A stretch of DNA of 64,000 bases from assembly GCA_003557645.1 (NCBI GenBank), contig PWNV01000020.1, positions 14,328 through 78,327 of the forward strand, given 5' to 3'. The notes below the pieces were generated by a model, which was not told the origin of the DNA, did not search any database, and saw only the letters and a list, made by a program, of their open reading frames with translations. This stretch comes from Candidatus Nealsonbacteria bacterium (GTDB taxonomy: Bacteria; Patescibacteriota; Minisyncoccia; Minisyncoccales; PWPS01). The position numbers and the translations under genes were made by a program. Of the stretch, positions 1 through 64,000 are shown in pieces (position 1 is the first letter of the stretch; the number at the start of each line of letters is the position of its first letter).

Positions 1-811
1 TCCACCCTGTTTTTCCTCCTATAATTCTTTCTTCCCATCCATTTTCTGCCGTAAACAGAAAGTCATTTGTGTTGCTAAAACTATAATAAGCATAACCACT
101 TGGTGAATAAAGTCTGTAATCTCTCATTGAAAGAATCTCAAAAATATCTGTTTCTGAAAGTGCATATATTGCCATCCTAGCAATGTCTTCCGCGGTAGAA
201 TAATTAACTCTACCGTTGTCATCAAGTCCGCTCTGATTAATAAACTTTGTATCTTTGAGGCCTATTTCACTTCCCTTTTCATTCATTTTTCTCACAAAAA
301 CTTCCACTGGTTTTTTAGTCTCATCTAAAAAACGGTTGCTAATCGAAGCAAGTGCAAACGCCGCACTATTATTAGACTCTATTAGTAACGGATATAGCAT
401 CTCGCTTATTCTCGTCTCTTCCCACGCACGAAAATCTCGAAACTCTGTTTGCATTAAAACTTTTTCCTCTTTGACACCCACTGGTTGTTCAATATCATAA
501 TTTTCCACAACAATAATCGCTGTCATAATCTTGGTGATGCTCGCGATCGGTAATACTAATTGTGGATTTTTCTCATAAAGAACCTTGTAGTCATCTCCGT
601 TTATATAAATAGAAAATGCCGCCGCTGCATCAATTTCTAAGGATTCTGACCCACTGACTTTCTTGGGATAGGATATCACTACTTCCTTTTCTTGTTCTTC
701 CTCGTTTTCCTGGATATTCTTCTCCTCTTTATTCGAAAATGCTAGCCCAAGAAGAAGTATAGCCACAACTCCAATTAAAACACTAACTAGTATTCTTTCT
801 CTCTCTTTCAT
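1..811 (-). CDS. D-alanyl-D-alanine carboxypeptidase (serine peptidase S11 / low-MW PBP); C-terminus runs off window start
   Basis: Absent from the ORF track because it is truncated. My minus-strand translation from ATG ~811 gives MKERERILVSVLIGVVAILLLGLAF (signal anchor), LPIASITKIMTA (SxxK), LIESNNSAA (SxN) and IIGGKTGW (KTG) at the window edge. It overlaps the aspS stop by ~29 nt. Confidence 0.8.
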   Translation of the reverse strand, partial: MKERERILVSVLIGVVAILLLGLAFSNKEEKNIQENEEEQEKEVVISYPKKVSGSESLEIDAAAAFSIYINGDDYKVLYEKNPQLVLPIASITKIMTAIIVVENYDIEQPVGVKEEKVLMQTEFRDFRAWEETRISEMLYPLLIESNNSAAFALASISNRFLDETKKPVEVFVRKMNEKGSEIGLKDTKFINQSGLDDNGRVNYSTAEDIARMAIYALSETDIFEILSMRDYRLYSPSGYAYYSFSNTNDFLFTAENGWEERIIGGKTGW

Positions 812-2189
812 TTTTTATTTCTATTTTTAATTCCTTTAACTGATCTTCGCTAATGTTAGAAGATGGAGACCCCATCATTAGCTCTCTACCATCTCCTGTC
901 TTCGGAAACGCCATAACCTCTCGAATGTTCTTTTCGCCCTGTAAAACCATCAAAAGACGTTCAAAGCCAAAGGCAATTCCACCGTGTGGAGGAACTCCAT
1001 AACTGAAGGCTTCAAAAAGATGCTTGAACTTTTGATCAATGTCTTGCTTTGAATGGCCCAAAACCTCAAAAACAGCCTGCAATACATCTAACTTGTGAGA
1101 CCTTAAGCTTCCACCTGCTATTTCATTCCCGTTTAAAACTAAGTCATACTGCAACGCCTTAATTTTACCAGGGTCTTTCTTAATTTCTTCTGCATTTTCT
1201 AGCGTTCTTGTGAAAGGGTGATGCACCGAGGTCCATTCTCCTTTTTCGTTCTTTTCAAACATTGGAAAATCAGTAACAAAAGCAAAAGCTAATTCCTTAT
1301 CATCGTTTTTGTTTTCTCTAAGGTCGGGAGAATCACAACCCCACTTTTCCATAGCTTCATTGTATGTAATTCTTGGGAACGGTTTCTTTTTAATCTTCTT
1401 TTGAGGAAAAAGAGATTCAATCATTTCAACCATCATTTCCTCTACTAACAATAATATTTCTTCTGTTTCCATGAAAGAAAACTCTATATCAAGTTGTGTG
1501 AATTCAGGTTGCCGGTCACCACGAAGGTCTTCATCACGAAAACATCTTGCAAACTGAAAATAATTTTCCATTCCACTCACCATGAGAAGTTGCTTGTACT
1601 GTTGCGGGCTTTGCGGTAGAGCATAGAAACTTCCGGGATGAATTCTGGAGGGAACCAAAAAATCTCTTGCACCCTCTGGCGTAGATTTAGTTAATATAGG
1701 AGTTTCAATTTCAGTGAAATCTTTTTCATATAAATAATTTCTTAAATAATGCATAACTTTATGACGCATCTTTAGATTTGTCTGCATTCTCTCGCGACGA
1801 AGATCAAGGTATCTATATTTCATTCTAATTTCTTCGTTAATCTCTCCACCATCACTACTTACAGAAAAAGGGGCTGTTTTTGCTTCCGATAATACGTTTA
1901 CCTCTTCTATCTCTATTTCAATTTCTCCCGTATCAATATCGGGATTTTTCATTTTTTCTGGTCTTTTTTTCACTTCTCCAACCAGCTCTACTACCCACTC
2001 TGGTCTCATCCTCTGAGCTATCTTATAACTATCAGTATCTGCCGTTATAACTGCTTGCACAATCCCAGACCGATCTCGAACATCAAAAAAAAGAAGACTA
2101 CCGTGCGCTCGAACAGAATTAATAAATCCGCAGATCCTGACTTTTTCCCCTACACAATGACTGGTATCTTTAATTAAAGTTCTTTTCAT
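783..2189 (-). CDS. aspS: aspartyl-tRNA synthetase, bacterial-type sequence without the GAD insertion domain
   Basis: 468-aa ORF with an N-terminal OB fold. Class II motifs are FYALPQSPQQYKQLLM, FARCFRDEDLRGDRQPEFTQLD (motif 2) and GGIAFGFERLLM (motif 3). Confidence 0.93.
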   Translation of the reverse strand: MKRTLIKDTSHCVGEKVRICGFINSVRAHGSLLFFDVRDRSGIVQAVITADTDSYKIAQRMRPEWVVELVGEVKKRPEKMKNPDIDTGEIEIEIEEVNVLSEAKTAPFSVSSDGGEINEEIRMKYRYLDLRRERMQTNLKMRHKVMHYLRNYLYEKDFTEIETPILTKSTPEGARDFLVPSRIHPGSFYALPQSPQQYKQLLMVSGMENYFQFARCFRDEDLRGDRQPEFTQLDIEFSFMETEEILLLVEEMMVEMIESLFPQKKIKKKPFPRITYNEAMEKWGCDSPDLRENKNDDKELAFAFVTDFPMFEKNEKGEWTSVHHPFTRTLENAEEIKKDPGKIKALQYDLVLNGNEIAGGSLRSHKLDVLQAVFEVLGHSKQDIDQKFKHLFEAFSYGVPPHGGIAFGFERLLMVLQGEKNIREVMAFPKTGDGRELMMGSPSSNISEDQLKELKIEIKNERERKNTS

Positions 2190-2214
2190 GATTATTAAAT
2201 AGTAAGAGCAGACT

Positions 2215-2586
2215 CTACTCTTTTATATATTTATTTATTTTCATTAAAATTTCCTCTGGAGGGTGATCCCCTTTAACCACATAATCCTTTACACCAAGAT
2301 CAACCGCTTTCTTTTCCATCTCTTTGCTATCGCGATTAGAAAGGACTATGACTGGAGTAAAGGATATCTCATCTTCCCGTCGTAAATTTTCCAAAAACTC
2401 AATTCCTTCTTCGTGAGTAAGCATAATATCAAAAATAATCAAATCCGGCCTTATTTTTAATGCTATTCTCATCCCCTCCTCTGCACTAACAGTATAATAA
2501 ACATCAAAACCCTCTTGCATGAGTTTATTCTTATAAAAGTCTGCCACCATCTTTTCGTCTTCGATGATAAGTATTTTTTTTCGCAT
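2215..2586 (-). CDS. stand-alone CheY-like response regulator receiver domain
   Basis: 123 aa with acidic pocket IIEDE, phospho-acceptor Asp in LIIFDIML, VLSN and VVKG. There is no output domain and no histidine kinase in the window. Confidence 0.85.
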   Translation of the reverse strand: MRKKILIIEDEKMVADFYKNKLMQEGFDVYYTVSAEEGMRIALKIRPDLIIFDIMLTHEEGIEFLENLRREDEISFTPVIVLSNRDSKEMEKKAVDLGVKDYVVKGDHPPEEILMKINKYIKE

Positions 2587-2629
2587 ATAATTTTCTACTT
2601 TGAGATACTTACTGCTCTCACATTATACA

Positions 2630-2662
2630 ATAGAAGAAAAAAGAGCGCAAAAGCGCTCTCTT
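2630..2662 (-). terminator. rho-independent terminator after tig
   Basis: Perfect hairpin AGAGCGC-AAAA-GCGCTCT (~2642..2659), followed on the minus strand by TTTTTTCTTC. Confidence 0.7.
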
Positions 2663-2681
2663 CATTTTTTTGTCACTATTT

Positions 2682-3980
2682 TTACTCTTCAAGTGACAAA
2701 ACTTTGAATACTTTTTGATTTTTGATCACATCGTAAATATAAGCGCGCATCTTTTCCAAATTTTCTTCTTTTTCCTCTTCCTTTTTTCTTCCCGTTGCAT
2801 TGAAATGTCTATCAACTTCCGCATCTATCTCCTCATCAGTTACTTTAACGTCCTCCTTATCGCTTATTGCGTGTAAAATTAAAGCGTAGGCAACGTTTTC
2901 TTCTGCTTTTTTTCTTGATTCTTTTCTGATGTCCTCCTCCTTTTTCCCAATCTGGCTTAAGTAGTCTTCAAAAGAAATTCCACCTTGGCTAACCTGATGT
3001 TTAAGGTTGTTGATTATATTATCAAGCTCCTTGTCAATTAAGACTTCTGGTATCTCAAAGCTTGTTTCCTTTCGAATATTTTCCATTACCTTAATTTTTT
3101 TTCTTTCTTTTTCTTTTGATTTTTTCTCTGCCTCAAGTCCTTCTTTAACTTTTGTTTTCAGCTGTTCAAGATTTTCTATGTTTGGCAGTGATTTAGCAAA
3201 TTCCTCATTTATCTCCGGCACTTCGCGCTCCATCACAGACAACATCTCTACTTCAATGTCAACTTCTTCCTCCTTAGGAGCTTCCTTACTTCCCGTCATA
3301 TGAGGCAGTTTCAAAGAAAACCCTTTTTTTTCACCTCCCTTCATTCCGTAAATCTCTTCTTCAAGACCTTTTAGTGCATCTAGCTCTCCTTTTCCAAGGT
3401 TAAGCCTAAAATCTTTTTCCTCTATTTTTTTGTCACTTTTCTCCTTGAAAGATCCAGTGAAATTAATAATAACTGTATCACCCTTTTTAGCTTCCCTCTC
3501 AACTTTTTCTGTTTTTGCTCTTGTTTCTCTAATTCTGTCTAAAGTGGCTTCTACCTCTTTTTCATCTACCTTTACTTCTCTCCCCTCTTCCTTCGCTATC
3601 TTGTTAGCAATTTCCTTGTATTCTGGAAGTTTTATTTCTGGCAAAACAAAAACTTGCGCTTTGTAAGTAACCTCATTTCCAGGAGCACATTTAATTATTT
3701 CAACTTGTGGCTGTGATACTGTAAAAAGATTTTTTTCTTCAATAATTTTTGGGTAAGTTTCCTGAATAGCTTCTCTTGCCGCTTCTTCCCAAAGCTTTTC
3801 CTTTCCTACAGAGTTTTCAACGACCTCTCTTGGCGCATTCCCTGGTCGAAATCCCTTCACATTCATCTCAGAAGAAAGTTGTTTTGCAGCTTTCTCTAAA
3901 TATTCGTTCATCTCGTCCACTGATATAGTGACTTCTATTTCTTTTTTTGTTTCCGATTTTTCATGAATTTTAACTTCCAT
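2682..3980 (-). CDS. tig: trigger factor
   Basis: 432-aa ORF with the N-terminal ribosome-binding signature GFRPGNAP, followed by PPIase-like and C-terminal arm regions. Confidence 0.92.
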   Translation of the reverse strand: MEVKIHEKSETKKEIEVTISVDEMNEYLEKAAKQLSSEMNVKGFRPGNAPREVVENSVGKEKLWEEAAREAIQETYPKIIEEKNLFTVSQPQVEIIKCAPGNEVTYKAQVFVLPEIKLPEYKEIANKIAKEEGREVKVDEKEVEATLDRIRETRAKTEKVEREAKKGDTVIINFTGSFKEKSDKKIEEKDFRLNLGKGELDALKGLEEEIYGMKGGEKKGFSLKLPHMTGSKEAPKEEEVDIEVEMLSVMEREVPEINEEFAKSLPNIENLEQLKTKVKEGLEAEKKSKEKERKKIKVMENIRKETSFEIPEVLIDKELDNIINNLKHQVSQGGISFEDYLSQIGKKEEDIRKESRKKAEENVAYALILHAISDKEDVKVTDEEIDAEVDRHFNATGRKKEEEKEENLEKMRAYIYDVIKNQKVFKVLSLEE

Positions 3981-4039
3981 ATTGTTTTTTATTTATTAGA
4001 TTTAAGCGTATTTGGGATATTATCATAATTTAAAGAAAT

Positions 4040-4080
4040 GTAAACAAAACAAAAACCGTCGAAATAAACTACGGTTTTTG
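4040..4080 (-). terminator. rho-independent terminator after the 69-aa acidic gene
   Basis: Stem AAAACCGT (~4052..4059) pairs with ACGGTTTT (~4071..4078). On the minus strand it is followed by TTTTTGTTTTGTTT. Confidence 0.65.
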
Positions 4081-4091
4081 TCTTTTGAGAT

Positions 4092-4301
4092 CTACTCTCC
4101 CCACTTTTCGGTATCATCGTCATCTTCTTCCTCCTCCTCTACTTCACTCTCTTCAACTTCTTCGGTAACTTCTTCTAGCGGCTCCTCTCTTGTTTCTTCT
4201 ACTTGAGGTTCTTTTTCCTTTGGCGTTTCTTGCTTGTTCATCATATACCAAACCACAGCACCCACCAACAAAATTATTCCTAAAATTAACCAAATTGGCA
4301 T
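4092..4301 (-). CDS. membrane-anchored hyperacidic microprotein (69 aa)
   Basis: N-terminal TM helix IWLILGIILLVGAVVWYMM, then acidic tail EEVTEEVEESEVEEEEEDDDDTEKWGE. It has its own terminator. Confidence 0.6.
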   Translation of the reverse strand: MPIWLILGIILLVGAVVWYMMNKQETPKEKEPQVEETREEPLEEVTEEVEESEVEEEEEDDDDTEKWGE

Positions 4302-4325
4302 GATTTATATACGTTATAGTTTAAA

Positions 4326-4334
4326 TCGACCTTG
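4326..4334 (-). promoter_or_regulatory. AAGGTCG box (CAAGGTCGA), 24 nt upstream of the 69-aa gene ATG
   Basis: Minus-strand reading is GGGATTCAAGGTCGATTTAAACTATAACGTATATAAATC-ATG. This is the weakest of the five copies and lies in the last codons of murC. Confidence 0.35.
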
Positions 4335-4340
4335 AATCCC

Positions 4341-5630
4341 TCACGAAGAAATTATATCTATGAGGTGATAAATATCTCCTGCCCCCATTATAATAAGAAT
4401 TTCGTTTTCTTGCAACACCTCAAGCAAATAATTCTCCGCTTTTTTTAAATCACCGACATAAACTGAATTCTCTATACGATCCCTTAACATTTCTGCATTA
4501 ACTTTCTTTTTGATTTCTACGGCCTCTCTCCCTGGAACTGTGTAAATATCTGTAATTAAAAATCTATCTACCGGCAGTTCTTGCAACTTAGAAACGAATG
4601 AAGAAAAAAGACGATAAGTTCTTTCGTATTGATGAGGCTGAAACAACGCAGTAATTTTTTCCTGAGGATACTTCTCCCTCGCAGCCTCCAGGGTAGCTCT
4701 CACCTCGGTAGGGTGATGAGCATAGTCATTTATGACTTTTATCTTTTTTCCATTCTTTAGCTCTATATTTTTTTCTTCAAATCTTCTCCACGTACCTTTG
4801 AAATTTTCAAGCCCTTTTCTTATTGTATCTTTTTTAATTCCTAAAACACGACTTGCAGAAAAAACTGCAAGAGCGTTATAGAGGTTGTGCTTTCCTGGAA
4901 CAGATAACTTTAACTTTTCTTTCCTTTTCATGCCATACTTTACAATCTTAGCATCAATACTTTCTTCTAGTAGTGCTAAGCTGTTTTCATCGTCTTCGTT
5001 TAAAATAAGAGTGCCTTCTTTTAGATTGCTTCTAACATATTTGTTAAAAACCTGAATAATGCTTTCTATGTTTGGATAGAAATCAAGATGATCTTCTTCG
5101 ATATTAGTAATAATCGCTATCTCTGGATAATAATTTAAAAGAGACGCTTTCCACTCGTCTGCTTCAATAAGTAAATACTTTGACTTTCCCCTTCGATAGT
5201 TGGTCCCATTAAATTCTTTTAATTTTGTTCCAACGATAACGGTAGGATCAAGCCCAGCAGCTATCATTACGAGAGCCATCATGGAAGTTGTTGTGCTTTT
5301 ACCATGTGTTCCCGAAACAGCTATTGTATAATATTTTTTTGTAAGTTCTCCCAGTGCTTCCGGAGAACTTTGTGTCAGAATGCCGATCTTTTTGGCTTTT
5401 TTTATCTCTGGATTCTCTTTTGAAATTGCATTGCTGTAAATTAAAAGATCTACATCATCTGACAAGTTCTCTTCTGAATGCCCCCTAAAAACGGTCATAC
5501 CAACATCTTCCAATTCTGGGCATGAGTTTAAATCAGAGCCGGTAACTTTAAATCCCTCAGCAAAAAAATGCCTAGCAAGAGAAGAAACTCCTATTCCCCC
5601 AATTCCTACAAAATGAATGCTTTTTTTCAT
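4341..5630 (-). CDS. murC: UDP-N-acetylmuramate--L-alanine ligase
   Basis: 429 aa with HFVGIGGIGVSSLARHF, P-loop GTHGKSTTTSM and Mur ligase middle and C-terminal domains. Confidence 0.92.
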   Translation of the reverse strand: MKKSIHFVGIGGIGVSSLARHFFAEGFKVTGSDLNSCPELEDVGMTVFRGHSEENLSDDVDLLIYSNAISKENPEIKKAKKIGILTQSSPEALGELTKKYYTIAVSGTHGKSTTTSMMALVMIAAGLDPTVIVGTKLKEFNGTNYRRGKSKYLLIEADEWKASLLNYYPEIAIITNIEEDHLDFYPNIESIIQVFNKYVRSNLKEGTLILNEDDENSLALLEESIDAKIVKYGMKRKEKLKLSVPGKHNLYNALAVFSASRVLGIKKDTIRKGLENFKGTWRRFEEKNIELKNGKKIKVINDYAHHPTEVRATLEAAREKYPQEKITALFQPHQYERTYRLFSSFVSKLQELPVDRFLITDIYTVPGREAVEIKKKVNAEMLRDRIENSVYVGDLKKAENYLLEVLQENEILIIMGAGDIYHLIDIISS

Positions 5631-6184
5631 GATAATTTAAAACTAGAAATTACTTTATGTTCCGGTCCTCCCCGTTTTAATCTGCTCTCCATGAGATCAA
5701 ATGAATCAACGCGAAAATTAAGATCAATCCCCTCCTCTAATATTGGTATTTGTGAAATTGACAACCTACGTAAGTCCCATTCTCTTATTCTTCCTAAGGT
5801 AATATGAGGGGAAAAATCATTTTTCCCTGGAAGATAGATATCTACTTTCTCTTCAACTTTTTTTTGCAAAAATTCTAATTCTTTGCTTTCTCCTGCTGCC
5901 CATATCATTTTTGCCTTTCTTCTCTCTGGTGGAAAATAAGTTATTCCACTTATAAAAAAATTAAATGCTTTTCCCTCAACCTCTCTTAATCTTCCCTCTA
6001 AATCACTTACATCTTCTTTCTTAATATTTCCCAGAAATGCCAAAGTAATATGCATACACTCTTTTTTTGTCCACTTTACAACATTACAATCAAAGAGTTG
6101 CTCTATCTCCTTCTGCCTTTCCTCTAGCTTTTCTCTGATCTTTAAAGGAATGTTTATTGCAATAAAAATTCTCATATAACGCAT
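5627..6184 (-). CDS. thpR: RNA 2',3'-cyclic phosphodiesterase / 2'-5' RNA ligase (2H phosphoesterase)
   Basis: 185 aa with both HxT/S motifs (HITLAFLG, HITLGRI). It overlaps murC by 4 nt. Confidence 0.85.
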   Translation of the reverse strand: MRYMRIFIAINIPLKIREKLEERQKEIEQLFDCNVVKWTKKECMHITLAFLGNIKKEDVSDLEGRLREVEGKAFNFFISGITYFPPERRKAKMIWAAGESKELEFLQKKVEEKVDIYLPGKNDFSPHITLGRIREWDLRRLSISQIPILEEGIDLNFRVDSFDLMESRLKRGGPEHKVISSFKLS

Positions 6185-6237
6185 TATGACAAAAAATAAA
6201 TTATCTACAAGGAAAATTTCAAAAAGACCAATTAATG

Positions 6238-6246
6238 TGATACAAT
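6238..6246 (+). promoter_or_regulatory. extended -10 promoter (TGaTACAAT) 6 nt before the ATG; candidate leaderless transcript
   Basis: The sequence aatgTGaTACAATgcagtcATG places the predicted TSS on or next to the A of ATG 6253. Confidence 0.5.
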
Positions 6247-6252
6247 GCAGTC

Positions 6253-6543
6253 ATGAAAATCAAAATAACCTCCTTTCAAGGTAATATTATAAACACATTA
6301 CGCAAAGCCGGATATAGCCCAGAGACAAGAGGAACAAAAAAGGAAATTTCTTTTTTACGACCAATTCGCGGATCAAGATATCCCCGTTTTCATGTTTACT
6401 ATAACCTTGAAAAAAAGGAATTAAATCTTCACTTTGACCAAAAAGCTCCACAGTACAAAAATGCTCCCGATCACGGCGCAGAATATGACGGAAAGTTAGT
6501 AGAAAAAGAAGCGGAAAGGATCATTTCTTTTATTTTTCCTTAA
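6253..6543 (+). CDS. hypothetical protein (96 aa)
   Basis: ORF with a good promoter. I recognise no family. Notable segment: RYPRFHVYYNLEKKELNLHFDQKAPQYKNAPDHGAEYDG. Confidence 0.6.
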   Translation: MKIKITSFQGNIINTLRKAGYSPETRGTKKEISFLRPIRGSRYPRFHVYYNLEKKELNLHFDQKAPQYKNAPDHGAEYDGKLVEKEAERIISFIFP

Positions 6544-6545
6544 AT

Positions 6546-7235
6546 ATGAACTCCCTAGATAAAAATTTTTCAAATTTTTTAGATGACCTTAAAAAGAAAG
6601 GCTATGCTCAGTCTACAATCAAAAGAAAAGAAAGGCATCTCTCTAACTTCATAAACTGGTTACAAGAAGAGGGCTTTAAACATGTCTCTGCAAAGGAAAT
6701 AGAAGAAGAGCATGTTAAGAAATACTTAAAATCATTAAAGGTAAAATCAGGAAATGAAATCTTGAAGACGATTATACTATTTTTACAGTCTTCGGGAAAT
6801 GAAAAGGTGTTTCTAAAAAACGAAGAAACTGATATTCAAAAAATAATAAATCATTATTTTCAAACAAAGGGATACTCTCTGGAAGACGTCAAAGAAAGTG
6901 CACGAAAAAGAAAGATAATTTATTCACGTTACACGAAGCCATCAAGAGACCTCCTTGAACTTGCTGGTTCTGTCGAAAAAGCAAAAGAAGCGATAAATAA
7001 GGTTGCTCAATGGGCGGACTCCAGAAATCTTGATTATGCAATTGAAACCGTCTTCAAAAAATGGCCAGAAATTAATAAATTAAAACCAAAAGAAAAAAAG
7101 AAAAAACCATATTTCTATAATGATCCAATGATTTGGTCAAAAACAAAAAATAAATGGTATGTTATAAGTAGCTCCGGAGACTGGCTTGAGTTTGCCGGAA
7201 AAGAAGAAGAAATAGAGTGGAGACTTGAGGATTAA
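6546..7235 (+). CDS. protein with tyrosine-recombinase-type N-terminal SAM-like (core-binding) domain only
   Basis: 229 aa. The N-terminus KGYAQSTIKRKERHLSNFINWLQEEGFKHVSAKEIEEEHVKKYLKSL resembles a Xer/integrase core-binding domain. The C-terminal half is unrecognised and there is no catalytic RHRY domain. Confidence 0.55.
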   Translation: MNSLDKNFSNFLDDLKKKGYAQSTIKRKERHLSNFINWLQEEGFKHVSAKEIEEEHVKKYLKSLKVKSGNEILKTIILFLQSSGNEKVFLKNEETDIQKIINHYFQTKGYSLEDVKESARKRKIIYSRYTKPSRDLLELAGSVEKAKEAINKVAQWADSRNLDYAIETVFKKWPEINKLKPKEKKKKPYFYNDPMIWSKTKNKWYVISSSGDWLEFAGKEEEIEWRLED

Positions 7236-7239
7236 AAAT

Positions 7240-8166
7240 ATGAAAATAATATTTGCAAGTAATTCTAACTTTGGCTTAATGGTGTCTGAAAAGTTGCTTA
7301 AAAGCAAAATATCTTTAACCAAAATTATTACTTTTCCAGACAAAAAAATTGGTCGAGGACAAAAAAAAGAACCTCTTCCCCTAAAAAAATTTGGTATAAG
7401 AAACAATATTCCGATAGAAGAAGTTGATAATATAATACACTTTCATGATGTGATAGAAAAAGAAAAGGCCGATATAGTCGTTGTTGCTTCCTTTGGTTTA
7501 ATTATTCCAAAAAAAACACTAAGCCTTGGCAGTAAATTCATAAATATCCATCCCTCCCTTCTCCCTAAATATCGCGGTCCAACACCAATTCAAACCAGTA
7601 TTGTTAATGGAGATCAAAAAAGCGGAGTAACCCTTCTTTTTATGGACGAGAAGATAGATCATGGTCCCATTATTGATCAAAGAAAAGTTATTTTCCATCA
7701 AAAAATAAAGTATGAAGAAGCAGAGAAACTTCTAGCACAAGAAGGAGGAGATCTTTTTACAGAAAAATTACCCATTTTAAAAGAGAAAACAAACGCTACA
7801 CCTCAGAGAGAAGAAGAAGCAACATACACCAACCTACTGACAAAGAGAAGTGGGCTAATTAACTGGAATGAAAGTGCAAAAATTATTGAAAGAAAAGTTA
7901 GAGCATATAACCCTTGGCCAGGGACTCACACTAAGGTCAACTGTAAAAATTTAAAAATATTAGAAGCAGATGTTCAGCTACAAACAGAAAACTGTCCCTC
8001 TGGGGTTCCAGGAAAGTTGTATCTTGGCACAAACAACACTCTTGCCGTGCAAACTGGTAAAAACTTTCTTTTGATTAAAAAATTACAACTAGAAGGAAAA
8101 AACCCTACTACTTCAAAGGAATTTCTACAAGGAAATATTAGCATCATAGGGTCGACTCTCTCTTAG
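7240..8166 (+). CDS. fmt: methionyl-tRNA formyltransferase
   Basis: ORF 7225..8166. I prefer the internal Met at 7240 (MKIIFASNSNFG), which removes the overlap. The formyltransferase core is HPSLLPKYRGPTPIQ, with a C-terminal tRNA-binding domain. Confidence 0.9.
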   Translation: MKIIFASNSNFGLMVSEKLLKSKISLTKIITFPDKKIGRGQKKEPLPLKKFGIRNNIPIEEVDNIIHFHDVIEKEKADIVVVASFGLIIPKKTLSLGSKFINIHPSLLPKYRGPTPIQTSIVNGDQKSGVTLLFMDEKIDHGPIIDQRKVIFHQKIKYEEAEKLLAQEGGDLFTEKLPILKEKTNATPQREEEATYTNLLTKRSGLINWNESAKIIERKVRAYNPWPGTHTKVNCKNLKILEADVQLQTENCPSGVPGKLYLGTNNTLAVQTGKNFLLIKKLQLEGKNPTTSKEFLQGNISIIGSTLS

Positions 8167-9041
8167 ATATGCTTTCTTAAGTAGTCCTTTAGCTCCTTGC
8201 CTATCTTCTCTCTTTCAAGTGCAAATTTAAAAGAAGTCTTTAAGTAGCTAAGAGGATCGCCGGTAGTATGCCACTCTCCCTTTACCGGTTGTGCAATAAT
8301 TTTTTCACCTTTTTTGCAAAGTGCATTAAAAATATCTGCAACTCCCAATTCATCGTCTTTTCCTGGTAGTGTGGTTATCACCTCATTTAATACCTTAGGA
8401 GAAAAAACAAATCTCCCAAAAAGGGCCATCTTCGAGGGAGCATCTTTAGCAGGAACCTTCTCGCTAAACCCCTCAATCTCATACTTATTTTTTGTATTTT
8501 CTTTGTAACGAACAGTTCCATATTTGTGCACCTCTTCTTCTTTAACTTCTTGCACTCCAAAAGCAGCTGCTGGTCTTTCCTTTTCATAAACATCCATAAT
8601 TTGTTTTGTAACCGGATTTTCAGAAAGCGTCATATCATCACCAAACATATAAACGAACGATTCGTCAGGATTGATTATCGGCATAACAGAAAAAAGAGGA
8701 GCAGCATTTCCAGGAGGTACATCAGCTCTTTGCCTTACATAAATAAAGTTTGCTAGCTTAGGAATTCTCTTGATTTCCTCTAAGCGCTTTGCTTTTCCGC
8801 TTTTTTCAAGCTTTTGTTCTAGTTCTATGTGTGAGTCAAAATAATCCTCGAGCGCTGTTTGACCTGCTCTTGTAACTAAAATGATATCCTTAATTCCGGA
8901 CTTCACAGCTTCTTCAACTAAATAGTGAACAATTGGTTTATCAATAATAGGAAGCATCTCTTTTGGTTGATTTTTAGTCGCTGGCAGAAAACGTGTTCCG
9001 TAACCAGCAGCCGCGATAACTGCTTTTGTAATTTTAGTCAT
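8163..9041 (-). CDS. galU: UTP--glucose-1-phosphate uridylyltransferase
   Basis: 292 aa. KAVIAAAGYGTRFLPATKNQPKEMLPIIDKP is the canonical GalU N-terminus. Confidence 0.92.
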   Translation of the reverse strand: MTKITKAVIAAAGYGTRFLPATKNQPKEMLPIIDKPIVHYLVEEAVKSGIKDIILVTRAGQTALEDYFDSHIELEQKLEKSGKAKRLEEIKRIPKLANFIYVRQRADVPPGNAAPLFSVMPIINPDESFVYMFGDDMTLSENPVTKQIMDVYEKERPAAAFGVQEVKEEEVHKYGTVRYKENTKNKYEIEGFSEKVPAKDAPSKMALFGRFVFSPKVLNEVITTLPGKDDELGVADIFNALCKKGEKIIAQPVKGEWHTTGDPLSYLKTSFKFALEREKIGKELKDYLRKHI

Positions 9042-9051
9042 ATTTTCTATT

Positions 9052-9678
9052 TTACTTTTTAATTAATGCTAACATCTTATTAATTTTTTTATCTCTCCTG
9101 AAAGAAAAATAATTTTCATCACAGTATGTGCAAACCGAAGATAAACTCACTTTCTCTACTCCTCCACGCAGTATTTTTTCTTCTGCAATTTTTTTAATTG
9201 ACAAAAACTTTTTCCCCTTCCTTTCATAGCGCGCATTTTTGAATTCTTTAAATTTATTAAAAACATCGCCTTGAACCTCAAAATGACAATCATCTATTCC
9301 TGGCCCTATGAAAAAACTTAATTTTTTTTTCCTTTCTATCTCCTCTATTTTTTCCATTGTTTTTTCAATTATTCCCTTTTCAATACCTTTCCATCCTGCG
9401 TGAAGAACTCCAACCATCTTATCAGAAAAAAAGAATATGGGAAGACAATCAGAAACAGTGACTCCAAGCACAATCTTCTCAGAAGTCGTGATAAGTCCAT
9501 CAATGCCAGGCATCACTTTTCCTTGATCATTTTCATCCACTCTTACCGTTTTATTTCCATGACAAATACCAGCAAGAACCAGCGACTTGGGAATAATTTT
9601 GTTTCTTTTTAGAAAGTTCAATTTATTTTCTGAAACATCCATCGCTCCATCTTTTTTTTCTGAAACTACAATTTTCAT
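9052..9678 (-). CDS. pgeF: YfiH/PgeF family (DUF152) purine nucleoside phosphorylase / peptidoglycan editing factor-like
   Basis: 208 aa with conserved CHGN, SDCLPIFF, LHAGWKG and CTYC..FFSFRRD. Confidence 0.8.
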   Translation of the reverse strand: MKIVVSEKKDGAMDVSENKLNFLKRNKIIPKSLVLAGICHGNKTVRVDENDQGKVMPGIDGLITTSEKIVLGVTVSDCLPIFFFSDKMVGVLHAGWKGIEKGIIEKTMEKIEEIERKKKLSFFIGPGIDDCHFEVQGDVFNKFKEFKNARYERKGKKFLSIKKIAEEKILRGGVEKVSLSSVCTYCDENYFSFRRDKKINKMLALIKK

Positions 9679-10256
9679 AAAAAAATTAGCACTGTCTCAA
9701 TTATAGCTGCCACTGCAAGAAGAGGTATTATAACCATAAAAAAGACATCCACACAAATTTTAACAGAATTCTTCAGTTCTTCCCCTGTAAGAAATTCTCG
9801 TAACTTCCCCTGCCTCATCCTGCTCCAAGCAGAAAAGCCAAGCCATAAGCCAAGACCACTGCCAATAAAAACGGCTGGCAGCTCAAATATACCGTGCGGA
9901 AGAAGCAAAGATAGCAAAATGAAAAGGCCATATTGCGAATAAAAAAAAGAAGAAACTAATCCAAGGACCAGTCCATTAATGAAAAGAAAAAACAAGGTAG
10001 GCAGCATGAAAAATATCCCAAGGGCCATTCCCAAAAAAACCGTTATAGTATTGTTAAAAAAGATAAAAAGAACCATTTCTAGCGGTCCAATGTCAAGTAA
10101 AGGAGAAAATGCATTCAATACTTCCTTATAAACTTCCTCGGCTTGTCCCGGATATGCTTGCACAATAAAAACACCAATTAAAAAGGAAGCCACAAAGAAC
10201 AAGAAAGAATATATCCCATAATACTTGATAATGCGAAGAATTAGACTTTTATTCAT
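9675..10256 (-). CDS. SpoIIM/DUF95-family integral membrane protein
   Basis: 193 aa, multi-TM, with the HGIFELPAVFIGSGLG signature. Confidence 0.7.
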   Translation of the reverse strand: MNKSLILRIIKYYGIYSFLFFVASFLIGVFIVQAYPGQAEEVYKEVLNAFSPLLDIGPLEMVLFIFFNNTITVFLGMALGIFFMLPTLFFLFINGLVLGLVSSFFYSQYGLFILLSLLLPHGIFELPAVFIGSGLGLWLGFSAWSRMRQGKLREFLTGEELKNSVKICVDVFFMVIIPLLAVAAIIETVLIFL

Positions 10257-11961
10257 TGTTTAGTAACATCTTTAGCTCTCTTTTTCTTAAATCTGCAAGA
10301 TTTTCAAAATTTAAATTTTCATCAATGATCTCACTTAAATATTTCCCCGCCAAAAAGTGAGGCAAGAGAGTGTAATCTACGCCTTCCTTGTATAGGATAA
10401 GAGCTTCATTTTCGTTTTCTGCTCGAGAAATAATCGTGATGTTTTTGTTAATCGCCCCCACTTTTTTGATTATTGTAAGATTATCCTCTAAGCTAGGACT
10501 TGTTGAGATAATTAGTTTTGTCTTTGTTAAATTTAAGTCCTCAAAAAAATGGGGATCTTTAATGTCTGCAAACAAACAGTCAATTCCTCTTTCTTTTAAT
10601 TCATCAATTATAACGGGGTCAAATTCAGCAACCAAGAAGTTTTCTTTCTTTAGATTTTTTAGTATTCCCCTCCCTGTTCGATGCGCTCCTATCAAAATAA
10701 TTGGTTTGGATATATTTAAATCTTTCTCTTCTTGGTGTGCATTTTTCTTTTCAAAAATAGAGAGAAAACGAGAAATGTAAGGAAAAACCTTTTCTGCATA
10801 GATGATAAGATACGTTGAAAGAGTTATTGTGACTACCCCCACTGCTGCAATAAGAGCAAATATTTGATCTGTGATGTGACCAAGTGCAAGTCCCAAAGTA
10901 GCAAAAATCAAACTAAACTCCGATATTTGAGCAACCGTGACACCGGTTAAAAAGCTCGTGCGTTTTTTATAACGCATAATGCCCATAATTGTCATAACAA
11001 TCAAGGGATTTCCAATAAGAACAAACAAGGAGAAAAGCGCTATTGGAAATAGAAGGCCCTCAAAATCAGAAACTACCATCAAAGAACCAAGGAAAACAAA
11101 AAACACCAAAACAAAGAAATCTCTGAGAGGTCTAACCTTGCTTGCTATATGATACTTTTCTGCAGAGTTAGCAAGTGCTACTCCCCCCAAAAATCCAGCT
11201 ATCTCAATTGAGAAACCAAACTGCTCTACGGTGACACTGAAAAATAAAAGCCAAGCTAGAGTAACCAAAAATAGAAGCTCTTGTGATTTAGCAACTCGGC
11301 TAAATATAAATGGGAAAATATTCCTTCCAAGGAGAAGCATAATAATAAAAAGCGCTACTCCCCCCACCGCAGTTTGAAGCAAGGAAAGAATATCTATACC
11401 ACCCTCTATAGCGATCGCGTTAAGGCCAATTAAGATAAGAATCACTACTAAATCCTGCACTAACAAGAGCCCTACTGCCGCTCTCCCATGTAGGCTGGTT
11501 AGGCTTCCTTTATCAGAGAGGAGTTTTATGATTATTACCGTACTGGAGAACGTAAGAGCTATCGCTATATATATAGACGCAAAAAAATCAAACCCAAAAG
11601 CATAATAACCAATCAGAAAACCACCAATAGAGGTAAAAATTACTTGACCTAATCCAATAGCCAGGGAAAGTTTCCCTATTTTTTTTAACGACTTATAGTC
11701 CATTTCCAGCCCAACCAAGAAAAGTAAAAACATTACTCCTAGAGTGGAAAACGTCTCTATCGTATCTCCTTCTCCCATGCTTAAATAGCTATATGAACCA
11801 ATAACAATTCCAGTAGCAAGATAAGCGAGAAGCAGGGGCTGCTTAAGTATGCGCAAAATAATTCCAAGAACAGAAGCTAGTACAAGCATCACTGCAAGCT
11901 CCCCTAGAGTGGTTAGCTCTATGCCTTGTACAAAACTTGATAAGAATCCAAAAATCTCCAT
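10249..11961 (-). CDS. cation:proton antiporter (CPA2/Kef-like) with C-terminal RCK/TrkA-N domain
   Basis: 570 aa with ~12 TM segments, then a Rossmann-like segment IILIGAHRTGRGILKNLKKENFLVAEFDP. Confidence 0.85.
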   Translation of the reverse strand: MEIFGFLSSFVQGIELTTLGELAVMLVLASVLGIILRILKQPLLLAYLATGIVIGSYSYLSMGEGDTIETFSTLGVMFLLFLVGLEMDYKSLKKIGKLSLAIGLGQVIFTSIGGFLIGYYAFGFDFFASIYIAIALTFSSTVIIIKLLSDKGSLTSLHGRAAVGLLLVQDLVVILILIGLNAIAIEGGIDILSLLQTAVGGVALFIIMLLLGRNIFPFIFSRVAKSQELLFLVTLAWLLFFSVTVEQFGFSIEIAGFLGGVALANSAEKYHIASKVRPLRDFFVLVFFVFLGSLMVVSDFEGLLFPIALFSLFVLIGNPLIVMTIMGIMRYKKRTSFLTGVTVAQISEFSLIFATLGLALGHITDQIFALIAAVGVVTITLSTYLIIYAEKVFPYISRFLSIFEKKNAHQEEKDLNISKPIILIGAHRTGRGILKNLKKENFLVAEFDPVIIDELKERGIDCLFADIKDPHFFEDLNLTKTKLIISTSPSLEDNLTIIKKVGAINKNITIISRAENENEALILYKEGVDYTLLPHFLAGKYLSEIIDENLNFENLADLRKRELKMLLNNE

Positions 11962-11977
11962 TTCTTAGAATTAATTC

Positions 11978-13048
11978 TTACTCCTTGTCTTTTTTGAATA
12001 AATAAACTGATTTTGTGGGATAAGCAAACTCGATTTTTTCCTTCTCAAACTCCTTCTTAATTTCAAGTAATATCCTTTCCTGAAGATCCATAAAAACCTT
12101 GTAATCTCTTGATTTAGTAAAATATATAACTATAAAATCAAGTGAAAAGTCATTAAATTCACTAAAATGCGCTCTATCAAATTCAGCTAGTTCTTCTTTT
12201 TCTATTATTTTTTGGATTATTGTTGGAATTTTTCGTAGAAGCTCTGTTGGGGTTTCGTAAATAACACCTAATTTAATTTGATTTCTCCGATGCACCATCT
12301 TCCTTAGGTTGTGAATCTGAGCCGTTGTAAGTTCTTTATTGGAAAAGATTATCTCTTCTCCTTGCAAGGCACGTATTCTGGTACTCTTTATCCCAATTTT
12401 CTCAACAACACCCATCTTGTCCCCAACGGCAATAAAGTCACCCTCCACGAACGGACGATCAAAATAAATAGAAAAAGAACTAAAGAGATCAGATAAAATG
12501 TTTTGCAAAGCAAATGCAATGGCAACACCACCAATTCCCATTCCTGCAACAAGACCTGTCACATTTATTCCCAGAGCAGAAAGAAAAATTATTATCGCAA
12601 CCATCCAAAGCAGAGCTTTGACAATCTTACCAATGACACCAACAGCCATCACCCTACTATCATCACCACTTCTCTCAAGATATTTATAAATTATGTAATC
12701 AACAATTTGATGAGTAGCAATAAGTACTCTATAGATTAGCCAAGTAATAAAAACAACCGTCAGGGCTCTAGTAATAAAATATGGCGTAACGAGAATGAAG
12801 TGCGCAAAATAAAAAGAAACATAAGCATAAAAAGAAAACCTGACCTTATCTAGAAGATCCACAAAAAGGCTAGTTACTCCTCCCCTTCCCGCATATTTCC
12901 TTACTTTCTTTAAAAGAAATCTCTTAAATAGAAAAAAACCAAAAGTAATGACTAAGAAGGAGGCAAAAAAAGTAATATAATCAAAAAGAGTATTCTCAAA
13001 ATAAACTGTTTGTAATACTTCCGGTAAAAAATCAAATAAATTATTCAT
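11978..13048 (-). CDS. mechanosensitive ion channel, MscS family
   Basis: 356 aa. The pore helix plus beta-domain reads GIGGVAIAFALQNILSDLFSSFSIYFDRPFVEGDFIAVGD..GVVEKIGIKSTRIR. Confidence 0.9.
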   Translation of the reverse strand: MNNLFDFLPEVLQTVYFENTLFDYITFFASFLVITFGFFLFKRFLLKKVRKYAGRGGVTSLFVDLLDKVRFSFYAYVSFYFAHFILVTPYFITRALTVVFITWLIYRVLIATHQIVDYIIYKYLERSGDDSRVMAVGVIGKIVKALLWMVAIIIFLSALGINVTGLVAGMGIGGVAIAFALQNILSDLFSSFSIYFDRPFVEGDFIAVGDKMGVVEKIGIKSTRIRALQGEEIIFSNKELTTAQIHNLRKMVHRRNQIKLGVIYETPTELLRKIPTIIQKIIEKEELAEFDRAHFSEFNDFSLDFIVIYFTKSRDYKVFMDLQERILLEIKKEFEKEKIEFAYPTKSVYLFKKDKE

Positions 13049-13052
13049 TTTT

Positions 13053-13646
13053 TTATAAATTATTTTTTAATGCTTTAAATCCTTCTTGCAGAGCTTCTCT
13101 TTTCCTTGGATTATGTATAGCTACTGCAGGATGAAAAATTGGTATAATTTTTATATCTCCATAACTTGTTTTCGCCTTCAGCACTTTTCCATGTAAAGCA
13201 GTGATCGGTTTTAGCTCACTACCTAGGTCAAACTTAATAAGGATATATTCGGTAGAAAATCTTCCCAAAGGAACAATGATTTTTGGCTCTATAATTTCAA
13301 TTTGTCGATCAAGGAAAGGACGATAAATATCAATTTCCTCAGGCAAAGGATCACGATTTTTTGGTGGCCGATCTTTCACAATGTTGGTTATATAAGCGTC
13401 TTTCCTCTCAAAGCCAATTTTCCCAAGACACTCATCAAGAATCTTCCCAGACCTTCCACAGAAAGGTCTTCCGGTAGCTGCTTCTTGGGCTCCGGGGGCT
13501 TCACCAACAAACATTACCTCGGCATCATGATTCCCTTCTCCAATAACTGGAAAAGAACCACTAACAACTCTGTTTCTGTAAAGACCAGAATCTTCTAGTG
13601 CAACTACTTCATTTTTTATTTTCTCGAGTAGTTCACTTTTTTTCAT
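13053..13646 (-). CDS. uracil-DNA glycosylase, family 4
   Basis: 197 aa with GEGNHDAEVMFVGEAPGAQEAATGRPFCGRSGKIL and a C-terminal HPA motif. Confidence 0.9.
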   Translation of the reverse strand: MKKSELLEKIKNEVVALEDSGLYRNRVVSGSFPVIGEGNHDAEVMFVGEAPGAQEAATGRPFCGRSGKILDECLGKIGFERKDAYITNIVKDRPPKNRDPLPEEIDIYRPFLDRQIEIIEPKIIVPLGRFSTEYILIKFDLGSELKPITALHGKVLKAKTSYGDIKIIPIFHPAVAIHNPRKREALQEGFKALKNNL

Positions 13647-14680
13647 TTACGTAAAAAATTAACAAGCACCTGAAGTTCTTTAGCCGAAAGATTTTTCTTG
13701 ATCTTCTCTTTGATGCTTTGCACAATTTTTCCACTCTTCTCGGGAGTAAGTCTAAGTTCCTGATTTATTCTTTCCATAGAGGTATCAATTCTCATTTCAA
13801 ATATTTTCTTCTCTCTTTCGTCAAGATAGTCTTCTTCTAGAACTTTTTCTACTATATCTTCTTTTTTAAGTACAAAGAAAACATCTTTATTCCTTTTTCC
13901 ATCTGTCTCAATCATTTCCGCCTCTCCTGCAAAAATCTTCTCATACTCACTACAAGCAAAACAACGTCCAGGATAATTGCAAGGGAAAAACTTCTGCTCT
14001 ACCGCTTCCTTTATATTATATGCTTTCTCTTTAATTTTTTCCATAGAGAGTGAAAGATCCTCTATTTTTTGAGTCACTGGCTCGTCATCATTTTCTAGGT
14101 ACCAATAACTCACCTTCTCCACTGTTTTTGATAGATTCCCTTTTGAGAGAATTACATAAATGGGAAGCTGTAAAGAGTTTCCATTCTCCTTACTGCTTCC
14201 TGTTTTAAAGTCAATTATATGAGCTCCCCCGCTTGGAAGAATTTCAATCCAGTCAAGACTACCTACGAGCTTCACACTGCCATTCTTACTAAGGTTAACT
14301 GTTGGAAAGTCAGTGGTCGTACTAGTTGAAGGATTGTGTAAAAGTGGTGAACCCTCAACTTTCTTGACCATAGAAAGTCCCCTCTTTTTAAATTTTTCCT
14401 CCTTCTTTTTAGAAAGAAATCCGCCCTTAATGCCGTGATAATTTTTAAATATTTTCTCAAATCTTTCTTCTAACGATATAGATGTTCTCTTTTTTATTGG
14501 AACATCACTTAAGCTTTCTACCGTTTCATGCACAGCTAAACCAAGTGAAAAATAGGGATTGATCGTCTGTATTCTATTTCCTGTTTTTGGGTTACGATAC
14601 TCATACTGATAGTAATAAAGATGCGGGCAACGAGAAAAAGCGGAAATTGCTGAATGTGATATCCAAATGGTTTTTTTCAT
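13643..14680 (-). CDS. PD-(D/E)XK (RecB/Cas4-like) nuclease with 4-Cys cluster and C-terminal sigma70-region-4-like HTH
   Basis: 345 aa. N-terminal Cys in SRCPHLYY, nuclease motifs GSLDW, IIDFKTG and QLPIY, and C-terminal CNYPGRCFAC. The tail reads LDEREKKIFEMRI...LRLTPEKSGKIVQSIKEKIKKNL. Confidence 0.75.
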   Translation of the reverse strand: MKKTIWISHSAISAFSRCPHLYYYQYEYRNPKTGNRIQTINPYFSLGLAVHETVESLSDVPIKKRTSISLEERFEKIFKNYHGIKGGFLSKKKEEKFKKRGLSMVKKVEGSPLLHNPSTSTTTDFPTVNLSKNGSVKLVGSLDWIEILPSGGAHIIDFKTGSSKENGNSLQLPIYVILSKGNLSKTVEKVSYWYLENDDEPVTQKIEDLSLSMEKIKEKAYNIKEAVEQKFFPCNYPGRCFACSEYEKIFAGEAEMIETDGKRNKDVFFVLKKEDIVEKVLEEDYLDEREKKIFEMRIDTSMERINQELRLTPEKSGKIVQSIKEKIKKNLSAKELQVLVNFLRK

Positions 14681-14705
14681 GTTTTGCTAGTAATTAATAA
14701 AAATA

Positions 14706-14722
14706 TGTCGAAGCAATCGACA
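14706..14722 (-). terminator. weak hairpin terminator candidate
   Basis: TGTCGA-AGCAA-TCGACA, followed on the minus strand by TATTTTTATT. The stem is short. Confidence 0.35.
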
Positions 14723-14751
14723 CATTTTATGCTCTAGTTAATACAGTTATC

Positions 14752-15477
14752 TCATAACTCATCCCCTTCTGTTGTAGCGGGTTCTAGGGTGCCCTGATAA
14801 CTAATTATTTCATCAATGTCTTTTTCAAGATCAAAGAAAACTTCGATATTGCTTTCATTTATCATTTTTTCCATATCAGTGCTATACAAGGAGCTTATCT
14901 TGCGACGCAACGAACTTTCTCTGACCTCCTCTTCTATCTCTTCAAATGGAAGTTCCTCCACTCCCATCTCTATCATACTAGACACAAGGCTCTCATATTC
15001 AGCTTGGATTTCTTCCTCAGTGAGAATAACTTCCTCTCTATAAGCATCCATTAATTTTTCTTCTTTTGTCCATCTTTCCATCATCTCATTTAGATCCTTT
15101 TCACTTACCCCGTCCTCCATTGCTTTTTGAATAACTTCCTCTCTATTCTCTACACCCATATCAGCAACAACTTCTTTCCATTTTTCATCAATCTCTTCTT
15201 TAGTAACGGTAATCCCCTTGCTCTCAAGGTACTGGTCAAAGAGAGCTGTATAAACAACTTCTCGAATTGTTTCTTCCTTTAGTTTTTCTTCTGTTAAATC
15301 TTCTCCCGTCCATTCTTGCACACTTCTCATAACTTCATTAAAGTTTTCATACGTTATAACTTGCTCATTAATCTTAATCGCAACATCGTCAGTTCCCTCG
15401 GTCGTAAAAATAATTAAACCCGCAATAGCTACTGATAGTAAAATAATTAGAAACCAAACTTCTTTAAAAATTTTCAT
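14752..15477 (-). CDS. membrane-anchored acidic protein, SurA-N-terminal-like chaperone domain (tentative)
   Basis: 241 aa with an N-terminal TM helix, then a helical Glu-rich ectodomain that resembles SurA/PpiD N-terminal regions. Confidence 0.6.
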   Translation of the reverse strand: MKIFKEVWFLIILLSVAIAGLIIFTTEGTDDVAIKINEQVITYENFNEVMRSVQEWTGEDLTEEKLKEETIREVVYTALFDQYLESKGITVTKEEIDEKWKEVVADMGVENREEVIQKAMEDGVSEKDLNEMMERWTKEEKLMDAYREEVILTEEEIQAEYESLVSSMIEMGVEELPFEEIEEEVRESSLRRKISSLYSTDMEKMINESNIEVFFDLEKDIDEIISYQGTLEPATTEGDEL

Positions 15478-15538
15478 TTTTTTATTTTAAATTATAATAA
15501 TTGAACATAACACGATCAACTCCCTTTTGCAAATAATC

Positions 15539-16255
15539 CTACTCTATTCCTTGAAGACATCTTTGATAATTAAGAGCTTCTCTATTATATTGATTAGTAA
15601 GCAAATTAACCTGTTCTTTCAGACTGTGGTGCTCCATTATAATAGGATGACTTGCCCCAGAAATATTCTCTTCCCCTATCCTTTTTTCTAATACCTCAAT
15701 TCTTTTTGACTTATAGTTAATTCTGGAGTACAAGTCCTCGTCAGGAGCAATGCAATCAGACGCTGGAACCCCAAAAACTTGTACCGCCATAAAGATTTCC
15801 GTGTCCTCATAAATTCCGTACCCAGAAGCAATCCCTGTTTTACTAAAAATAGGATTGTAAATATTGTCTTGATACTCCTGACTTTCTATCCATACATCCA
15901 CTACACTTTCCTCATCCTCAAAATAACCCTTAATAATACTCATCTCCACAATATCAAAATCATATTCTTTTTCTTTTAGCAGATCCATAATACCCTTTCC
16001 ACTAGGAGAAAAGTAATCAAAGTACTGCTTTTCGAACATTTCTTCCATCTTGATTTTAGCCAGATTAGAAAGATTACTATCCAAGGAAAGAGGATCTATG
16101 TCGGTGACTCCTCTTCTTTGATTAACTTTTTCCAAAATTATCTCTTCACTTAATCTATCTTCCCACGGGAAAAAAAGAGACTTTGGCGTGCTAATAGCGT
16201 ACAAGAAGGCAATCAAGGAAACAATGAAAAGAAAAATTAGAAAAGTTTGACGCAT
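15539..16255 (-). CDS. secreted/anchored CAP (SCP/PR-1, YkwD-like) domain protein
   Basis: 238 aa with a signal anchor. CAP-like pattern: VNQRRGVTDIDPLSLDSNLSNLAKIKMEEM...YFDYFSPSGKG...GIASGYG. Confidence 0.7.
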   Translation of the reverse strand: MRQTFLIFLFIVSLIAFLYAISTPKSLFFPWEDRLSEEIILEKVNQRRGVTDIDPLSLDSNLSNLAKIKMEEMFEKQYFDYFSPSGKGIMDLLKEKEYDFDIVEMSIIKGYFEDEESVVDVWIESQEYQDNIYNPIFSKTGIASGYGIYEDTEIFMAVQVFGVPASDCIAPDEDLYSRINYKSKRIEVLEKRIGEENISGASHPIIMEHHSLKEQVNLLTNQYNREALNYQRCLQGIE

Positions 16256-16267
16256 AATTTAAATGAT

Positions 16268-16507
16268 TTACTTCTCTTCTTCATTAATCACCTCAACATC
16301 CGCTATTCTTACATCCTCATCTCTTATTCTAAGAATCCAATAAACCAAGAATATCGAAAAAAGAATGGCGAGCGCACTCACCCAACTTGGAATAATTTCA
16401 TCACCAACAATGATACTCCAGTCAAAAGCAAGTCTTATGAAGTGGAAAATTCCGGAAAACAAAAAATATGCTGCGATAATAATTAGAAAAATTTTTTTAT
16501 GTTTCAT
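16268..16507 (-). CDS. small membrane protein (79 aa, 2 TM)
   Basis: ORF with two hydrophobic helices, in an operon position downstream of the DUF167 gene. Confidence 0.5.
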   Translation of the reverse strand: MKHKKIFLIIIAAYFLFSGIFHFIRLAFDWSIIVGDEIIPSWVSALAILFSIFLVYWILRIRDEDVRIADVEVINEEEK

Positions 16508-16715
16508 ATAGGTAAAATATTTTATTTTTACTTTTACCCCCCTTAACCATCCTTATTTTACTGCTAGGATAAAATTCTTTTAAAACTTTTATTACTTTCT
16601 GATTTGCCTCTCCTTTCTGTGCCTTTTCCTTGATTTTCAAAATAATCTTATTTTCCGAAAGCTTTTCAATCTCCTCTTTTTTGCTCTCTGGAAAAACTAT
16701 AACTCTTATGTGCAT
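16497..16715 (-). CDS. DUF167 (YggU-like) protein
   Basis: ORF 16497..16769. I prefer the internal Met at 16715 (MHIRVIVFPESKKEEI), which avoids overlapping the helicase. The family-like segment is KAQKGEANQKVIKVLKEFY...VKGGKSKNK. Confidence 0.65.
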   Translation of the reverse strand: MHIRVIVFPESKKEEIEKLSENKIILKIKEKAQKGEANQKVIKVLKEFYPSSKIRMVKGGKSKNKIFYLYET

Positions 16716-16734
16716 TATACCAAAAATAAAGAAA

Positions 16735-18660
16735 TTAAAAAGGTTCCCACTCTTCGCTATCTTTCTCAACTATTCTCTCTTCAGAATCATAAACTTCACT
16801 TTCCATTTCTTCTAAAAAGCGAGAAGGAGAAGAAAGCTCCTTTTCTCGTAAGCTGTATAGCGGATATGTGAGAAATAAGTTTCTTTTACATCTCGTAACT
16901 GCAACATAAAAAAGCCTTCTCTCCTCTTCAATGAGACCGTCTTCTATCGATTTAGCATGCGGAAAACCTCCCTCTTTTAGAGAGACAATAAAAACTGTGC
17001 CCCACTCCAATCCTTTTGCTTGATGCACTGTACTTAAGGTAACCTTTCCCCTTGCTCTAATTTTGGATTGCGTAAAGAACTCTCCTCCTTTGAAGTCCTC
17101 ACTCAGAGAAAGATCATCCGTCATTTCTCCTATATCTTCATATTTTGTTGATAGTTCCGCTACCTTCTTAATATCTCCTTTCCTTTCCCTCGCATTCTCA
17201 AAAGAAAGATCTAAATATTCGTTATAAAATCCTTGAAGGAAAATGCTAATAATCTTTTCAGGTCTTTTCTCTTTCTCTGCTCTTTGTAGGAGAGATAAGA
17301 GAAGAGAAAGTCCAGTTGTTGCAAGTCGTGATGGGGCGATGTTATCTTTTTTTTCAGCAAGAGAATTGATATTTTTTTCCTCTTTAATTTTGCTGATTAT
17401 TTTTTTCACTCCAATCTCCCCTACTCCCTCTTGGCGTAAAAGAAGTCTTCTCCAGGAAGTTTCATCATAAAAATTTGTCAGTATTCGTAAAAATGCAAAA
17501 ACATCCTTAATATGAAATTGCTCAAAAAAGCGCACTCCTCCTCTGACAATATAAGGTACTCTTCTTTTTGCTAATTCAATTTCTATCTCTGCACATTGAT
17601 AGTGAGCCCTAAAAAGAACTGCTACTTCATCAAGATTATTTATCTTCTCTATCTCGTCAACAATGAATTTTGCTTGTTCAAAGGAATTTGAAAAAGAGAT
17701 AATCGTAGGGACACTCCCGCTACCATGAACACTTTTTAAAGTTTTATCCAGTTTTTTTTCGTTCTTTTTGATCACATTATTTGCAACATCAAGTATTTCC
17801 GGAGTACTTCGATAATTAGATTCTAATCGAAATATTTTTGCTTTTGGGTAACTTTTTGAGAAAGAAAGAATGTTCTCTATATCAGCTGCTCGAAATGAAT
17901 AGATGCTTTGAGCATCATCTCCAACTGCAAGAATGTTTCCATGAACCTTGCTTAATTTTTTAACTATATCATCTTGTATTCTGTTTGTATCCTGATACTC
18001 ATCAATCAATATATAAAGAAATCTGGACGATATCTCTTCTTGAATATCTGGATAGGAAAGAAGCTGCAACCAGTTAAACAAAAGGTCATCGTAGTCCATT
18101 AAATTATTTTCTTTTTTCCTTTTCTTATAATAATCAGCTATTACTGGAATAGAAGCCGTGATATTTTCATCTAAATAAAAGAAGCCATCTTCTACCACTT
18201 TCTCAATATTCTTATTCGAATTCGTAGAGAGAGATATTATCTTTTTTACCACCTGTGCTTTTAATCCCCTTCCTTCATCAGTTTCTTTTAAAATAGTTGC
18301 TATGAGGTTTTTTGAGTCATCCTCGTCTATGATTGTGAAATTGGAAGAATACCCAATACGAGAAGCATATTTTTTAAGAAACAGATTGCCAACATGATGA
18401 AAAGTTCCTCCACATATTTTCTCTCCCCCTTTATTGGAGATTCTAAGAATACGCGAAAACATCTCCTTTGCAGCTTTCTTGGTAAAAGTTAAAAGAAGAA
18501 TTCTTTCAGGAAAAACATCTTTTTCCAACAAATAAGCACTACGATAAACTAGCGTGCGCGTTTTTCCTGAACCTGGACCACTTAGGACAAGGCAAGGACC
18601 ATCACCCTCATAAACTACTCTTAATTGCTCCTCATTTAGTTCTCTTTCATACTCTTTCAT
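16735..18660 (-). CDS. uvrD: UvrD/PcrA-type SF1 DNA helicase
   Basis: 641 aa with Walker A GPGSGKT, DEYQDT, motifs III-VI and TVHQAKGLEW. Confidence 0.9.
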   Translation of the reverse strand: MKEYERELNEEQLRVVYEGDGPCLVLSGPGSGKTRTLVYRSAYLLEKDVFPERILLLTFTKKAAKEMFSRILRISNKGGEKICGGTFHHVGNLFLKKYASRIGYSSNFTIIDEDDSKNLIATILKETDEGRGLKAQVVKKIISLSTNSNKNIEKVVEDGFFYLDENITASIPVIADYYKKRKKENNLMDYDDLLFNWLQLLSYPDIQEEISSRFLYILIDEYQDTNRIQDDIVKKLSKVHGNILAVGDDAQSIYSFRAADIENILSFSKSYPKAKIFRLESNYRSTPEILDVANNVIKKNEKKLDKTLKSVHGSGSVPTIISFSNSFEQAKFIVDEIEKINNLDEVAVLFRAHYQCAEIEIELAKRRVPYIVRGGVRFFEQFHIKDVFAFLRILTNFYDETSWRRLLLRQEGVGEIGVKKIISKIKEEKNINSLAEKKDNIAPSRLATTGLSLLLSLLQRAEKEKRPEKIISIFLQGFYNEYLDLSFENARERKGDIKKVAELSTKYEDIGEMTDDLSLSEDFKGGEFFTQSKIRARGKVTLSTVHQAKGLEWGTVFIVSLKEGGFPHAKSIEDGLIEEERRLFYVAVTRCKRNLFLTYPLYSLREKELSSPSRFLEEMESEVYDSEERIVEKDSEEWEPF

Positions 18661-18669
18661 AATTATAAA

Positions 18670-19224
18670 TTAAAGCAAAGCTCTCAGCTTTTCTGAATTC
18701 TCTTTAAGTTCGGGAAGCAAAGGGTTCTCCGGCCAAGCTTTTTCTATGTTTGAGACAAGCCGAAGGCAGTGATTAATTTTTTGCTCCTTAGGAGCGTTAA
18801 ACTTAGAAAAGGAGCTATCTCCTATTTTATCAATATCATGTAAAAGATCACTTGTATTATGTATTATATCAGCTGACTTTATCAGCAAGCTGCCTTCGCT
18901 TGCGCCTTTTATCTTCTCTTCCGCCTTGGCTTTTCTTTCCTCCCAGGAGCTTGCGTCACTTTCTGTGACTTCCGCTACAAGGCTCTCCACTCTCTCTCCA
19001 AAATGATTTCTTATCTCTGAAAAAGAAACATTGCAATCTTCTACTACATCATGAAGCAAGGCGCCACAGATCAGATCTTCATCACCCCCTAACTTAGAAA
19101 TAATCATTGCAACACACAACGGATGAACAATATAGGGAATATCGCTTCCTTTTCTTTTTTGTTTTCGATGTGCCTTTTCAGCAAAAGCAACAGCTTCTTG
19201 TATTTTTCTGCTAAATCTTTTCAT
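18670..19224 (-). CDS. HD-domain protein resembling the (p)ppGpp hydrolase domain of RelA/SpoT (small alarmone hydrolase-like)
   Basis: 184 aa. AHRKQKRKGSDIPYIVHPLCVAMI...ALLHDVVED...FGERVESLVAEVTE follows the RSH hydrolase pattern. There is no synthetase domain. Confidence 0.75.
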   Translation of the reverse strand: MKRFSRKIQEAVAFAEKAHRKQKRKGSDIPYIVHPLCVAMIISKLGGDEDLICGALLHDVVEDCNVSFSEIRNHFGERVESLVAEVTESDASSWEERKAKAEEKIKGASEGSLLIKSADIIHNTSDLLHDIDKIGDSSFSKFNAPKEQKINHCLRLVSNIEKAWPENPLLPELKENSEKLRALL

Positions 19225-20231
19225 TAGATTTTTCTGAGCTTATCTTTAAGAAGATTGATTCGAAACAAAAGATCCTTCAACTCTTCACCTTGTTCTGGGT
19301 CTAGTTCTATTGTTTTGATTAATGATTCCTCCAATATGCGGATACAACTATCTATAACGTATTTCGTGTACTTATAATCCACTCCCCTACAACCTTCATT
19401 GATATAAAAACGATTGAAAAGCTGATATTGACACTTAGAAACAAGGAGATTAGAGTACCAAAAAAGATCTGCTGCAGGAATAGTAAAAATCCAAAAATCA
19501 TTATAGTGTTTCGCTTCTCCTGCTACCTCAAAAAGATCATCACACCACTCCTTTGTTTCCAGATAAAGAGGGTCCTTTTTAAAATTAGTAGGTTTCTTTT
19601 TAATGCTATTTATCTCCTCCTCGCGAAGTGTCCTAAAAATTGCCTCTTGATGAAGGTAAACAATGTTTTTTTGGCCTTTTCGGCAAATTGGACATGATTT
19701 CCATCCACAATAATTTCTTTTCCAAGTACAATCAAACCAACGCGGAACATCTTTTTTGCTTAAATAGTTTTTATAGATGTCCCTTATATTCTTTTGAGAA
19801 AAAAGAACATTATTCAAAAGCACCTCTAAACTCTTATACACAGACGGGGGAAGATTGCTTATATCTAATGAAGAATCATATTCATCCTTATAGTGCTTCT
19901 CCATTAAAAAAATTAATTCATCAATAAAAGAGCAAAGAGCTCTCCTTTCTTCTTTTAGATTTTTAGGAGAAAAAGCAACAAGACCCCTTGTCGCCCTTAT
20001 TATTACGTCTCTAACTTTTGCCGAATCATTTTCAATATTTTCCAATATAAAATTTGAAAAATAACAAAAGCTTTTCTTTCTGCTTTTTGCTGCACTGCTA
20101 CAAAGATGATCAGCCAACTCAATCCTTTCCTTTTCGCTTACCTGTTGCAAGTTTCTTATTTTTTCAGAAAGTCTTGCTTCTTTTGATTTTTCTCTATAAA
20201 TTTTTCTTTTTTTTGTGTATATCTTTTTCAT
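19224..20231 (-). CDS. hypothetical Cys-rich protein (335 aa)
   Basis: ORF translationally coupled on both sides. It has a basic N-terminus and a central zinc-ribbon-like CTWKRNYCGWKSCPIC. I recognise no family. Confidence 0.7.
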   Translation of the reverse strand: MKKIYTKKRKIYREKSKEARLSEKIRNLQQVSEKERIELADHLCSSAAKSRKKSFCYFSNFILENIENDSAKVRDVIIRATRGLVAFSPKNLKEERRALCSFIDELIFLMEKHYKDEYDSSLDISNLPPSVYKSLEVLLNNVLFSQKNIRDIYKNYLSKKDVPRWFDCTWKRNYCGWKSCPICRKGQKNIVYLHQEAIFRTLREEEINSIKKKPTNFKKDPLYLETKEWCDDLFEVAGEAKHYNDFWIFTIPAADLFWYSNLLVSKCQYQLFNRFYINEGCRGVDYKYTKYVIDSCIRILEESLIKTIELDPEQGEELKDLLFRINLLKDKLRKI

Positions 20232-20449
20232 GCGATTTCTTCTTCTCCCTCGTCTATCTCTTTTTTCACTTCTTCAAACTCATTCTCAATCTCCTTTAAT
20301 CTTCCTTTACTTTCTTTTATTATCTTGATTGCTTCTTTCACCTTTTTTAATCCTTCTTCTACATCAACTTCTTCTCTCTCTTCGAACCAATCAGAAATAG
20401 CAGAAAGACGCTTTAAATTTTCACTTAAATTTTTATTTTTTTGTGTCAT
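20228..20449 (-). CDS. xseB: exodeoxyribonuclease VII small subunit
   Basis: 73-aa helical hairpin protein directly after xseA, with the typical LKRLSAISDWFEE..VDVEEGLKKVKEA pattern. Confidence 0.8.
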   Translation of the reverse strand: MTQKNKNLSENLKRLSAISDWFEEREEVDVEEGLKKVKEAIKIIKESKGRLKEIENEFEEVKKEIDEGEEEIA

Positions 20450-21794
20450 GTTTTTTTATATTTTTAACTTCTGAGTATATTTCCCCGTCTGAAACATTAA
20501 TACACATTTTATCTCCCTGACCAACTCCCTTTATACTTTTTATCACTTTTCCTTCTCTCCGTAAAATGGCATATCCCATCTGCAATTGTCTTGCTGGATT
20601 ATTAGCAGAAATAATTCTGGAAAACTCTGCAATACGATTTTCTACATTCTCCTTATCAATATAAAAACGAGAAATTATTCGATCTTGATAGTTCTTCTTT
20701 TTTTGTTTTGCTATCTTTAAAGTACCTAAAAAATATTTTTCTAACTTTCTTCCTTCAATTTTAACATCCTCTCTTCTATTATAAATAGAGTGCGTCATTA
20801 CTGTAAAATTTCTTTGTAACTTCTCTTCACTTTTCCGATATTCTTCAAAAATACCTTTAAAGAAAGATGTAATTCCTTCGGAGAGATAATTTAAGTTCTG
20901 TTTTTCTCGGTATATTAAATTATCGTAAAAAGAAATTAAAAATTTTTCATAATAAGAGATTGTTTCCTTTGCTCTTTCAAAGCTCTGACTAAGTAATGTT
21001 GCAACTGCTGTCGGTGTTGACTCTGTTGCATCGGCTGCCAAGGCAGCAAGTGTAATGTCTTGATGATGTCCAATTCCTGCAATCACTGGAACTGGGAAGT
21101 CAATAATTTCTCGCACAAGCATTTCGTTGTCAAATGCCATAAGAGATTGAAGAGATCCCCCTCCCCGAATAATAACTAAAACATCTAGGTTTTTTTTCTT
21201 CATAGTCCTTATCGAAGCCAACAGATCGCTCACCGCTTCTTGTCCTTCTACTCGTGAATCACATGCAATAACTTGAAAATGAAACCGCCCCAAATTACTT
21301 GTAAAATCGTGAATTGCTGCACCTCTTGTTGAAGTAATCACTCCTATTTTTTGCGGAAACTCAGGAATAGGACGCTTCCTCTTATCATCAAAAAGACCTT
21401 CTTCTGAAAGTTTTTCCTTTAATTTGTCGTACGCTTTTTTAAGGGCTCCTTCTCCGACAAGTTCCACCGTTTTTACCTTGAAAGTAAGAGTGCCTCTCAC
21501 CCTGTAAATATCAGGGGTTCCTGAAACAATAACCTGCATCCCATCTTCTAATTCAATTCCACACATCCTATAAATTGAGCTCCATATTGCACAATTTATA
21601 ATATCTCCTGTCTTCTCATCCTTAAGTGAAAAATAGACGTGTCCACTAGCGGCTTTCTTTACCTCACTTGCCTCTCCCACTAACTTAGCTTGCATTCGGC
21701 GTAAAAATTCGTTAAGAAGGCCGATATAATCAGATACAGAGATCGGATCTCCCGATACTAGATCATATTTATAGTCATCATTCATTGGCACCAT
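20433..21794 (-). CDS. xseA: exodeoxyribonuclease VII large subunit
   Basis: 453 aa with an N-terminal OB fold (GHVYFSLKDE...INCAIW), catalytic core (GVITSTRGAAIHD, IIRGGGS) and a coiled-coil tail. Confidence 0.9.
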   Translation of the reverse strand: MVPMNDDYKYDLVSGDPISVSDYIGLLNEFLRRMQAKLVGEASEVKKAASGHVYFSLKDEKTGDIINCAIWSSIYRMCGIELEDGMQVIVSGTPDIYRVRGTLTFKVKTVELVGEGALKKAYDKLKEKLSEEGLFDDKRKRPIPEFPQKIGVITSTRGAAIHDFTSNLGRFHFQVIACDSRVEGQEAVSDLLASIRTMKKKNLDVLVIIRGGGSLQSLMAFDNEMLVREIIDFPVPVIAGIGHHQDITLAALAADATESTPTAVATLLSQSFERAKETISYYEKFLISFYDNLIYREKQNLNYLSEGITSFFKGIFEEYRKSEEKLQRNFTVMTHSIYNRREDVKIEGRKLEKYFLGTLKIAKQKKKNYQDRIISRFYIDKENVENRIAEFSRIISANNPARQLQMGYAILRREGKVIKSIKGVGQGDKMCINVSDGEIYSEVKNIKKHDTKK

Positions 21795-21795
21795 C

Positions 21796-23055
21796 TTATC
21801 TTATTTCGCCCTCCTTGTCTAACATTCTTCTTTCCAGACTGCGCAAAGAAAGAGAAAGGGCTACGTTAGAAAAAATTTCATCTTGTTTTTCTCCATGAAG
21901 TGCATAAAATGATTTTTTCATCTTCTTAGAAATAAAATCAAGAACTTCTTCTTTTCGCATCTTTTTCGAATTTTTTGCTTGCTTCCATTCGCAGTAAGAA
22001 GCTATTACACCACCCGCACTTGCCAAGATGTCAGGGATAACGACCGTTCCTCTTTTTTGTAAAATTTTCTCAGCATTAGTAGTAACTGGTCCATTTGCTA
22101 TAGAAATTATATGTTTTGCCCTTACTTTTTCTGCGTTATTTTCGTTAATAACGTTTTCTGTAGCAGCTAATACTAGCACATCAACATCCATTTCAAGCAG
22201 TTCAGAATTGCATATCCTTTTTTCTCCCTTTCGTTGATAAGAGCCGACTCTTTTATTTTCCTTTTTACATTTTAATGCTTCTCTAATGCTTATTTTCTTT
22301 TTTGCTCTTACTCCTCCTTCGCAGTCAGAGATAGCCATCACTTTATGTCCCATTTTAGAGGCAAAAATAGCAAAATTAGACCCTACATTTCCAAATCCTT
22401 GCACAGCAATAGTTGCCTCCTTGATTTTCCAAAAATCACAAAGCTCACTTAAAATTACAGCTCCTCCGTACCCTGTAGCTATATCTCTTCCTTCAAGGCC
22501 TCCTTCCTCAACAGGCTTTCCAGTGAAAGAAGCTGGTGATGATTTTCCTGAAATTCTAGAATATTCATCAACCATTATAGATATTATTTCTTCATTAGTA
22601 TTTATGTCTGGTGCAGGTATGTCAATCTCAGGACCAATAACCGGAAAAGCTCCTCTTACATAACCGCGAGAAAGCTCTTCTCTTTCCTTTTCAGAAAGAC
22701 TTGAAAAATCAACTTCAACGCCACCTTTTGCCCCTCCAAAAGGGACGTCAAGAAGAGCACACTTCAAAGTCATCATAATAGAAAGCGCCTCTACTTCATC
22801 ACGGGTAACCTTATTAGAAAAGCGAACTCCTCCTTTGTAAGGACCAAGAAGGTTACTGTGCTGAGCTCTGTACCCTCGAAATACTTTACTTCCAACCGGA
22901 ATATTGAATTCAAGCAAACGATCTGTTGATAGGATTCTTTCTGTAAAATATTTTCCTATGTTATTTCTCTTTGCCTCTTCTTTGATTTGATTTTTTAAAT
23001 TTTCCAATAAGTTGCACATTGTTTTTTTATTAACCGTCAAAGTATATAACTTCAC
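21796..23055 (-). CDS. gdhA: glutamate dehydrogenase (Glu/Leu/Phe/Val dehydrogenase family)
   Basis: 419 aa with KGGVRF, the catalytic-Lys region PFGGAKGG and the NAD(P) fold VQGFGNVG. Confidence 0.88.
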   Translation of the reverse strand: MKLYTLTVNKKTMCNLLENLKNQIKEEAKRNNIGKYFTERILSTDRLLEFNIPVGSKVFRGYRAQHSNLLGPYKGGVRFSNKVTRDEVEALSIMMTLKCALLDVPFGGAKGGVEVDFSSLSEKEREELSRGYVRGAFPVIGPEIDIPAPDINTNEEIISIMVDEYSRISGKSSPASFTGKPVEEGGLEGRDIATGYGGAVILSELCDFWKIKEATIAVQGFGNVGSNFAIFASKMGHKVMAISDCEGGVRAKKKISIREALKCKKENKRVGSYQRKGEKRICNSELLEMDVDVLVLAATENVINENNAEKVRAKHIISIANGPVTTNAEKILQKRGTVVIPDILASAGGVIASYCEWKQAKNSKKMRKEEVLDFISKKMKKSFYALHGEKQDEIFSNVALSLSLRSLERRMLDKEGEIR

Positions 23056-23078
23056 CCTTTAAACATCAAGGAGAAATT

Positions 23079-23107
23079 TTTACATTTCCAAGAAAATAAA
23101 TTATACT
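23079..23107 (+). promoter_or_regulatory. sigma70-type promoter TTTACA-N17-TATACT, 7 nt before the pyrH ATG (candidate leaderless)
   Basis: The sequence tTTTACAtttccaagaaaataaatTATACTaggctcaATG. Confidence 0.55.
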
Positions 23108-23114
23108 AGGCTCA

Positions 23115-23825
23115 ATGAAAAAATATAAAAGAATTGTATTAAAGCTTTCTGGGGAAGCAATGATGGGAAAAGAAAATTTCGGGATTGATCCCGATTTTAT
23201 TTTTTATATCGCTAATGAGATCATGGAAGCTACGCAAACAGGAGTCGAGATTGTGATAGTCGTAGGAGGTGGAAATATTTTTCGAGGAGTCGCAGGAAGC
23301 AAGCAGGTAATTGATAGAACAACCGCTGATTATATGGGAATGCTTGCTACTATTTTTAATGGAATGGCCTTGCAAGACGCACTAGAGAGAAAAGGTGTTC
23401 CAACTCGCCTTCACACTTCTTTTGAGATGAAAGAAATCGCAGAACCTTTTATAAGGAAAAGGGCTATAAGGCATCTAGAAAAAGGAAGAGTGGTGATATC
23501 AGGTGGTGGAACTGGTCTTCCTTTCGTTACCACGGACACAGCAGCTGTTATAAGAGGCTTGGAGCTTGGTTGTGAGTCAATTTTTAAGGCAACTAATGTT
23601 GATGGAGTTTACTCTGAAGATCCCAAAAAAAATTCAAAAGCTAAAAAATATAAAACAATAAGCTTAGAAGAGGCTTTTAAAAGTGATAGAATTGGAATAA
23701 TGGACAACTCCGCAATTGACCTTTGTCGTACAAACAACATTAGTATTGTTGTTTTTAATATTTATAAGAAAGGAAACCTCAAAAAAGCAATCCTTGGAAA
23801 AAACGCTGGAACAGTAATCAAATAA
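23115..23825 (+). CDS. pyrH: UMP kinase
   Basis: 236 aa with RIVLKLSGEA, VVGGGNIFRG and the amino-acid-kinase fold. Confidence 0.93.
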   Translation: MKKYKRIVLKLSGEAMMGKENFGIDPDFIFYIANEIMEATQTGVEIVIVVGGGNIFRGVAGSKQVIDRTTADYMGMLATIFNGMALQDALERKGVPTRLHTSFEMKEIAEPFIRKRAIRHLEKGRVVISGGGTGLPFVTTDTAAVIRGLELGCESIFKATNVDGVYSEDPKKNSKAKKYKTISLEEAFKSDRIGIMDNSAIDLCRTNNISIVVFNIYKKGNLKKAILGKNAGTVIK

Positions 23826-23863
23826 AGATCTATTTACTTTTTTTATTCTTTGATTAAAATACG

Positions 23864-24256
23864 ATGGGAGGGATGAATTTGCTCTTTCAAAAAATAGTAA
23901 ATGGGAAGAGTCACGATGATGTTCTTCAGGAATATGTTGAAAAATACTGGTCTAGAACTTCTCTTGAAGCCCAACGAGTAAATGAAGAAATGAAAAAGCT
24001 TTTATCTGAGAGTTCGCTTAGTAAAGAAATAATTACCGCAGTGGGAGGAATCGCTGTTAAATTAAAAAAAACTAAACATCGATTATCTTTGGAAGAGTAT
24101 GAAGAATTTAAGCTTAATTGCGTTAGAGGAGATGCAAAGTGGGTTCTCGAAACAATAAAAAAGCCAAAACTAAGTTATTTTTTCAAAAACAGAAATATTG
24201 AAAAAATAGAAAATCAGCTAATCCATCTCCTTGAAAAACACTTCCCAGACCTTTGA
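23864..24256 (+). CDS. hypothetical helical protein (130 aa)
   Basis: ORF after pyrH, followed by a terminator. I recognise no family, and it is not frr. Confidence 0.55.
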   Translation: MGGMNLLFQKIVNGKSHDDVLQEYVEKYWSRTSLEAQRVNEEMKKLLSESSLSKEIITAVGGIAVKLKKTKHRLSLEEYEEFKLNCVRGDAKWVLETIKKPKLSYFFKNRNIEKIENQLIHLLEKHFPDL

Positions 24257-24261
24257 AAAGT

Positions 24262-24290
24262 CCGCCTCCTTTAAGAGCGGCTTTTTTTAT
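24262..24290 (+). terminator. rho-independent terminator after the 130-aa gene
   Basis: CCGCCTC-CTTTAA-GAGCGG (one bulge) followed by CTTTTTTTA. It overlaps the dinB stop on the other strand. Confidence 0.6.
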
Positions 24291-25324
24291 TTCAAAACAA
24301 CTCTTACTCCTAAAAGTCTTACCTCTTTGTTGTTTTTTACTAGAATTTGAAGCAATAACTTTACTCCCTTTTTATAAAGAAAATCTTTCTCGCAAGCTTG
24401 GGAATCAAAAGACATTTGCTTGGTTTGTGTCGTAAAGTCTTTGAAGCGACAAATCACTGATAATCCTCTTATTTCTTTGTCTTTTGTTAATAGCTCTACT
24501 TTTTTTGACAATTTCGAAAACATAGAAATTATTTTTTCAGGGTCTCGAGTATCTTTTTCAAATGTATACTCCTTGCTTATCGATTTTCTTTCTTCTTTAA
24601 CTTTCAAGTTAGAATCATCTATTCCTTGGAATTTTTTATAAAAATCTTCTCCTCTTTTCCCAAGAAGAAAAATTAATTGTTCACGAGAAAGCGCTCTCGC
24701 CTCTCTTACTTTCATGTCTCGCTTACCGTAGTTAGTTTCAATAATATCTTTAGTCTTGGGACCAATCCCAGGAATATCTTTTATATATAAATCGGAGACA
24801 AAATTTTCCGTATCAAAAGGTTCTACTACTCTCAAACCATTCGGCTTAACCGATTCGCAGGCAAGCTTGCTAATCATCTTATTCTCTCCAATGCCAATTG
24901 TGCAGACTAATTTTTCTTTCTCTAAGATTTCATTCTTTAGTTCTCGTCCCAACCTTTCCGCTTCTTTGAAATCATTAACAATTTCTGTAAGATCGAGGTA
25001 AGCCTCATCAAGAGAGACCATTTCCATGTCCGCAGAAATATTTTTCACAATCTTAAAAACAGACTGTGATACCTTTCTATAAAGATTACTGTTTACTGGC
25101 AAGAAAATCCCATCTATACACCTTTTTTTCGCTATAGATATTGGCATTGCCGATTTTATCCCATATTTTCTGGCTTCATAATTACAAGCAGAAACAACTC
25201 CTCTCCCCTTCCTAGGATCAGCACCAACAACAATAGGCTTCCCTTTAAATTGAACATTCTCTCTTTCCTCTATCTGTGCAAAAAAGCAATCCATATCAAC
25301 ATGAAGCACTACTCTTTCAATCAT
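24287..25324 (-). CDS. dinB: DNA polymerase IV (Y-family)
   Basis: 345 aa with HVDMDCFFAQIE, SLDEAYLD and the little-finger domain. Confidence 0.92.
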   Translation of the reverse strand: MIERVVLHVDMDCFFAQIEERENVQFKGKPIVVGADPRKGRGVVSACNYEARKYGIKSAMPISIAKKRCIDGIFLPVNSNLYRKVSQSVFKIVKNISADMEMVSLDEAYLDLTEIVNDFKEAERLGRELKNEILEKEKLVCTIGIGENKMISKLACESVKPNGLRVVEPFDTENFVSDLYIKDIPGIGPKTKDIIETNYGKRDMKVREARALSREQLIFLLGKRGEDFYKKFQGIDDSNLKVKEERKSISKEYTFEKDTRDPEKIISMFSKLSKKVELLTKDKEIRGLSVICRFKDFTTQTKQMSFDSQACEKDFLYKKGVKLLLQILVKNNKEVRLLGVRVVLK

Positions 25325-25788
25325 TAATTAAGTATCCAGATAAAATAATTAAGCGTCCCTGCTATGGTAACCCAGATCGCATAAGGAACAAGACTTAGAG
25401 AAAGTATTCTAGAGGCTGGCCACAGTAATAAAATAAGAGTTAAAATAGTTAAGTTAAGAGTAATAATATGCAAAAAAGCAAAACCTACATAGTTCAGGGT
25501 AAAAAAAGAAAAAGACCAGGTTGTATTTAACAGCGCGTTCAAAACAAATACTCCCATAACAAGTTTAAATCGTTTCTCTTTATAATGTCTGTTCCAATAA
25601 ATAAGAACTACAACAGTAACTAAAACATAAAGAAAAGCCCAAACAGCTCCAATGAATTCTCCTGAAGGAGTCCATCCTGGCTTAACCAACCCCTCGTACC
25701 AGTCATTGACTCCTTGCGAAGTGAAGTATCCACCAAGAGCAGAAACTAAAATTGCAATAAGAGGAATCACAATATAATTTATTTTCAT
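25324..25788 (-). CDS. tspO: TspO/MBR tryptophan-rich sensory protein
   Basis: 154 aa, 5 TM, with WYEGLVKPGWTPSGEFIGAVWAFLY and Trp-rich helices. Confidence 0.85.
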   Translation of the reverse strand: MKINYIVIPLIAILVSALGGYFTSQGVNDWYEGLVKPGWTPSGEFIGAVWAFLYVLVTVVVLIYWNRHYKEKRFKLVMGVFVLNALLNTTWSFSFFTLNYVGFAFLHIITLNLTILTLILLLWPASRILSLSLVPYAIWVTIAGTLNYFIWILN

Positions 25789-28700
25789 ATTTTTTTACTT
25801 AATAAGTCTTCTTCAAATTTTCTAATATCCTCAATTGTTTCCTTTTTTTCAAAAGATGGAAACTGCAAGTTTTTAATTCGCTCTCCTACTTCTTTTATAA
25901 GAAAAGCTACTCTTTCTGCTTCTTCTTTTTTGATCTCTAAATCAAGACTAATAATCTCTTTTTTCTCAGATGGCTCCACAAACTCTAACCTCCCAGAAAA
26001 TACTTTATACTTTTCAAAGTCCCGAGAAGTCTCAATTAGCAATTTATAGAAAATCAATTGATTTCTGTATTTCCAAGCTTTTATTTTGTTATATTTACCC
26101 TTTTCATTCCAACTTGTAAGAGCACTTCCTGTTTTGAAATCACTTACCATTATTCCCTCTTCCTTTTTTATAATCTTATCTATTTTCCCAGTGATATCAA
26201 TTCCTGCCACCTGGCACCCCTGATTTTTAAAATCTCTTTCAATTAAATGATCAGATGAAAAAAAATTCTTTTCCTTGTTATAAAACAAAGACAAAGCTTC
26301 TTCTCCTCTTTTCTTTGCTCTTCGAAAATCGCTTTCAGAAAGGCGTTCTTTTTTTAGATACTCTACAAAAGAGCTCAAAAACTCTTTTTCCTTCATTAAT
26401 TTACCTTCTTTCTTTAACTTCATGTAAAGTTCTCTGATACTATTATGAACAGCTGTTCCGTAAGAAAGCGGTAAGGATTTTTTTCTTGGAAAACGGAGCA
26501 AAGAATCTTCTAGAAAGCTTTGTGGCCCTTCCTCAGCAACATTCAAAAATTTTGTAAAACTAGTTGCACTAAGCTTATAATCCTTTACCACCGAAAAAAG
26601 TAAGTTTTTTTCTTTCTTTGAAAAGGGAATGAAGAAAAAAGAATCACTAAAAGATGATACTGCCTCTCTATTAATTTCACAACTATCTTCATCAACATCA
26701 ATCTCTTTTATAAATTCAAGTGGGGTAAATCCTTTTCCATCTTTCCGCTTTCTATGGAAAGACAAGTAAAGAGATTTCTTTGCTCTGGTAAGAGACACAT
26801 AAAAAAGTCTTAATCGATCATCATACCCTTCTGAGTTTCTCTGAAAAGGTAAATTTGAGGGAAGAATTAATTTTTCACTCTTCCTTTTTTTCCCCCAAAC
26901 TTCTTCCTGACAATTTAAAACAAAAACTACTTCAAATTCACTTCCCTTAACACCATGTGCTGTACTTAAAAAAACAGCACCCTCTTCTATGATAAGCGGA
27001 TTTTTATCAAGAACAGGAATGTTATTATTTTCATGAAGATCCACAAACTCCAACAAGTCACTCGCTTTTATCATCTTCCCTCTTTGATGCTCTCTTACCG
27101 CACCCACAAAACACTTTAAGGAAGACAAAAGACTTAAGTACTCCCCTTTTCTTTTTTCAAGAACCTCTCTACCAAAATAAAAGCTCTTAAAAGGACTTTC
27201 CATGCTACCTTTTTTGCTACCTATAATAATATCAATAATCTCTTCGGCAGGAGCATTTTTTGCACGAACTGAAAGATCCAGCAAAAATTCTCCTATTTTC
27301 TTCAAACTTTCTTCTTTCTTAATATAGCTCATCCATGGTCTATTTTCTTCGTAACTTTTAATTGATATTTCCCAAATTTTCTCTTTCTCTATCTCCCAGA
27401 AAGAATAACTTAAAATATCCGGTAAAAGCTCTTCTGCTTTTTTACGATCTCCCTGCAACAAGAAAACAGCAAATCTTATAATCCCAACTATCTCTCTTAT
27501 GTGTTGCTTTTCCATTACATTGTCTCTTCTATCCATAAATACCGATATCTCTAATGATTTAAAATACTGAAAAATTTTCTTTAGAGTATTATGTGTTCTC
27601 GCTATTACCACAATCTCTTCTGGTTTTATTCCATCTTTTAATTTCTTTTTTACCTCTTTGGCAACAAAGGAAAACTCCTCTTCTTCTGTTTGAAAGGCTT
27701 TTCCGATTATCTCTCCCCTTTTCCCTTTTTGAATAGAAATCAAATCTTTTCTTACTTCGGGGAGGATTCCTTCCAGTCTTTCCTCCCCCTTTAAAATAAT
27801 GCTTCTTGCAACGTCTAATATGTCTTGCGTTGACCGATAGTTCTCAACAAGTGTTATTATTTCTGTGTCCTTATATTTTTCCTTGAAATTCAAAATATTG
27901 GAAATCTCTGCGCCTTGAAATCGATAGATTGTTTGATCATCATCACCCACAACACATATGTTTGGCATCCCATGAACTTCATCTTTAGTCATAAGATCTA
28001 AAAGACGCATTTGTATTCCGCTTGTGTCTTGAAATTCATCAACCTGGATATAGAGATATTTTTCTTGCAAATCATATCTTAACGCATCATTTTTTTCTAA
28101 AACTTCTATTACATTAAGAATCATGTCAGAAAAATCATAATATCCTTCTCTTTGCATCTTCTCTAAGTACTTTTTATAAATAATCGACATGCTTTCCACT
28201 TTTTCCATGTAAAAAGTATCTTTCAGTAATCGGCCATCTTTCCCTTTTCTTGTCCATTTTTGCTTCCATTCAGACAGCTTCCCTGTTTCCTCAGTTTCAA
28301 TTACTTTCTTAAGTGACTCAGAAACCATAAAAGGAAGCGAGTAAAAGTGCAACATTAAAAACTTTTCTCTAATTTTATCTATCTTTGGAATAATTTTCCT
28401 TAATTCGGAAATCATTCTTGTATTGACTCTTTCGTCAAAAATACTTGATATATGAGCATTAATTTTCTCGAGATCTTCTTTGTTTTTTCCCAGTATTTCT
28501 TTGAATTCAATCGGAAAAATTCCTTCTTCTTTCAAAAGAGAAATCGCCTTCTTTATATCTTCTAGATAAACGTAGCCCATTTCCGGATGTGTTATTTTCA
28601 AAGGATCTTCATCTTCAAGCTCTGTCAAAATATCCTCTACCATCTTTGTTTTTATGGCTTCATCAGCAAGATTAAAATCAGCTCCCTGGTAAAAGTATTC

Positions 28701-29006
28701 TGGATAATTCTCAATTATGTCCAAGCAAAAACTATGAAAAGTGCTAATTGGAACTCTATATGCATCTACGCCTATAAGATCGATTAATCTTTCTCTCATG
28801 TTAAGCGATGCTGCGTCCGTGAAAGTAAGATTAAGAATGTTTTTTGGTGGAGTATCCGTTTTCTCTAGTATATTTGCTGCTCTTAGTCCTAAGAGCTCTG
28901 TCTTCCCAGACCCTGGTCCAGCAAGAACAAGTAAAGGACCATCTATATGCTCTACTGCAAGGAGTTGTCTTTCATTTAACTTTTTATATCTTTCTTTAAA
29001 TTTCAT
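25785..29006 (-). CDS. UvrD-type SF1 helicase fused to a C-terminal RecB-family PD-(D/E)XK nuclease (AddA/RecB-like)
   Basis: 1073 aa with Walker A GPGSGKT, DEFQDT, GDDDQTIYRFQGA and TAHGVKGSEF. The C-terminal nuclease motifs are GKIDKI, VSDFKTG and QLIFY. Confidence 0.88.
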   Translation of the reverse strand: MKFKERYKKLNERQLLAVEHIDGPLLVLAGPGSGKTELLGLRAANILEKTDTPPKNILNLTFTDAASLNMRERLIDLIGVDAYRVPISTFHSFCLDIIENYPEYFYQGADFNLADEAIKTKMVEDILTELEDEDPLKITHPEMGYVYLEDIKKAISLLKEEGIFPIEFKEILGKNKEDLEKINAHISSIFDERVNTRMISELRKIIPKIDKIREKFLMLHFYSLPFMVSESLKKVIETEETGKLSEWKQKWTRKGKDGRLLKDTFYMEKVESMSIIYKKYLEKMQREGYYDFSDMILNVIEVLEKNDALRYDLQEKYLYIQVDEFQDTSGIQMRLLDLMTKDEVHGMPNICVVGDDDQTIYRFQGAEISNILNFKEKYKDTEIITLVENYRSTQDILDVARSIILKGEERLEGILPEVRKDLISIQKGKRGEIIGKAFQTEEEEFSFVAKEVKKKLKDGIKPEEIVVIARTHNTLKKIFQYFKSLEISVFMDRRDNVMEKQHIREIVGIIRFAVFLLQGDRKKAEELLPDILSYSFWEIEKEKIWEISIKSYEENRPWMSYIKKEESLKKIGEFLLDLSVRAKNAPAEEIIDIIIGSKKGSMESPFKSFYFGREVLEKRKGEYLSLLSSLKCFVGAVREHQRGKMIKASDLLEFVDLHENNNIPVLDKNPLIIEEGAVFLSTAHGVKGSEFEVVFVLNCQEEVWGKKRKSEKLILPSNLPFQRNSEGYDDRLRLFYVSLTRAKKSLYLSFHRKRKDGKGFTPLEFIKEIDVDEDSCEINREAVSSFSDSFFFIPFSKKEKNLLFSVVKDYKLSATSFTKFLNVAEEGPQSFLEDSLLRFPRKKSLPLSYGTAVHNSIRELYMKLKKEGKLMKEKEFLSSFVEYLKKERLSESDFRRAKKRGEEALSLFYNKEKNFFSSDHLIERDFKNQGCQVAGIDITGKIDKIIKKEEGIMVSDFKTGSALTSWNEKGKYNKIKAWKYRNQLIFYKLLIETSRDFEKYKVFSGRLEFVEPSEKKEIISLDLEIKKEEAERVAFLIKEVGERIKNLQFPSFEKKETIEDIRKFEEDLLSKKI

Positions 29007-29673
29007 ATTCTTTTGCCCTTTCCCTTGCTCTTAGTGCTTTTTCCGTTGAGAGCCTTACCCCGTAAGAACCCTGATACATAACAGAATGAGGATCACTGCT
29101 ATGCCCTAATCCAAGAAGATGTCCTATCTCGTGTGCAAGAACACGATAATCATGCGATGTTACATAATCTGCTACAGCAAGAGAACTCAATCCGGGAAAA
29201 GCAATTCCATTAATTCCTCTTAGATTGCCAACCAAGAAAATATTTATTCTACTTGAATCATAGCTCTTTACTTCGGAAAGAAAAGAGCGATGGTCATAAA
29301 GAAAAGAATCATTCTCGATATAGATTGAAGAATTATCAACTATTTCAAAAGAAATATTAGCTTGCTCAAAAATACGAAATCCATTTTCTAGAATATGCTC
29401 AACCTCTTCCCTGTTTCTCTTAGAATGAAATGGCTCACCTTTTAAAACAAAAACTGTAACTGGAACCACTATCTCCTCAGCCTCAAAAAGTGCGTCTGGA
29501 AATTCAATATTTACACTTGTTGGTGTTCTCTGATAAAAAAAATAATCTCTTATTCCCGAGAGATAAATTAACGAAACAATCAACAAGGTGGCAAATAAAA
29601 GTTTAGTAGGATAAGACTTTAATATCCCTCCCTCTTCTTGTATTTCTTCAATCTCCTCTGTATGATCAGTCAT
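28996..29673 (-). CDS. membrane-anchored metzincin zinc protease (matrixin/M10-like)
   Basis: 225 aa with an N-terminal TM helix, HEIGHLLGLGH (HExxHxxGxxH) and a downstream Met-turn candidate SVMY. Confidence 0.8.
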   Translation of the reverse strand: MTDHTEEIEEIQEEGGILKSYPTKLLFATLLIVSLIYLSGIRDYFFYQRTPTSVNIEFPDALFEAEEIVVPVTVFVLKGEPFHSKRNREEVEHILENGFRIFEQANISFEIVDNSSIYIENDSFLYDHRSFLSEVKSYDSSRINIFLVGNLRGINGIAFPGLSSLAVADYVTSHDYRVLAHEIGHLLGLGHSSDPHSVMYQGSYGVRLSTEKALRARERAKEYEI

Positions 29674-29701
29674 GCCTTATGGTAAGAGATTAACTTTTCT
29701 T

Positions 29702-30058
29702 TTAAAACTCTACTTTCCATCCCTCTTTTGGCGTAAACTTTTTCTTTGTTGTTCTTGCTTGCTTAATCTTACCAACAATGAAGGAGCGGGTCTCTCCCGT
29801 CTCTGGAATTCTTGCATTTAAAATATGACCCGGACTTAACCTGTCTTTACTATATACAAGATGTTCACCCTCTGGAGGGACGTCTGTTGTGAGGCTATAG
29901 GGCTCGATCTCTCTCCATCCCTCCGAACTGCTTTCTGTCGCTGGATAATATATTTCTACCACTTCTCTAGAGCGAGCAGCCTTAGCTATTACCCTTAAAA
30001 CTTCATAAAAGTCCATGAAGTTTTTCATTTCACTAAAGGAGTTTACCGTCTTTATCAA
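29702..30058 (-). CDS. hypothetical protein, possibly WYL/Sm-like fold (118 aa)
   Basis: ORF overlapping the PPAT 3' end. WREIEPYSL...HILNA...TRSFIVGKIKQA loosely recalls WYL domains. The family assignment is weak. Confidence 0.55.
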   Translation of the reverse strand: MIKTVNSFSEMKNFMDFYEVLRVIAKAARSREVVEIYYPATESSSEGWREIEPYSLTTDVPPEGEHLVYSKDRLSPGHILNARIPETGETRSFIVGKIKQARTTKKKFTPKEGWKVEF

Positions 30059-30464
30059 TTTGACCGTTTCTTATTCTGCTTGATGATATTGGATTTCCGT
30101 CTTCAGCGAGAATAAAATCAATTTCAACAATTTCCATTTCTTTTTTCCCACTTTCTTTGCGTTTTTCATTGATTTCTTTTGCTCGCGCATGTGTCTCTGG
30201 GGAAACTACTATATAATCGAAATCCTCCTCTACCGCAAATCCGTAAGGATCATTTATCTCCTCTACTTTTGCTGTTTCCAAAAAATCAAGAATATCATTT
30301 TTGCGTATTTCAAAACTCTCTACTTCAACCCCCTTAAACTCTTTGGCCATCTCATCAGAAGAAAGACCAACCTTAACTTCCCCGAGTGAAGAAGCTTTTC
30401 CTAACAACTCTTTATGCCCTTTGTGTAATAGATCAAATGTACCTCCAACAACTATTTTTTCCAT
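30033..30464 (-). CDS. archaeal-type phosphopantetheine adenylyltransferase / cytidylyltransferase-fold protein
   Basis: 143 aa. GGTFDLLHKGHKELL (HxGH) and a C-terminal SSSRIR are typical of the COG1019 type rather than bacterial CoaD. Confidence 0.7.
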   Translation of the reverse strand: MEKIVVGGTFDLLHKGHKELLGKASSLGEVKVGLSSDEMAKEFKGVEVESFEIRKNDILDFLETAKVEEINDPYGFAVEEDFDYIVVSPETHARAKEINEKRKESGKKEMEIVEIDFILAEDGNPISSSRIRNGQIDKDGKLL

Positions 30465-30512
30465 ATATTTCTTTTATAAATTAATACTATTTGCAGTATA
30501 TCATCTAGCGTA

Positions 30513-31385
30513 TTAAAATAGCAAATTATCTTTCTCTTCTCTAATCTTTCGCAATATTTGCACATTTTTCTTATCAGGGCCTTTGCCATCAAAACCAGGA
30601 ACTTCCAAGATCCAGGGTATATTGCTTAGCTTTTTATTTTTCATTAGATTTAAAAATCCTTTCCTCCCAATGTAACCTTCTCCAATATTTGCGTGCTTGT
30701 CGTTCCTTGATCCTTGCTTTGTACGAGAATCATTGATATGTAAAAGATGAATATTTTCTATTCCCACTTTTTTCTCCCACCAGGCAACCCATTTTTCTAT
30801 CTGATTTTGCTCAAATTCTTCAATGTTTCCCGACTGAAAAGAGTGCGCTGTATCAATGCAGACCTTTAATTTTTCTGACCCAACTTGCTTTAAGATAAAC
30901 CCTATCTCATCAGGATCAGTTCCAATTTTCTTGTCTCCCGCAGTATTTTCCAAAAAAATCAGTGATTTTCCTGTGAACACTTCTATCATCTCTTTTATTG
31001 CCTTAATTTCTCTTTTTACCGCTTCTTCTTTGTTTCCTTTTTTTGGAGATCCAGGATGATAAACGACCCCTTCTCCATCTATAAAATCACAAAACCTGAG
31101 CGTATTTAAGAGGCTCTGGAAGGACTTTTTATATATTATTTCATCATCTGAAGCAAGATTAATTAAATAACTCGCATGGATGTAAATTGGAAACATCCCA
31201 CTTTCCTGAAGCTCCTTTTTGTATTTTTTCTGCTTTTCTTTTGGTAGTAAGCTGACTTCATACCTTCGAGGACTACCTGCAAATATCTGCATACACTCAG
31301 CATCGATCTTTTTTGCTCGTTCTACCGCCTTGTCAAGTCCTCCTGCAACAGAAATATGTGCTCCTATTGTTGGTTTTAATGTCAT
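30513..31385 (-). CDS. nfo: deoxyribonuclease IV (endonuclease IV)
   Basis: 290 aa, TIM-barrel AP endonuclease with GAHIS, YIHASYLINLAS, CIDTAHSF and HLLHINDS. Confidence 0.9.
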   Translation of the reverse strand: MTLKPTIGAHISVAGGLDKAVERAKKIDAECMQIFAGSPRRYEVSLLPKEKQKKYKKELQESGMFPIYIHASYLINLASDDEIIYKKSFQSLLNTLRFCDFIDGEGVVYHPGSPKKGNKEEAVKREIKAIKEMIEVFTGKSLIFLENTAGDKKIGTDPDEIGFILKQVGSEKLKVCIDTAHSFQSGNIEEFEQNQIEKWVAWWEKKVGIENIHLLHINDSRTKQGSRNDKHANIGEGYIGRKGFLNLMKNKKLSNIPWILEVPGFDGKGPDKKNVQILRKIREEKDNLLF

Positions 31386-31421
31386 AGCTTCTTAAAAGTA
31401 TCTCAATAACAGATATAAAGC

Positions 31422-31452
31422 AAGAAAAAAACGGCGATTTTTCGCCGCTTTT
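31422..31452 (-). terminator. rho-independent terminator after the GerMN-like gene
   Basis: CGGCGA-TTTT-TCGCCG is flanked by A-run and T-run. The minus-strand reading ends in TTTTTTTC. Confidence 0.7.
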
Positions 31453-31469
31453 TCTTTTCCTAAAAAAAT

Positions 31470-32243
31470 TTAGGGCTGAAGGATTTCCTCGGTCTCTCCT
31501 TCAATTGATATTACAACTTCTTCTATTGTCTCAAATTGCAAAAGCGTGTTTTCAATTTGGTCTCGAATCATTGTAACTGTTGCACTGCCTGAAGCATCCA
31601 ATTCTTCACTAAAATCGGCACGAGCAACTCCATTCTCGACAGTGAGAGAATTAAGGGTTGTACCCCCCTCAATCGCTGTTGTATAGTTTTCCTCCATTTC
31701 TGGTCCATCTAAAAGAGTTAGAAGTGTAAACCTTTCCACGTTGTCTGTAGAAACCTCTCTCTCTACCGAAACAAGACTCTCTTGACCATCCTCTACACTG
31801 ACAAAGTAGACATCTACTCTTGTTGTCTCTTCCTCCTCTTCTTCTTCAATCATTGCTCCAGCATGCTCATCAAAAACTCCATCAGTAATAGCACTCACAA
31901 CTTCTCCACCTTCTACTCTAACTACAGTTGTATGAGGAGTTATTACTTGCGCAGCCATCTCTCCCTCTTCAACCTTTCCATAACCAGCAAACATGGCCTC
32001 AAACTCAAGTACTATCTCAAACAAACCTTCTTCTATTTCTTCGGTGCTAATGTGGGTTAATCCTTCTCCCTCTCTTTCAACAAATGTAGGTGCCATTTTT
32101 TCAACCCACTCCTCCGCTACTACCTCAGCTTCTGTCGCAGCCTCATCATCAGGAATTTCAGGAGCCTCCATTCTTGAGATAAGGACACCTGCGACAACAA
32201 TTACAAGAATTACAACTACTACTATAATTAATTTATTACCCAT
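31470..32243 (-). CDS. membrane-anchored acidic protein with C-terminal GerMN-like domain
   Basis: 257 aa with an N-terminal TM helix and a Glu-rich middle (IEEEEEEETT). The C-terminus reads LLTLLDGPEMEENYTTAIEGGTTLNSLTVENGVARADFSEEL. Confidence 0.65.
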   Translation of the reverse strand: MGNKLIIVVVVILVIVVAGVLISRMEAPEIPDDEAATEAEVVAEEWVEKMAPTFVEREGEGLTHISTEEIEEGLFEIVLEFEAMFAGYGKVEEGEMAAQVITPHTTVVRVEGGEVVSAITDGVFDEHAGAMIEEEEEEETTRVDVYFVSVEDGQESLVSVEREVSTDNVERFTLLTLLDGPEMEENYTTAIEGGTTLNSLTVENGVARADFSEELDASGSATVTMIRDQIENTLLQFETIEEVVISIEGETEEILQP

Positions 32244-32265
32244 AATTTATGTATTATTACATTTT

Positions 32266-32805
32266 TTAACTCGACCTTTTACGATGAATCTTCGTCAACA
32301 TTCTTTTTACCTTATAGGGATCCGGTATATCCTGAAACACAAATTCTCTAAACTTTCCTGCAGTTTGTATTTGTAAATTACCATAATTAAAAAAAGTTGG
32401 CAACACTCCCTTAACATCAACACTAATATCCTGTATACGGTCATGATACACGCTGGAAACATAACGATTAAAAAGACCATGTAACTCCGTGTGTATCGTT
32501 CTCTGATTAGTAATTATCCAACAATCAAAAAAATAGCTAAACATAACAACAAAAATACACTGCCAAAAAAGAAAAAGGATAAAAAAACAAAGAAAGAAAA
32601 GGTAAAGAAGAACATTGAACTCTCCCACATGTTCAAAAATAAAAGCAACTCCCTCCGATTCATGAATTGATAAAAACGGTAAGATGAAAACAAAAACTAA
32701 GCTACCAATAAAAACAAGGGCGAAAGGAAACACCTTTATTTTTAAAATTAACGGATGCCTTTGTAAAACAAGTAAGATTTTCTCTTTTTCTCTTAGCTTA
32801 AACAT
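32266..32805 (-). CDS. membrane protein with bacterial PH (YdbS/YdbT-like) domain
   Basis: ORF 32266..32892. I prefer Met30 at 32805 (MFKLREKEKILLVLQRHPL), which leaves only an 8-nt overlap with the upstream 66-aa ORF. It has 2-3 TM helices and then a PH-like C-terminus. Confidence 0.6.
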   Translation of the reverse strand: MFKLREKEKILLVLQRHPLILKIKVFPFALVFIGSLVFVFILPFLSIHESEGVAFIFEHVGEFNVLLYLFFLCFFILFLFWQCIFVVMFSYFFDCWIITNQRTIHTELHGLFNRYVSSVYHDRIQDISVDVKGVLPTFFNYGNLQIQTAGKFREFVFQDIPDPYKVKRMLTKIHRKRSS

Positions 32806-32998
32806 AAAACGAAATAATAAGAAAAATAAGTGAAACAACAAAAAATAAAATGCCTCCTCGATAAAATAGAGGAAAAGCATAGCCAGGAACAATTTTATGC
32901 TTAATAATTTCCTTTTTGAGATATGTCCTTATCGTAAAATAAGTTAACACAAAAAAAGCAAAAAAGATAAGAAGAAGGGCAATAGATATAATAAACAT
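32798..32998 (-). CDS. small membrane protein (66 aa, 2 TM)
   Basis: ORF with two hydrophobic helices, immediately upstream of and coupled to the PH-domain gene. Confidence 0.4.
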   Translation of the reverse strand: MFIISIALLLIFFAFFVLTYFTIRTYLKKEIIKHKIVPGYAFPLFYRGGILFFVVSLIFLIISFYV

Positions 32999-33029
32999 AG
33001 TAAGCCAATTATATTACCTTATTAAATAA

Positions 33030-33056
33030 AAGAAAACCCCTTTAAACAGGGGTTTC
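33030..33056 (-). terminator. rho-independent terminator after the 75-aa acidic gene
   Basis: AAACCCCT-TTAAAC-AGGGGTTT (~33034..33055). The minus-strand reading is followed by TCTTTTATTT. Confidence 0.7.
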
Positions 33057-33100
33057 CTTTGTAAATCTGACTAGGCCAGGCCTTTGTCAGTTTAATTGTT

Positions 33101-33328
33101 TTACTCTTCTTCTTCCTCTTCTTCTTCTTCCTCTTCTTCCTCTTCTTCCTCTTCTGGGTCAACTGGATCAACTGGGTCATCTATGTCAATCGGATCATCT
33201 ATGTCAATCGGATCATCTATGTCAATTGGGTCAATTGGATCAACATCGTCTCCTAAAGAAACAACTCCTACAAGAACTACTACCGCCAGCACGAGAACTA
33301 CTGCAATAAGAATTTTCTTGGTATCCAT
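33101..33328 (-). CDS. membrane-anchored hyperacidic repeat microprotein (75 aa)
   Basis: MDTKKILIAVVLVLAVVVLVGVV (TM helix), then DDVDPIDPIDIDDPIDIDDPIDIDDPVDPVDP, then 17 consecutive Glu. It has its own promoter-like region and terminator. Confidence 0.65.
   Translation of the reverse strand: MDTKKILIAVVLVLAVVVLVGVVSLGDDVDPIDPIDIDDPIDIDDPIDIDDPVDPVDPEEEEEEEEEEEEEEEEE
33174..33227. repeat. 18-bp tandem repeat x3 (coding, DPIDID units), next to a 51-nt homopyrimidine (GAA/GAG)n tract at 33104..33154
   Basis: The units are gggtcatctatgtcaatc, ggatcatctatgtcaatc and ggatcatctatgtcaatt. Confidence 0.85.
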
Positions 33329-33351
33329 ATAGTTTTTTTTAAAATTTAAAA

Positions 33352-33360
33352 CCGACCTTT
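33352..33360 (-). promoter_or_regulatory. AAAGGTCGG box 23 nt upstream of the ATG, 7 nt after a TATACT -10-like hexamer
   Basis: Minus-strand reading is TTGTATaaatttgaaaatttaaTATACTtacaatcAAAGGTCGGttttaaattttaaaaaaaactatATG. Confidence 0.45.
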
Positions 33361-33387
33361 GATTGTAAGTATATTAAATTTTCAAAT

Positions 33388-34173
33388 TTATACAAGCCCC
33401 GCAAGCTGAATTTTGTTATTATCTGCAATAAAGTCAAATTTTCCTTCTATCTGAAAATCATCAAAACAAAGCTTCTTCCCTTGAAAATCATAAAAAGAGC
33501 CCCCTGCCTCATGTAAAAATAGAAGACCCGCCGCTAAGTCATAAAAAGGAATTTGGAAGGTAATGTATCCATCTACTCGCCCAGCTCCTAAAAAAGCAAG
33601 CTCAAGAGAGGCTGATCCTATCTTCCGTAAATCTTTGGATTGTGGATAAATGCAAGAAAGAAACTCTACAATTCGCTCTTTGTTTTTTTCTCCTCCCTCG
33701 CAAAAGACAATGTACGCCTTTTCTCTTTTTCCGATAGCAGATACTCTCACTCTTCTCTTCTTCTTGTTTTTAAGATCAATTAAAAAAGACCCTTTCCCCT
33801 TAACCGCTAAAAATCTTTCTTGTAACGCCGGCGCCTCCATGACACTCACCAAGGGCTCCCCATCTTTCCATAATGATATCGCTACAGAAAAGAAGGGATT
33901 GTGATTTTCAAAGTTTCCAGTGCCATCCAGCGGATCTACAACCCAAACAAAAGGACTATCTTTTTTTACAAATCCTGTTTCTTCTGTAAAATATGAGTGA
34001 GAAGGATATTCATCTTTTATAGAGGCCATAATAAGATCATCTGCAACCTTATCAAAAACACTTTTTACCTCCTTGCTTGTCCCTCTTTTTCCAGCCTTTT
34101 CTCTACGAAAGGAGTTATAAAGAATTTTTCCTGCCCTATTAGCTGTTTTTATTGTAAAATTAAGATAACTCAT
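33388..34173 (-). CDS. suhB: inositol monophosphatase family protein
   Basis: 261 aa with FTEETG, WVVDPLDGTGNF and IGSASLELA motifs. Confidence 0.85.
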   Translation of the reverse strand: MSYLNFTIKTANRAGKILYNSFRREKAGKRGTSKEVKSVFDKVADDLIMASIKDEYPSHSYFTEETGFVKKDSPFVWVVDPLDGTGNFENHNPFFSVAISLWKDGEPLVSVMEAPALQERFLAVKGKGSFLIDLKNKKKRRVRVSAIGKREKAYIVFCEGGEKNKERIVEFLSCIYPQSKDLRKIGSASLELAFLGAGRVDGYITFQIPFYDLAAGLLFLHEAGGSFYDFQGKKLCFDDFQIEGKFDFIADNNKIQLAGLV

Positions 34174-34187
34174 AATTAAAAATATTT

Positions 34188-35438
34188 ATGCACATAAAAG
34201 AAATTACTATAAATCATTATAAGAGCATCAAGAAACCTATGCACATTAGAGACATTTCCGACTTTCAGATTCTTGTAGGAACCAATAACGCGGGAAAAAC
34301 GAACATTCTTGACGCAATCAATCTTTTCTTTGACCAAAACGTGGACGCCGAAAGATTTTTTGATGAAAGTGCTAATCTTGAAATTATTCTAACCCATAAA
34401 GGAGAGTCACACAAGTTATCTTATCGGGGAGGCGAAAGCTCTTATAAAGAACATAATTTTAAAAAGTATTTTGTTCGCATTAATAATTCTCACAATTATC
34501 ATGATGTTGCAAGAAAAATAGAAAACTTTAAAAAAGAACATCCTAAAAATTACCAAGATTTTTCTATTGCACTAAAAGAAAATTTTAAAGACATAGAAGT
34601 TAGCGAGGAGCTTTTTCTATCAAATGTTTTTGCTGACAATAAAGAAAGATCAGTAGAAAGAATAGGGTCTGGGTTTAAGCGTCTTTTTGTAATTTTATTC
34701 TATGTGTTCCACCCTCAATATAAAGTTATACTCATCGATGAACCAGCAACCGATCTTCACCCCTCAGTGATAAGAAAGTTTCTTAATATTTTAAGCGCAA
34801 AAAAACTTGATAAACAAATTTTTCTTACCACTCATCATCCAACTTTTGTGCAAGCAAAGTATCTTCCACAAACATGGAGAGTTTTCCGTGAGGAAGAAGG
34901 GAGCACTTCTCTTTGCGGATTTTCAAAGAGAAAAGTTGACGTTAGTCGCTTTATTCAAGAGATCAATGATGACAACTCAGGAATGCTTTTCTCGGACAAG
35001 GTTTTGCTTGTAGAAGGTGTTTCAGACCGTATTTTTATAAGAGAAATGGTTAACCGTTTTTATAGAAAAGACAAAAGTATAAAAGTGGTATATACGAGTG
35101 GCAAAGGATCAATAGATATCTATGCCAACCTCTGTGAAACTTTCCGTATTCCGTATGCAATAATGCTCGATCGTGATGCAGTAAGCTCAAGCTCTCTCCA
35201 AAGAGTTAAAAAATTTCCTGTCTTCAAGAAAAAAGTTTCTCTTCATAATAAAATTGAAGAGCTAAAGAAAAGAGAAATTTTTATCCTGGAAAAAGATTTA
35301 GAGCACGTATATCCACAAAAATACCCAAGAAAAGAAACCAAACCCCTTACAGCTCTTTTCGTTTCTCAGAACATTAAAAAAGAAGATCTTCAGGACAAGA
35401 GAATGAAAACCATCAAAGAGATGTTAGAGCAAATTTAA
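34188..35438 (+). CDS. OLD-family nuclease: ABC-type ATPase fused to a Toprim domain (compact, 416 aa)
   Basis: Walker A GTNNAGKTN, signature-like GSGFKRLF, Walker B VILIDEPATDLHP and H-loop FLTTHHP. The Toprim domain has VLLVEGVSDRIFI and IMLDRDA. Confidence 0.8.
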   Translation: MHIKEITINHYKSIKKPMHIRDISDFQILVGTNNAGKTNILDAINLFFDQNVDAERFFDESANLEIILTHKGESHKLSYRGGESSYKEHNFKKYFVRINNSHNYHDVARKIENFKKEHPKNYQDFSIALKENFKDIEVSEELFLSNVFADNKERSVERIGSGFKRLFVILFYVFHPQYKVILIDEPATDLHPSVIRKFLNILSAKKLDKQIFLTTHHPTFVQAKYLPQTWRVFREEEGSTSLCGFSKRKVDVSRFIQEINDDNSGMLFSDKVLLVEGVSDRIFIREMVNRFYRKDKSIKVVYTSGKGSIDIYANLCETFRIPYAIMLDRDAVSSSSLQRVKKFPVFKKKVSLHNKIEELKKREIFILEKDLEHVYPQKYPRKETKPLTALFVSQNIKKEDLQDKRMKTIKEMLEQI

Positions 35439-37115
35439 ATCAATCTCTCTTTTCGCCTCTAAGTAAAGAGCATTACTCCACGCCTGATTCAGGCACCCCT
35501 CGCTTCTGTTTTCACTTGCACTACTTATCTCGGTGTGCGCTCCTATCACTCCTTTCCACATTAGCTCTTCCTTACTCGCTTTCATTATTTTTTTAATATA
35601 AGAGGCGTATTTTTTCTTGTTAGTTCTATATAAAACAATAGCCACTAAGTTGTTTAGGTAAAACCAGCTATCACCATTGTGATAGCTTTTTGCATCTTCT
35701 CCGGTGTGTTCTGGATAAAATTTTGAACTACTTTTATCCAAGGTAGCAACACCGCCCCACAAAAGCCATAAATGTGAAAGAGCGCTATCAAAACAATCCT
35801 GCCATTCACTTTTCTTTAAGAGGTGGGGATATATGTAGGCTGCAATAAAAATGTTGGGACGAATATCTTTATCAATCTCCTTGCTAGAAGGGCAGTATCC
35901 ATCAAAAAGAATTGTTCCGTCAAAAAATAAACTTCTTACCTTCCTTCTCATTTCACTCTCAAGTTTCATGTAAAAATTTCTCTCTCCTCTTCTTTTGGCA
36001 AGATTAGATGCAAGGCGATACATGTTTAATCTCATTGCTTGAAGCTCAATTCTTGCCCCACTACGATTTAAACTATCCATCCAAGTTTCTTGCGGCTTAT
36101 TGACGTTAAGACCGTCTTCTGTAAACCCAAGCAGAAGGTCTTCTAAATATTCTTTAAGTGTCTTTCTAATTCTTTCCTTCTCTACCTCTCCCATAAGGGG
36201 CAAAACATCCTCTAGTCTTTTAAATATCCATCCAGGAGCATCCATATTTAATCTTCCCCTAGGACCACTTTCGAGCGCACTTTCAAGTAATCGCAGAAAG
36301 ATAGCTTTCCCTTTTTCTTCCTCAATTTTAAGCACAGAACGAAGCGAAATAGCTTCATCGCGTGGCCAAAACTGAAAAAACCAAGGAAAACCGGCATAAA
36401 TTCCAGGGGGCTTCATACTTAAAAGATCAGCAAGTGATTTTTCTGCGCACAGAACATCTAAATCCCCTTTCCCTGTTGTCGTATTACGAACATGAAGTTT
36501 GTTTGCCTCCCTAAGAGCTTCTTCTTTTTCTTGCGCAATAGCAAAAACAAAGCGTTTACCATAAAGAGCAAGTCCATGAAAAACTTTCCTTTCAAACGGC
36601 TTAGAGTTTCGCTTTTTATCTAATTCATAATAACGTAAAAAATTATCTTTCCTCCCTAATCCTTTTTCACACCTTACGGCTAAAAAAAATCCGTTGCTAA
36701 ATTTTACTAAGAGGGATTCTCCCACCACCTCCACCTCGTAATCAGTGGGGTCTTCGTGAGAGTAAGACTCTCTCATATCCAAAAAAACATTTACTTTCCT
36801 TTTTTCAGTTAATTCATAAATCAGAGTATGAGCTGATTGAGGAAGAAAAAAAAGCTCCTTTAATTTTTCTCTTCTCCTTTCAACGTAATGGAAATTATTT
36901 CTTATTTCTAGGATACTTCCCGCTTCTTCTACCTCAATGTTTTCTATTACCTTATAGAGGTTATCTCTAAGCGCAGCAAACCACCCTTCATAACGACTTT
37001 TCGGCTTTTCATTTAACCACAAATAATCGCCATCTCGATTAGAAAGCATAAAGCCACACTCCTCCGATTCTTTTGTTTCTTGGATTTCTTCGTTTAGAAA
37101 GTGAGTTATTCTCAT
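35424..37115 (-). CDS. amylo-alpha-1,6-glucosidase / glycogen debranching enzyme (GDE_C family)
   Basis: 563 aa. GFPWFFQFWPRDEAISL and an (alpha/alpha)6-barrel-like C-terminus (YHNGDSWFYLN) are typical of archaeal/bacterial GDE. Confidence 0.8.
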   Translation of the reverse strand: MRITHFLNEEIQETKESEECGFMLSNRDGDYLWLNEKPKSRYEGWFAALRDNLYKVIENIEVEEAGSILEIRNNFHYVERRREKLKELFFLPQSAHTLIYELTEKRKVNVFLDMRESYSHEDPTDYEVEVVGESLLVKFSNGFFLAVRCEKGLGRKDNFLRYYELDKKRNSKPFERKVFHGLALYGKRFVFAIAQEKEEALREANKLHVRNTTTGKGDLDVLCAEKSLADLLSMKPPGIYAGFPWFFQFWPRDEAISLRSVLKIEEEKGKAIFLRLLESALESGPRGRLNMDAPGWIFKRLEDVLPLMGEVEKERIRKTLKEYLEDLLLGFTEDGLNVNKPQETWMDSLNRSGARIELQAMRLNMYRLASNLAKRRGERNFYMKLESEMRRKVRSLFFDGTILFDGYCPSSKEIDKDIRPNIFIAAYIYPHLLKKSEWQDCFDSALSHLWLLWGGVATLDKSSSKFYPEHTGEDAKSYHNGDSWFYLNNLVAIVLYRTNKKKYASYIKKIMKASKEELMWKGVIGAHTEISSASENRSEGCLNQAWSNALYLEAKREIDLNLL

Positions 37116-38896
37116 TTTTGTGCAGCATTATGTGCTTCGATGTAGTTTTTAACAAAACTTTCCCAGTCAGCTTGTGAGGCTATCTTCCTTGCTTCAATTT
37201 TATTCTCCACTCGTTCTCTTCTTTTGTTCTGTGAAAATTTGTATAGAAACTGATATAGATCCTCTACTATTTTATTATCATCTTTTTTCTCTCTTTCTAA
37301 AATGTAGATACCGGGTCTCCCTTTTTTCTTTTTTAATTTATTTCGAAATCGCCCAAACCCGGCAAGATCAGTTGTTACCGACGAAACGCCTAGCGCAGCA
37401 GCTTCAAGTGGAGTGTATCCCCACGGCTCATAAAAACTTGGAAAGACGCCAAGATGACAAGCCTCAAGAGCTTCTTCGTAACTAAGATTAGAAAGTCCAT
37501 CATATCCTGTAAGATAAATCGGATAATAAATGACTTTAACTCTATCTTCTTCTTGATTTAAAAGTTCTGCTCTTTTTAGCTCCTCCATGATCTCATCGTG
37601 TGAATGAGTGAGATGGTGAGTTACTAAAGGAGGAGTGCTCTCTTTTCTTTTTAATCGATGTAATTTTTTTTCAATTTCAAAAAGATAATCTTCGCTAATG
37701 AGATTCTCTTTGCTAAGATCCTTTTCTTGTAAGGTGTTATACAAAATTCTTTCTTCTATTTCTGGAAAAGTTCCTTCTAAATAATCACGTAGATCTCGGA
37801 AATATTCTAGATTTTCTAAAAGAGAAGGATTCACTCCCTTTGCTTGGGAAGGAATAAAAAGAAAGGCAACTATAGTGCGGTCACTGTTCTCCTTAATCAT
37901 TTTACGATTTAGTTTTCCCAGGGACTGAATGAATACATCTATCCCTTTAGCACGAAGCTCATTTCTTCCAATAATAAAATAAAATAGTGTCTTTTCTATG
38001 TCAAAAGTGTAGTAAGGGAAGAAAAAAGCAGAAACAAAGCTTCGTAGTCTTCTTCTTTGCAAACGATGCTTTATCACTATCTCTTCAAAACTTAAAAACT
38101 CCTCAATATCAAGCCCATTGGGAAGAATAAAATCTGGCTTTCTTTCAAGAAATTTTTCCGCTTCTATTCCAGTAATTTCGCTCACCGTAGTAAAAACATT
38201 ACATGTACGAGCAGCCGCCTTTTCAATAATGTGCTTAGGATAAACATTATACTTTCTCGCCTCTTCTTCTGGATTAATCTCGTTTAATGACATGTAAAAA
38301 TTAATACTATGGAAAGCTAATGTCCTTCCAAGACTTGTTGCATGAGTAGTAAAAACAGTTTTAACTTCTGTGTTTTTAGAATCTAAATACAGCAACCCTG
38401 CCGCAGAAAGCCACTCGTGAAAATGGGCAGTAATCTTTTTGCTCTTATATGATGAGGAAAGTTCTCTTATAAGCCGGCCTGTTGCATAAGACCAGCAGAC
38501 TGGTTCATCAAAGTCGTATCCCGCCGCCAAAGAGTCCACTTGATAATTGTCCCACAGCTCCTTTTTAATATCATTCACTTTAAAAAAGTAATCAACAAAA
38601 TCAACAAGAATAACAAGTGGTTTTCCTTTAATAAGCCATCTTCCGTAATGGCACCTTATCCCTTCTTTTTCAAGATCTTGGAACACTTTCTTTACTTCTT
38701 TGGGAGCAGCCTCTTCCCGAAACTCTCCCCGAGATTTTTCCGTGTAAGGGCCAATCAAGCAATAATCTTCTCCGTAGTACTGCATCATACGATTTGCCTT
38801 TGATTCAATTACTCGATAAATCCCACCCACCCGATTGCAAACCTCAAAAGATACTTCGTATAATTTATTACTCTTTGGTTTAATATTTTTTTGCAT
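37112..38896 (-). CDS. glycogen synthase of the eukaryote-type GT3 family
   Basis: 594 aa. YEVSFEVCNRVGGIYRVIESKA, HFHEWLSAAGLL, FTTHATSLGR and FPSFYEPWGYTPLEAAA closely follow the signature blocks of animal/fungal glycogen synthase. Confidence 0.85.
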   Translation of the reverse strand: MQKNIKPKSNKLYEVSFEVCNRVGGIYRVIESKANRMMQYYGEDYCLIGPYTEKSRGEFREEAAPKEVKKVFQDLEKEGIRCHYGRWLIKGKPLVILVDFVDYFFKVNDIKKELWDNYQVDSLAAGYDFDEPVCWSYATGRLIRELSSSYKSKKITAHFHEWLSAAGLLYLDSKNTEVKTVFTTHATSLGRTLAFHSINFYMSLNEINPEEEARKYNVYPKHIIEKAAARTCNVFTTVSEITGIEAEKFLERKPDFILPNGLDIEEFLSFEEIVIKHRLQRRRLRSFVSAFFFPYYTFDIEKTLFYFIIGRNELRAKGIDVFIQSLGKLNRKMIKENSDRTIVAFLFIPSQAKGVNPSLLENLEYFRDLRDYLEGTFPEIEERILYNTLQEKDLSKENLISEDYLFEIEKKLHRLKRKESTPPLVTHHLTHSHDEIMEELKRAELLNQEEDRVKVIYYPIYLTGYDGLSNLSYEEALEACHLGVFPSFYEPWGYTPLEAAALGVSSVTTDLAGFGRFRNKLKKKKGRPGIYILEREKKDDNKIVEDLYQFLYKFSQNKRRERVENKIEARKIASQADWESFVKNYIEAHNAAQK

Positions 38897-40091
38897 TTTG
38901 TTTGTTAATTCTTAATTTTAAATCATTTAAAGTATTCATAAAGCAAATAAAAGCATCATAAGGAGAATCGTAGGGACTAAAATAACTATGAACTTCTCCA
39001 TCTGCCAATGTTTTGGTTGACATGTAATAAAATTGATCCGAGGTTTGTAGTCTTCGCCAACTATTGATAATATTCTCATCTCGGGTCTCTAACACATCCT
39101 CCTCTATCTCATATAGTTTCAGCAAGGCGTCTCTTTGCATGTCATTTCCAATCCAAGCTGAAAGATCGCGCTCACTGTCTGCCCAAGAAGTAAGATATGG
39201 AACATCAACCTCATCACGAACTTGATACCTTTCCATCGCCTCACTTAAAGTTAAAAAATCATTATCTGGATTCCTTAATACTTCTTCTGGAAGATGCTTA
39301 AGAAAATTAAAAATTCCCGTTTCTTCCCATTGATGTTCCCCAAACGTCTCATAATCCATAAATAGATTAATAATCTCTCCGTTACCGTTAAACTGTGATA
39401 TCCATCGCCCGAACTTTTCTGCAGTAAGAGGATGTTCTTTCCACTGGCGAGCAGAAAACCGAAATGCAATATCATCAGATAAACGATAATTTTTCAAAAA
39501 AAGTTTTATTTTTTCTGTTCCTTTTGGTTTGTAAAGAAAGTTTGGACTTCTCCATCCAAGAACTCGGTCTAAACCCTCGCCCATTACACCGTAAAGGCCC
39601 ATTGTTTCTGCAATTTTGGCAATATCATTACTATAAGCAAGCTCTGTGCAACGAAAAATACGGGGCTCAACAGAAAAAAGTGACTTTATTTTTTCTCGAT
39701 GCGCCTTTACCTGCTCCTTAAATTCTTTAAGAGAATGCAGAAAAGCAAAAGAATGATGATATGTCTCTGATAAAATCTCTACCCTTCCAGTTTTTATCAA
39801 ATCCTGGAAAGATCTAAGCGTTTCCGGAGAATAGTTTTCCATTTGCTCTAAAACCACACCTGAAAAAGAAAAACTAAAACGAAATTCAGGATATTTCCTT
39901 AAAAGCTCGAGAAGAATTTTATTTGTTGGAAGATAGGATTTTTGAGCAACTTTTTCCATAATCCTTTGATTGTTTAAATCTCCCTCCCCTGCATCATTGA
40001 AATAATTTGAATCATTTCCAATGTCAAAAAAAGAATACTTTTTTATTCTATAGGGTTGATGAACTTGAAAATAAAAACAAACTGATGGCAT
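38880..40091 (-). CDS. glycoside hydrolase family 57 (alpha-amylase/4-alpha-glucanotransferase-like)
   Basis: 403 aa with FYFQVHQPYR, GRVEILSETYHH and FMDYETFGEHQW (GH57 conserved regions). Confidence 0.8.
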   Translation of the reverse strand: MPSVCFYFQVHQPYRIKKYSFFDIGNDSNYFNDAGEGDLNNQRIMEKVAQKSYLPTNKILLELLRKYPEFRFSFSFSGVVLEQMENYSPETLRSFQDLIKTGRVEILSETYHHSFAFLHSLKEFKEQVKAHREKIKSLFSVEPRIFRCTELAYSNDIAKIAETMGLYGVMGEGLDRVLGWRSPNFLYKPKGTEKIKLFLKNYRLSDDIAFRFSARQWKEHPLTAEKFGRWISQFNGNGEIINLFMDYETFGEHQWEETGIFNFLKHLPEEVLRNPDNDFLTLSEAMERYQVRDEVDVPYLTSWADSERDLSAWIGNDMQRDALLKLYEIEEDVLETRDENIINSWRRLQTSDQFYYMSTKTLADGEVHSYFSPYDSPYDAFICFMNTLNDLKLRINKQNAKKY

Positions 40092-40094
40092 GGA

Positions 40095-41303
40095 TTATGA
40101 TAATAATGAGGTATATATATTTATACACTTTCTTGCAGCATTTTTCCAACTTATCTTAGGAAGTTCTTTTAATCCTTCCTGGCAAAGACATTGTGAAAGA
40201 GGGCTGTACTGCAGCGCGGATATAATTTTATTTGCCATCTCTCTTGTATCCCAAAAATCTACCTTTAACGCATGATACAGAACTTCAGAAACTCCGGACT
40301 GTTTAGATATAAGAACTGGGGTTCCACTTGCAAGCGCTTCCAAGGGTGTGATTCCAAACGGCTCAGAAACAGATGGCATTACAAAAAGGTCAGCTAATCG
40401 ATACATTTCCTGAAGTCTTTCACCTCGTAAAAAGCCAGTAAATAAAACCCTATCAGAGATTCCAAGTTTCGCGGTTTCCTCCATTATTTGTTGTTCCATA
40501 TCACCCGAACCACACAAAACAAAAAAAACATTGTCCATACAAGAAAGGACTTCTTTCGCACTTCGAATAAAGTAATCCGGTCCCTTTTGAAGAGTGATTC
40601 TTCCTGTGAAAAGAACTATTTTATTCCCTTTTTCCTTTATTTTATGTATATTTTTAGAGGTAAAATCACAATCGAAGCAATCAATTCCATTGTGCACTAC
40701 TACTATTTTTTCTGGAGAAATTCCGTAATTTTCAATAACTATATTTTTTGTAAAAGCACTAACCACAATAACTTTATCTGCCTTCTCCATCCCCTCTTTT
40801 TCAATTTGATAAACTCGAGAATCAATACCCTCTCCCCCTCCTCTATCAAATTCGGTAGCATGAACATGTACAACCAACTGTTTCCCCGTCCTCTCTTTTG
40901 CTTTTATTCCAGCTCCAAAGGAAAGCCAGTCGTGTGCATGGATTATGTCAAAGGTTTCTCTTTCCGCCAGATTACCACCATAAATAGCATACCTTAAAAC
41001 CTCTTCAAACAAACTCTGCCCATAAACAAGTCCAGGAGAAAAAGAAATAGCCCGAAAATACTCTGTTGATCCTAAATAAGGAGAAAGTGGAGAATCAAAA
41101 CGATGAAAATTCATATAAGATGTTTCTGGAGAAATAATCCTTAAAAATGAATCATCAATATCTTTATTCTTTTTGGGCAATACAAAGGTAATTTCAATTT
41201 TTTCCGCTACCAGTGCTTTAGTAAGTCCCTGGCAGGCAGTTCCAAGACCCCCACTATTGTGGGGAGGAAATTCCCATCCAAACATAAGGACCTTGGTTTT
41301 CAT
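40095..41303 (-). CDS. GT-B retaining glycosyltransferase, GT4/GT5 glycogen-synthase-like
   Basis: 402 aa with N-terminus FGWEFPPHNSGGLGTACQGLTKAL and C-terminus PSVSEPFGITPLEALASGTPV (EX7E-type). Confidence 0.75.
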   Translation of the reverse strand: MKTKVLMFGWEFPPHNSGGLGTACQGLTKALVAEKIEITFVLPKKNKDIDDSFLRIISPETSYMNFHRFDSPLSPYLGSTEYFRAISFSPGLVYGQSLFEEVLRYAIYGGNLAERETFDIIHAHDWLSFGAGIKAKERTGKQLVVHVHATEFDRGGGEGIDSRVYQIEKEGMEKADKVIVVSAFTKNIVIENYGISPEKIVVVHNGIDCFDCDFTSKNIHKIKEKGNKIVLFTGRITLQKGPDYFIRSAKEVLSCMDNVFFVLCGSGDMEQQIMEETAKLGISDRVLFTGFLRGERLQEMYRLADLFVMPSVSEPFGITPLEALASGTPVLISKQSGVSEVLYHALKVDFWDTREMANKIISALQYSPLSQCLCQEGLKELPKISWKNAARKCINIYTSLLS

Positions 41304-41328
41304 AAAAAATTCAAATTATAATATTTTT

Positions 41329-41961
41329 TTAAAAAGGAAGGTTGATTAAATCTCTAGGTTCTTCAATTAAGACATCAGGACGAGATCGCAACAATGCTTC
41401 CCTCGAACTAAGGCCCCAGGTAACAGCAACTGTATGAACTCTAGCCGCCTTTCCTGCTTTTATATCTCTCGTTTCATCGCCTATATATATAAAAATATCG
41501 CTGCCTTTCTTTACTTTTTTGATCGCTTTGTCCTTGCTAAAAAGTCCTGTAGAAAGTACAAAATCAAAATAATTCATTTTATTGTTCTCTAAAAAATCAA
41601 CTACATTTTTTCTTGAGTTTGAGCTCAAAATTCCCATCGTATTCCCTTGGTTTTTAAGGAGTTGCAAGGCTTCATTCATCTCTTTTTTAACTGAAATTCT
41701 TTTCATTTCCTTATTCATTTCATTTTTTGATTTGCGTACTACAAAAAAAAGCTTCAAAAGAGAAACATTGAAATCCCTATAAATACTCTCTATTCCTTCT
41801 TCACGAGCTCTGCGAAACATCTCCGCACTAAATTCGTTCCCTCCCTCCTTTGCTAAAATTTTGTTCAACGTTTCTACGGCCAAAGGAAGCGTATCTGCAA
41901 CTGTCCCATCAAAATCAAAACAATATATTTTTTTCTTTTTAATTGCTTGATTGATAGCCAA
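41329..41961 (-). CDS. HAD-superfamily hydrolase (phosphoglycolate phosphatase / sugar-phosphatase-like)
   Basis: 210 aa with motif I FDFDGTVADT, motif II LSSNS and motif IV GDETRD. Confidence 0.8.
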   Translation of the reverse strand: MAINQAIKKKKIYCFDFDGTVADTLPLAVETLNKILAKEGGNEFSAEMFRRAREEGIESIYRDFNVSLLKLFFVVRKSKNEMNKEMKRISVKKEMNEALQLLKNQGNTMGILSSNSRKNVVDFLENNKMNYFDFVLSTGLFSKDKAIKKVKKGSDIFIYIGDETRDIKAGKAARVHTVAVTWGLSSREALLRSRPDVLIEEPRDLINLPF

Positions 41962-42025
41962 AATAATAATTAATTAGCTTAATAGATTAACTTGAGAAAT
42001 CTTTTCACAAGATCTGGAATTATGA

Positions 42026-42101
42026 TGGCTGCGGGACCAGGACTCGAACCTGGAAACTCCACGTCCAAAGCGTGGCGTGTTACCAATTACACCATCCCGC
42101 A
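42026..42101 (-). tRNA. tRNA-Gln (anticodon UUG), CCA encoded
   Basis: Hand-folded cloverleaf: acceptor UGCGGGA/UCCCGCA (U1-A72), anticodon arm CCACG-CUUUGGA-CGUGG, T arm CCAGG-UUCGAGU-CCUGG, and 3' GCCA. Confidence 0.85.
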
Positions 42102-42170
42102 CTGCAATGCTCTATACATCATAATGTATTTTACTTTTTTGGGCAAGGCCCTTTCATTAATAATATTTTC

Positions 42171-43298
42171 TTAAAATTCTTGATCTGAGTCTTTTTCTAC
42201 TATCTGGGCAACTGCCATTTCAAGAGGAAGTTGTGGTATAGGAGAATGCTTTATCCTTTCTCCCGCTTTAAGAAAAACATCAATCATATCTCTTAGCTTT
42301 TCCTCTTTGGTTTTTTTAACTTGCTCTTCGATGTTTTTAATCTCTTCCTTTGTGAAAACGGCCATCAAAGAGTCCAAAAACGACCCTTCTCTAGAAGAAA
42401 TAATTTTCAGCATCAACATTTCCCTCAAATAATATAATATATTTTTATGAAAATCTTCTGGATCCGTACCATGAGAAAACGCTTCATCCATGATTCTTAC
42501 CGCACCCTCACAGTTTTGATTTAGTAGAGAGTTTATAAAGCTACTTATTACCTGCTTTTCTATCACCCCTAAAAGATCTTTGATATCTTCTTTCCTGATA
42601 ACATTATCCTTTGATGTAAAAGACATCACTTGAGATAAGATACTTTCCGCATCACGAAGTGCCCCATCAGCTGCAACTGCAATCATTTTAAGCGCTTCTT
42701 CCTCAGCCTGATAACCTTCTTTCTTAATAATTTTCTTTAACCTGTTTACTATCTCTACCACTGTTATTTTTCGAAAATCAAACCGTTGACATCTGGAAAT
42801 AATTGTCGGAATAACTTTTAGTGGTTGTGTTGTTGCAAGAATAAATATTACATGAGAAGGAGCTTCTTCAAGCATCTTTAAAAGAGCATTAAAAGCTCCC
42901 GAAGTAAGCTGGTGAGCTTCGTCCAATATAAAAACCTTGTAATCTAATTTTGCTGGTGAAAAGCGAATCCCATCGCGTAGCTCTCTTATTTCGTCAATCC
43001 CTCGATGTGACGCCGCATCAATCTCTATTAAATCCACAGCATTTCCTTTTCTGATTTCAAGGCAGGAAGAACACTTGTTGCAAGGGTCAGGATTATCTTT
43101 TTTCTCGCAGTTCACTGCCTTTGCTAAAAGCCTGGCAATCGTAGTTTTACCACACCCCCTGGGTCCAGAAAAAAGATAGGCGTGTGAAACTTTTCCTGAC
43201 TCAACAGCATTAAGTAATATTTTAACCACATGCTCCTGCCCAACCACTTCAGAAAACTTCTGCGGTCTATATTTGCGATAAAGTGCTATTTCAGACAT
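42171..43298 (-). CDS. dnaX: DNA polymerase III subunit gamma/tau, short form (domains I-III only)
   Basis: ORF 42171..43352. I prefer Met19 (MSEIALYRKYRPQKF). It has Walker A GPRGCGKTT, zinc module CNKCSSCLEI and an SRC motif. ~375 aa. Confidence 0.9.
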   Translation of the reverse strand: MSEIALYRKYRPQKFSEVVGQEHVVKILLNAVESGKVSHAYLFSGPRGCGKTTIARLLAKAVNCEKKDNPDPCNKCSSCLEIRKGNAVDLIEIDAASHRGIDEIRELRDGIRFSPAKLDYKVFILDEAHQLTSGAFNALLKMLEEAPSHVIFILATTQPLKVIPTIISRCQRFDFRKITVVEIVNRLKKIIKKEGYQAEEEALKMIAVAADGALRDAESILSQVMSFTSKDNVIRKEDIKDLLGVIEKQVISSFINSLLNQNCEGAVRIMDEAFSHGTDPEDFHKNILYYLREMLMLKIISSREGSFLDSLMAVFTKEEIKNIEEQVKKTKEEKLRDMIDVFLKAGERIKHSPIPQLPLEMAVAQIVEKDSDQEF

Positions 43299-43848
43299 TT
43301 TTCTTATAGTTATTTTTTTTTCGATGATAAATAAAATAAATAAATAAAACAAGAAGAATTAAACCACCCACAGCCTGGAATCCATAGTTTTCCCCGATTT
43401 CAATTCCTGCTTGTGTGAGAAAAAGCACAACCCCACCAGCAACAATTACACCAGAGATAATAGCAGCTAAAGACTTAAAATAAGGCAACCCAAACAGAAA
43501 AACAGCTAAAGAAGCTGTCCAAGCTCCAGAAACAGGAAGAGGGATTGCGGTAAATAAAAAAAGAGCAAAAAACCCATACTTACCTACTCTTTCACTATAA
43601 TTTCTTCGTGTTCTTTCAAAAAGATAATTAAAAAACTTTTCCATAAAAGAAAAATTACGAGAAAGCCAAAGAGAAGTCGGTTCCAAGAACGCTAGAATAA
43701 TAAAAATGGGAAAAATGTTCCCCAGAACTGCCCAAAGATAAGCAGAGTAAGGGTTCATTTCATAAACTAGCACTGCCAAAGGGATTGCCGCTCTAAGTTC
43801 AAGCAAAGGCATCATGGCAGTAAAAAATATTTGTAACTCAACTGTCAT
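43291..43848 (-). CDS. integral membrane protein (COG2426 / small multidrug-export-like family, tentative)
   Basis: 185 aa, 4-5 TM. The N-terminus PLLELRAAIPLAV resembles that family. Confidence 0.55.
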   Translation of the reverse strand: MTVELQIFFTAMMPLLELRAAIPLAVLVYEMNPYSAYLWAVLGNIFPIFIILAFLEPTSLWLSRNFSFMEKFFNYLFERTRRNYSERVGKYGFFALFLFTAIPLPVSGAWTASLAVFLFGLPYFKSLAAIISGVIVAGGVVLFLTQAGIEIGENYGFQAVGGLILLVLFIYFIYHRKKNNYKKNV

Positions 43849-43919
43849 ATTTAAATCAGTATAGCTTAAAAAAAAGTAAATTCAAACCTCCATTTTTCGT
43901 TTACCTTCTTTCCTCTTTG

Positions 43920-43928
43920 TGGTAAAAT
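43920..43928 (+). promoter_or_regulatory. extended -10 promoter (TGgTAAAAT) 8 nt before the preferred cysS ATG (candidate leaderless)
   Basis: The sequence ctttgTGgTAAAATgcccttatATG. Confidence 0.5.
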
Positions 43929-43936
43929 GCCCTTAT

Positions 43937-45346
43937 ATGATCAAACTATACAACACCCTTTCCCAGAAAAAGGATACTTTTCAGCCCTTAGAATCAAAGA
44001 AAATCGGTTTTTTTGTTTGTGGTCCCACGGTTTACGACTATGCACATCTCGGACACGCAAGAACCTATATTTTTTTTGATTCTTTTGTTAAATATCTGCG
44101 CGGAAAGGGATATAATGTTTTTTACTTGCAAAACATTACCGACATTGACGATAAAATAATTAAACGAGCAGAAGAGGAAAAAACTTCTCCTCTATCTCTT
44201 GCTGAAAAATTTGAAGAAAAATATCTCCAGGACACACGCTCCTTAGGAATAGACAGCATTACGAAATACGCTCGTGCGACCGATCATATTCAAGAAATTA
44301 TTTCTCAAATAGAAAGATTGCTCGAAAAAGATTTTGCTTATATTACCGATGATGGGATATATTATGACATTTCAAAATTCAACGAATACGGAAAACTTTC
44401 TGGGAGAACAACTGAGCAAGCGGAAGATGGAACATCAAGAATTGATGAAAGTATTAAAAAAAGAAATAAAGGAGATTTTTGCATTTGGAAATTTTCAGAA
44501 AATAAAAATCCCGAATGGGAAACTCCTTGGGGGAAAGGAAGACCTGGATGGCACATCGAAGACACGGCAATTTCTGAAAAATATCTTGGAATGCAGTACG
44601 ATATCCATGGTGGAGCAAGAGATTTGATATTTCCTCACCACGAAGCTGAAATTGCATTAATGGAATCTCTTTCCGGGAAAAGGCCATTTGTAAAATACTG
44701 GATGCACACTGGTTTTTTAACTATAAACGGAGATAAAATGTCAAAATCTCTTGGTAATTTTGTTACTATTAGAGATTTCACTAAAAAGCACTCTCCTAGA
44801 GCCTTGAGATTTTTGGTTTTAAAATCCCACTATCGTTCGCCGATTGATTATAATGAAAATTATATTTTTCAAGTTAATCAAGAACTAGAAAGAATAGATT
44901 CCTTTTTATATAGAGTTGAAGAAATTGCAAAGAAAAAAAACAGTGAAAAGACCAAAGACATTATTAAAAAGATTAAAAATAAAATTGAGAGAGATCTTGA
45001 AGAAGACTTTAATACTCCCCTTGCAATATCTTCGCTTTTCGTTTTAATAAACAAAGTCAACACTTTTCTAGATTCAGGAAATCTTTCTTCATCTGATGCC
45101 AAAGAAGTTATAAAATTATTAAAAGATCTTGATCGTATTTTTGGATTTTTAATTGTTCCAAAAAAAGAAAGATTTGTGCAGTATATTTCTGATGAAAATG
45201 AAGAATTAAAAGCGCTTATTGCGGAAAGAGAAAATGCAAGAAAGAAAAAGGATTTTCAAAAAGCTGATGAGATTAGGAAAAAAATTGAAAAGAAAGGATA
45301 TCAAATAGAAGACACCATTAAGGGTTATAAAATAAAAAAGAAATAA
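43937..45346 (+). CDS. cysS: cysteinyl-tRNA synthetase
   Basis: ORF from 43919 (GTG). I prefer the ATG at 43937 (MIKLYNTLS). It has HLGHARTY (HIGH) and KMSKSLGN. Confidence 0.93.
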   Translation: MIKLYNTLSQKKDTFQPLESKKIGFFVCGPTVYDYAHLGHARTYIFFDSFVKYLRGKGYNVFYLQNITDIDDKIIKRAEEEKTSPLSLAEKFEEKYLQDTRSLGIDSITKYARATDHIQEIISQIERLLEKDFAYITDDGIYYDISKFNEYGKLSGRTTEQAEDGTSRIDESIKKRNKGDFCIWKFSENKNPEWETPWGKGRPGWHIEDTAISEKYLGMQYDIHGGARDLIFPHHEAEIALMESLSGKRPFVKYWMHTGFLTINGDKMSKSLGNFVTIRDFTKKHSPRALRFLVLKSHYRSPIDYNENYIFQVNQELERIDSFLYRVEEIAKKKNSEKTKDIIKKIKNKIERDLEEDFNTPLAISSLFVLINKVNTFLDSGNLSSSDAKEVIKLLKDLDRIFGFLIVPKKERFVQYISDENEELKALIAERENARKKKDFQKADEIRKKIEKKGYQIEDTIKGYKIKKK

Positions 45347-46692
45347 TGTCTCAAGAAAACATTGAAAAACTTCCTCCACAAAACATAGAAGCGGAACAAT
45401 CACTTCTCGGCTCTCTTATGATAGATGCTAATTCAATTTATAAAATTGCTGACTTTTTGAAGTCAAACGATTTTTATAAAAAAGCTCATAGTGATATTTA
45501 TGAAGCAATAATTGATCTATTTGATCGCAAAAACGCAATTGACTTGTTGTCCGTTTCTGCTCGCCTAGGAGAAAAAGAACTCTTAGATAGTGTGGGCGGA
45601 AAAAGCTATCTTACAACTCTAGTAAACTCTGTTCCTACCGCAAGTCACGTAGTTGATTATGCAAACATCGTTCGTCGCAAACGACTTCTTCGCGACCTTA
45701 TAAGCTCTGGACAAGAAATAAGCATTTCAGCTTACGATGAAAAAAAGGATGTTGATGTACTCCTTGATGAAGCAGAGAAGAGAATTTTCAGTATTACTCA
45801 CAACTCTTCTCAAAAAAACTTTCTTGCAATTAAGGACACTCTTGAGGACGCTTTCGAAAGAATAGAAAAACTTTCCAACGAAGACGGAAAAGCACGTGGA
45901 GTTCCTACCGGATTTACCGATCTTGATAATATTCTTTCAGGGCTTCAAAACTCTGACTTAATAATTCTTGCTGCAAGACCAAGTATGGGAAAGAGTGGAT
46001 TTGCTTCCAATATTGCAAAAAATGTTGCTCTTAAATACAACACTCCCGTGGGCATATTTAGCTTAGAGATGTCAACGGATCAAATAGTAGATCGTCTCAT
46101 CGCCGACATATCCGGCATAAATTTGTGGAAACTACGTACTGGTAACTTAAAAAAACAGGGAGACGACAATGATTTTGTAAAAATTAGAGAATCTTTCGAA
46201 GAACTCTCCAAGGCTCCTATTTACATTGATGATGCAATTTCCTTCAATGTAATGCAGATGCGTACAATGGCTCGTAGGCTGCAATCAGAAAAAGGATTAG
46301 GCCTGATTATTGTAGACTACCTTCAACTCATGCAACCACGATCTCAGAGTCCTTCTATGGTGCAACAGATGACAGAAATATCTCGTGAATTAAAGTCACT
46401 AGCCAAAGAACTTAATGTTCCTGTTCTCGCTCTTTCCCAACTTTCTCGTGCTGTCGAACAAAGAACCCCACAAGTACCAAGACTTTCTGACTTAAGAGAA
46501 ACCGGAGCGTTAGAGCAAGACGCTGATGTTGTGATGTTTATCTACCGTGAAGACTATTATCGACAAGACACTTCCAGAAAAAATATTGCAGACGTCATTG
46601 TTGCCAAGCATCGTAACGGCCCTATCGGAAAAGTAGAGCTTTATTTTGACGACGCTACTGCATCCTTTAAAAACTTAGATAAAAGACACTAA
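45346..46692 (+). CDS. dnaB: replicative DNA helicase
   Basis: 448 aa with PPQNIEAEQSLLGSLM, Walker A ARPSMGKS and the RecA-like C-domain. There is no intein. Confidence 0.95.
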   Translation: MSQENIEKLPPQNIEAEQSLLGSLMIDANSIYKIADFLKSNDFYKKAHSDIYEAIIDLFDRKNAIDLLSVSARLGEKELLDSVGGKSYLTTLVNSVPTASHVVDYANIVRRKRLLRDLISSGQEISISAYDEKKDVDVLLDEAEKRIFSITHNSSQKNFLAIKDTLEDAFERIEKLSNEDGKARGVPTGFTDLDNILSGLQNSDLIILAARPSMGKSGFASNIAKNVALKYNTPVGIFSLEMSTDQIVDRLIADISGINLWKLRTGNLKKQGDDNDFVKIRESFEELSKAPIYIDDAISFNVMQMRTMARRLQSEKGLGLIIVDYLQLMQPRSQSPSMVQQMTEISRELKSLAKELNVPVLALSQLSRAVEQRTPQVPRLSDLRETGALEQDADVVMFIYREDYYRQDTSRKNIADVIVAKHRNGPIGKVELYFDDATASFKNLDKRH

Positions 46693-47303
46693 TGTACCCT
46701 CCTTCGCTAGAAAAATTAATAACTATTTTTACTCGCTTTCCCGGAATAGGTCCACGCACAGCAACCAGATTTGCTTTCTACTGCTCTCAACTCCCCTCAG
46801 AAATAATAGAAGAAATCATAACTACCCTAAAAGAGGTAAAGCAATCCGTAAAAAACTGTAAAATCTGTTTTCGTTCTTATCAAGAAGAGGGCGACCTTTG
46901 CTCTATCTGCCAAGACAAAAGAAGGGAACGAGATGTAATTTGTATAGTAGAAAAAGAGGTGGATCTTCTTTCTATTGAAAAAATAAAAGAATATAACGGC
47001 TTATATTTCATTCTTGGTGGTAATATCTCTACTTTAAAAAAAACAGATTTTAAAAATATTAGAGTAAAAGAGTTAAAGGAAAGATTAACAAATCCTAAAA
47101 AATTTCATCTTTCCAATATAAGAGAAGTTGTTATTGCTACTAACCAGAACACTCAAGGGGAAGCAACAGCACTTTACTTAACTCGTCTGTTAGATCAATT
47201 AAAAATAAAAACGACCCGCCTTAGAAGGGGGCTTTCTACTGGGAGTGAGTTGGAGTACGCGGACGAAGAAACTCTCATCTGGGCTTTTAAGGGAAGAAAA
47301 TAA
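46692..47303 (+). CDS. recR: recombination protein RecR
   Basis: 203 aa with HhH FPGIGPRTATR, zinc finger CKIC..CSIC and a Toprim domain. Confidence 0.93.
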   Translation: MYPPSLEKLITIFTRFPGIGPRTATRFAFYCSQLPSEIIEEIITTLKEVKQSVKNCKICFRSYQEEGDLCSICQDKRRERDVICIVEKEVDLLSIEKIKEYNGLYFILGGNISTLKKTDFKNIRVKELKERLTNPKKFHLSNIREVVIATNQNTQGEATALYLTRLLDQLKIKTTRLRRGLSTGSELEYADEETLIWAFKGRK

Positions 47304-47310
47304 ATTACAT

Positions 47311-47340
47311 TAAAAAAAAGGGGGGGGTACTCCCCTCTTT
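47311..47340. terminator. bidirectional hairpin terminator between convergent recR and rplU
   Basis: AAAAAAAAGGGGGGGG-TACT-CCCCTCTTTTATTTTT has an A-run on one side and a T-run on the other. Confidence 0.6.
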
Positions 47341-47693
47341 TATTTTTCCTCTTTTTTCTTGGTGGATTTCTTTTTGCCGATTTCTTTTATCTCTACTTCC
47401 GTAAAGAACTGTCTGTGTCCTTTCTTCACCTTATATCTTTTCTTAGCTTTGTACTTAAACACTATCTTTTTTTCACCTTTTCCCTCGCCAGTAACCATCC
47501 CTTCCACCTTAACTCCTTCAAGATAAGGAGTCCCTAGACTCACTACTCCCTTATCATCCTCGAGAAGAAGCACCTTGTCAAAGTTAACCTTCTCTCCTTC
47601 CTTTTCGTCTATTTTTTCAATTTTAATTTTGTCTCCGGGAGAAACAATGTACTGCTTTCCTCCCGTATGTATTACTGCTATCATCTTTTTCAC
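47340..47693 (-). CDS. rplU: ribosomal protein L21 with Lys-rich C-terminal tail
   Basis: 117 aa with MIAVIHTGGKQYIVSPGDKI and KVKKGHRQFFTEVEI. Confidence 0.92.
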   Translation of the reverse strand: MKKMIAVIHTGGKQYIVSPGDKIKIEKIDEKEGEKVNFDKVLLLEDDKGVVSLGTPYLEGVKVEGMVTGEGKGEKKIVFKYKAKKRYKVKKGHRQFFTEVEIKEIGKKKSTKKKEEK

Positions 47694-47700
47694 CGAAAAA

Positions 47701-48717
47701 TTAGTTTTCTTTTTTTTCCGGAGTAGTTATTTTACTATTTTTTAAAATTCCTTTTACTCTTTTATCAAACAGGGAAACTCTTTTCCTTGAAGATTTATAA
47801 GTTACTACCGTATTCTTAATATGAATACCCATTTTACGAAATTCATTTGTAAGTATCTCACCATCCTTTTCAATACGTGATAACCTCTTCATCACCTCGT
47901 GAGCGCGACCAGTAATCTGTGTATCTCTGAACCATTGTTCTATAGCTCGAAGTGTAAGATAGAAGGTATTAGGTGAAGAAAGAATAATCTTAGAAGAGCG
48001 AGCAAACTCAGCAACATCGGTATCTTGACTCATGTTTATCTCGTAGTAAACAGCTTCTGCCGGCACATACATTACAGCAAAGTCAACTGTATCTTCTGCT
48101 GGAATAATGTATTTCTCTGAAATTTCTCGAATTCTCTTTTTCACATCTTCTAAGAACTTCTTTCGGAAAAGCTCTTTTTCTTTTCCTTCTGCTTCAACCA
48201 TCCTTCGGAAGTTATCAAAAGGAAATTTAGAATCAATGGGAAGCAGTTTTTTATTGGGAAGCCTCAAAACAGCATCAACTGCTTCTCCAGAAGAAAACCG
48301 ATGCTGTATCGAGTAAAGTTCCTCGGGAAAATATTCTTGAAGCAGGTGCTTGAGATTCGCCTCTCCCCACTGCCCTCTCACCTTAGGAGATCGAAAAAAC
48401 TCTTGAAAAGAAGAAATGCCCCTTACCACCTCTTGCACTTCTTCCATCTCTTTCCTGATTCCTGTTGCCTCTTTGGTAAAGGAAGAAATTTGTTCGTTCA
48501 TCGTACTCGAAGTGAAATCGACACTTCCTCTTATCTCCTTGAGCTCTTTATTAATAACTTCGGTTAATCTACGCTCCGTCTCTGAGTTTTCTTTGCGCAA
48601 AAAAAGCAAAGCTATAAAAAGAAATGAGAAAAGAACAATTACAAATAAAATTTCTGTCATAAGACAACATATAATAACACTAAAAAACAAAAATATCAAA
48701 CAAAAACACACTCCCAA
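47701..48717 (-). CDS. rmuC: DNA recombination protein RmuC
   Basis: 338 aa with an N-terminal TM helix and coiled coil, then the RmuC nuclease-like core (RGQWGE, VLRLPNKKLLPIDSKFP, MYVPAE). Confidence 0.85.
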   Translation of the reverse strand: MGVCFCLIFLFFSVIICCLMTEILFVIVLFSFLFIALLFLRKENSETERRLTEVINKELKEIRGSVDFTSSTMNEQISSFTKEATGIRKEMEEVQEVVRGISSFQEFFRSPKVRGQWGEANLKHLLQEYFPEELYSIQHRFSSGEAVDAVLRLPNKKLLPIDSKFPFDNFRRMVEAEGKEKELFRKKFLEDVKKRIREISEKYIIPAEDTVDFAVMYVPAEAVYYEINMSQDTDVAEFARSSKIILSSPNTFYLTLRAIEQWFRDTQITGRAHEVMKRLSRIEKDGEILTNEFRKMGIHIKNTVVTYKSSRKRVSLFDKRVKGILKNSKITTPEKKEN

Positions 48718-48722
48718 AAATT

Positions 48723-48983
48723 CTATGCCCTGTAAACCTTATATCCTTCTCTCACTTTTTCTTTTACTTTTACCCCTACCTCGTTTCTGGGAGAGGCTTT
48801 TTCCACCTTCTTATAATCAACCTCCATAGAATTAATTTTTTGCTCAAAATCTGTCAAACCTCCCACAAACCTTATCTTTTCACCTTTTTCCAATTTCTTG
48901 GAAAGCTTAATAATTGCTACTTCAATATTTCCAAAATAGTGAGAAACTACACCTATTTGTTCCCCTTCTTTATTTGGCATCAT
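48723..48983 (-). CDS. small beta-barrel protein (EF-Tu domain-2-like, tentative)
   Basis: 86 aa. GVVSHYFGNIEVAIIKLSKKLEKGEKIRFVG...EVGVKV resembles translation-factor domain II-like stand-alone proteins. Confidence 0.5.
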   Translation of the reverse strand: MMPNKEGEQIGVVSHYFGNIEVAIIKLSKKLEKGEKIRFVGGLTDFEQKINSMEVDYKKVEKASPRNEVGVKVKEKVREGYKVYRA

Positions 48984-49008
48984 TAATGCTTTTAGTAATA
49001 AAAAAATA

Positions 49009-49017
49009 ACGACCTTT
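49009..49017 (-). promoter_or_regulatory. AAAGGTCGT box 25 nt upstream of the ATG, 6 nt after TATAAT
   Basis: Minus-strand reading is TTGTTATAATcgaatcAAAGGTCGTtatttttttattactaaaagcattaATG. Confidence 0.45.
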
Positions 49018-49056
49018 GATTCGATTATAACAAATTATAATAAGAAAGAAACATCG

Positions 49057-49992
49057 TTACATGACAAGCTCTAAAAAAAGAAAAAGAAGATAGATAAGAA
49101 GAAGGGCGTAGGCCTCTCTTTTAGTTATTTTATTATTAGTACGCACAAAGAAAAGCAAGGAAAGCCCCCCTAAAATCAAAAATATAATCGGAAAAGCAGG
49201 AAGATCAACAACTTTAATTGGCTCAATTATTGATACAATACCTAAAACTAGAGTTGAAGAGAGGGCAACCGCCCCCATCAATCCTCCTAAAATCATCCAT
49301 GACTGTCCTTTTTTTGCAAGCATTGCAGCAAAAAAAGTTTCGGGCAATGCAACGCCAAGCCCCACAGCAAAAACTCCAAAAAGAACTATCGGAACGTTAA
49401 GAGACGCACTGAAGCTTTGAGCGGTAAATATAATCCCTTCTGCAGAGATAACGACAAGCAGAAAGCCAATAATTATAGTAGCAATATCTTTTAACAAAGT
49501 CTGCTGACCCGTTGATAATTCTCCTACGGGTTTTAGGAAGCGCTCTTTCTCTGAAAACATCCAATAAATGTACAGAAAGCAAGCAATAATTAAAATAACA
49601 CCATCAAAACGACTTAGCTCTCCATCAAGGAGCAAGACAAGAGGCAGAATAACAGAGATCAATGCAAAAGTGGTTCCTGCTCGAACAGTTCTGCTTTCTA
49701 CCTTTATTTCACGTAAAATAAGAGTACAGATAGAGACCGACAAAGTAAACAAAACTATGTTCTGTCCAATAATACTTCCCAATGCCATTTCTGGTATTCC
49801 TTTTAACGCCGCTCTCACTCCAATAAAAAGCTCGGGAAGAACTGCTCCGACAGAAACAGTAAAAAATGCCACTACAAACTCTTTCCATCTTAAACAAATC
49901 GTTATTCGATACAAAGCATCAATCACCCATCTACTAGAAAAAATGATCAGAAAACAAGAAATAATAAATATGGCGGCATATAGTACGATCAT
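49057..49992 (-). CDS. Ca2+/cation antiporter (CaCA / YrbG-like Na+/Ca2+ exchanger)
   Basis: 311 aa, ~10 TM, with two alpha-repeats GAVLPELF and GVALPETF. Confidence 0.85.
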   Translation of the reverse strand: MIVLYAAIFIISCFLIIFSSRWVIDALYRITICLRWKEFVVAFFTVSVGAVLPELFIGVRAALKGIPEMALGSIIGQNIVLFTLSVSICTLILREIKVESRTVRAGTTFALISVILPLVLLLDGELSRFDGVILIIACFLYIYWMFSEKERFLKPVGELSTGQQTLLKDIATIIIGFLLVVISAEGIIFTAQSFSASLNVPIVLFGVFAVGLGVALPETFFAAMLAKKGQSWMILGGLMGAVALSSTLVLGIVSIIEPIKVVDLPAFPIIFLILGGLSLLFFVRTNNKITKREAYALLLIYLLFLFLELVM

Positions 49993-51104
49993 TATTCTAT
50001 AAAATAAACTATTTCATAAAGAATGCCAAGTAAAAAAAGAATAATTAGAGGAAAAGTAATAAGACGAACCCTCTTCGTTTTTATCTTCTCATACATCAAA
50101 GAAATTAAAATAGCATCCACTGCTATCATAACTCCTCCCACAATTCCAATAACCACAATAAAATCTCTTGCTCCTCCTAAAAAAAGAAGCAGGGGTACAA
50201 AACAAGTAATTCCCCATGAAAATTTATGAGAAATCTTTAAGTCATACCAAAATATTTTCTTAAGAGTAAGCCCGATCGCAACAAGAGAGGTAAAAGTGGC
50301 GACTAATCCAAAAACAAGCATAAGCGTGGTCACCCCTCTTCCTAGATACGCTTGAAGCCCGACCAAAGCTTCTTTTGTTGTGTCTTCTCCCGTAATTCCT
50401 AAAATAATCACAATAAAAAAAAGAGATATTAAAATTGCAACTACCAGCCCCAGAGGAATAACTAAGCGGAGCTTTTCCTTTTGACGCCCTAGCAGTTCTT
50501 CAATCTCTGGTATTAATGCGCCTCCCCATAACGCAAAAAGAACAGCACCATAAGGTAAAAAGAAGTCAAAAGAAGCTTCTCTGGTTAAAAATATGTTTTC
50601 CAACGATATGTGAGAAAACTCTTTAACAAAAACAACTACAAGAGCCACGAAAAAAAATATAATCCCCCAAAACTCAACTCTAGAGATAGCCTTTATTCCA
50701 AAATAAATAAATAGAGCTGAAACAACAAAATAAATAATTAAATAATGAATCATTTCTCCTCCAAATAGAGGAGACAAAAGTGCACGAAGAAACTCGCCTC
50801 CTAAAATTAAATAAGCAAGAACAGCACCAAGCATTCCCAAAATACCAGAAACATAAGCTACCTTCTCAGCTTTTTCCCCTAGGTGATGCTTGGCAAATCC
50901 AGGTAAACGTAAAAAATCTGGAGTTTTCAAAGAAACTTCACCTAAAAAATAATGGACAATAATAGCAACACCACCCAAAATAAATAGATATCCAATCATT
51001 ATTTGGATACCTACTACAGAGGTTATATAGGGTAAAGAAAAAATCCCTGCACCAATTATCGTCCCTGCTAGAATCGAAATTCCGTATAATATTTTCATTG
51101 CCAA
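49992..51104 (-). CDS. amino acid permease (Trp/Tyr/Ser-type APC-fold transporter)
   Basis: 370 aa, 11 TM, with N-terminus GTIIGAGIFSLPY. Confidence 0.7.
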   Translation of the reverse strand: MAMKILYGISILAGTIIGAGIFSLPYITSVVGIQIMIGYLFILGGVAIIVHYFLGEVSLKTPDFLRLPGFAKHHLGEKAEKVAYVSGILGMLGAVLAYLILGGEFLRALLSPLFGGEMIHYLIIYFVVSALFIYFGIKAISRVEFWGIIFFFVALVVVFVKEFSHISLENIFLTREASFDFFLPYGAVLFALWGGALIPEIEELLGRQKEKLRLVIPLGLVVAILISLFFIVIILGITGEDTTKEALVGLQAYLGRGVTTLMLVFGLVATFTSLVAIGLTLKKIFWYDLKISHKFSWGITCFVPLLLFLGGARDFIVVIGIVGGVMIAVDAILISLMYEKIKTKRVRLITFPLIILFLLGILYEIVYFIE

Positions 51105-51115
51105 TAAATTAAAAG

Positions 51116-51188
51116 TGACCCCAACGGGATTTGAACCCGTGTTACCGGACTGAGAACCCGGCGTCCTAAGCCACTAGACGATGGGGCC
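51116..51188 (-). tRNA. tRNA-Glu (anticodon CUC), CCA not encoded
   Basis: Hand-folded: GGCCCCA/UGGGGUC acceptor, D arm GUCUAGUGGCUUAGGAC, anticodon arm CCGGG-UUCUCAG-UCCGG, and T arm ACGGG-UUCAAAU-CCCGU. Confidence 0.85.
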
Positions 51189-51214
51189 TACGACTACTAG
51201 ATGCTATCAAATTT

Positions 51215-51823
51215 TTACTTACCTGTAAAGTAAAAACTACTTCTTAGTCTCTGAGATGCTTCCGCCAAATTAATGTGTAAACTTTCTCCAAGACAGAGGG
51301 CAGAAAGAACTCCATAAATTTTCTTCCTCTTTACTTTTCCTTTAATCCAAAAAGGAACAATATTTTCTTTATAGTTAATTTTGAAATTTGTCTCTTTTTC
51401 TCCTTTACTAATATCACTGATATAAAAATCTGCATTTTTCTTTTCAATTCCAAATGTTGAAACCTTTTGAAAGTTTTTTCCTCGAATCTTGTTAGCTACA
51501 GAAAAATCGATTGCTAAAAATCCACTCTCTGGAAATTGTCTCAAGAATTTTTTTATTCTTGTTTTTTTTCTTTCTTGAGTAACAAGAAGGAAAAACTTAG
51601 ATGGAAAGAAGCTCACTATTTTCTGTGGGTTAATCTCAGGATCATCTTCAACAATTACCACCTCGCTTTTTAAAAGAGAAAAAAAATAATAGATTTTTGG
51701 CAAACCCTTAAATCGAAAAACCGAATACTTATCTTTTAAAATAAAATGCAGGGCTTGAGCTGCCTCTTCATTCTGTTCTCCGGTAATAAGTACAACTTTT
51801 TTGTTTTTAATTATTTTTTTCAT
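51215..51823 (-). CDS. Mur-ligase (MurF-like) central-domain remnant with degenerate P-loop
   Basis: 202 aa at the position after ftsI. VVLITGEQNEEAA sits where Mur ligases have ITG(T/S)NGKTT. AIDFSVANKIR, STFGIEKKNADFY and YGVLSALCLGESLHINLAEASQRL follow the MurF order. There is no C-terminal domain. Confidence 0.45.
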   Translation of the reverse strand: MKKIIKNKKVVLITGEQNEEAAQALHFILKDKYSVFRFKGLPKIYYFFSLLKSEVVIVEDDPEINPQKIVSFFPSKFFLLVTQERKKTRIKKFLRQFPESGFLAIDFSVANKIRGKNFQKVSTFGIEKKNADFYISDISKGEKETNFKINYKENIVPFWIKGKVKRKKIYGVLSALCLGESLHINLAEASQRLRSSFYFTGK

Positions 51824-53480
51824 TTTCTATTTTATAATCTGGAGGAATCTGCTTATATTGGAGTGTGTAGTCTGCAACTTTTCGGAAAATCGGTGCTGCG
51901 GAAACTTCTGCTGTGCGTGCTTGCGGCTGATCTAACTTAATTATAATTAAGAATTGTGGGTCGTAGGCCGGAACATATCCAGCAAACGCTTGAATGGTTT
52001 GATCCGAATAACCTCTTTGATTTATACCAAGATCAGACCAAGAAATTTGAGAAGTTCCTGTTTTCCCTGCAACATGATATCCTGGAACTTTTGCCGAACC
52101 ACCAAAACCATCCTCTATTGTTCCTACCAAAATAGATGTCATTTGAGAAGATGTTGAAGGAGAGATAACTCTTTCCCCCTCTGATCCCTTCATTCCCTGC
52201 ACAATATAAGGATTTACCATAACTCCTCCATTAGCAATTGCAGAAAAAGCACGAAAAAATTGAATTGGGGTAATTTCTATTCCTTGACCAAAAGATGCGG
52301 TTGCGTAGTTTATGTCGTAACCCTCTTTAAAACTTCTGTTTTCAGCAATCACTTCACCGTGTAAGTCAATTTCAGTAAAATCAAAAAATCCAAACTTTTT
52401 AATATATTCCTCGAAAACATCATTTCCAATTCTGTCTTTTACATGCACGATGCCCGTATTGATGGATTTTTCCATAATTTCTCTCATTGTAACTTCACCG
52501 TATGCTCGTTGTCCATAATTACGAATAACTCTTCCGTGAACCCTTTCTTCCCCTGTGTCATTATAAGTTTCATCAGGATCAATTGCTCTCTCTTCAAGCG
52601 CTGCCGCCATTGTAATCGGTTTAAAAATGGATCCAGGTTCAAAAGTTTCTTGTATTGAAGAGTTTTTAAATATCTTGTAATCACTAGTTTCAGAAAAATT
52701 GTTAGGATCAAATGAAGGAAAGTTTGCCATGCCAAGAATTTTTCCATCGTTTGGATCACCAACTAAAATACTACCTCCTGTAATATTAAAATCATCGTGT
52801 GCCTCTAGTAAGGATTTCTCAATAAAGTGCTGAATATTATAGTCTACCGTCAAAAAAACATCATCTCCTCTTTCCGTAGAATCTCTGGTAATAAAAAGAC
52901 CCCAAGAATTTCTACTTCCTTCTCTTATTCCTCCTCTTCCACGCAAAATATTTTCATAATACTGCTCTACACCGTACTGTCCCAATCCTTCTCCTCCAAT
53001 AAAGCCAATGATATGTGAAGCAAAATCACTTTCTGGATAATGTCTCTTAACTTCACTTTCCAAATAAACCTTGGGAAGTTTCTTTATTTCTTTTATCTCT
53101 TCTTCGCTTATATCTCTTTTTATCACTTCATAAGAGGTGTCACGCTCCATACGAATCATTACTTCTTCTTCGTCTACTTCTAAAGCGTTAGAAAGAGCTA
53201 AAGCAATTTCTTTTTTTTCTTCACTTTTAATTTCACGAGGAGAAATATAGACATGAGTAATCCTTCTATTTACAGCAATCGGAACTTTCCTTTCGCTAGT
53301 ATTTTGTAAATAAATTGTTCCCCTCTCCCCCTCGTCCTGTGCAAAATATCTTTGTTGTCCATAAGCTTGAGCGCTCCATTCTCCGCTACTCAAAACTTGA
53401 ATATTAAAGAGACGCCAACAAAGCACTACTGCCATAATTACCATCAATCCAAGAACAAAACAAAACCTCGTCTTGCACAT
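51807..53480 (-). CDS. ftsI: penicillin-binding protein 2/3-type transpeptidase
   Basis: 557 aa with an N-terminal TM helix and a dimerisation domain. Transpeptidase motifs are GSIFKP (SxxK), KSINTG (SxN) and AGKTGTS (KTG). Confidence 0.9.
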   Translation of the reverse strand: MCKTRFCFVLGLMVIMAVVLCWRLFNIQVLSSGEWSAQAYGQQRYFAQDEGERGTIYLQNTSERKVPIAVNRRITHVYISPREIKSEEKKEIALALSNALEVDEEEVMIRMERDTSYEVIKRDISEEEIKEIKKLPKVYLESEVKRHYPESDFASHIIGFIGGEGLGQYGVEQYYENILRGRGGIREGSRNSWGLFITRDSTERGDDVFLTVDYNIQHFIEKSLLEAHDDFNITGGSILVGDPNDGKILGMANFPSFDPNNFSETSDYKIFKNSSIQETFEPGSIFKPITMAAALEERAIDPDETYNDTGEERVHGRVIRNYGQRAYGEVTMREIMEKSINTGIVHVKDRIGNDVFEEYIKKFGFFDFTEIDLHGEVIAENRSFKEGYDINYATASFGQGIEITPIQFFRAFSAIANGGVMVNPYIVQGMKGSEGERVISPSTSSQMTSILVGTIEDGFGGSAKVPGYHVAGKTGTSQISWSDLGINQRGYSDQTIQAFAGYVPAYDPQFLIIIKLDQPQARTAEVSAAPIFRKVADYTLQYKQIPPDYKIENEKNN

Positions 53481-53485
53481 AATTA

Positions 53486-53770
53486 TTATTGCCTTACTAC
53501 TACTTCCGAACCATGCACCTCGAGATAGCTAACATCCCTTGTTTCTACAAAACCCATATCCCGTGCAATTTCTTCAACTTCCCTTAATGAAAAACTATTT
53601 AATGAATTACTTGAAAGAAGCTCATTTTGATGAAAGGTGCCATCTAGAATCTTTTGATTTTTTTGCACCAAATACACTTCTTCTGTTAATTGAATAATTT
53701 GAAAAACACAAACCGAAACTAAAGCTACTATCACCAGAGAAGACAATATATAAATAAATTTTACTTTCAT
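53486..53770 (-). CDS. ftsL: FtsL-like bitopic cell-division protein
   Basis: 94 aa with a single TM helix, positioned between rsmH and ftsI. Confidence 0.6.
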   Translation of the reverse strand: MKVKFIYILSSLVIVALVSVCVFQIIQLTEEVYLVQKNQKILDGTFHQNELLSSNSLNSFSLREVEEIARDMGFVETRDVSYLEVHGSEVVVRQ

Positions 53771-53771
53771 C

Positions 53772-54650
53772 TTATTTTTTAATTATTACTCTTAACTTCG
53801 CCGACCTTGAACGAATGTTTTTATTAATTTCCAAAGCTCCTGGTTTAACTGGTTCTTTTGTAAGAAGATCAACATCATTTTTATCAATGAAATCAAGCAA
53901 CGCTCGTTCCTCTATCCCATGAAAAGTGATAACCGCCAATCTTCCCCCTTTTTTTAAAATCTTCAGTGATTGAGGTAGAGCCGATTTAAAGTTCATTATT
54001 TCTCCATTCACAGCAATACGAATTCCTTGAAAAGTCTTCGTTGCACAATGTATGCGTCTGTTTCTATATGAGGAAGGAACACTTTTTTCTATAATTTTAA
54101 CAAGATCCTTTGTGTTTTTAATCAACCTTTCTTTTCTTTCTTTGATAATATTTTCAACAATTCTATCTGCGTACTCTTCTTCTCCCCATTTTCTAATAAT
54201 ATAAAGTAAGTCTTTCTCCCTATATTGATTTACCACCTCTTTGGCTGTAAGAAGAATGTTTTTGTTGTAACGCATATCAAGAGGTTCGTTCCTTCTAAAA
54301 GAAAATCCTCTCCCACTCTTTTCTATATGAAAACTAGAAAATCCTAAGTCAAAGATTATCCCAGATATCGGTCCAAACTCTTTTTCCTCAACAATTTCTT
54401 CAAGCATCGTATAAGATTCATTACAAACGATAAGTCTTTCTCTTTTCTTGCTTTCTAAAATATTGTAGAGGTTTGAATCCCACTCCAGAGCAAGTACTTT
54501 TCCGTTTGGCCTGTTTTTTTCAAGCAGTGCTAGAGAGTGTCCTCCTGCCCCAGCGGTACAATCCACAAAGTTTTCATTTTTTTTCGGATTTAAAAGGTGC
54601 AATACTTCTTGTTTCAAAACGGGTATATGGACTCTGCTTTTTTCTTTCAT
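53772..54650 (-). CDS. rsmH: 16S rRNA (cytosine1402-N4)-methyltransferase
   Basis: 292 aa with HIPVL, DCTAGAGGHS, DLGFSS and FHGIEER. Confidence 0.93.
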   Translation of the reverse strand: MKEKSRVHIPVLKQEVLHLLNPKKNENFVDCTAGAGGHSLALLEKNRPNGKVLALEWDSNLYNILESKKRERLIVCNESYTMLEEIVEEKEFGPISGIIFDLGFSSFHIEKSGRGFSFRRNEPLDMRYNKNILLTAKEVVNQYREKDLLYIIRKWGEEEYADRIVENIIKERKERLIKNTKDLVKIIEKSVPSSYRNRRIHCATKTFQGIRIAVNGEIMNFKSALPQSLKILKKGGRLAVITFHGIEERALLDFIDKNDVDLLTKEPVKPGALEINKNIRSRSAKLRVIIKK

Positions 54651-54663
54651 TAACTATATGATT

Positions 54664-55095
54664 TTAAACTCCAAGTTCTTTCAATCTTTCTGCAATACTT
54701 CCAACCTCTTTTTCAGTTTTTGTCCTGTAACTTTCCCACAACTCCTTGTTCCACACTTCTATTCGGTTATAAACCCCAACTATCACCACTTCTTTTTTTA
54801 AAGAAGCGTATTCCTTTAGGTAATCAGGAACAAGAATTCTTCCTAACGAATCAAACTCTACTTCCATTGCTCCGGCAAGCATGAATCTTGAAAATCCCCT
54901 TGCGTCAGACTGAGCAAGGGGCATATTGCTTATTTTCGGAGCTAACTCTTTCCATTCTTTAAGGGGATACATGAAAAGGCAGTTATCAAGTCCTTTCGTA
55001 ATCACTGTCTTTCTTTTTAATTCCTCGCGAAATTTTATTGGAATAGCAAGTCTCTTCTTTTCGTCTATCTTGTATGTGTATTCACCAATAAACAT
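54664..55095 (-). CDS. mraZ: transcriptional regulator MraZ
   Basis: ORF 54664..55203. I prefer Met37 (MFIGEYTYKIDEKKRLAIP). It has two SpoVT/AbrB-type DxxxR motifs (DEKKRLAIP, DSLGRILVP). The upstream part of the ORF carries the operator repeats. Confidence 0.88.
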   Translation of the reverse strand: MFIGEYTYKIDEKKRLAIPIKFREELKRKTVITKGLDNCLFMYPLKEWKELAPKISNMPLAQSDARGFSRFMLAGAMEVEFDSLGRILVPDYLKEYASLKKEVVIVGVYNRIEVWNKELWESYRTKTEKEVGSIAERLKELGV

Positions 55096-55100
55096 AATTG

Positions 55101-55171
55101 TTTTCCCCAAAGAATAGATGTTTTCCCCACTTTTTTCCACAATACCGTAATTTGTTCCCATTTTATTCCAC
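55101..55171 (-). promoter_or_regulatory. phased GTGG(G/A) direct-repeat array; candidate MraZ operator and mraZ promoter region
   Basis: The minus strand reads GTGGAATAAAA TGGGAACAAA ..10 nt.. GTGGAAAAAA GTGGGGAAAA ..10 nt.. TTGGGGAAAA caatt ATG. Box starts are ~55171, 55160, 55140, 55130 and 55110, a 10-11 nt register. Confidence 0.6.
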
Positions 55172-55227
55172 AAAGCAGAACCTGTCAACCCCCAACAATC
55201 CACAGGGACCCCTTTTAAGAATTTAAA

Positions 55228-55256
55228 ACAAAAAGCCCTCCTTAAGGAGGGCTTTT
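55228..55256 (-). terminator. rho-independent terminator after the Clp-like gene
   Basis: AGCCCTCC-TTAA-GGAGGGCT (~55234..55253). The minus-strand reading is followed by TTTTGTTTT. Confidence 0.75.
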
Positions 55257-55277
55257 ACTTCGTAGCTTAAGCTTCTT

Positions 55278-57791
55278 CTATGGTGCTAGTTTTCTTACCT
55301 CAAAATGCTCTTCATCAACAGTAAACCTATCCCCTTCTTGGATATATCCCTCTAGAACTGCAGAGGCAAGCTTGTTACTAATATTGTCTTGTATAGCACG
55401 CTGCATTTCCCTTGCTCCAAAAACAGGATCATATCCTATCTCCATAATTTTTTCTTTTAGAGCTTCAGTAATCACAAAATGCATATCTTTCTTAATAAAA
55501 TTCTTAGCCATTTCTTCCAGCTGAATTCCAGCAACATCAATAAGATTTTCTCTGCTTAATGGTTTAAAAATAATAACATCATCAAAGCGATTAACAAACT
55601 CTGGACGAAATACAGATGTTTGAAAAAGTCTTTTTAATATTTTTGCCTTTACTTTTCCCCATCCCAGTTTCTGCTCGATAGCATCAAGAATAATTTGATA
55701 TCCGGCATTGCTGGTGGCAATGACCATAGTGTTACGAAAATCGACCCTTCTTCCCTCTCCATCAGTAATATGCCCTTCATCCAATATTTGCAAAAACAAA
55801 TTCAATATATCCGGGTGCGCTTTCTCAATCTCATCTAACAATATAAGGGAAAAAGGATCTTCTCTCACTCCAGAGGTTAAGACTCCTTCTTCTTGTGATG
55901 ATCCAATAATGCGTTGTACATCGGAAATATTTTGAAATTCGGACATATCGATACGATTTATCTTTTTTTCCGAACCAAAATAAACATCTGCAATCGCTTT
56001 TGCCATTTCAGTTTTACCCACTCCCGTTGGCCCTAAGAATAGAAAGCCTCCTATCGTCCCTTTCCTTACACCCACATCCGCTCTAGAGCGTCTAAGGGCC
56101 GAAGAAACCGCTCTAACAGCGTTTTCTTGATTAACAATTCTTTTATGAATTAAGTCCTCCAAATTAAGAAGTACCTCTTTTTCTTTTTCATCCAACCTTC
56201 CTACCGGAACCTCGGTCTTTTCTGATATGATTTCCGCAACATGATCTTGCAAAACAATATCTTCTTCTTTTTGATCAGCGTGAACTACTGCTTCCTCAAG
56301 CAAAGTAAAAGCTTTTTCAGGGAAGGCTTCATTTTGCATATACTTATCCGAAAATTCTATCGCTTTCTTGATTGATCCAAAAGAAATTAATTTATGATAC
56401 TTGTTCTCTAAAGAGAGAGCTAGTTTCTCTAACAAAATAAGTGCTTCTTCGTGTGATATTTTTTTCATTTCTACTTTCTCCATGAGAGAGAAGAGAGTAG
56501 AGTTCTTTTCAATGTTTTTTCGAAAACCTGCAAAATCAGTAACACCGATCAATCGAAACGAAGGAATGTGTAAATAAGGTTCTAAAATTCCAGAAATATT
56601 GATTACTCCTGGCCTCTGTTCTCCTGCTATGAATTTGTGAAGATCATTGATAACCAGTATAACGTTTCCTGCTTTCACCGCCTCACCAAACATTTTATCT
56701 AATATCTTTTCTGTTTCTTCTAGTCCCTCTGTGCGTGCCAAAACTGACGAAAGATCAAGTTCTAAAATACGTAAATAATTGGTCCCCTGAAGCCCTTCTC
56801 CAAGAAAAGATCTTCTGGCAATCTCCTGAATTATACTTCTCCTTCCTGCTCCTGAATCTCCAACCAAAACGACACTGTTTATTTCTTCACGAGACATAAC
56901 TCTTTCCAGTGATTTTATTTCCTTTCTGTGTCCAACTGTTTCTGGGAATCCGGATAATTTCATTTTCTCCGTCCAATCTATAGAGAAATTATCAAGAAGA
57001 GGAGTATATCCAAAATTCCATTCTTTTCCTATGCTTCCTAGCTTAATTAAATTCTTATAAAGCAACGGGCTCTCTTTTTTCCTAAGTCGTTTCCGCCATG
57101 AAGTAAGATCATACATGTCATCCTCAGTCATTCCATTATAATATATAGTATCTCTTAAGTAATTATTGTGTTTGCTTAGTGCTACAAATAAATCTCCAGG
57201 AGTTATTCTTTCGTTCTTCCTTCTTGCAGCAACTACCAAAGCCTCTTTCATCGTCTTCGTAAAACAAGGAGATTTTTCTTTATTATTAATCATCTCTCTC
57301 TCATCAAAAATAAACTTCAAGTCTCGGAGAACATTTTTTTTACTAATTAATGCACGATGAAAAACGAAATCCATATCCCGAGCTTTTTTTAATAGATAAT
57401 AAAGCAAAAGATAAGAGTCTGCTCCCCCCTTTCTTTCGACTGCCTCCATGATGCAAGCACTTTCAAAATTTAAAAACTCTGCAAGATTAACTTCGTCAAG
57501 GTGACTAAGAGCATTCTTTTTGCTTATTAAGAGCTTTGGTCTTGTAACGGAATATTTAAAAAACAACTCCAGCTGTAAAAAAATTAAAAAAAGGCAAAAG
57601 AAGAAAAAACTAATCTCGAGAAAGTAAGAGCTTGTATTAAGAGTTTTTTGTAACGCAAAGCCTAAAAGAGACAAGATGGATAACACAAAAAAGAAGACCT
57701 TCAAAGCTCCAGCATTTCCAAAGACTGGAATCTTGCCGATTAAAAGGGCTTTATATATGGCTGATTTTTTTAAATCGAACTTAATATCCAT
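55278..57791 (-). CDS. membrane-anchored Clp/Hsp100-type double AAA+ ATPase with degenerate first nucleotide-binding module
   Basis: 837 aa with 2 N-terminal TM helices and Clp_N-like repeats. D1 has Walker A GDSGAGRRS (Lys replaced) and Walker B ILVINDLH. D2 is canonical: GPTGVGKTE, LILLDEIEKAH and the ClpB_D2-small domain. Confidence 0.85.
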   Translation of the reverse strand: MDIKFDLKKSAIYKALLIGKIPVFGNAGALKVFFFVLSILSLLGFALQKTLNTSSYFLEISFFFFCLFLIFLQLELFFKYSVTRPKLLISKKNALSHLDEVNLAEFLNFESACIMEAVERKGGADSYLLLYYLLKKARDMDFVFHRALISKKNVLRDLKFIFDEREMINNKEKSPCFTKTMKEALVVAARRKNERITPGDLFVALSKHNNYLRDTIYYNGMTEDDMYDLTSWRKRLRKKESPLLYKNLIKLGSIGKEWNFGYTPLLDNFSIDWTEKMKLSGFPETVGHRKEIKSLERVMSREEINSVVLVGDSGAGRRSIIQEIARRSFLGEGLQGTNYLRILELDLSSVLARTEGLEETEKILDKMFGEAVKAGNVILVINDLHKFIAGEQRPGVINISGILEPYLHIPSFRLIGVTDFAGFRKNIEKNSTLFSLMEKVEMKKISHEEALILLEKLALSLENKYHKLISFGSIKKAIEFSDKYMQNEAFPEKAFTLLEEAVVHADQKEEDIVLQDHVAEIISEKTEVPVGRLDEKEKEVLLNLEDLIHKRIVNQENAVRAVSSALRRSRADVGVRKGTIGGFLFLGPTGVGKTEMAKAIADVYFGSEKKINRIDMSEFQNISDVQRIIGSSQEEGVLTSGVREDPFSLILLDEIEKAHPDILNLFLQILDEGHITDGEGRRVDFRNTMVIATSNAGYQIILDAIEQKLGWGKVKAKILKRLFQTSVFRPEFVNRFDDVIIFKPLSRENLIDVAGIQLEEMAKNFIKKDMHFVITEALKEKIMEIGYDPVFGAREMQRAIQDNISNKLASAVLEGYIQEGDRFTVDEEHFEVRKLAP

Positions 57792-58186
57792 TTTATTGAT
57801 AAGAACAATCCCCCACTAACTATAAAGGGTATCAACACCCAAAAAAACAAAAGGAAAAATCCAACGAAAGCAACAAATATCTCAGCAAAAATACCAATAA
57901 TTATCAGCATCATCCTCATCGCCATTCCAATCAATCTAGAGAACGTATTGAAAATTATAATCTCGGCATATCTCTTAATGTCAAATCCTCTACCATAGGA
58001 AGTTTGATACTTGTGCCACGGAGAAAAAAACGTTTGCATTAAACGAAAGACAGAGAAATAATTGAAGCTAAAACGCAAAAAATCTTGCCAACGCAAGAGA
58101 ATTTCTTGAAGGACTATAACATAATGCCAGGAAATCCAGGAAACAAAAATACTTTTTCTTTCTGTCACTTTAATCATTGCAATCAT
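57770..58186 (-). CDS. integral membrane protein (138 aa), coupled to the Clp-like gene
   Basis: ORF overlapping the Clp-like start by 22 nt. It has FSPWHKY and 2-3 TM helices. Confidence 0.6.
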   Translation of the reverse strand: MIAMIKVTERKSIFVSWISWHYVIVLQEILLRWQDFLRFSFNYFSVFRLMQTFFSPWHKYQTSYGRGFDIKRYAEIIIFNTFSRLIGMAMRMMLIIIGIFAEIFVAFVGFFLLFFWVLIPFIVSGGLFLSIKWILSSI

Positions 58187-58206
58187 TATAATTCAAAGAC
58201 CATCTA

Positions 58207-58254
58207 TTGACAATAGTTTCTTTCAAATTATAATGTCCATAGAAAAAAGGTCGG
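58207..58254 (+). promoter_or_regulatory. sigma70-type promoter TTGACA-N16-TATAAT followed by an AAAGGTCGG box
   Basis: The sequence TTGACAatagtttctttcaaatTATAATgtccatagaaaAAAGGTCGGtatac, with the box at 58246..58254, 54 nt before ATG 58309. Confidence 0.55.
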
Positions 58255-58308
58255 TATACTTTATGAAGTAAAAAAATAACACTTTCCTTAAACGGGAAAA
58301 GAAAATAT

Positions 58309-58536
58309 ATGTTTTTTTCAGACCAAAAAGAAACCTTTAAAAGAGAACCTTTCGCAATGTTAGAAGAAGAGGAAGGAGAAGAAGACGATTTAGATCTTGA
58401 AGATGATTTAGATCTTGACGACGATTTAGATCTTGACGAAGATTTAGATTTGGACGATGAAGATCTGGATGATTTTGATGACGAAGAAGAGGAAGAAGAA
58501 GAAGAGGAGGAGGAAGAAGACGAAGAAGAATTATAA
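58309..58536 (+). CDS. soluble hyperacidic repeat microprotein (75 aa)
   Basis: MFFSDQKETFKREPFAMLEEEEGEE, then DDLDLEDDLDLDDDLDLDEDLDLDDEDLDDFDD, then a poly-Glu tail from residue 59. It has a consensus promoter and a strong terminator. Confidence 0.6.
   Translation: MFFSDQKETFKREPFAMLEEEEGEEDDLDLEDDLDLDDDLDLDEDLDLDDEDLDDFDDEEEEEEEEEEEEDEEEL
58384..58473. repeat. 18-bp tandem repeat x4-5 (coding, DDLDLD units)
   Basis: The units are gacgatttagatcttgaa, gatgatttagatcttgac, gacgatttagatcttgac, gaagatttagatttggac and gatgaagatctggatgat. Confidence 0.8.
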
Positions 58537-58552
58537 AAAAGACCACAACGAT

Positions 58553-58588
58553 AAAAAGCCCCTTGTTTTAAAACAAGGGGCTTTTTTA
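58553..58588. terminator. bidirectional terminator between the acidic gene (+) and acyP (-)
   Basis: Perfect 12-bp arms GCCCCTTGTTTT/AAAACAAGGGGC are flanked by AAAAA and TTTTTT. Confidence 0.8.
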
Positions 58589-58666
58589 AAAAGGAGAGTT
58601 CATTAAAAAATAAATAGCGATAATAATGGCCACTATAATCCCTAAAAAATCTAATCTTTTCATGTT

Positions 58667-58939
58667 TTATTTTGTTATAAAATTTTTAAACTCATCTCCG
58701 CTTTTCTGCCACTTAACATCCTTTCTTTGGACTCTTGCAAGAGGAGGACCATCATCGCACCAAGAGGATAGCATTTTCAGTTTCTCCTCTTCTCCTTCTG
58801 CAATAATCTCTACACATCCATTTTCAAGATTTTTTACTACTCCCTTCAATCCTAGCATTCTCGCCTTTTTTTTCGTAGACTCCCTGAAGAAAACTCCTTG
58901 TACTTTTCCAGATAATAAAATATGAACCCTTTTCTCCAT
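58667..58939 (-). CDS. acyP: acylphosphatase
   Basis: 90 aa. VHILLSGKVQGVFFRESTKKKARMLGLKGVVKNLENGCVEIIAEG matches the acylphosphatase signatures. Confidence 0.9.
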   Translation of the reverse strand: MEKRVHILLSGKVQGVFFRESTKKKARMLGLKGVVKNLENGCVEIIAEGEEEKLKMLSSWCDDGPPLARVQRKDVKWQKSGDEFKNFITK

Positions 58940-58985
58940 TACTAGAGAATAGCAAATATTTTCATTGTAGGCAAAGTTTACTTAT

Positions 58986-59016
58986 TAAAAACTCGCCCTT
59001 TTTTTAAAGGGCGAGT
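58986..59016 (-). terminator. rho-independent terminator after hsp20
   Basis: CTCGCCC-TTTTTTTAAA-GGGCGAG. The minus-strand reading is followed by TTTTTAAT. Confidence 0.7.
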
Positions 59017-59029
59017 GTCTGCTCTCTTA

Positions 59030-59452
59030 TCATTTTCCTTTCACTTTAATCTCTTTTGTACCTCCTTTTTTCGGACTGACTTTGGGTAAAACAACTTTTA
59101 GCACTCCCTTTTCATAATTCGCTTCTGCCTTTTCCTCGTTTACTCTAGAAGGCAATTTCACCGCTCGCTCACAAGACCCTTTTCGGATTTCCTTTTTCCA
59201 ATAATTTTTCTCTTTTTCTTCTTTTTCTTCCTTTGTTTCCGCACTCACTCTAAGTACTCCGTCCTCTACTTGTAATTTGATGTCTTTGGGGTCGATGTTA
59301 GGCAAGCTAACTTCTACTACAACATCTTTACCTGTTTCATAAACATCTATTTCTGGTTCGGAGAGATTTTTAGAAAAAACTGGAAGAAACCAGTCTTCAT
59401 CGCCAAAAAAATCAGGCATCTCTCCAAAAAATTTCTTTGGTACAAGTGCCAT
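59030..59452 (-). CDS. small heat-shock protein (Hsp20/alpha-crystallin)
   Basis: 140 aa with the alpha-crystallin domain DVYETGKDVVVEVSLPNIDPKDIKLQVEDGVLRVSAE...GVLKVVLPK. Confidence 0.92.
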   Translation of the reverse strand: MALVPKKFFGEMPDFFGDEDWFLPVFSKNLSEPEIDVYETGKDVVVEVSLPNIDPKDIKLQVEDGVLRVSAETKEEKEEKEKNYWKKEIRKGSCERAVKLPSRVNEEKAEANYEKGVLKVVLPKVSPKKGGTKEIKVKGK

Positions 59453-59476
59453 ATTTTAATTAAAATTGGCTTATCT

Positions 59477-59518
59477 CCGACCTTTTTTTATTTATAACAA
59501 ATCTAATTATGATGTCAA
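59477..59518 (-). promoter_or_regulatory. hsp20 promoter TTGACA-N16-TATAAA followed by an AAAGGTCGG box, 24 nt from the ATG
   Basis: Minus-strand reading is TTGACAtcataattagatttgtTATAAAtaaaaAAAGGTCGGagataagccaattttaattaaaatATG. Confidence 0.6.
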
Positions 59519-59598
59519 GATTACCTACAATAATTGATTAATTTATACATAATGCTTATAATCAAAATGATATTTTAAAACAAATATTTAGAAATAAT

Positions 59599-61383
59599 AT
59601 GCAAATTTTTGAACTTTATTTTAATCCAGAAAATAAAGAGAAGCTGTTAGAAAGTTTTGTTCATCAGCCAAAGAACGCTTATGAGCGTAAGCTGGGTAAG
59701 ATTTACATGGTTGGAGAGATTCTAGAGATAAGCGAAGAAGACTCCCCTCTTTTGCAGAATATATTCCATATCGCAAAAGAAAAATATTATAAAGACACCT
59801 CTCTTTTGCCCGAAAAGGCTCTCGAAGAAACCTTAAAGAAAATAAACCTTTTTCTAGAAGATAAAGGATATCAGGGAAAAATGAACATCGCCCTTCTTTC
59901 TTCTAAAAATTTCTCCATTCATGTTGCTAGAATAGGAAAAATAAAAATTGTCCTTCTTGCTAGTGGTAAAATAAAAAATATCTGCGAGGACCTAAGTGAA
60001 TCACAAGGAAACGTTTTTCATAACATAATTTCCGGAAAAATGAAAAAGGAGGACAAGCTCCTTGTATTAACTCCTGAAATTTATCATTCTTTCGTAAAGG
60101 GAAAGCTCTTTCAAGAAATGATGGAAAAACCTTTAAGCGATGATTTGATGGAAAAAATTTCTTCTTTGCAAAAGGAAAAGTTTCCCGCCGTTTCTGGTCT
60201 TTCTTTGATTATGGACCATGCTTTAAACCTAGAAGAAAAACCACAGATAATAGCAGGTACAAAGAAAAAAACATTTTCTTTTCAAAAATTATTTAATGAA
60301 GTTATCCTATCACTTTCAAAAATCAAGAAACCCGATTTTAAAACACCTAAAATTAACATTAGCAAGAAGCCATTAACACTTCTTTCTCTTCTTCTTCTTG
60401 TTGTCTCTATAGGTTACCTTACAATAAGTATAGAAAATAATATAAGAACCGGAAAACAAATGGAAGCCCTTTCCAAGATAGAAGAAAACATCGCCAAAGC
60501 TACCGAAGAAAAAAATATTGCTGTTTTAAAAGAAATACTTGATGAAATAGAAGACCTAAAAAAATCTAGAACAAATCTAAGTCAAGAGATTAACGATCAA
60601 CACTCTCTTCTCGAAAGTAAATTGCTTCATCTCTCACAATGGGAAAAAGTAGAAGACATTGAGCTAATTAAGAGTTTTGAAGATATTAATCCAGAAAACT
60701 TTTTACTTGCAGAAAATCGCATCTACCTTTTTACATCAGAATCACCTGAACTCTTTGCTCTAAACCTTGAAACAAGGGAAATAGAGAATAAATACTCCCT
60801 TGTCTCAGATAATGGTATCACGCTATCTTCCTTTTCCCAGAACAAACCAATGTTTTATGCACCCCCTAAACATTTCTTCTCTATTGAGGGTGGGGCACTC
60901 TCTACCTCTGAAATTTCTAAAGATGACCAAGACTACATTTCGCTTTCCTCTTTCTTAGGGGTTCCATACTTTCTCCAGAACAATGGAGAAATAGTTTCTT
61001 ATCGAAATAAATACCCCGGAACATGGCTAGAAAAAGATGAAACAAGAATAAAAGATCCACTTGCTCTGGCAATTGATGGCTCCATCTTTGTTCTTGATAA
61101 AATCAACAAAACACACCGTTACTACAAGGGACGATATGAGGAAAAAATTAATTATTCTATTTTCCCTCCTTTCCGAGCAGATAAAATAAAAACTTCTTAC
61201 GAGCTGCCCCTTTTCTTTTTAGATGTTCAAGGGAAGCGTATAATTATTGGAAGTAAGGAAGGAAAAATTGAAAAGCAACTCTACCTTCCAGAATTAACAA
61301 ATCCGAAGGATATTGCTATCACTTCGGATGGAAAAAAAATATACCTCTTGGATAACCAAGAGATATATCTAATAGAAATTTAA
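59599..61383 (+). CDS. bitopic membrane protein: N-terminal PPM/SpoIIE-like fold (tentative), TM helix, coiled coil, C-terminal beta-propeller-like repeats
   Basis: 594 aa with TM helix LTLLSLLLLVVSIGYLTISI at ~aa 260. The C-terminus has repeated IYLF/IFVLD/IYLLD strands. I recognise no catalytic metal-binding Asp pairs. Confidence 0.65.
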   Translation: MQIFELYFNPENKEKLLESFVHQPKNAYERKLGKIYMVGEILEISEEDSPLLQNIFHIAKEKYYKDTSLLPEKALEETLKKINLFLEDKGYQGKMNIALLSSKNFSIHVARIGKIKIVLLASGKIKNICEDLSESQGNVFHNIISGKMKKEDKLLVLTPEIYHSFVKGKLFQEMMEKPLSDDLMEKISSLQKEKFPAVSGLSLIMDHALNLEEKPQIIAGTKKKTFSFQKLFNEVILSLSKIKKPDFKTPKINISKKPLTLLSLLLLVVSIGYLTISIENNIRTGKQMEALSKIEENIAKATEEKNIAVLKEILDEIEDLKKSRTNLSQEINDQHSLLESKLLHLSQWEKVEDIELIKSFEDINPENFLLAENRIYLFTSESPELFALNLETREIENKYSLVSDNGITLSSFSQNKPMFYAPPKHFFSIEGGALSTSEISKDDQDYISLSSFLGVPYFLQNNGEIVSYRNKYPGTWLEKDETRIKDPLALAIDGSIFVLDKINKTHRYYKGRYEEKINYSIFPPFRADKIKTSYELPLFFLDVQGKRIIIGSKEGKIEKQLYLPELTNPKDIAITSDGKKIYLLDNQEIYLIEI

Positions 61384-61385
61384 GC

Positions 61386-61802
61386 TTACTTTAACTCTAC
61401 CACTGCCCCTGCTCCCTTTAAGCTCTTTTCAGCTTCCTTTGCCTCTTCTGCGGGAGCTCCTTCCTTGATGACTTGTGGTTCGGTTGTAGCAGCGTCTACC
61501 AAGTCTTTAGCCTCTTTAAGTCCTTTTCCAGTAATTGTTCTTACTGCTTTAATTACTTCAATTTTGCTTTCTCCAACTCCTTTTAGAACAACATTGTACT
61601 CACTCTTTTCCTCTTTTTCTCCTCCTTCAGCTGGCGCTGCAGCAGCAGGAGCCGCTGCCATAGGAGCAGATGCAGAAACACCGAGCTTATCTTCCAATAC
61701 TTTTACAAGCTCAGAAAGCTCTAAAACCGAAAGATTTTCTATTTTTTCCACAAGTTCCTTGAACTTTTTTGGGACCTCTACTTCCTTTTTTTCTTCTGAC
61801 AT
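61386..61802 (-). CDS. rplL: ribosomal protein L7/L12
   Basis: 138 aa with an N-terminal dimerisation helix, Ala-rich hinge [10 protein letters not shown] and C-terminal domain [23 protein letters not shown]. Confidence 0.95.
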
Positions 61803-61828
61803 AATCTTATTTGATTAATGAATAATAA

Positions 61829-62344
61829 TTAATTCTCCTTTTTAGCGTTCGCTAAAACATAAAGAAGTCCTCTTGTATTTCCTTCTAATACATACAAAAG
61901 ATTTTTCATAGGAGCTGCCATGGTACCGAGAAGCTTTGCCATAAGAACTTCTCTAGAAGGCAACTCTGCAAGACTTTTAACTTCTTCAAAACTTATTACA
62001 CTGTTTTCAAAAAATCCTCCAAGAATCACAATGGCCTCATCCTTGGCGAATTTATTTACAATTTTTGCGGTTCCTACTCCATCTTGATAACTAAAAATAA
62101 ATCCCACCTCTCCGTCAAATGACTGAGGATCAAAGTCAATCCCCTCTTCCTTGAAGGCAATTTTAGCTAGGGTTTTTCTTGCAACCATCATTTTTGCTTC
62201 AGATTTATGAAGCTCACTTCTAAGGCTATGGGCACTTTCTCCTTTCATCCCCTTGAAATTAATGAAAAATACCCCCTTTTGTTTGGCAAGATTTTCCCTA
62301 AACTGTTTTACTATTTCCTTTTTCTTTTCTTTATTAATGGTCAT
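61829..62344 (-). CDS. rplJ: ribosomal protein L10
   Basis: 171 aa immediately upstream of rplL, with the typical L10 N-terminal domain and C-terminal L12-binding helix. Confidence 0.92.
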   Translation of the reverse strand: MTINKEKKKEIVKQFRENLAKQKGVFFINFKGMKGESAHSLRSELHKSEAKMMVARKTLAKIAFKEEGIDFDPQSFDGEVGFIFSYQDGVGTAKIVNKFAKDEAIVILGGFFENSVISFEEVKSLAELPSREVLMAKLLGTMAAPMKNLLYVLEGNTRGLLYVLANAKKEN

Positions 62345-62450
62345 AAAAAAACTGCTTTTAAAAAGCAGACAGTAACATTGAAATCTCTGAAACTATCCTC
62401 GGTAGGAATTTACGTGAACTTTTCACTGCCTACTGTCTGCGGATTCTTTT
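62345..62450 (-). promoter_or_regulatory. structured rplJ 5' leader (candidate L10-leader autoregulatory RNA)
   Basis: The 130-nt untranslated gap has a perfect 10-bp long-range pairing GCAGACAGTA (62440..62431) / TACTGTCTGC (62374..62365). It is followed by an alternative mini-hairpin CTGC-TTTTTAAAA-GCAG and TTTTTTT just before the ATG. Confidence 0.5.
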
Positions 62451-62474
62451 TTCTTGTTGTAATTATAAGAAACT

Positions 62475-62999
62475 TTATTTTTTTGTCAAGCTCTCGATTA
62501 TTTTTTCTGCAAACTCTTCAGCCGATTGTGGTCCTTCTGCAGTAATTATTTTTCCATCTTGCACCACACTTTCTTTTCTATAAATCCCCCCCTCTTCTTT
62601 CAAGATCTTAATTGCTCCTTTTTCCATAGAAGAACTCCAAACCGTTGCCCTAACTCCTTGAAGAACTCCCGCCTTTGCTAAGATAAGAGGACTAATGCAA
62701 ATTGCCGACAACAAAATATCTTGCTTTTTGACTGTTCTCGCTATCTCATATCCCTCTTCGTTGTCAAGAAACTTCACTGCTCCAGGTCCCCCAATAAAAG
62801 ATACTGCATCAAAATCTTCAGCAATAAAATCTTTTAACACATAATCAGCTTCTCCCTCTCCCCCACTAACTCCTGTAATTAATCCTTTTTTATCACTAAA
62901 AACAGAAACCTTGATTCCTTTGTTATCAAATTTTTCTCGTGGAATAAAATACTCTTCATCGCGAAAATCTTTTGATGCGACAACCATTGCTATTTTCAT
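62475..62999 (-). CDS. DJ-1/PfpI family protein
   Basis: 174 aa with nucleophile elbow LLSAICISPLILAKAGVLQG and the flavodoxin-like fold. Confidence 0.88.
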   Translation of the reverse strand: MKIAMVVASKDFRDEEYFIPREKFDNKGIKVSVFSDKKGLITGVSGGEGEADYVLKDFIAEDFDAVSFIGGPGAVKFLDNEEGYEIARTVKKQDILLSAICISPLILAKAGVLQGVRATVWSSSMEKGAIKILKEEGGIYRKESVVQDGKIITAEGPQSAEEFAEKIIESLTKK

Positions 63000-63002
63000 G
63001 AA

Positions 63003-64000
63003 TTATCTTAAATATTTATTTTTAGCATAATTATGCTCCTCCAGTGTACGACTAAAAACTGTCTCCCCTGTGGGCTTAGAAAGATAATAATAGTAATCAC
63101 TTTTTTTGGGGTTCATTGCAGCTCTTATGCTTTCCATTCCTGGATTAGAAATAGGTCCTAAGGGAAGAGTTAAGTTTACATATGTATTGTATGGAGAGTT
63201 TATTCTTGTCTCCAATATTGAAACGCTAACGCTTCTCTTCCCGGTAAGATAAGTAATCGTAGCATCAATCTGTAAAGGCATTCCTGCCTCAAGTCGATTT
63301 CTCATAATTCCGGAAACTAACCTTTTATCTTCATAAGTTCTTACTTCTTTCTCAATTAAAGAAGCAAGTATAATTATCTCAAAAATATTTTCCTCGTCCA
63401 CCTCTTTCGCTACTCGATTCTCAAAATTTCTAAGTAAAACTTTTATAATATCTTCAATTTCAGCGTTGGCATTTACAATATAAGTATCAGGAAAAAGATA
63501 TCCTTCAAGTGGTAAATTATCTGGAACTTCTTCTAAAAAAGAAAAATCCTCTTTAATTTCTCCAGCTTTTTGTTCTTTAACTTTACCATCAACATAACGC
63601 GGCGGTGTTCCCGCAAGACGATAAAATTCTTCTTTGCTTCCGTATCCTTCTCTTTCAAGGTAGTTTGCAATATCGTTTAAATTCCATCCCTCCACAATTG
63701 TTATCGTGTTCCTTTTTATTTTTCCCGAAATAAGTTTATCTGCTATTTGAGAAACGCTCATTCCTGAAGATATTTCATACACCCCAGTTTTAAGACTGGC
63801 TCTTTCTCCCTTTAAAAAAACATAAGTACTAAAAAAATACCGAGAACCAATAACTCCTTTTTTTTCAAGGTTTTGTGAAATCTCCAAAACCCCCTGCCCC
63901 TCTTCAATAATAAAAATCACTTTTTCTTTATCGTCCTCTGTAACCCCATAAAATCCTAAATAAAGAAAAATTCCAATAAACAATATTATGACGCTGATGA
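63003..64000 (-). CDS. mltG: endolytic murein transglycosylase MltG (YceG-like); N-terminus beyond window end
   Basis: The ORF track starts at a TTG at 63983, but the frame stays open to 64000 (..ISVII). The YceG signature is LEGYLFPDTY, followed by ASLIEKE and PLQIDATITY. Confidence 0.88.
   Translation of the reverse strand, partial: ISVIILFIGIFLYLGFYGVTEDDKEKVIFIIEEGQGVLEISQNLEKKGVIGSRYFFSTYVFLKGERASLKTGVYEISSGMSVSQIADKLISGKIKRNTITIVEGWNLNDIANYLEREGYGSKEEFYRLAGTPPRYVDGKVKEQKAGEIKEDFSFLEEVPDNLPLEGYLFPDTYIVNANAEIEDIIKVLLRNFENRVAKEVDEENIFEIIILASLIEKEVRTYEDKRLVSGIMRNRLEAGMPLQIDATITYLTGKRSVSVSILETRINSPYNTYVNLTLPLGPISNPGMESIRAAMNPKKSDYYYYLSKPTGETVFSRTLEEHNYAKNKYLR

Follow-up and report, generated by a model that had tools for sequence, protein, structure and literature searches.

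A compact OLD-family ATPase-Toprim protein of Patescibacteria encoded by a positionally conserved, vertically inherited gene

The window analysed here, a 64,000-nt stretch of a Candidatus Nealsonbacteria contig, contains a run of minus-strand genes (24287..43848, 19.6 kb) that is interrupted by a single plus-strand gene. The preliminary description of this DNA read that gene as a single-gene defence module of the OLD family that had been inserted at this place, and the question raised by the locus is whether it is indeed an accessory defence gene or a resident of the chromosome with another role. Its status as the only plus-strand gene of the run was confirmed, as the other plus-strand ORFs of at least 120 aa (31993-32376 and 40488-40997) are both antisense, lying inside or across minus-strand genes. 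The gene and its immediate surroundings are as follows:

33388..34173, minus strand: inositol monophosphatase family (suhB-like) gene, upstream divergent neighbour (PF00459, 5e-45)
34174..34187, intergenic: gap of 14 nt between the divergent starts of the suhB-like and OLD genes
34188..35438, plus strand: complete OLD gene, ATPase-Toprim (ORF, Pfam, PADLOC, PDB 6p74 and structural model)
35424..35438, shared by both strands: 3' overlap of 15 nt between the convergent ends of the OLD and GDE genes
35424..37115, minus strand: amylo-alpha-1,6-glucosidase (GDE) gene, downstream convergent neighbour (PF06202, 4.7e-26)

The OLD ORF begins with an ATG, is intact and encodes 416 aa, and both of its ends are well supported because the homologues begin and stop at identical alignment columns. 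The 14-nt spacing from the suhB-like gene and the 15-nt overlap with GDE that were first reported agree with the coordinates, and a sequence scan found no terminator within the overlap. The same divergent spacing recurs in the relative whose OLD protein is 77% identical (locus L001, positions 7987-8000), and tight convergent packing of OLD and GDE is also kept, with a 4-nt overlap in L005 and L006 and a 1-nt gap in L003. With a gap of 14 nt, any promoters of the divergent pair must sit within the neighbouring CDS. One promoter-like site (33965-33992, plus strand) occurs near the OLD start and one hairpin lies 228 nt downstream of the gene, within the GDE CDS, but the scan for such signals carries no weight since their counts do not exceed the shuffled expectation. 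Both neighbours being on the other strand, the gene has the stand-alone organisation of Class 1 OLD genes, as had been proposed, and neither a helicase nor a reverse transcriptase or retron RNA was found to adjoin it by neighbour annotation and Rfam, the matches of the latter in the window being confined to an L10 leader and two tRNAs. An AddA-like UvrD/PDDEXK gene occurs ca. 5 kb away and is hence non-adjacent. The inositol monophosphatase gene is context only and no partner of OLD, and the same status of context applies to GDE, which is the member of a conserved glycogen cluster closest to it.

Pfam, PADLOC, PDB and Foldseek agree with the initial assignment of the ORF to the OLD-family ATPase-Toprim proteins. 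In Pfam, the protein matches AAA_21 (3.6e-21) and AAA_15 (4.9e-21), both above the curated cut-offs, and residues 267-330 match OLD-like_TOPRIM (PF20469) with 9.7e-15 and 55 bits for a cut-off of 23. The top PADLOC match is Old (7.4e-33), followed by ATPase-Toprim_I-B and then by many GajA models, and a partial sequence match (8e-12) was obtained with the OLD protein of Thermus scotoductus (Ts OLD, PDB 6p74). The NCBIfam model of the Eco8 effector gives 72 bits for a cut-off of 250, and DUF2813, which represents the N-terminus of YbjD, matches residues 1-58 only. All six motifs quoted in the preliminary description were found; the main elements, together with a helical insert discussed below, map as follows:

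34278..34304, plus strand: Walker A / P-loop GTNNAGKTN, residues 31-39, with K37
34488..34652, plus strand: reduced helical insert, residues ca. 101-155 (DSSP on the model)
34665..34688, plus strand: ABC-signature-like GSGFKRLF, residues 160-167
34725..34763, plus strand: Walker B and D-loop VILIDEPATDLHP, residues 180-192, with D184, the predicted catalytic E185 and H191
34821..34841, plus strand: H-loop FLTTHHP, residues 212-218
34998..35357, plus strand: OLD-type Toprim nuclease core, residues 271-390 (PF20469)

Over 22 homologues, with identities to the window protein of 36-77%, the ATPase and Toprim catalytic motif sets are both invariant. In the ATPase head, this concerns G31, N33, N34, G36, K37, T38 and N39 of Walker A, R158, G160, G162 and F163 at the signature-like motif, which lies ca. 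20 residues before Walker B as is usual for a signature, and E185, L190, H191 and P192. In the H-loop, T214 is invariant while T215 and H216 are nearly so, as is R97, a candidate for the Q-loop. In the alignment with Ts OLD, K37 falls in the region of K34, the Walker B stretch pairs with IIEEPEMYLHP (containing E276 and H283) and the H-loop with STHSP (containing H310). The Toprim motifs (VLLVEGVSDRIFI at residues 272-284 and IMLDRDA at residues 325-331) pair with LLVEGYGDR (E377, D381) and HDEDV (D431, D433) of Ts OLD, and the residues invariant in this half are E276, G277, S279, D280, D328, D330, E372 and K385. On these alignments, E276, D328 and D330 are the predicted ligands of metal A, D280 and E372 are candidates for metal B and K385 (or K378) is the candidate transition-state residue, E372 and K385 being assigned from motif order. 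As judged from its sequence, the ORF is thus an intact OLD-family enzyme with a complete set of predicted catalytic residues, in which an ABC-type ATPase head is fused to an OLD-type Toprim two-metal nuclease.

Structure prediction, which had been suggested as a check, pointed the same way. With the AlphaFold model of the 416-aa protein (pLDDT 88.8, pTM 0.86), the best Foldseek match among solved structures is Ts OLD (6p74, 1.2e-17), followed by GajA (8u7i and 8x5i, 1.2e-14) and by the retron-Eco8 effector (9lpa, 3e-14). The protein is, as first remarked, unusually short when compared with Ts OLD (525 aa), YbjD (552 aa) and ordinary relatives (550-740 aa). Members of the family differ in length only in the stretch from Walker A to Walker B, which spans 148 aa in the window protein and 146-152 aa in its own subclade, versus 242 aa in Ts OLD and 257 aa in a relative from Nanoarchaeota; Walker B and the Toprim Glu stay 90-94 aa apart and 134-145 aa separate this Glu from the C-terminus. 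The window protein is therefore short only because this one segment has been trimmed, the remainder having normal OLD length. In the model, DSSP delineates a reduced insert of ca. 45 residues made of three short helices (104-117, 119-132 and 140-148) that occupies the place of the four-helix dimerisation domain of Ts OLD, a domain of that type being absent from the model, and this insert with the preceding beta hairpin forms the least conserved region of the protein (0.45-0.55). At the other end, strand beta4 (364-366) is followed by helices at 385-395, 398-402 and 404-415 and the protein stops at residue 416, so that, in the model only, the Class 1 feature of a Toprim domain followed by few helices and no C-terminal helical domain is observed. 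With full-length members of about 400-420 aa, this is the smallest natural full-length OLD scaffold in these searches and, its dimerisation insert being nearly deleted, it would be useful in studies of the control that the ATPase head exerts on the Toprim nuclease.

The comparison of synteny across relatives did not support an insertion. The position and orientation of the OLD gene are kept in 16 distinct Patescibacteria lineages with OLD identities of 45-77%, including syntenic relatives at 77, 62, 56 and 46%, and the opposite-strand arrangement is conserved in all 16. When GDE was taken as anchor, the OLD gene was present and convergent with it in 13 of the 14 complete loci having a GDE at least 42% identical, and it is not variably present as an accessory gene would be. 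The inositol monophosphatase gene adjoins OLD in L001, L002 and L101, occurs in L006 as fragments separated from OLD by another ORF, and is absent from this place in L003, L005 and L008. Pairwise OLD identity correlates with that of GDE and with that of glycogen synthase (r = 0.93 in both cases), both coefficients being inflated by common ancestry and by the two groups of which the sample consists. Mean pairwise identity is 0.55 for OLD, 0.49 for GDE and 0.53 for a Germane-domain protein, and on 8 shared loci it reaches 0.655 for OLD versus 0.58 for endonuclease IV, the substitution rate of OLD being similar to or slower than that of adjoining metabolic and repair genes. The GC content, GC3 and codon usage of the gene match those of its neighbours, without any shift in composition. 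No flanking direct or inverted repeats were detected at OLD, just short A/T-rich chance matches, and there is no integrase or adjacent tRNA gene, the nearest tRNA being located at 42026, ca. 6.6 kb off.

Since its position is conserved, its divergence parallels that of its neighbours, its composition is native and repeats are lacking, the lone plus-strand status of the gene reflects an old conserved arrangement with no insertion scar. The OLD gene is a vertically inherited resident, not an insertion, and its place and orientation go back to the ancestor shared by 16 lineages or more. The preliminary description had itself named conservation of position across the lineage as the finding that would make this a core rather than an accessory gene; this is essentially what was observed, and the accessory reading is not supported. 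Likewise, variable presence, a defence or mobile context or atypical composition, any of which was taken operationally to mark an accessory or mobile defence gene, was not seen here, with one exception. At 15 of the 16 syntenic loci there is no defence island. The exception is L001, the closest relative, in which OLD lies at the edge of a variable block that includes candidate defence genes resembling Nhi/AbiO and PDC-S02.

A profile search over 1.84 billion representatives was used to define the clade. Ca. 25 clusters score above 270 bits, with full-length members of 369-484 aa; the next group (526-538 aa, 235-312 bits) includes the Nanoarchaeota protein MBU0666826, and ordinary OLD proteins score 170 bits at most. 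The window protein belongs to a small discrete clade that is confined to Patescibacteria and whose nearest relatives are longer proteins of other Patescibacteria and of DPANN archaea. The family is a compact bacterial branch of U2, an uncharacterised OLD-family clade of Patescibacteria and DPANN archaea (Yang et al. 2025, EMBO Rep, Dataset EV1, PMC12796447), and the proteins listed there under U2 are the ones that make up these groups. At least 15 full-length matches occur among GTDB species representatives, the relatives being labelled Nealsonbacteria or Paceibacterota, and over Patescibacteria as a whole the family is patchy and far from universal. Two more distant subclades each keep a housekeeping context of their own: in the second context OLD is found upstream of mnmA-alaS-infA-rps (4 loci) and in the third it occurs between CAP/Ham1 and two conserved genes (9 loci). 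In the Komeilibacteria-like subclade, the two conserved uncharacterised genes downstream of OLD have chemotaxis or type IV pilus/secretion (T2SSE) genes in their vicinity. An arrangement dnaK-OLD-dnaJ, considered as a general archaeal context, holds in one Nanoarchaeota cluster and fails in another. Across the five context types there is no conserved partner (helicase, reverse transcriptase, GajB or AriB) and, across subclades, no consistent DNA-metabolism theme among the neighbours. No close relative was found in IMG/VR (3 marginal matches, two to the P-loop region only and one at 25% identity), INPHARED (one partial match, 31%) or PLSDB (distant partial OLD matches only), which is weak negative evidence because mobile elements of Patescibacteria are barely represented in these collections.

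The explanation that we favour, and to which we give about an even chance, is that the protein, like the archaeal OLD protein Cran1, is an ATP-gated nickase of the Toprim type that is inherited vertically and has a fixed function in the cell. By analogy with OLD proteins that have been characterised, the head (K37, R97, E185, H191 and H216) would bind and hydrolyse ATP and thereby gate a Toprim site in which E276, D328 and D330 hold metal A, D280 and E372 hold metal B and K385 or K378 assists. Once gated, this site would nick or cleave nucleic acid, most probably duplex DNA, a substrate shown for Ts OLD, Vc OLD and Cran1. The protein would then serve a lineage-wide function in DNA or chromosome transactions and not act as a mobile anti-phage module. 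This biological role, for which we rely solely on evolutionary behaviour, is where the explanation is least secure; the pattern that led to Cran1 was of this kind, an OLD clade inherited vertically within a homogeneous taxonomic group (PMC12796447). Against a cellular role stand the facts that phage defence is the function of nearly every bacterial OLD protein characterised so far, that U2 mixes bacteria and archaea while the family is not universal in Patescibacteria, that candidate defence genes occur in the variable block of L001 and that neighbours of the subclades share no DNA-metabolism theme.

Several of these facts bear on the main rival, which we hold to be appreciably less probable than an even chance, namely that the gene encodes a stand-alone Class-1-type anti-phage nuclease that is chromosomally fixed. 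The same ATP-controlled Toprim biochemistry would in that case be triggered by infection and nick phage or host DNA, and vertical retention would be explained by the few other defences carried by small-genome symbionts. The PADLOC ranking, a stand-alone context that corresponds to the definition of Class 1, the block in L001 and the patchy distribution are consistent with this, and the occurrence of both Patescibacteria and DPANN proteins in U2 suggests that horizontal transfer took place in the past. Among Class 1 proteins, Vc OLD is a defence enzyme with nicking activity, and YbjD, which E. coli carries as a conserved chromosomal gene, gives anti-phage phenotypes if induced; however, deletion of ybjD gave no phage phenotype (PMC13261556), and Cran1 is a vertically inherited OLD protein that is not a defence system. 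Synteny down to ca. 45% identity in 16 lineages, the stable housekeeping context of three subclades, a substitution rate no faster than in the metabolic and repair genes nearby, the 15 loci of 16 without defence island and the absence from viral, phage and plasmid collections (in which Patescibacteria mobile elements are poorly sampled) also argue against this rival. As for the single-gene defence module initially proposed, its family and stand-alone organisation were upheld, its accessory nature was not, and the defence role is weakened to the standing just given.

The remaining readings are far less probable. There is a small chance that the Toprim domain cleaves tRNA or other RNA in stress or abortive infection, in the manner of P2 Old, a protein that cleaves tRNAs in their anticodon arm; one distant subclade is located directly upstream of the tRNA-related mnmA and alaS, but this context is limited to that subclade, the metal-ligand set is identical to that of the DNA-nicking Ts OLD and the sequence does not discriminate between RNA and DNA substrates. 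That the gene is a recently inserted single-gene defence module, variable among close relatives, is very improbable: its OLD-family identity, its strand opposite to all neighbours and its very tight junctions could be read in this way, yet the layout is common to all 16 lineages, and synteny, native composition, co-divergence and the lack of flanking repeats, integrase or adjacent tRNA (nearest at 42026) contradict it. Finally, we give next to no credit to a mis-assigned housekeeping ATPase of the RecF/SbcC/SMC type, a placement by profile search that the preliminary description had specified as counting against its reading and that did not occur. Weak N-terminal matches exist (SMC_N 1.5e-10, recF 5e-6, SMC 4e-6), but they are confined to the P-loop region (residues 1-49), with recF at 25.8 bits for a cut-off of 172 and SMC at 24.7 for 729, both on residues 1-47 only, while an OLD-type Toprim domain that retains every catalytic residue makes up the C-terminal half, and structural matches to OLD proteins are full-length.

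The favoured reading, a gated nickase with a cellular role, can be taken one step further. Compact Patescibacteria OLD proteins, perhaps together with their longer DPANN relatives, could be a bacterial counterpart of Cran1, outside immunity: a minimal nickase gated by ATP and possibly monomeric, which ultra-small symbiotic cells would need in order to replicate, segregate or repair their chromosome. We regard this extension as speculative and on balance unlikely; if true, the family would have moved between two reduced-genome lineages as a cellular function. OLD-family proteins are now near-default anti-phage calls, and defence finders based on HMMs would probably label the window gene 'Old' or 'GajA-like'. 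An entire bacterial OLD clade can, however, act like a core gene with fixed synteny, neighbour co-divergence and native composition, which calls for caution in counting such matches as defence systems in censuses of Patescibacteria and provides a second, bacterial test case after the archaeal Cran1 for non-defence roles of OLD proteins.

Among described OLD proteins, the window protein is by score nearest to members of U2, versus a match to Ts OLD that is just 8e-12 and partial; Yang et al. put U2 outside Classes 1-4 (PMC12796447). The nearest bacterial U2 members are Parcubacteria OIP80295, Kerfeldbacteria MBI2427004 and OGY85351, and Patescibacteria MFA5030183. These four are 29-35% identical to the window protein over the stored ca. 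400 residues of each entry (E 1e-58 to 1e-71), the alignments covering residues 1 to 334-356 of the window protein; OIP80295, MBI2427004 and OGY85351 score 339-434 bits in the profile search, and the motif RLVQELNADN..FFADKVLLVEGVSDRI is shared. The syntenic subclades of 403-445 aa seem to be missing from Dataset EV1 (PMC12796447), in which neither Komeilibacteria nor Nealsonbacteria are represented and Patescibacteria/Parcubacteria have just four entries, and the listed U2 members are longer (459-526 aa) within the Walker A-Walker B insert. Yang et al. took the mixture of bacteria and archaea in U2 to indicate horizontal spread, typical of defence genes (PMC12796447), whereas the bacterial subclades described here behave as vertically inherited.

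GajA, the retron-Eco8 effector and PARIS AriA/AriB share the ATPase and Toprim fold and give strong Foldseek and PADLOC matches, but these proteins are 570-740 aa long and need partners (the GajB helicase in Gabija, a reverse transcriptase and msDNA in Eco8, split AriA and AriB in PARIS) that were found neither at the window locus nor in any relative examined. The locus is not a Gabija system, as the GajB UvrD-like helicase occurs neither in the window nor at any related locus, nor an Eco8-type retron, as there is no reverse transcriptase among the neighbours and no msr/msd RNA. E. coli YbjD/OldB (Class 1; Atahualpa et al. 2026, PMC13261556) resembles the window gene in being chromosomal, isolated and convergent with a neighbour among ordinary genes, and homologues of the window protein yield weak matches to DUF2813. 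YbjD is longer (552 aa) and no close relative of the window protein, in which DUF2813 covers residues 1-58 only.

Ts OLD (Class 1; PDB 6P74; Schiltz et al. 2020) is the best match among solved structures in both sequence and fold, and like the window gene it stands alone. Its ATPase residues K34, E276, H283 and H310 correspond to K37, E185, H191 and H216, and its Toprim ligands E377, D381, D431 and D433 to E276, D280, D328 and D330; in both proteins, helices follow the last Toprim strand without a separate C-terminal helical domain. The two are only ca. 15% identical in structural alignment, and Ts OLD is longer by 109 aa, ca. 90 aa of which form the four-helix dimerisation domain that buries 3479 A^2. 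Cran1, the Class 5 OLD protein of Sulfolobales, is a monomeric, ATPase-dependent nickase; it is essential, is linked to the cell cycle and does not serve in defence (Yang et al. 2025, PMC12796447). It differs from the window protein, which is bacterial, closest to U2 and hence no member of Class 5, in being archaeal, in belonging to a separate clade (U11), in its size of ca. 55 kDa and in an alpha-helical insertion in the Toprim domain, and the homology between them is no deeper than family level. Both nevertheless belong to taxonomically restricted, vertically inherited clades in which all catalytic residues are retained, and Cran1 may be the best model for how the window gene could work.

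The gene at 34188..35438, a minimal OLD from an uncharacterised clade, behaves as a resident core-type gene. It lies among the following features of the window:

25785-29006, minus strand, AddA-like UvrD/PDDEXK helicase-nuclease (1073 aa)
30513-31385, minus strand, endonuclease IV-type AP endonuclease
33101..33328, minus strand, ORF of 75 aa (transmembrane helix at the N-terminus, DPID-type repeats, 16 consecutive Glu at the C-terminus)
33388..34173, minus strand, inositol-monophosphatase-family gene, divergent from the OLD gene and starting 14 nt away
34188..35438, plus strand, OLD gene (ATG start, 416 codons)
35424..41303, minus strand, glycogen-metabolism cluster (GDE, glycogen synthase, GH57 enzyme, GT4/GT5 glycosyltransferase)
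35424..37115, minus strand, amylo-alpha-1,6-glucosidase (GDE), convergent, overlapping the OLD 3' end by 15 nt
42026..42101, tRNA-Gln(ttg)
42171-43352, dnaX homologue, downstream of the OLD gene
51115..51188, tRNA-Glu(ctc)
62337..62460, ribosomal protein L10 leader

Both ends of the OLD gene are real since its homologues start and stop at the same alignment columns, and the six motif strings quoted in the preliminary description were all found (residues 31-39, 160-167, 180-192, 212-218, 272-284 and 325-331). The description of the ORF, its motifs, its junctions and its place as the lone plus-strand gene was confirmed as a whole, the other long plus-strand ORFs of the minus-strand run (24287..43848) all being antisense inside or across real minus-strand genes. 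The two tRNAs and the L10 leader are the sole Rfam/ARAGORN matches in the window. Within the GDE coding sequence, 35666..35687 holds a hairpin with a perfect 9-bp stem and T-rich tails on either strand. This bidirectional terminator-like site could end OLD transcripts 228 nt beyond the stop codon, the count of such sites being not above chance.

The 75-aa ORF, which accounts for a local AT-skew peak, is syntenic in two related loci (L001, 6909-7142; L005, 7605-7838), and in L003 and L005 its counterpart is the direct divergent neighbour of OLD. DNA mimicry by its membrane-anchored polyacidic tail is conceivable in principle but pure speculation. DNA-repair-type genes (24287..31385, minus strand) lie 3-9 kb upstream of OLD and the dnaX homologue downstream of it, a proximity kept in the window's subclade and not in other subclades. 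The glycogen cluster, carried here in a small Patescibacteria genome and with a PF05693-type synthase (1.8e-157), is kept across most of the subclade.

The assignment to the OLD family proved correct. The protein matches AAA_21, AAA_15 and OLD-like_TOPRIM (PF20469) in Pfam, all above curated cut-offs, and in PADLOC the Old model ranks first (7.4e-33), followed by ATPase-Toprim_I-B and many GajA models. NCBIfam returned sub-threshold matches only, among them RecF and SMC models covering residues 1-47 alone; membership of a RecF/SbcC family, named beforehand as the contrary outcome, was not found by profile search. The closest solved structure is that of Thermus scotoductus (Ts) OLD, 6P74 (8e-12), and a confident AlphaFold2 model built from 22 homologues (pLDDT 88.8, pTM 0.86) gave 6P74 (1.2e-17), GajA and the retron-Eco8 effector as best Foldseek matches.

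Among these 22 homologues (36-77% identical to the window protein), invariant or nearly invariant residues are those of Walker A (G31, N33, N34, G36, K37, T38), the Q-loop candidate R97, the signature-like R158-x-G160-x-G162-F163, the Walker B glutamate E185, D-loop H191, H-loop H216 and Toprim E276, D280, D328, D330, E372 and K385. Roles were attributed by HMMER alignment to Ts OLD and the assignments of Schiltz et al. 2020: the metal-A ligands E377, D431 and D433 correspond to E276, D328 and D330, and the metal-B ligand D381 to D280. Judging from motif order, E372 would be equivalent to E480, with K385 (or K378) in the role of R487. With catalytic residues kept and matched to Ts OLD, both active sites look intact. 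In place of the near-invariant family motif DEPEIHLHP, the window has DEPATDLHP and the 77% identical relative DEPSIDLHP; just past Walker B, E187 and H189 (nt 34746-34754) are replaced in this pair only. The catalytic E185 and H191 are retained.

Variation in length within the family is confined entirely to the Walker A-Walker B segment, the distances from Walker B to the Toprim glutamate (90-94 aa) and from there to the C-terminus (134-145 aa) being constant. Members of the window's subclade have 146-152 aa there; other Patescibacteria subclades have 162-188 aa, Kerfeldbacteria 207-214 aa and DPANN archaea 254-257 aa. In Ts OLD the segment spans 242 aa, including a four-helix dimerisation domain burying 3479 A^2, whereas the window protein is predicted to keep only three short helices (104-117, 119-132, 140-148). 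This helical region and the preceding beta hairpin are the least conserved part of the protein. Cran1, a Sulfolobales OLD protein, is a monomer (Yang et al. 2025, PMC12796447).

The same place and orientation are found in relatives with OLD proteins 77% (L001), 62-63% (L003, L005, L008), 56% (L010) and 46% (L006) identical, most of which carry the gene between an AddA-like...CTP-transferase-endonuclease IV-Germane block and a GDE-glycogen synthase-GH57-GT4 block. When metagenome contigs were scanned with a GDE alignment and then by tblastn, 13 of the 14 complete loci having a GDE at least 42% identical carried OLD convergent with it, and none with a GDE below 42% had OLD at that position. After removal of duplicate organisms, 16 distinct lineages remained (pairwise OLD identity 45-77%). 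Pairwise identities of OLD correlate with those of GDE (Pearson 0.93, 15 loci) and glycogen synthase (0.93, 14 loci), both values being inflated by a two-group sample. Conservation of OLD equals or exceeds that of its neighbours, with mean pairwise identities of 0.55 against 0.49 for GDE, 0.57 against 0.53 for the Germane-domain protein (12 shared loci) and 0.655 against 0.58 for endonuclease IV (8 shared loci). Its GC (0.335), GC3 (0.29) and codon-usage distance (0.057) fall inside the range of neighbouring genes, no repeats were found flanking it, and the closest tRNA is 6.6 kb off. Close homologues were absent from 2.9 million IMG/VR contigs, INPHARED phages and PLSDB plasmids, a weak negative because these collections cover the mobile elements of such bacteria poorly. 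Given the conserved synteny, co-divergence and native composition, the lone plus-strand placement and the tight junctions are long-standing, conserved traits of a compact genome.

Two further subclades are made up of more distant members, and within each the surroundings of OLD are ordinary and conserved: sigma70-DUF8128-TrwB...OLD-mnmA-alaS-infA-ribosomal genes (4 loci) in one, and CAP/Ham1-OLD-two conserved genes (9 loci) in the other, where several loci have T2SSE (type IV pilus/secretion) or chemotaxis genes farther downstream. Yet another member has a HAD hydrolase gene on one side and rpmF-nusB-rnc on the other. The preliminary view of an inserted accessory defence module is thus unsupported by synteny, including the 13 of 14 loci, by co-divergence, composition, the lack of flanking repeats and these fixed contexts; conservation of position across the lineage, named in advance as contradicting a variable accessory gene, is essentially what was found.

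In the Komeilibacteria-like subclade, two genes without a Pfam match on record (315 and 339 aa) always trail OLD on the same strand (L168, 4118-6089; matching positions in L013, L016-L018, L020-L022), with a T2SSE gene farther downstream at several of the loci and chemotaxis genes at L168 and L169; the two genes probably serve pilus assembly and are not OLD partners. In a Nanoarchaeota (DPANN) genome (L171 and L172, 4354-9709), the 526-aa relative MBU0666826 lies co-directionally in the order grpE-dnaK-OLD-dnaJ, at most 1 nt from dnaJ, a layout that is not general since DPANN cluster L177 has a different context. Taxonomic labels look unreliable for L016, L017, L018, L021 and L022 ('uncultured Gammaproteobacteria bacterium') and L008 ('Saccharibacteria'), which nonetheless show Komeilibacteria-like or Nealsonbacteria-like OLD synteny.

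Searching 1.84 billion cluster representatives with a profile returned ca. 25 clusters above 270 bits (full-length members of 369-484 aa), a next group of 526-538 aa at 235-312 bits and ordinary OLD proteins (550-740 aa) at no more than 170 bits, which shows that the window protein belongs to a discrete family. Three clusters were identified by look-up as Kerfeldbacteria MBI2427004 and OGY85351, Parcubacteria OIP80295 and Nanoarchaeota MBU0666826, all labelled 'U2', an uncharacterised clade mixing bacteria and archaea, in Dataset EV1 of Yang et al. 2025 (PMC12796447). The family is therefore already in a published phylogeny, though unstudied; the syntenic 403-445 aa subclades seem missing from that dataset. 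Identity to bacterial U2 members is 29-35% over the stored ca. 400 residues of each entry. At least ca. 15 GTDB species representatives give full-length matches, and among the matches listed the family is thus lineage-restricted within Patescibacteria, not universal.

The analysis shows that the protein belongs to the OLD family, has its fold, intact motif sets and a compact architecture, stands alone and is inherited vertically; the biological role is the least certain step. By analogy with Ts OLD, Vc OLD and Cran1, the ABC head would bind and hydrolyse ATP and thereby control a two-metal Toprim site that would nick or cleave duplex DNA. A fixed cellular role in DNA transactions is favoured, with confidence evenly balanced, because the evolutionary pattern is that which led Yang et al. 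to Cran1. The main alternative, somewhat doubtful but serious, is a fixed immune nuclease of the Class-1 type: bacterial OLD proteins that have been characterised serve defence in the great majority of cases, U2 mixes bacteria and archaea, and E. coli YbjD, though chromosomal and in an isolated ordinary context, gives anti-phage phenotypes when induced (PMC13261556). In L001, the closest relative, a new block (9286-15083) has moreover taken the place of the ancestral glycogen cluster between OLD and dnaX; it contains SOD, an SLFN/ResIII helicase (PADLOC PDC-S41, Nhi and AbiO, about 1e-11 to 5e-13), a MazG-like gene, Maf, DUF2726 and a McrB_N/NucS_C protein (PDC-S02, 5e-46), so that a variable region holding candidate defence genes lies directly beside a conserved OLD. 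That the enzyme targets RNA or tRNA, as P2 Old does, is very improbable.

These data call for caution in defence-gene censuses of these bacteria and offer a minimal OLD scaffold for mechanistic work. With a role in DNA transactions, the protein may represent a bacterial parallel to Cran1, which was picked for testing from the same evolutionary pattern and proved essential and cell-cycle-linked, not defensive (Yang et al. 2025, PMC12796447).

Follow-up and report, generated by a model that had tools for sequence, protein, structure and literature searches.

The 64-kb window, the whole stretch of DNA analysed here, belongs to a Paceibacteria-like CPR genome and carries five tightly packed genes on the minus strand between positions 35424 and 41961. 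These genes, together with a sixth outside the operon, are as follows:

41329..41961, minus strand: HAD-IA family phosphatase (210 aa, TTG start; HAD_2 107 bits)
40095..41303, minus strand: GT4/GT5-like retaining GT-B glycosyltransferase (402 aa; Pfam Glycos_transf_1 116 bits)
38880..40091, minus strand: GH57 enzyme, 'alpha-amylase' subfamily (403 aa; PF03065 248 bits)
37112..38896, minus strand: GT3 glycogen synthase (594 aa; PF05693 526 bits)
35424..37115, minus strand: GH133-type (GDE_C) amylo-alpha-1,6-glucosidase-like protein, hereafter GDE (563 aa; PF06202 92 bits)
8163..9041, minus strand: GalU-like UTP-glucose-1-phosphate uridylyltransferase (292 aa; TIGR01099 259 bits), outside the operon

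An earlier note on this DNA had described contiguous, partly overlapping genes for HAD, GT-B glycosyltransferase, GH57, GT3 and GDE proteins, and both the Pfam identities and the open reading frames, all at the coordinates it gave, agree with that description. The translations contain every motif it quoted (EVCNRVGGIYRVIESKA, HFHEWLSAAG, FTTHATSLGR, FYEPWGYTPLE and NSGGLGTA). Specifically, GDE and GT3 overlap by 4 nt and GT3 and GH57 by 17 nt, with gaps of 3 nt between GH57 and GT4 and of 25 nt between GT4 and HAD. Predicted terminators across the cluster region are no commoner than in shuffled sequence, none of the five proteins (0/5) has a signal peptide or a transmembrane or hydrophobic segment, and the operon holds no transporter gene. 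A Pfam scan of every window ORF of at least 150 aa revealed no GlgC, GH13 branching enzyme, GT35 phosphorylase, GH77, GH15, GT8 or phosphoglucomutase, in agreement with the reported absence of glgC, glgB and glgP from the window. The pathway does differ, as had been claimed, from the classical GlgC-GlgA-GlgB route, whose defining genes are missing here, and the lack of a canonical branching enzyme, of a phosphorylase and of a phosphoglucomutase counts against a complete pathway within the 64-kb window, which is part of a contig at least 176 kb long.

The assignment of the 594-aa protein to GT3 held when family models were applied: PF05693 (Glycogen_syn) matches residues 14-592, its full length, with 526 bits against a cut-off of 27, and no reassignment to GT4 or GT5 resulted. 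Residues 11-591 align to 28-611 of human GYS1 (422 bits), with conservation of the UDP-glucose site (G24, H185, A186, R191, R311, K317, E490-Y494 and E498) and retention of the basic pocket for the phosphate of glucose-6-phosphate (R559, R562, K566, R281 and H481). In common with eukaryotic GYS1 and Gsy2p, the protein has a full-length GT3 fold and the E-x7-E catalytic pair, and its regulatory helix keeps the first three arginines. Identity to these enzymes is, however, only 34-36%, a Glu replaces the trans-loop His291, and the alignment to human GYS1 reveals a catalytic core from which the eukaryotic N- and C-terminal phospho-regulatory tails are absent. GT3 is widespread among prokaryotes (PMC11046441); the genomes of at least 596 prokaryotic species encode such synthases. 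The cluster's gene falls within a CPR and DPANN clade (100/100 neighbour-joining bootstraps) that is the GT3 clade most distant from the human enzyme, with 30-38% identity to GYS1, whereas the GT3 proteins of Planctomycetota/PVC and Bacteroidota, although of the same family and similar length, form a separate clade nearer to eukaryotes (40-47% to human versus 34% here). The label 'eukaryote-type' is therefore apt at the family level only.

The GT-B protein of the cluster is less readily classified. Its Pfam matches are Glycos_transf_1 (116 bits), Glyco_transf_4 (88 bits) and the starch-synthase N-domain Glyco_transf_5 (54 bits); the best NCBIfam match, glgA_Coryne, reaches 132 bits, below its cut-off of 302, and the curated glgA model reaches 74 bits, below 328. 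The sole solved relative that aligns end to end is the Pyrococcus abyssi glycogen synthase, PaGS (3-399 versus 3-429, 71 bits), with correspondence of the GGL, HxHDW, R..QKG and E-x7-E motifs. The N-terminal acceptor domain likewise aligns with glycogen synthase and not with GlgM, which scored 69 bits in the sequence search. On the other side, the curated GlgA models failed, the lysine of the KxGGL motif of GT5 synthases is an Asn, and the AlphaFold2 model (pLDDT 84.5) lies equally near to glycogen synthase and to small-acceptor GT4 enzymes (MshA, GlgM, BshA and SPS, the top Foldseek matches), so that Foldseek did not tell GT4 enzymes and PaGS apart; these observations count against a glycogen-synthase reading.

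For the GH57 protein, the earlier note had suggested branching or 4-alpha-glucanotransferase activity. Its conserved sequence regions CSR1 to CSR5 are, in order, QVHQP, GRVEIL, RCTELA (nucleophile E150), FMDYETFGEH (proton donor D246) and LQTSDQFYY, which fit the published alpha-amylase fingerprint of Q/E1, R12, T23 and YY35-36, in a subfamily averaging 414 aa (PMC6037648). Assignment to the branching-enzyme or 4-alpha-glucanotransferase subfamilies was accordingly rejected in favour of 'alpha-amylase', although Sulfolobus genetics keeps a part in synthesis or branching plausible. The top fold match of the AlphaFold2 model (pLDDT 80.4) is the Thermococcus litoralis 4-alpha-glucanotransferase (E 1.8e-15), followed by amylopullulanases and branching enzymes. 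Its gene is conserved more strongly than any other in the cluster (63-73% identity among the best 120 matches), and we propose that the enzyme remodels the glucan or is a candidate for branching alongside the synthase.

The remaining genes are assigned with differing precision. GDE matches PF06202 (GDE_C) over residues 337-551 only, and no NCBIfam family; a profile of six orthologues nevertheless matches the glucosidase domain of eukaryotic GDE (8zeq, E 1.3e-4), with motif PWFFQFWPRDEAISLR aligned to CWGRDTFIALRG. We propose a function in debranching and degradation for this protein, which is homologous to the C-terminal domain of the eukaryotic enzyme and lacks its GH13 transferase half. The HAD protein displays DFDGT and GDETRD motifs, among solved structures it most resembles generic PGP-like HADs, and the NCBIfam PGP and PpaX models all scored under their cut-offs. 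Its gene adjoins GT4 in loci L085 and L086/87 (GT3 75% and 69% identical), where the upstream genes differ, and is missing from L002-4, L089 and all of the wider CPR/DPANN species loci (0/41). The earlier inclusion of a HAD phosphatase thus stands for this locus and its closest relatives but does not extend to the wider set; HAD is a lineage-specific first gene of the operon. The galU gene reported at 8163..9041 is recognizable as GalU-like, with TIGR01099 as its best NCBIfam match (259 bits over the full model, under the cut-off of 326.8) compared to 34 bits for the glgC model. It lies 27 kb from the cluster, none of the related loci has it within 8 kb of GT3, and its product would supply UDP-glucose.

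Neighbouring genes were compared within an 8-kb radius of GT3 in 41 CPR/DPANN species loci and 39 loci of other phyla (Planctomycetota, Bacteroidota and others). GH57 occurred in 25/41, the GT4 orthologue in 18/41 and GDE in 16/41 of the former, compared with 0/39 for each in the latter (Fisher p 3e-10, 7e-7 and 5e-6, respectively, for species that are not phylogenetically independent). The clustering of GT3 with these partners exceeds chance, although GT3 stands without them in CPR/DPANN loci L010, L023, L032 and L034, which have full flanks. The order GT4-GH57-GT3-GDE is the same in CPR relatives with 60-75% identical GT3, and Woesearchaeota, Nanoarchaeota and Nanohaloarchaea have these genes clustered as well; throughout the sampled CPR and DPANN loci, GH57 follows the GT4-like gene. 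Sampling six CPR contigs by the GT4 protein alone recovered one locus of the GT3 type and five with GT4-GH57-(small ORF)-GH15, four of which have a ROK kinase (glucokinase) nearby. On those five, neither GT3 nor GDE occurs within 9 kb, which leaves the GT4-like protein as the operon's sole candidate synthase. GT4 and GH57 are therefore the core of a conserved module, GT4-GH57(-GT3-GH133), found repeatedly across CPR bacteria and DPANN archaea, and this genomic context speaks for an independent synthase role of the GT4-like enzyme.

The same core is seen in the amyA-glgA operon of Sulfolobus acidocaldarius, where GH57 amyA and glgA are co-transcribed and both required for glycogen, while deletion of GH133 glgX or GH15 gaa causes glycogen hyper-accumulation (PMC8158581; PMC11046441); that cluster combines the synthetic amyA-glgA operon with a degradative glgC-gaa-glgX operon (PMC8158581). 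In both systems a small synthase gene directly adjoins an 'alpha-amylase-type' GH57 gene, an amylo-1,6-glucosidase-type GH133 'GlgX' is present and a canonical GH13 or GH57 branching enzyme is not; GH15 glucoamylase, absent from the window, is carried by the CPR relatives with no nearby GT3. The differences are that the synthase precedes GH57 here, that it is only distantly GT5-like (GT4 by Pfam and NCBI), that an extra GT3 is inserted, that a GalU-like gene elsewhere takes the place of glgC, and that the host is a bacterium. DPANN archaea such as Ca. Nanohalobium constans and the Woesearchaeota, whose glycogen genes comprise a GT3 synthase, GT4, GH57, GH133 and GH15 (PMC7443923; PMC11046441), share the GT3 clade, and their orthologues beside GT3 are 42-57% (GT4), 44-69% (GH57) and 30-50% (GDE) identical. 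Their loci are often split or divergent, in contrast to the strictly collinear, overlapping genes of the present cluster with its added HAD. The gene set is thus a good example of a known archaeal/DPANN type and not a new pathway. A 2024 review describes archaeal GT3 activities as uncharacterised, lists GT3 priming and the roles of GT4 and GH57 as open questions, and makes no mention of CPR or Patescibacteria (PMC11046441); the CPR cluster raises the same questions of priming and branching.

How chains are begun is the point on which the readings diverge. The strict primer model of the earlier note makes the GT4-like enzyme a functional glycogenin analogue whose sole product is a short primer, built on the enzyme itself or on some small acceptor, for lengthening by GT3 as the main, primer-dependent polymerase. 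Eukaryotic GT3 synthases do depend on a primer, no glycogenin homologue was found in DPANN (PMC11046441, which calls the matter open) and no GT8 in the window, many CPR/DPANN loci carry GT4 and GT3 together, and small-acceptor enzymes are among the nearest folds of the GT4-like protein. We nonetheless consider this model unlikely: a primer-maker on the five GH15 contigs would have no nearby polymerase, GT3 lacks a nearby GT4 of this kind in all 39 loci of other phyla, and the GT4-like protein, being of the GT-B type, bears no relation to glycogenin, which is a GT-A enzyme. Since other CPR genomes carry the GT4-like gene beside GH57 and GH15 with no GT3 close by, we propose instead that its product may itself be a synthase, a self-priming alpha-1,4-glucan synthase akin to the archaeal enzyme as judged from sequence.

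The small-acceptor folds, together with the GlgM score and the HAD-GT4 adjacency kept in the closest relatives, could also indicate glucosylation of a phosphorylated small acceptor (as by GlgM, sucrose-phosphate synthase or MshA) followed by dephosphorylation by HAD, yielding a compatible solute or maltose-type intermediate and not a polymer. This seems improbable given that most GT4-GH57 loci have no HAD, that GH57, the invariable partner, acts on alpha-glucans, that the curated GlgM family model was missed (132 bits versus 302), that the acceptor domain fits glycogen synthase, and that no GlgE lies nearby. Equally hard to credit is a catabolic or scavenging locus in which GH57 and GH133 degrade host or environmental glucans, with the transferases in a minor role. 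Dependence on partners is assumed for CPR bacteria, and a debranching enzyme, an alpha-amylase and a GH15 glucoamylase occurred in the secretome of Ca. Nanohalobium constans, with growth on starch and glycogen (PMC7443923). Against this stand the lack of export signals and of a transporter gene in the operon, the two nucleotide-sugar glucosyltransferases among its five genes, and the requirement of the Sulfolobus GH57 homologue for synthesis rather than degradation.

On balance, the cluster is probably a cytoplasmic operon of archaeal/DPANN type for a glycogen-like storage alpha-glucan, presumably the same kind of end product as that of the classical GlgC-GlgA-GlgB-GlgP-GlgX pathway, with UDP-glucose as the probable donor instead of ADP-glucose. 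Most likely, the GT4-like enzyme initiates chains and GT3 elongates them. UDP-glucose would come from the GalU-like enzyme; the GT4/GT5-like enzyme, to judge from context and homology the ancestral synthase of the module, would begin and extend alpha-1,4 chains with no separate primer protein, and GH57, by analogy with Sulfolobus AmyA, may assist by chain trimming, transfer or branching. GT3 would be a second, added enzyme that transfers glucose from UDP-glucose onto these glucan ends, as its conserved site suggests, and may respond to glucose-6-phosphate outside eukaryotic phospho-control. A self-priming synthase paired with a primer-dependent one would therefore divide the labour with no dedicated glycogenin analogue. 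In mobilisation, GH133 would clear alpha-1,6 branch stubs, and HAD may be a lineage-specific accessory, perhaps a sugar-phosphate phosphatase. Overall, the locus would represent a compact operon by which an ultra-small bacterium of the CPR/Patescibacteria both makes and breaks down a glycogen-like storage sugar.

The five open reading frames of the cluster lie at exactly the coordinates that the earlier note had assigned to them, all on the minus strand, and every motif quoted there was found in them. The genes are packed as an operon, with overlaps of 4 nt between GDE and GT3 and of 17 nt between GT3 and GH57, gaps of 3 and 25 nt at the other two junctions, and a tRNA-Gln gene 64 nt upstream.

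Genes of the cluster and the GalU-like gene, with profile matches (Pfam unless stated)
41329-41961, minus strand: HAD phosphatase; HAD_2, 107 bits
40095-41303, minus strand: GT4/GT5-like transferase; Glycos_transf_1, 116 bits, Glyco_transf_4, 88 bits, Glyco_transf_5, 54 bits
38880-40091, minus strand: GH57; PF03065, 248 bits
37112-38896, minus strand: GT3 glycogen synthase; PF05693 Glycogen_syn, 526 bits
35424-37115, minus strand: GDE (GH133); PF06202 GDE_C, 92 bits, C-terminal 215 residues only
8163-9041: GalU-like ORF; best NCBIfam model GalU, 259 bits

Promoter and terminator scans of the region gave counts no higher than the shuffled expectation, so the operon boundaries cannot be called from them. 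Within the 25-nt spacer between the HAD and GT4 genes (41304-41328, minus strand), a perfect TATAAT hexamer lies shortly before the GT4 start; it could be an internal promoter for GT4-GH57-GT3-GDE without HAD, although the promoter scan lent it no statistical support. The GC content is ~35% throughout the window and 0.35-0.37 in the cluster; this agreement, together with the retention of the flanking synteny (dnaX, OLD ATPase, Germane) in relatives, rules out a recently transferred island. Convergent with GDE, and overlapping its 3' end by 15 nt, is an OLD-family ATPase/TOPRIM nuclease gene (34188-35438, plus strand; AAA_15/AAA_21 and OLD-like TOPRIM). The same convergent gene comes after GDE in every close CPR relative among the compared loci (L002-4, L005, L085-87 and L089; 45-56% identity), an unusually stable synteny between a defence-type gene and a metabolic operon.

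The wider window carries housekeeping genes of the sort expected in a small bacterial genome (dnaX, cysS, dnaB, recR, tig, murC, pbp, mraZ/mraW and L10). A Pfam scan of every window ORF of at least 150 aa revealed no GlgC, GH13 branching enzyme, GT35 phosphorylase, GH77, GH15, GT8 or phosphoglucomutase, and the sole further glucan-related gene is the GalU-like ORF, for which the GalU model matches over the full length but under its equivalog cut-off (259 versus 326.8 bits), the glgC model scoring only 34 bits. The presence of a galU gene was therefore borne out, with GalU as the best NCBIfam model though below cut-off, as was the claimed lack of glgC, GT5 glgA, glgB and glgP among the scanned ORFs. 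An 837-aa ORF (55278-57791) considered as a glycogen phosphorylase is instead a ClpB-type AAA+ protein. The cluster thus differs from the classical bacterial GlgC-GlgA-GlgB pathway, as the earlier note had held, in that glgC, GT5 glgA and GH13 glgB, the genes that define it, are all missing from the 64-kb window.

Several other features of the window were recorded. An inositol-monophosphatase-family gene (33388-34173, minus strand), also found near the cluster in L002-4, has HisN (134 bits), IMPase (118 bits) and bifunctional FBPase/IMPase (117 bits) as its best NCBIfam models, all below cut-off, and may encode a gluconeogenic FBPase that feeds glucan synthesis. Three ORFs match no Pfam family at E < 0.001 (59599-61383, plus strand, 594 aa; 19224-20231, minus strand, 335 aa; 51215-51823, minus strand, 202 aa), the 335-aa ORF having a sub-threshold RING_ZNF598 match only. 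A ribosomal protein L10 leader (Rfam RF00557, 51.9 bits; 62337-62460, minus strand) lies upstream of the L10 gene (61829-62344).

The GT3 protein matches PF05693 over residues 14-592 (526 bits, cut-off 27; model positions 1-582 of 639), which places the 594-aa product in GT3 rather than in GT4/GT5, as the earlier note had proposed. Alignment with the human glycogen synthase GYS1 (422 bits; query 11-591 on human 28-611, with hardly any gaps) identifies E490 and E498 as the catalytic E-x7-E pair and F347, Y461 and Y473 as the uridine sandwich, and reveals eukaryote-type helical insertions. Of the residues reported to bind UDP-glucose in GYS1 (PMC9287172), G24, H185, A186, R191, R311, K317, P491, W492, G493 and Y494 are all conserved; human His287 from the same source was left out, as position 287 is Phe in the numbering rebuilt from the printed alignment. 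These residues suggest UDP-glucose as the donor, in a group whose archaeal members are uncharacterised (PMC11046441). The N- and C-terminal phosphorylation tails of GYS1 are absent, because the alignment with human 28-611 already takes up nearly the whole query. The basic pocket that receives the phosphate group of glucose-6-phosphate is retained (R559, R562, K566 for R586, R281 for K301, and H481) and the glucose and trans-loop contacts are changed (H291 to E271, Q294 to V274), so that allosteric activation by glucose-6-phosphate is possible. No glycogenin (GT8) partner is encoded among the window ORFs of at least 150 aa.

GT3 proteins are widespread in prokaryotes. More than 6,500 relatives at E < 1e-10 came up in a protein search with the window GT3, those with names being 'glycogen/starch synthase' of Patescibacteria, Woesearchaeota and Nanoarchaeota, and the closest genome match was a Candidatus Paceibacterota MAG (70% identity), which makes the source a CPR/Patescibacteria bacterium. 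In a scan of species-level genomes, GT3 occurred in at least 596, including Paceibacterota, Azambacteria, Woesearchaeota, Nanoarchaeota, Altiarchaeales and Nanohaloarchaea, with more distant matches in Planctomycetota, Bacteroidota, Spirochaetes, Lentisphaerae and others. According to a 2024 review, GT3 occurs in DPANN, Euryarchaeota, PVC and Bacteroidetes; CPR is not mentioned there (PMC11046441). In a neighbour-joining tree of 50 sequences, built from one alignment with a single eukaryotic sequence rebuilt from a printed alignment, the CPR and DPANN sequences fall into one clade, apart from human GYS1 and every other prokaryotic GT3 (100/100 bootstraps), within which the CPR sequences group together (69/100). 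Identity to GYS1 is 30-38% in this clade (34% for the window GT3) versus 40-47% in Planctomycetota and Bacteroidota. Tree and identities together rule out a specifically eukaryote-like GT3; the description 'eukaryote-type' in the earlier note is right only at family level, because GT3 is widespread in prokaryotes, the CPR and DPANN clade is the least like the human enzyme, and the window GT3 lacks the phosphorylation tails. Five loci with unexpected taxon labels carry DPANN-type GT3, some also with GT4 and GH57, and are placed with Woesearchaeota and Nanobdellati in the tree: L048, a 4.7-kb contig of a Campylobacterales MAG, and L009, L015, L016 and L021, TPA MAGs labelled 'uncultured Methanosarcinales'. 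These labels probably arise from mis-binned or mislabelled MAGs, or else reflect horizontal transfer.

The 402-aa GT4-like protein scores above cut-off with Glyco_transf_4 (88 bits) and Glycos_transf_1 (116 bits) and also passes the Glyco_transf_5 N-domain model (54 versus 22.7 bits). The curated GlgA models remain below cut-off (TIGR02095, 74 versus 328 bits; NF001899, 50 versus 459 bits), and the KxGGL lysine of GT5 is absent, its place being taken by an invariant Asn in the motif HNSGGLG. [quoted passage not shown] Among solved proteins, only the small glycogen synthase of the archaeon Pyrococcus abyssi aligns over the whole length (71 bits), and the N-terminal GGL, HxHDW, R..QKG and E-x7-E motifs of the two all coincide. 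The protein belongs to a large, well-conserved CPR family (best 120 matches at least 55% identical) named 'glycosyltransferase family 4 protein' at NCBI and 'glycogen synthase' at JGI. Its AlphaFold (AF2) model (pLDDT 84.5) has a GT-B fold and retrieves GT4 structures at E ~1e-22 with Foldseek, MshA, GlgM, BshA, SPS and the P. abyssi synthase all falling between 1e-23 and 1e-19. Because small-acceptor GT4 enzymes and the P. abyssi synthase match about equally, the fold does not settle the acceptor.

All five conserved sequence regions of GH57 are present in the 403-aa GH57 protein (QVHQP, GRVEIL, RCTELA, FMDYETFGEH and LQTSDQFYY), with E150 as nucleophile (CSR-3) and D246 as proton donor (CSR-4). 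In the subfamily fingerprints of Martinovicova and Janecek (PMC6037648), the 'alpha-amylase' group has E/Q at position 1, R/E and not W at 12, T at 23, YY at 35-36 and a length of ~414 aa; branching enzymes have W at 12, L at 23, F followed by a non-aromatic residue at 35-36, ~546 aa and a C-terminal helical domain; and 4-alpha-glucanotransferases have K at 23 and ~670 aa. With Q, R, T and YY at these positions, the protein falls in the 'alpha-amylase' subfamily and matches neither the branching-enzyme nor the 4-alpha-glucanotransferase fingerprint, which excludes both of these classes, whose activities the earlier note had suggested. The fingerprint lowers the case for an assigned GBE, and the protein may branch nonetheless. 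Function should not be read from its subfamily name: in Sulfolobus acidocaldarius, glgA shares a transcript with amyA (GH57), and cells with a markerless deletion of amyA no longer accumulate glycogen (PMC8158581). The predicted structure (pLDDT 80.4) matches T. litoralis glucanotransferase best and then amylopullulanases and branching enzymes, all at ~15% identity (Foldseek), in agreement with the GH57 assignment. To our knowledge, no structure from the GH57 alpha-amylase subfamily has been solved. Judged on the best 120 matches, GH57 is better conserved than any other gene in the cluster.

The GDE protein matches PF06202 over residues 337-551 only (92 bits, cut-off 21; model positions 134-365) and lacks the GH13 transferase half; no NCBIfam model fits it, and a single-sequence PDB search gave no match. 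A profile of six orthologues did reach the glucosidase domain of a eukaryotic GDE (8zeq, residues 1083-1167 and 1346-1453), a weak match at E 1.3e-4, in which the invariant PWFFQFWPRD motif of the orthologues (WPRD, D253) aligns with CWGRD of the eukaryotic enzyme. In view of yeast mutagenesis, D253 is a candidate catalytic acid of the (alpha/alpha)6 barrel. A degradative role for GDE is supported by the glycogen hyper-accumulation that follows deletion of the GH133 gene 'GlgX' in S. acidocaldarius (PMC8158581). The HAD protein scores well above the HAD_2 cut-off (107 versus 23.8 bits) and below that of every specific NCBIfam equivalog (PGP, PpaX, MupP and others), its PDB relatives are generic, and by sequence it is classed as a generic HAD-IA phosphatase.

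Gene neighbourhoods were compared by tblastn of the partner proteins against 80 species GT3 loci, 41 from CPR/DPANN and 39 from other phyla. Within 8 kb of the CPR/DPANN GT3 genes we found GH57 at 25 loci, the GT4 orthologue at 18 (and a weaker match at 5 more) and GDE at 16, counts that depend on contig ends, since many of the partner-lacking loci are cut by them; the other phyla had none of the three, and HAD was found in neither set. The corresponding Fisher p-values, for species that are related and not independent, are 3e-10 for GH57, 7e-7 for GT4 and 5e-6 for GDE. In CPR relatives with GT3 60-61% identical, the order GT4-GH57-GT3-GDE is kept and HAD is missing, whereas HAD-GT4-GH57-GT3-GDE is kept in relatives at 69-75% despite differing upstream genes; HAD is therefore a genuine member of the operon, added in a restricted lineage. 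Regardless of GT3, we also sampled six long CPR contigs through their GT4 homologues (56-59% identical). One has the GT3-GDE version, and the other five have GT4-GH57-(small ORF)-GH15 glucoamylase, with neither GT3 nor GDE found within 9 kb, a ROK sugar kinase nearby in four, and G6PD, PGI or 6PGD near three. The sampled contigs therefore indicate an invariant core of GT4 and GH57, with either GH15 (and the kinase) or GT3 and GH133 downstream. The GH15-type operons are on L088, L090, L091, L092 and a 126-kb contig from JGI; four of them have an ORF of ~100-170 aa between GH57 and GH15, one with a weak DUF5752 match.

With family memberships, conserved active-site residues and a conserved gene order as the observed ground, we infer the activities, the glucose donor and the division of labour between the synthases. 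The reading that we consider reasonably probable is an intracellular archaeal-type storage-glucan operon, with a core of GT4-like enzyme and GH57 to which GT3 was added. The GalU-like enzyme would supply UDP-glucose, and the GT4-like enzyme would be the ancestral self-priming synthase of the module, partnered with GH57; its role as a synthase is supported by the Sulfolobus amyA-glgA precedent and by its being the only candidate synthase in the CPR operons without GT3. The growing glucan would be trimmed, transferred or branched by GH57, GT3 would act as an added primer-dependent synthase elongating chain ends made by the GT4-like enzyme, GH133 would debranch the glucan during mobilisation, and HAD would be an accessory sugar-phosphate phosphatase in this lineage.

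Other explanations carry less weight. The earlier note's glycogenin-like role for the GT4-like enzyme, taken strictly as primer synthesis, is doubtful: the lack of GT8 among the scanned ORFs speaks for it, and the presence of the GT4-GH57 pair in CPR operons with no GT3 found within 9 kb speaks against it. A small-glucoside pathway of GT4 and HAD is improbable: small-acceptor enzymes among the fold matches speak for it, and against it stand the end-to-end relative, which is a glycogen synthase, and the lack of HAD from the order kept in more distant relatives. We consider about as improbable a mainly catabolic or scavenging locus, a view based on the secreted hydrolases of Nanohalobium (PMC7443923). 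Signal peptides and transmembrane segments are absent from all five cluster proteins, and the system is therefore intracellular. A bolder extension of the storage-operon reading, which we regard as speculative, is that the unit GT4-GH57-GT3-GH133 is a self-contained machine for glycogen, without glycogenin or GlgB, which CPR and DPANN share through inter-domain transfer and in which the GT4-like enzyme makes primers for a prokaryotic GT3 and the 'alpha-amylase-type' GH57 is the missing non-canonical branching enzyme. If true, the compact operon would be a ready system for testing GT3 priming and GH57 branching by heterologous reconstitution.

Among known systems, the glg cluster of Sulfolobus and the set of glycogen genes in DPANN come closest, and the kind of pathway is already known and not new. 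The cluster has the make-up of these archaeal types, with GT4-like, GH57 and GH133 genes contiguous and no canonical branching enzyme in the window, and GH15, also part of archaeal-type clusters, occurs in the GH15 variants of other CPR loci; a GT4-GH133-GH57 cluster has been recorded in Picrophilus (PMC11046441). New here are a CPR host, four genes in a strictly collinear operon with GT3 inserted, the two operon variants and the lineage-specific HAD. The same review lists as open the role of GT4, the priming of GT3 and the missing branching enzyme, and the module bears on each: on GT3 priming without glycogenin in prokaryotes, on what glycogen-associated GT4 enzymes do, and on 'amylase-type' GH57 proteins as the missing branching enzymes where GlgB is lacking. 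We consider the locus of moderate interest, mainly as a compact, testable system for these questions, and the two variants, GT4-GH57-GH15-glucokinase and GT4-GH57-GT3-GH133, amount to a natural experiment approachable by heterologous expression. Storage of glycogen is considered a defining trait of DPANN archaea (PMC7443923). That the same genes occur, packed still more tightly into an operon, in CPR, the second great radiation of ultra-small cells that are probably symbiotic, points to an exchange of genes between CPR and DPANN and to a common carbon-buffering strategy.

Follow-up and report, generated by a model that had tools for sequence, protein, structure and literature searches.

Tracts rich in aspartate and glutamate act electrostatically on basic or misfolded clients in eukaryotic proteins such as DAXX, prothymosin-alpha and, as tails, ANP32 and SET. 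Bacteria possess hydrophilins and general stress proteins, among them B. subtilis GsiB and E. coli YciG and YmdF, which are small, repetitive, disordered and stress-associated, and are expressed from strong promoters. In animals, what determines whether Hero proteins suppress aggregation is their charge, their composition and their length, and not their sequence (PMC7067378). Scrambled polymers of 42 amino acids were inactive in that study, and polymers of 100 amino acids were active (PMC7067378). For the Patescibacteria, our literature search returned nothing on hyperacidic small proteins.

The gene analyzed here occupies positions 58309..58536 on the plus strand of a 64,000-nucleotide stretch of Candidatus Nealsonbacteria DNA, hereafter the window. 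Its 228 nt encode a 75-aa protein, MFFSDQKETFKREPFAMLEEEEGEEDDLDLEDDLDLDDDLDLDEDLDLDDEDLDDFDDEEEEEEEEEEEEDEEEL, in which 48 residues are acidic (22 D and 26 E) and the net charge is -45. Because the proteins of the window have a mean D+E content of 15.7%, compared to 64% here, and a median pI of 7.6, this acidity is not a genome-wide bias. The protein begins with about 17 residues rich in aromatic and aliphatic side chains, continues with (D/E)3-Leu-type repeats and ends in an acidic tail. Residues 1-17 (MFFSDQKETFKREPFAM; 58309..58359, plus strand) are the only part that is not of low complexity and the only part with a conserved sequence; the run of D and E starts at residue 19. Repeats of 18 bp encoding (D/E)(D/E)DLDL span 58381..58470 (plus strand). 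Tandem Repeats Finder reported 3.8 copies of the unit GAAGACGATTTAGATCTT (92% matches) at 58381..58449, and a repeat search traced decaying copies to 58470, giving 3.8-5 copies overall. Tandem Repeats Finder also detected a GAA/GAG run at 58483..58530 (plus strand), which encodes the poly-Glu tail, residues 59-74. The 75-aa length, the 18-bp repeats and the onset of poly-Glu at residue 59 (counted by hand) had all been given in a preliminary description of the locus and were recovered when we re-derived them. An AlphaFold2 model computed from the single sequence, which is weak evidence, had a pLDDT of 55 and contained no secondary structure, and the product is predicted to be a disordered polyanion.

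By analogy, this kind of protein resembles known highly charged, disordered protectants. Like Hero proteins (PMC7067378), members of the acidic family are small, hydrophilic and extreme in net charge, are predicted to lack a stable fold, and preserve charge and composition over sequence; an anti-aggregation polymer is the role proposed for both, for the acidic family by analogy only. The family is, however, not homologous to Hero proteins, belongs to bacteria (CPR), is shorter at 64-85 aa, and, at 64% D/E, is far more acidic. Two further differences are the conserved motif at its N-terminus and its fixed neighborhood in the genome. The eukaryotic poly-D/E proteins differ in being mostly nuclear, in being parts of larger or histone-linked proteins, and in having neither leucine periodicity nor a link to a membrane AAA+ ATPase. 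Hydrophilins, for their part, are not polyanions, are built from other repeats and rely on alternative sigma factors, whereas the gene described here has a sigma-70 consensus promoter and a leader box.

None of the database families searched (Pfam, NCBIfam, PHROG and PADLOC) covers the acidic family, and the 75-aa protein gave zero domain matches in them. A homology search and HMMER likewise returned no match, and the proteins of the window, the near-identical strain and the orthologs were absent from a collection of 15 billion proteins queried by exact look-up. Since these searches were empty, we followed the family through synteny. A search with the neighboring Clp-like protein identified Candidatus Nealsonbacteria MAGs with 75% (L001) and 58% (L006, L008) identity, as well as other Patescibacteria. 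The closest relatives are MAGs from soda-lake sediments (B1Sed10 and CSSed10, with the near-identical JGI contig SL_3KL_010_SED). We then scanned 72 metagenomic loci anchored on a 138-aa membrane protein encoded next to the acidic gene. At least six related Nealsonbacteria-like genomes had an intact acidic ORF of 64-85 aa at the syntenic site: L001 (MFLSDQKEIRKRELLGMM..., 79 aa), L002 (MFFSDENELNKKFFAM..., 64 aa), L006 (MFLSDQNEIYKNFFAMM..., 71 aa), L008 (MFFSNQEDINKKIVAM..., 81 aa), L013 (MFLSNQNEINKKFFAT..., 68 aa) and L007 (a variant of 85 aa). Two further clades in the scan carried shorter acidic ORFs (40-57 aa) in the same divergent position, either of an MVYDKF... type (42-57 aa; L017, L020, L027, L033, L036, L061 and L084) or of a MIEDRLISPLFS... 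type (40 aa; L040). All of the acidic orthologs, including the short ones, had a consensus sigma-70 promoter, the leader box, a GC-rich terminator and the same orientation.

Frame +0 was the sole stop-free frame of the six across all six close orthologs. The preliminary description had proposed that the ORF belongs to a real family, to be judged by whether relatives retain it, and the intact ORFs at the syntenic site bear this out. The ORF 58309..58536 is a genuine gene of a lineage-restricted family of Nealsonbacteria-like Parcubacteria. It could be argued instead that the ORF is a spurious product of GA-rich repeat expansion in intergenic DNA, given its low complexity, its antisense frames, which are open too, and the empty HMMER and protein-collection searches. 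The comparative data contradict this, and we find it barely credible: the start codon and N-terminal peptide, the frame, and the promoter, box and terminator persist across genomes whose Clp-like proteins are only 47-75% identical, and the gene is called in the JGI annotation.

The N-terminal consensus is MF[FL]S[DN][QE]x[ED][ILT]xK[KRN]..., with M1, F2, S4 and K11 invariant in six genomes and the hydrophobic pattern conserved over the first ~17 residues. Compared to L001, 11 of 17 residues in this segment are identical, which is similar to the flanking genes (66-75%). Among the 16 N-terminal codons, differing codon pairs were non-synonymous in 114 cases and synonymous in 23; the alignment of the acidic part is ambiguous. 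Conservation of the N-terminal segment appears moderate and pattern-like rather than strict. In the acidic part, the orthologs have repeats of different, separately homogenized units. The poly-Glu tail is found in the closest relatives only, and a near-identical strain (L088) differs solely by the loss of one codon (3 nt, in frame) from the GAA run, which yields a protein of 74 aa. The six close members nonetheless have net charges of -45, -43, -37, -37, -41 and -37, although their D:E varies between 22:26 and 35:8 and they are between 64 and 81 aa long. The short versions in other clades, for example on a contig from Hainich groundwater, have net charges of -15 to -26, and the longest and most charged versions are those of the soda-lake clade. 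That charge stays at -37 to -45 despite shifts in D:E, length and repeats argues for selection on protein charge and not on RNA composition or repeat sequence. Selection keeps the frame open and preserves the N-terminal segment and the overall negative charge, but does not maintain the length, the repeat sequence or the proportion of D to E.

These patterns bear on the idea that the act of translation, or the RNA itself, is what matters, with the D/E run serving as an Mg2+ sensor in the manner of an mgtL-type leader or the transcript acting as a GA-rich sponge RNA. D/E runs inside the first 30-40 residues are avoided by proteomes and risk aborting translation in an Mg2+-dependent manner (PMC9718836). 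In the 75-aa protein, the D/E run begins at codon 19. However, the strong terminator and the convergent gene directly downstream leave nothing to regulate in cis, so that of the two features of an MgtL-type leader peptide, an early D/E chain and a cis-controlled downstream gene, the second is missing. In addition, RNA composition is variable (GAU/GAC in L008, GAA/GAG in the window) while charge and frame are constant, and we consider an explanation of this type very improbable. Retention of a costly D/E run from residue 19 argues that the product is needed.

The acidic gene is preceded by a sigma-70-type promoter, TTGACA-N16-TATAAT, at 58207..58234 (plus strand), which matches the consensus at 12 of 12 positions; the TTGACA...TATAAT arrangement is kept upstream of the acidic orthologs. 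In the window, its -35 hexamer overlaps, back to back, the -35 hexamer from which the membrane-protein/Clp-like operon is predicted to be transcribed divergently, an overlap that, as read from the sequence, is not conserved in L001. Downstream lies an intrinsic terminator with perfect 17-nt arms (58553..58586; -22 kcal/mol, z = -5.2). Flanked by an A-run at one end and a T-run at the opposite end, it is suited to terminating transcription of the acidic gene as well as of the convergent acylphosphatase-hsp20 unit. GC-rich hairpins equivalent to it are found 3' of every acidic ortholog. The promoter, the box and the perfect inverted-repeat terminator noted in the preliminary description were all present on re-examination, and they suggest that 58309..58536 is transcribed independently, as a monocistronic unit, from a strong promoter.

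Folding of the 5' UTR yielded a weak 6-bp hairpin, UUUCCU/GGGAAA, at 58283..58299 (plus strand). Its position is kept in the orthologs, and the z-scores for the window leader (-1.1 and 0.08) were not significant. The leaders of L006 and L008 were more stable (z = -3.0 and -3.1), and those in other clades formed strong structures (z = -3.0 to -4.8) in which compensatory changes were few. A search of Rfam at a permissive threshold gave only terminator look-alikes. For an RNA thermometer of the ROSE, fourU or Hsp17 type, which would mask the ribosome-binding site, the relevant observations are this weak window hairpin and a genome with hardly any Shine-Dalgarno sequences.

We considered several known modes of regulation for this leader. 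No CIRCE element (TTAGCACTC-N9-GAGTGCTAA) was found across the window with up to 3 mismatches allowed; among the related loci CIRCE occurred only 5' of hsp20 in L002 and L006 and never 5' of the acidic gene, and we rejected CIRCE/HrcA control for this gene. A CtsR operator, to which the GGTC in the box might point, was rejected since the box lacks a second, regularly spaced heptad. Some folds paired the box with the start of the coding sequence (GGUC:GACC), over only 3-5 bp and without conservation in L002 or L008, and we rejected such pairing as an over-reading. An upstream mini-ORF anchored on the box (ATGAAGTAA in the window leader) was missing from L001 and was likewise rejected.

The box itself, AAAAAAGGTCGG with the core AAAGGTCG, lies at 58241..58254 (plus strand), 11 nt past the -10 hexamer, a position where the transcript presumably starts or has only just started. 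The string AAAGGTCGG, at 58246..58254, occurs three times in the window compared to 0.39 expected. The three copies lie upstream of 58309..58536, of the 33328 ORF and of hsp20, and link these genes. For hsp20 (59030..59518, minus strand), which has a TTGACA-N16-TATAAA promoter at 59518..59491, the box at 59485..59477 begins 33 nt 5' of the ATG (24-nt spacer). When 494 kb of related DNA without redundancy was scanned for AAAGGTCG preceded by an A-rich flank, 40 copies were present, whereas a dinucleotide-preserving simulation gave 15.4+-3.7 and a maximum of 24. About 28 of the copies lie 5-17 nt 3' of a -10 hexamer and 5' of an ORF, all in the sense orientation. The box is conserved upstream of all acidic orthologs and, in short leaders without a Shine-Dalgarno-like sequence, begins 31-40 nt 5' of the ATG. 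Genes with such short leaders include hsp20 (four genomes), those for SIMPL/DUF541 proteins, the membrane-anchored acidic protein described below (three genomes), a DUF5652 membrane protein, a Germane-domain acidic lipoprotein (31470..32243) and an 86-aa protein (48723..48983). The shorter string AAGGTCG occurs 10 times in the window compared to 4.1 expected, and six of these sites are 31-62 nt 5' of monocistronic genes. All three small hyperacidic ORFs of the window bear the box. The most interesting by-product of the analysis is this leader box, which the genes for the three small acidic proteins have in common with hsp20 and with envelope genes.

The box of hsp20 directly follows the CIRCE element in L002 and L006, which argues that its position is fixed relative to the start codon and not to the promoter. 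Shine-Dalgarno sequences are almost absent from the genome, and we asked whether the box could be a variant of one; we set this candidate aside as improbable, since the box is 31-62 nt from the ATG and is missing from other genes. Its strict orientation, its transcribed position and its lack of a palindrome lead us to favor an RNA-level leader element, a stabilizer or translational enhancer, although it may instead be a one-sided operator or protein-binding site. STAB-SD-type 5' mRNA stabilizers are known in Bacillus, for example GAAAGGAGG of cryIIIA. The box resembles these in being purine-rich and AAAGG-containing, in lying near the 5' end and far upstream of the start codon, and in its association with presumably highly expressed genes; it differs in that AAAGGTCG is not a canonical Shine-Dalgarno sequence. 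A literature search on the motif string returned nothing informative.

The preliminary description had also placed the acidic gene in a proteostasis setting, and a Clp/Hsp100-like ATPase, an acylphosphatase and Hsp20 were confirmed as its neighbors. On one side, a divergent operon (55278..58186, minus strand) comprises the gene for the 138-aa membrane protein (57770..58186, minus strand) and that for a membrane-anchored Hsp100/Clp-like ATPase of 837 aa (55278..57791, minus strand), which overlap by 22 nt. This pair is kept in about 80 Patescibacteria loci. The acylphosphatase gene followed by hsp20 forms the other flank, in convergent orientation. The Hsp100-like operon adjoins the acidic gene in all family members and hsp20 does so in four of the seven close ones; L006 has hsp20 inserted between the membrane-protein/Clp-like operon and the acidic gene.

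With such neighbors, the 75-aa protein could be a dedicated partner of the Hsp100/Clp-like machine, as an adaptor, regulator, decoy or pseudo-substrate. Its N-terminus would dock on the N-domain of the ATPase or on the 138-aa protein, and the tail would gate, occupy or thread the AAA+ pore. The divergent adjacency is kept in three sub-clades in which the membrane proteins are only 37-67% identical, the sole conserved sequence is a short aromatic/aliphatic N-terminal motif typical of docking motifs, and the -35 hexamers of the two promoters overlap in the window. On the other hand, that overlap is not kept in L001, hsp20 intervenes in L006, and searches of Pfam and NCBIfam gave no homology to ClpS, MecA, McsA/B or other adaptors. 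Moreover, only 9 of the ~63 metagenomic loci with enough upstream sequence had an acidic ORF beside the operon. We regard a dedicated partnership as unlikely.

The preliminary description had further grouped the gene with a second small acidic gene of the window as paralogs, on the grounds of an identical length, a common layout and a poly-Glu run beginning at the same residue. That gene (33101..33328, minus strand; box at 33360..33352) encodes a membrane-anchored protein of 75 aa, MDTKKILIAVVLVLAVVVLVGVVSLGDDVDPIDPIDIDDPIDIDDPIDIDDPVDPVDPE17, in which poly-Glu likewise starts at residue 59. Comparison of the two loci did not support paralogy. BLASTP gave no alignment of the proteins even at E<=100, the DNA of the two genes aligned only across the GAA/GAG run, the N-termini were unrelated, and the repeat units differ (DDLDL(D/E) in 58309..58536 compared to DPIDID in 33101..33328). 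The two genes also have separate sets of orthologs. Those of 33101..33328, in L085 (77 aa, same genome as L001) and L087 (80 aa), sit 3' of an inositol-monophosphatase gene and conserve an MD[TN]KKILI anchor followed by Pro-containing acidic repeats (DPIDID, DPELEL, DPVDDI); the anchored-type poly-Glu tail occurs only in the window and in L085. Because the proteins do not align and the near-identical strain encodes 74 aa, the equal length and the equal onset of poly-Glu are best seen as coincidence; lengths of 64-85 aa and 77-80 aa in the two sets of orthologs, and restriction of the tail to the closest relatives, likewise fail to support a paralogous family. What the two genes and their orthologs have in common is the AAAGGTCGG box 3' of a sigma-70-type promoter, and their likeness is best read as one of composition and regulation and not of demonstrable common descent.

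A third small acidic-tail protein (4092..4301, minus strand; 69 aa) begins with MPIWLILGIILLVGAVVWYMM and has an N-terminal membrane helix followed by an acidic tail; its AAGGTCG (4333..4327), one of the six sites noted above, begins 32 nt 5' of the ATG (25-nt spacer). All three proteins are small, with acidic/aliphatic repeats and a poly-Glu or D/E tail, and their genes share the AAAGGTCG/AAGGTCG box and have their own terminators. The products of 33101..33328 and 4092..4301 differ from that of 58309..58536 in each having an N-terminal transmembrane helix in place of the soluble motif, as well as in their separate ortholog sets and neighborhoods. The three acidic-tail proteins accordingly differ in predicted topology.

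This trio is relevant to a role in ion or pH physiology, which the hypersaline soda-lake habitat makes equally conceivable. One soluble and two tethered polyanions would provide fixed negative charge, acting as K+/Mg2+/Ca2+ counter-ion or buffer in the cytoplasm and as a cation/proton trap at the surface. The acidic wall polymers of alkaliphilic Bacillus offer an analog for such a surface trap. Consistent with this idea, the box is common to the three proteins of differing predicted topology, and the soda-lake clade has the longest and most charged versions, other clades having the shorter ones. Furthermore, the closest relatives come from soda-lake sediments, and hypersaline sediments of this type harbor abundant haloalkaliphilic Nealsonbacteria for which a salt-in strategy has been proposed (PMC6146748), although habitat metadata cover only a few of our loci. 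Against it, the proteome of the window, with its median pI of 7.6, is not strongly acid-shifted, polymerized anions add little osmotically, and neither the N-terminal motif nor the Clp/hsp20 neighborhood is explained. We hold this role to be unlikely. A broader conjecture, and a more distant one, is that Parcubacteria poor in Shine-Dalgarno sequences, including soda-lake Nealsonbacteria, possess a post-transcriptional regulon marked by the AAAGGUCG leader element ~31-40 nt 5' of the start codon in short leaders. Such a regulon would promote expression of hsp20, of envelope proteins and of encoded polyanions, among which one would be soluble and two membrane-tethered, facing out and in respectively. 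As proteins, the polyanions might take over what polyphosphate or teichoic-acid-type polymers do for proteostasis and for the balance of charge and cations; we would call the whole conjecture a long shot.

The extreme and regularly spaced negative charge would also suit a nucleic-acid mimic, whose tail would compete with nucleic acids for basic proteins such as HU, RNA polymerase or ribosomal proteins, as in the acidic tail of RNA polymerase delta and in phage and bacterial DNA mimics. This charge is the only feature in its favor. The protein has no match in the phage and defense families (PHROG, PADLOC) or in Pfam, and no folded scaffold is predicted; it thus shows neither the homology nor the fold of mimics of the Ocr, ArdA, DMP and Ugi types. 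It also lacks a delta-type N-terminal domain, its non-acidic part being only 17 residues long, and its locus is chromosomal and syntenic, not mobile. Mimicry of this kind is in our view quite unlikely.

The reading we prefer, to which we would give a probability of roughly 0.35, is that the 75-aa protein is a stress-linked polyanionic shield or holdase that acts by bulk electrostatics and docks through its N-terminus. The polyanion would hold unfolded or basic proteins soluble, and the N-terminal segment would dock on a partner, be it Hsp20, the membrane or the AAA+ machine encoded next door. As for the box, it would drive expression or stability at the RNA level in a genome with hardly any Shine-Dalgarno sequences. 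In its mode of action the polyanion would be comparable to animal Hero proteins, to poly-D/E chaperone regions and to polyphosphate. The 40-85 aa of the acidic family fall between the inactive 42 aa and the active 100 aa of the Hero study. In favor of a shield are the genomic link to the Hsp100-like operon and hsp20 and the box held in common with hsp20. However, the box is also found upstream of SIMPL, Germane, DUF5652 and other envelope genes, and so marks a broader set than heat shock. Two further observations count against a shield: the acidic gene is without the CIRCE that hsp20 bears in L002 and L006, and most operon loci have no adjacent acidic ORF.

Small low-complexity genes such as 58309..58536 escape the sequence tools tried here. 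This one adjoins the few chaperone genes of a reduced genome, in organisms that are not culturable alone. The leader box is a testable candidate for a new cis-element in genomes largely without Shine-Dalgarno sequences. If the acidic protein indeed protects as a polyanion, or else works with the membrane-anchored Hsp100-like ATPase, it would extend the idea of charged, disordered polymers as chaperones from animals to minimal bacteria, and it would offer a handle on how episymbiotic CPR cells survive haloalkaline stress.

A conserved leader box, composed of an A-rich flank and AAAGGTCG, was found in one orientation only, 5-17 nt downstream of sigma-70-type -10 hexamers. Across the 494 kb searched we observed 40 copies compared to 15.4 expected. 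In the window, the box lies on the forward strand at 58246..58254 and on the reverse strand at 59485..59477, 33360..33352, 49017..49010 and 32279..32272, with an AAGGTCG version at 4333..4327 (-). It is present at many loci outside the window, including the related loci L005 (3779), L039 (2654), L047 (140), L048 (96) and L069 (7315). The genes downstream encode Hsp20, small acidic proteins, and envelope proteins of the SIMPL, Germane and DUF5652 types. We regard the leader box as a candidate RNA element or a candidate operator. In short leaders that lack a Shine-Dalgarno (SD) sequence, it begins 31-40 nt ahead of the ATG. SD-like sequences 5-15 nt before the start were nearly absent from the 54 gene starts examined across the whole window; translation initiation in this genome appears to be largely SD-independent.

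The third small acidic-tail protein of the window (4092..4301, -) is 69 aa long and is encoded between murC and the trigger-factor gene. It has an N-terminal transmembrane helix followed by an E/D-rich tail ending in EKWGE; its gene has its own terminator and its own AAGGTCG box, which starts 32 nt 5' of the ATG. The protein at 31470..32243 (-), which combines a Germane domain and a signal or anchor sequence, is strongly acidic (pI 4.05), contains an internal EEEEEEE run, and has a leader box 5' of its gene. This gene and that of the anchored acidic protein (33101..33328, -) are syntenic in the related locus L085.

The gene for the hyperacidic 75-aa protein at 58309..58536 (+), hereafter the acidic gene, is divergent from an operon (55278..58186, -) encoding a 138-aa membrane protein, for which Pfam gave no match, and an Hsp100/Clp-like ATPase. 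The operon is widespread and conserved in Patescibacteria (~80 related loci), and a 594-aa membrane protein (59599..61383 in the window) is often divergent and nearby. The ATPase, which carries a transmembrane region at its N-terminus, scores below every NCBIfam ClpA/B/C cut-off. Its first Walker A motif is degenerate (GDSGAGRRS), and arginine replaces lysine there in most relatives. The predicted operon promoter (TTGTCA-17-TATAAT, -) and the acidic-gene promoter (+) have overlapping -35 hexamers that share the same 7 bp (58207..58213), suggesting that RNA polymerase binding at the two would be mutually exclusive. The overlap is not kept in L001, which carries an acidic-gene orthologue. In two other orthologue-bearing loci, a CIRCE-like inverted repeat separates the hsp20 promoter from the leader box (L002 84..104, TTAGCACTT-N9-GAGTGCTAA; L006 5475..5495, CTGGCACTT-N9-GAGTGCCAG); none was found at the window hsp20 or anywhere in the window.

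A near-identical strain (L088 830..1054; JGI 3300000563, SL_3KL_010_SED) differs from the window (58200..58600) over the entire locus solely in having 3 nt deleted from the GAA run, giving a protein of 74 rather than 75 aa and showing that repeat length is polymorphic within the population.

The leader of ribosomal protein L10 (Rfam RF00557, 51.9 bits) is present at 62337..62460 (-) upstream of rplJ-rplL. The shorter MVYDKF-type acidic ORFs of another clade have long, strongly structured leaders in L017, L020, L027 and L033 (z = -3.8 to -4.8), in which the 3' arm of a stem carries AAGGT ~10 nt ahead of the ATG and the apical part has variable insertions. These leaders may be regulatory RNA structures.
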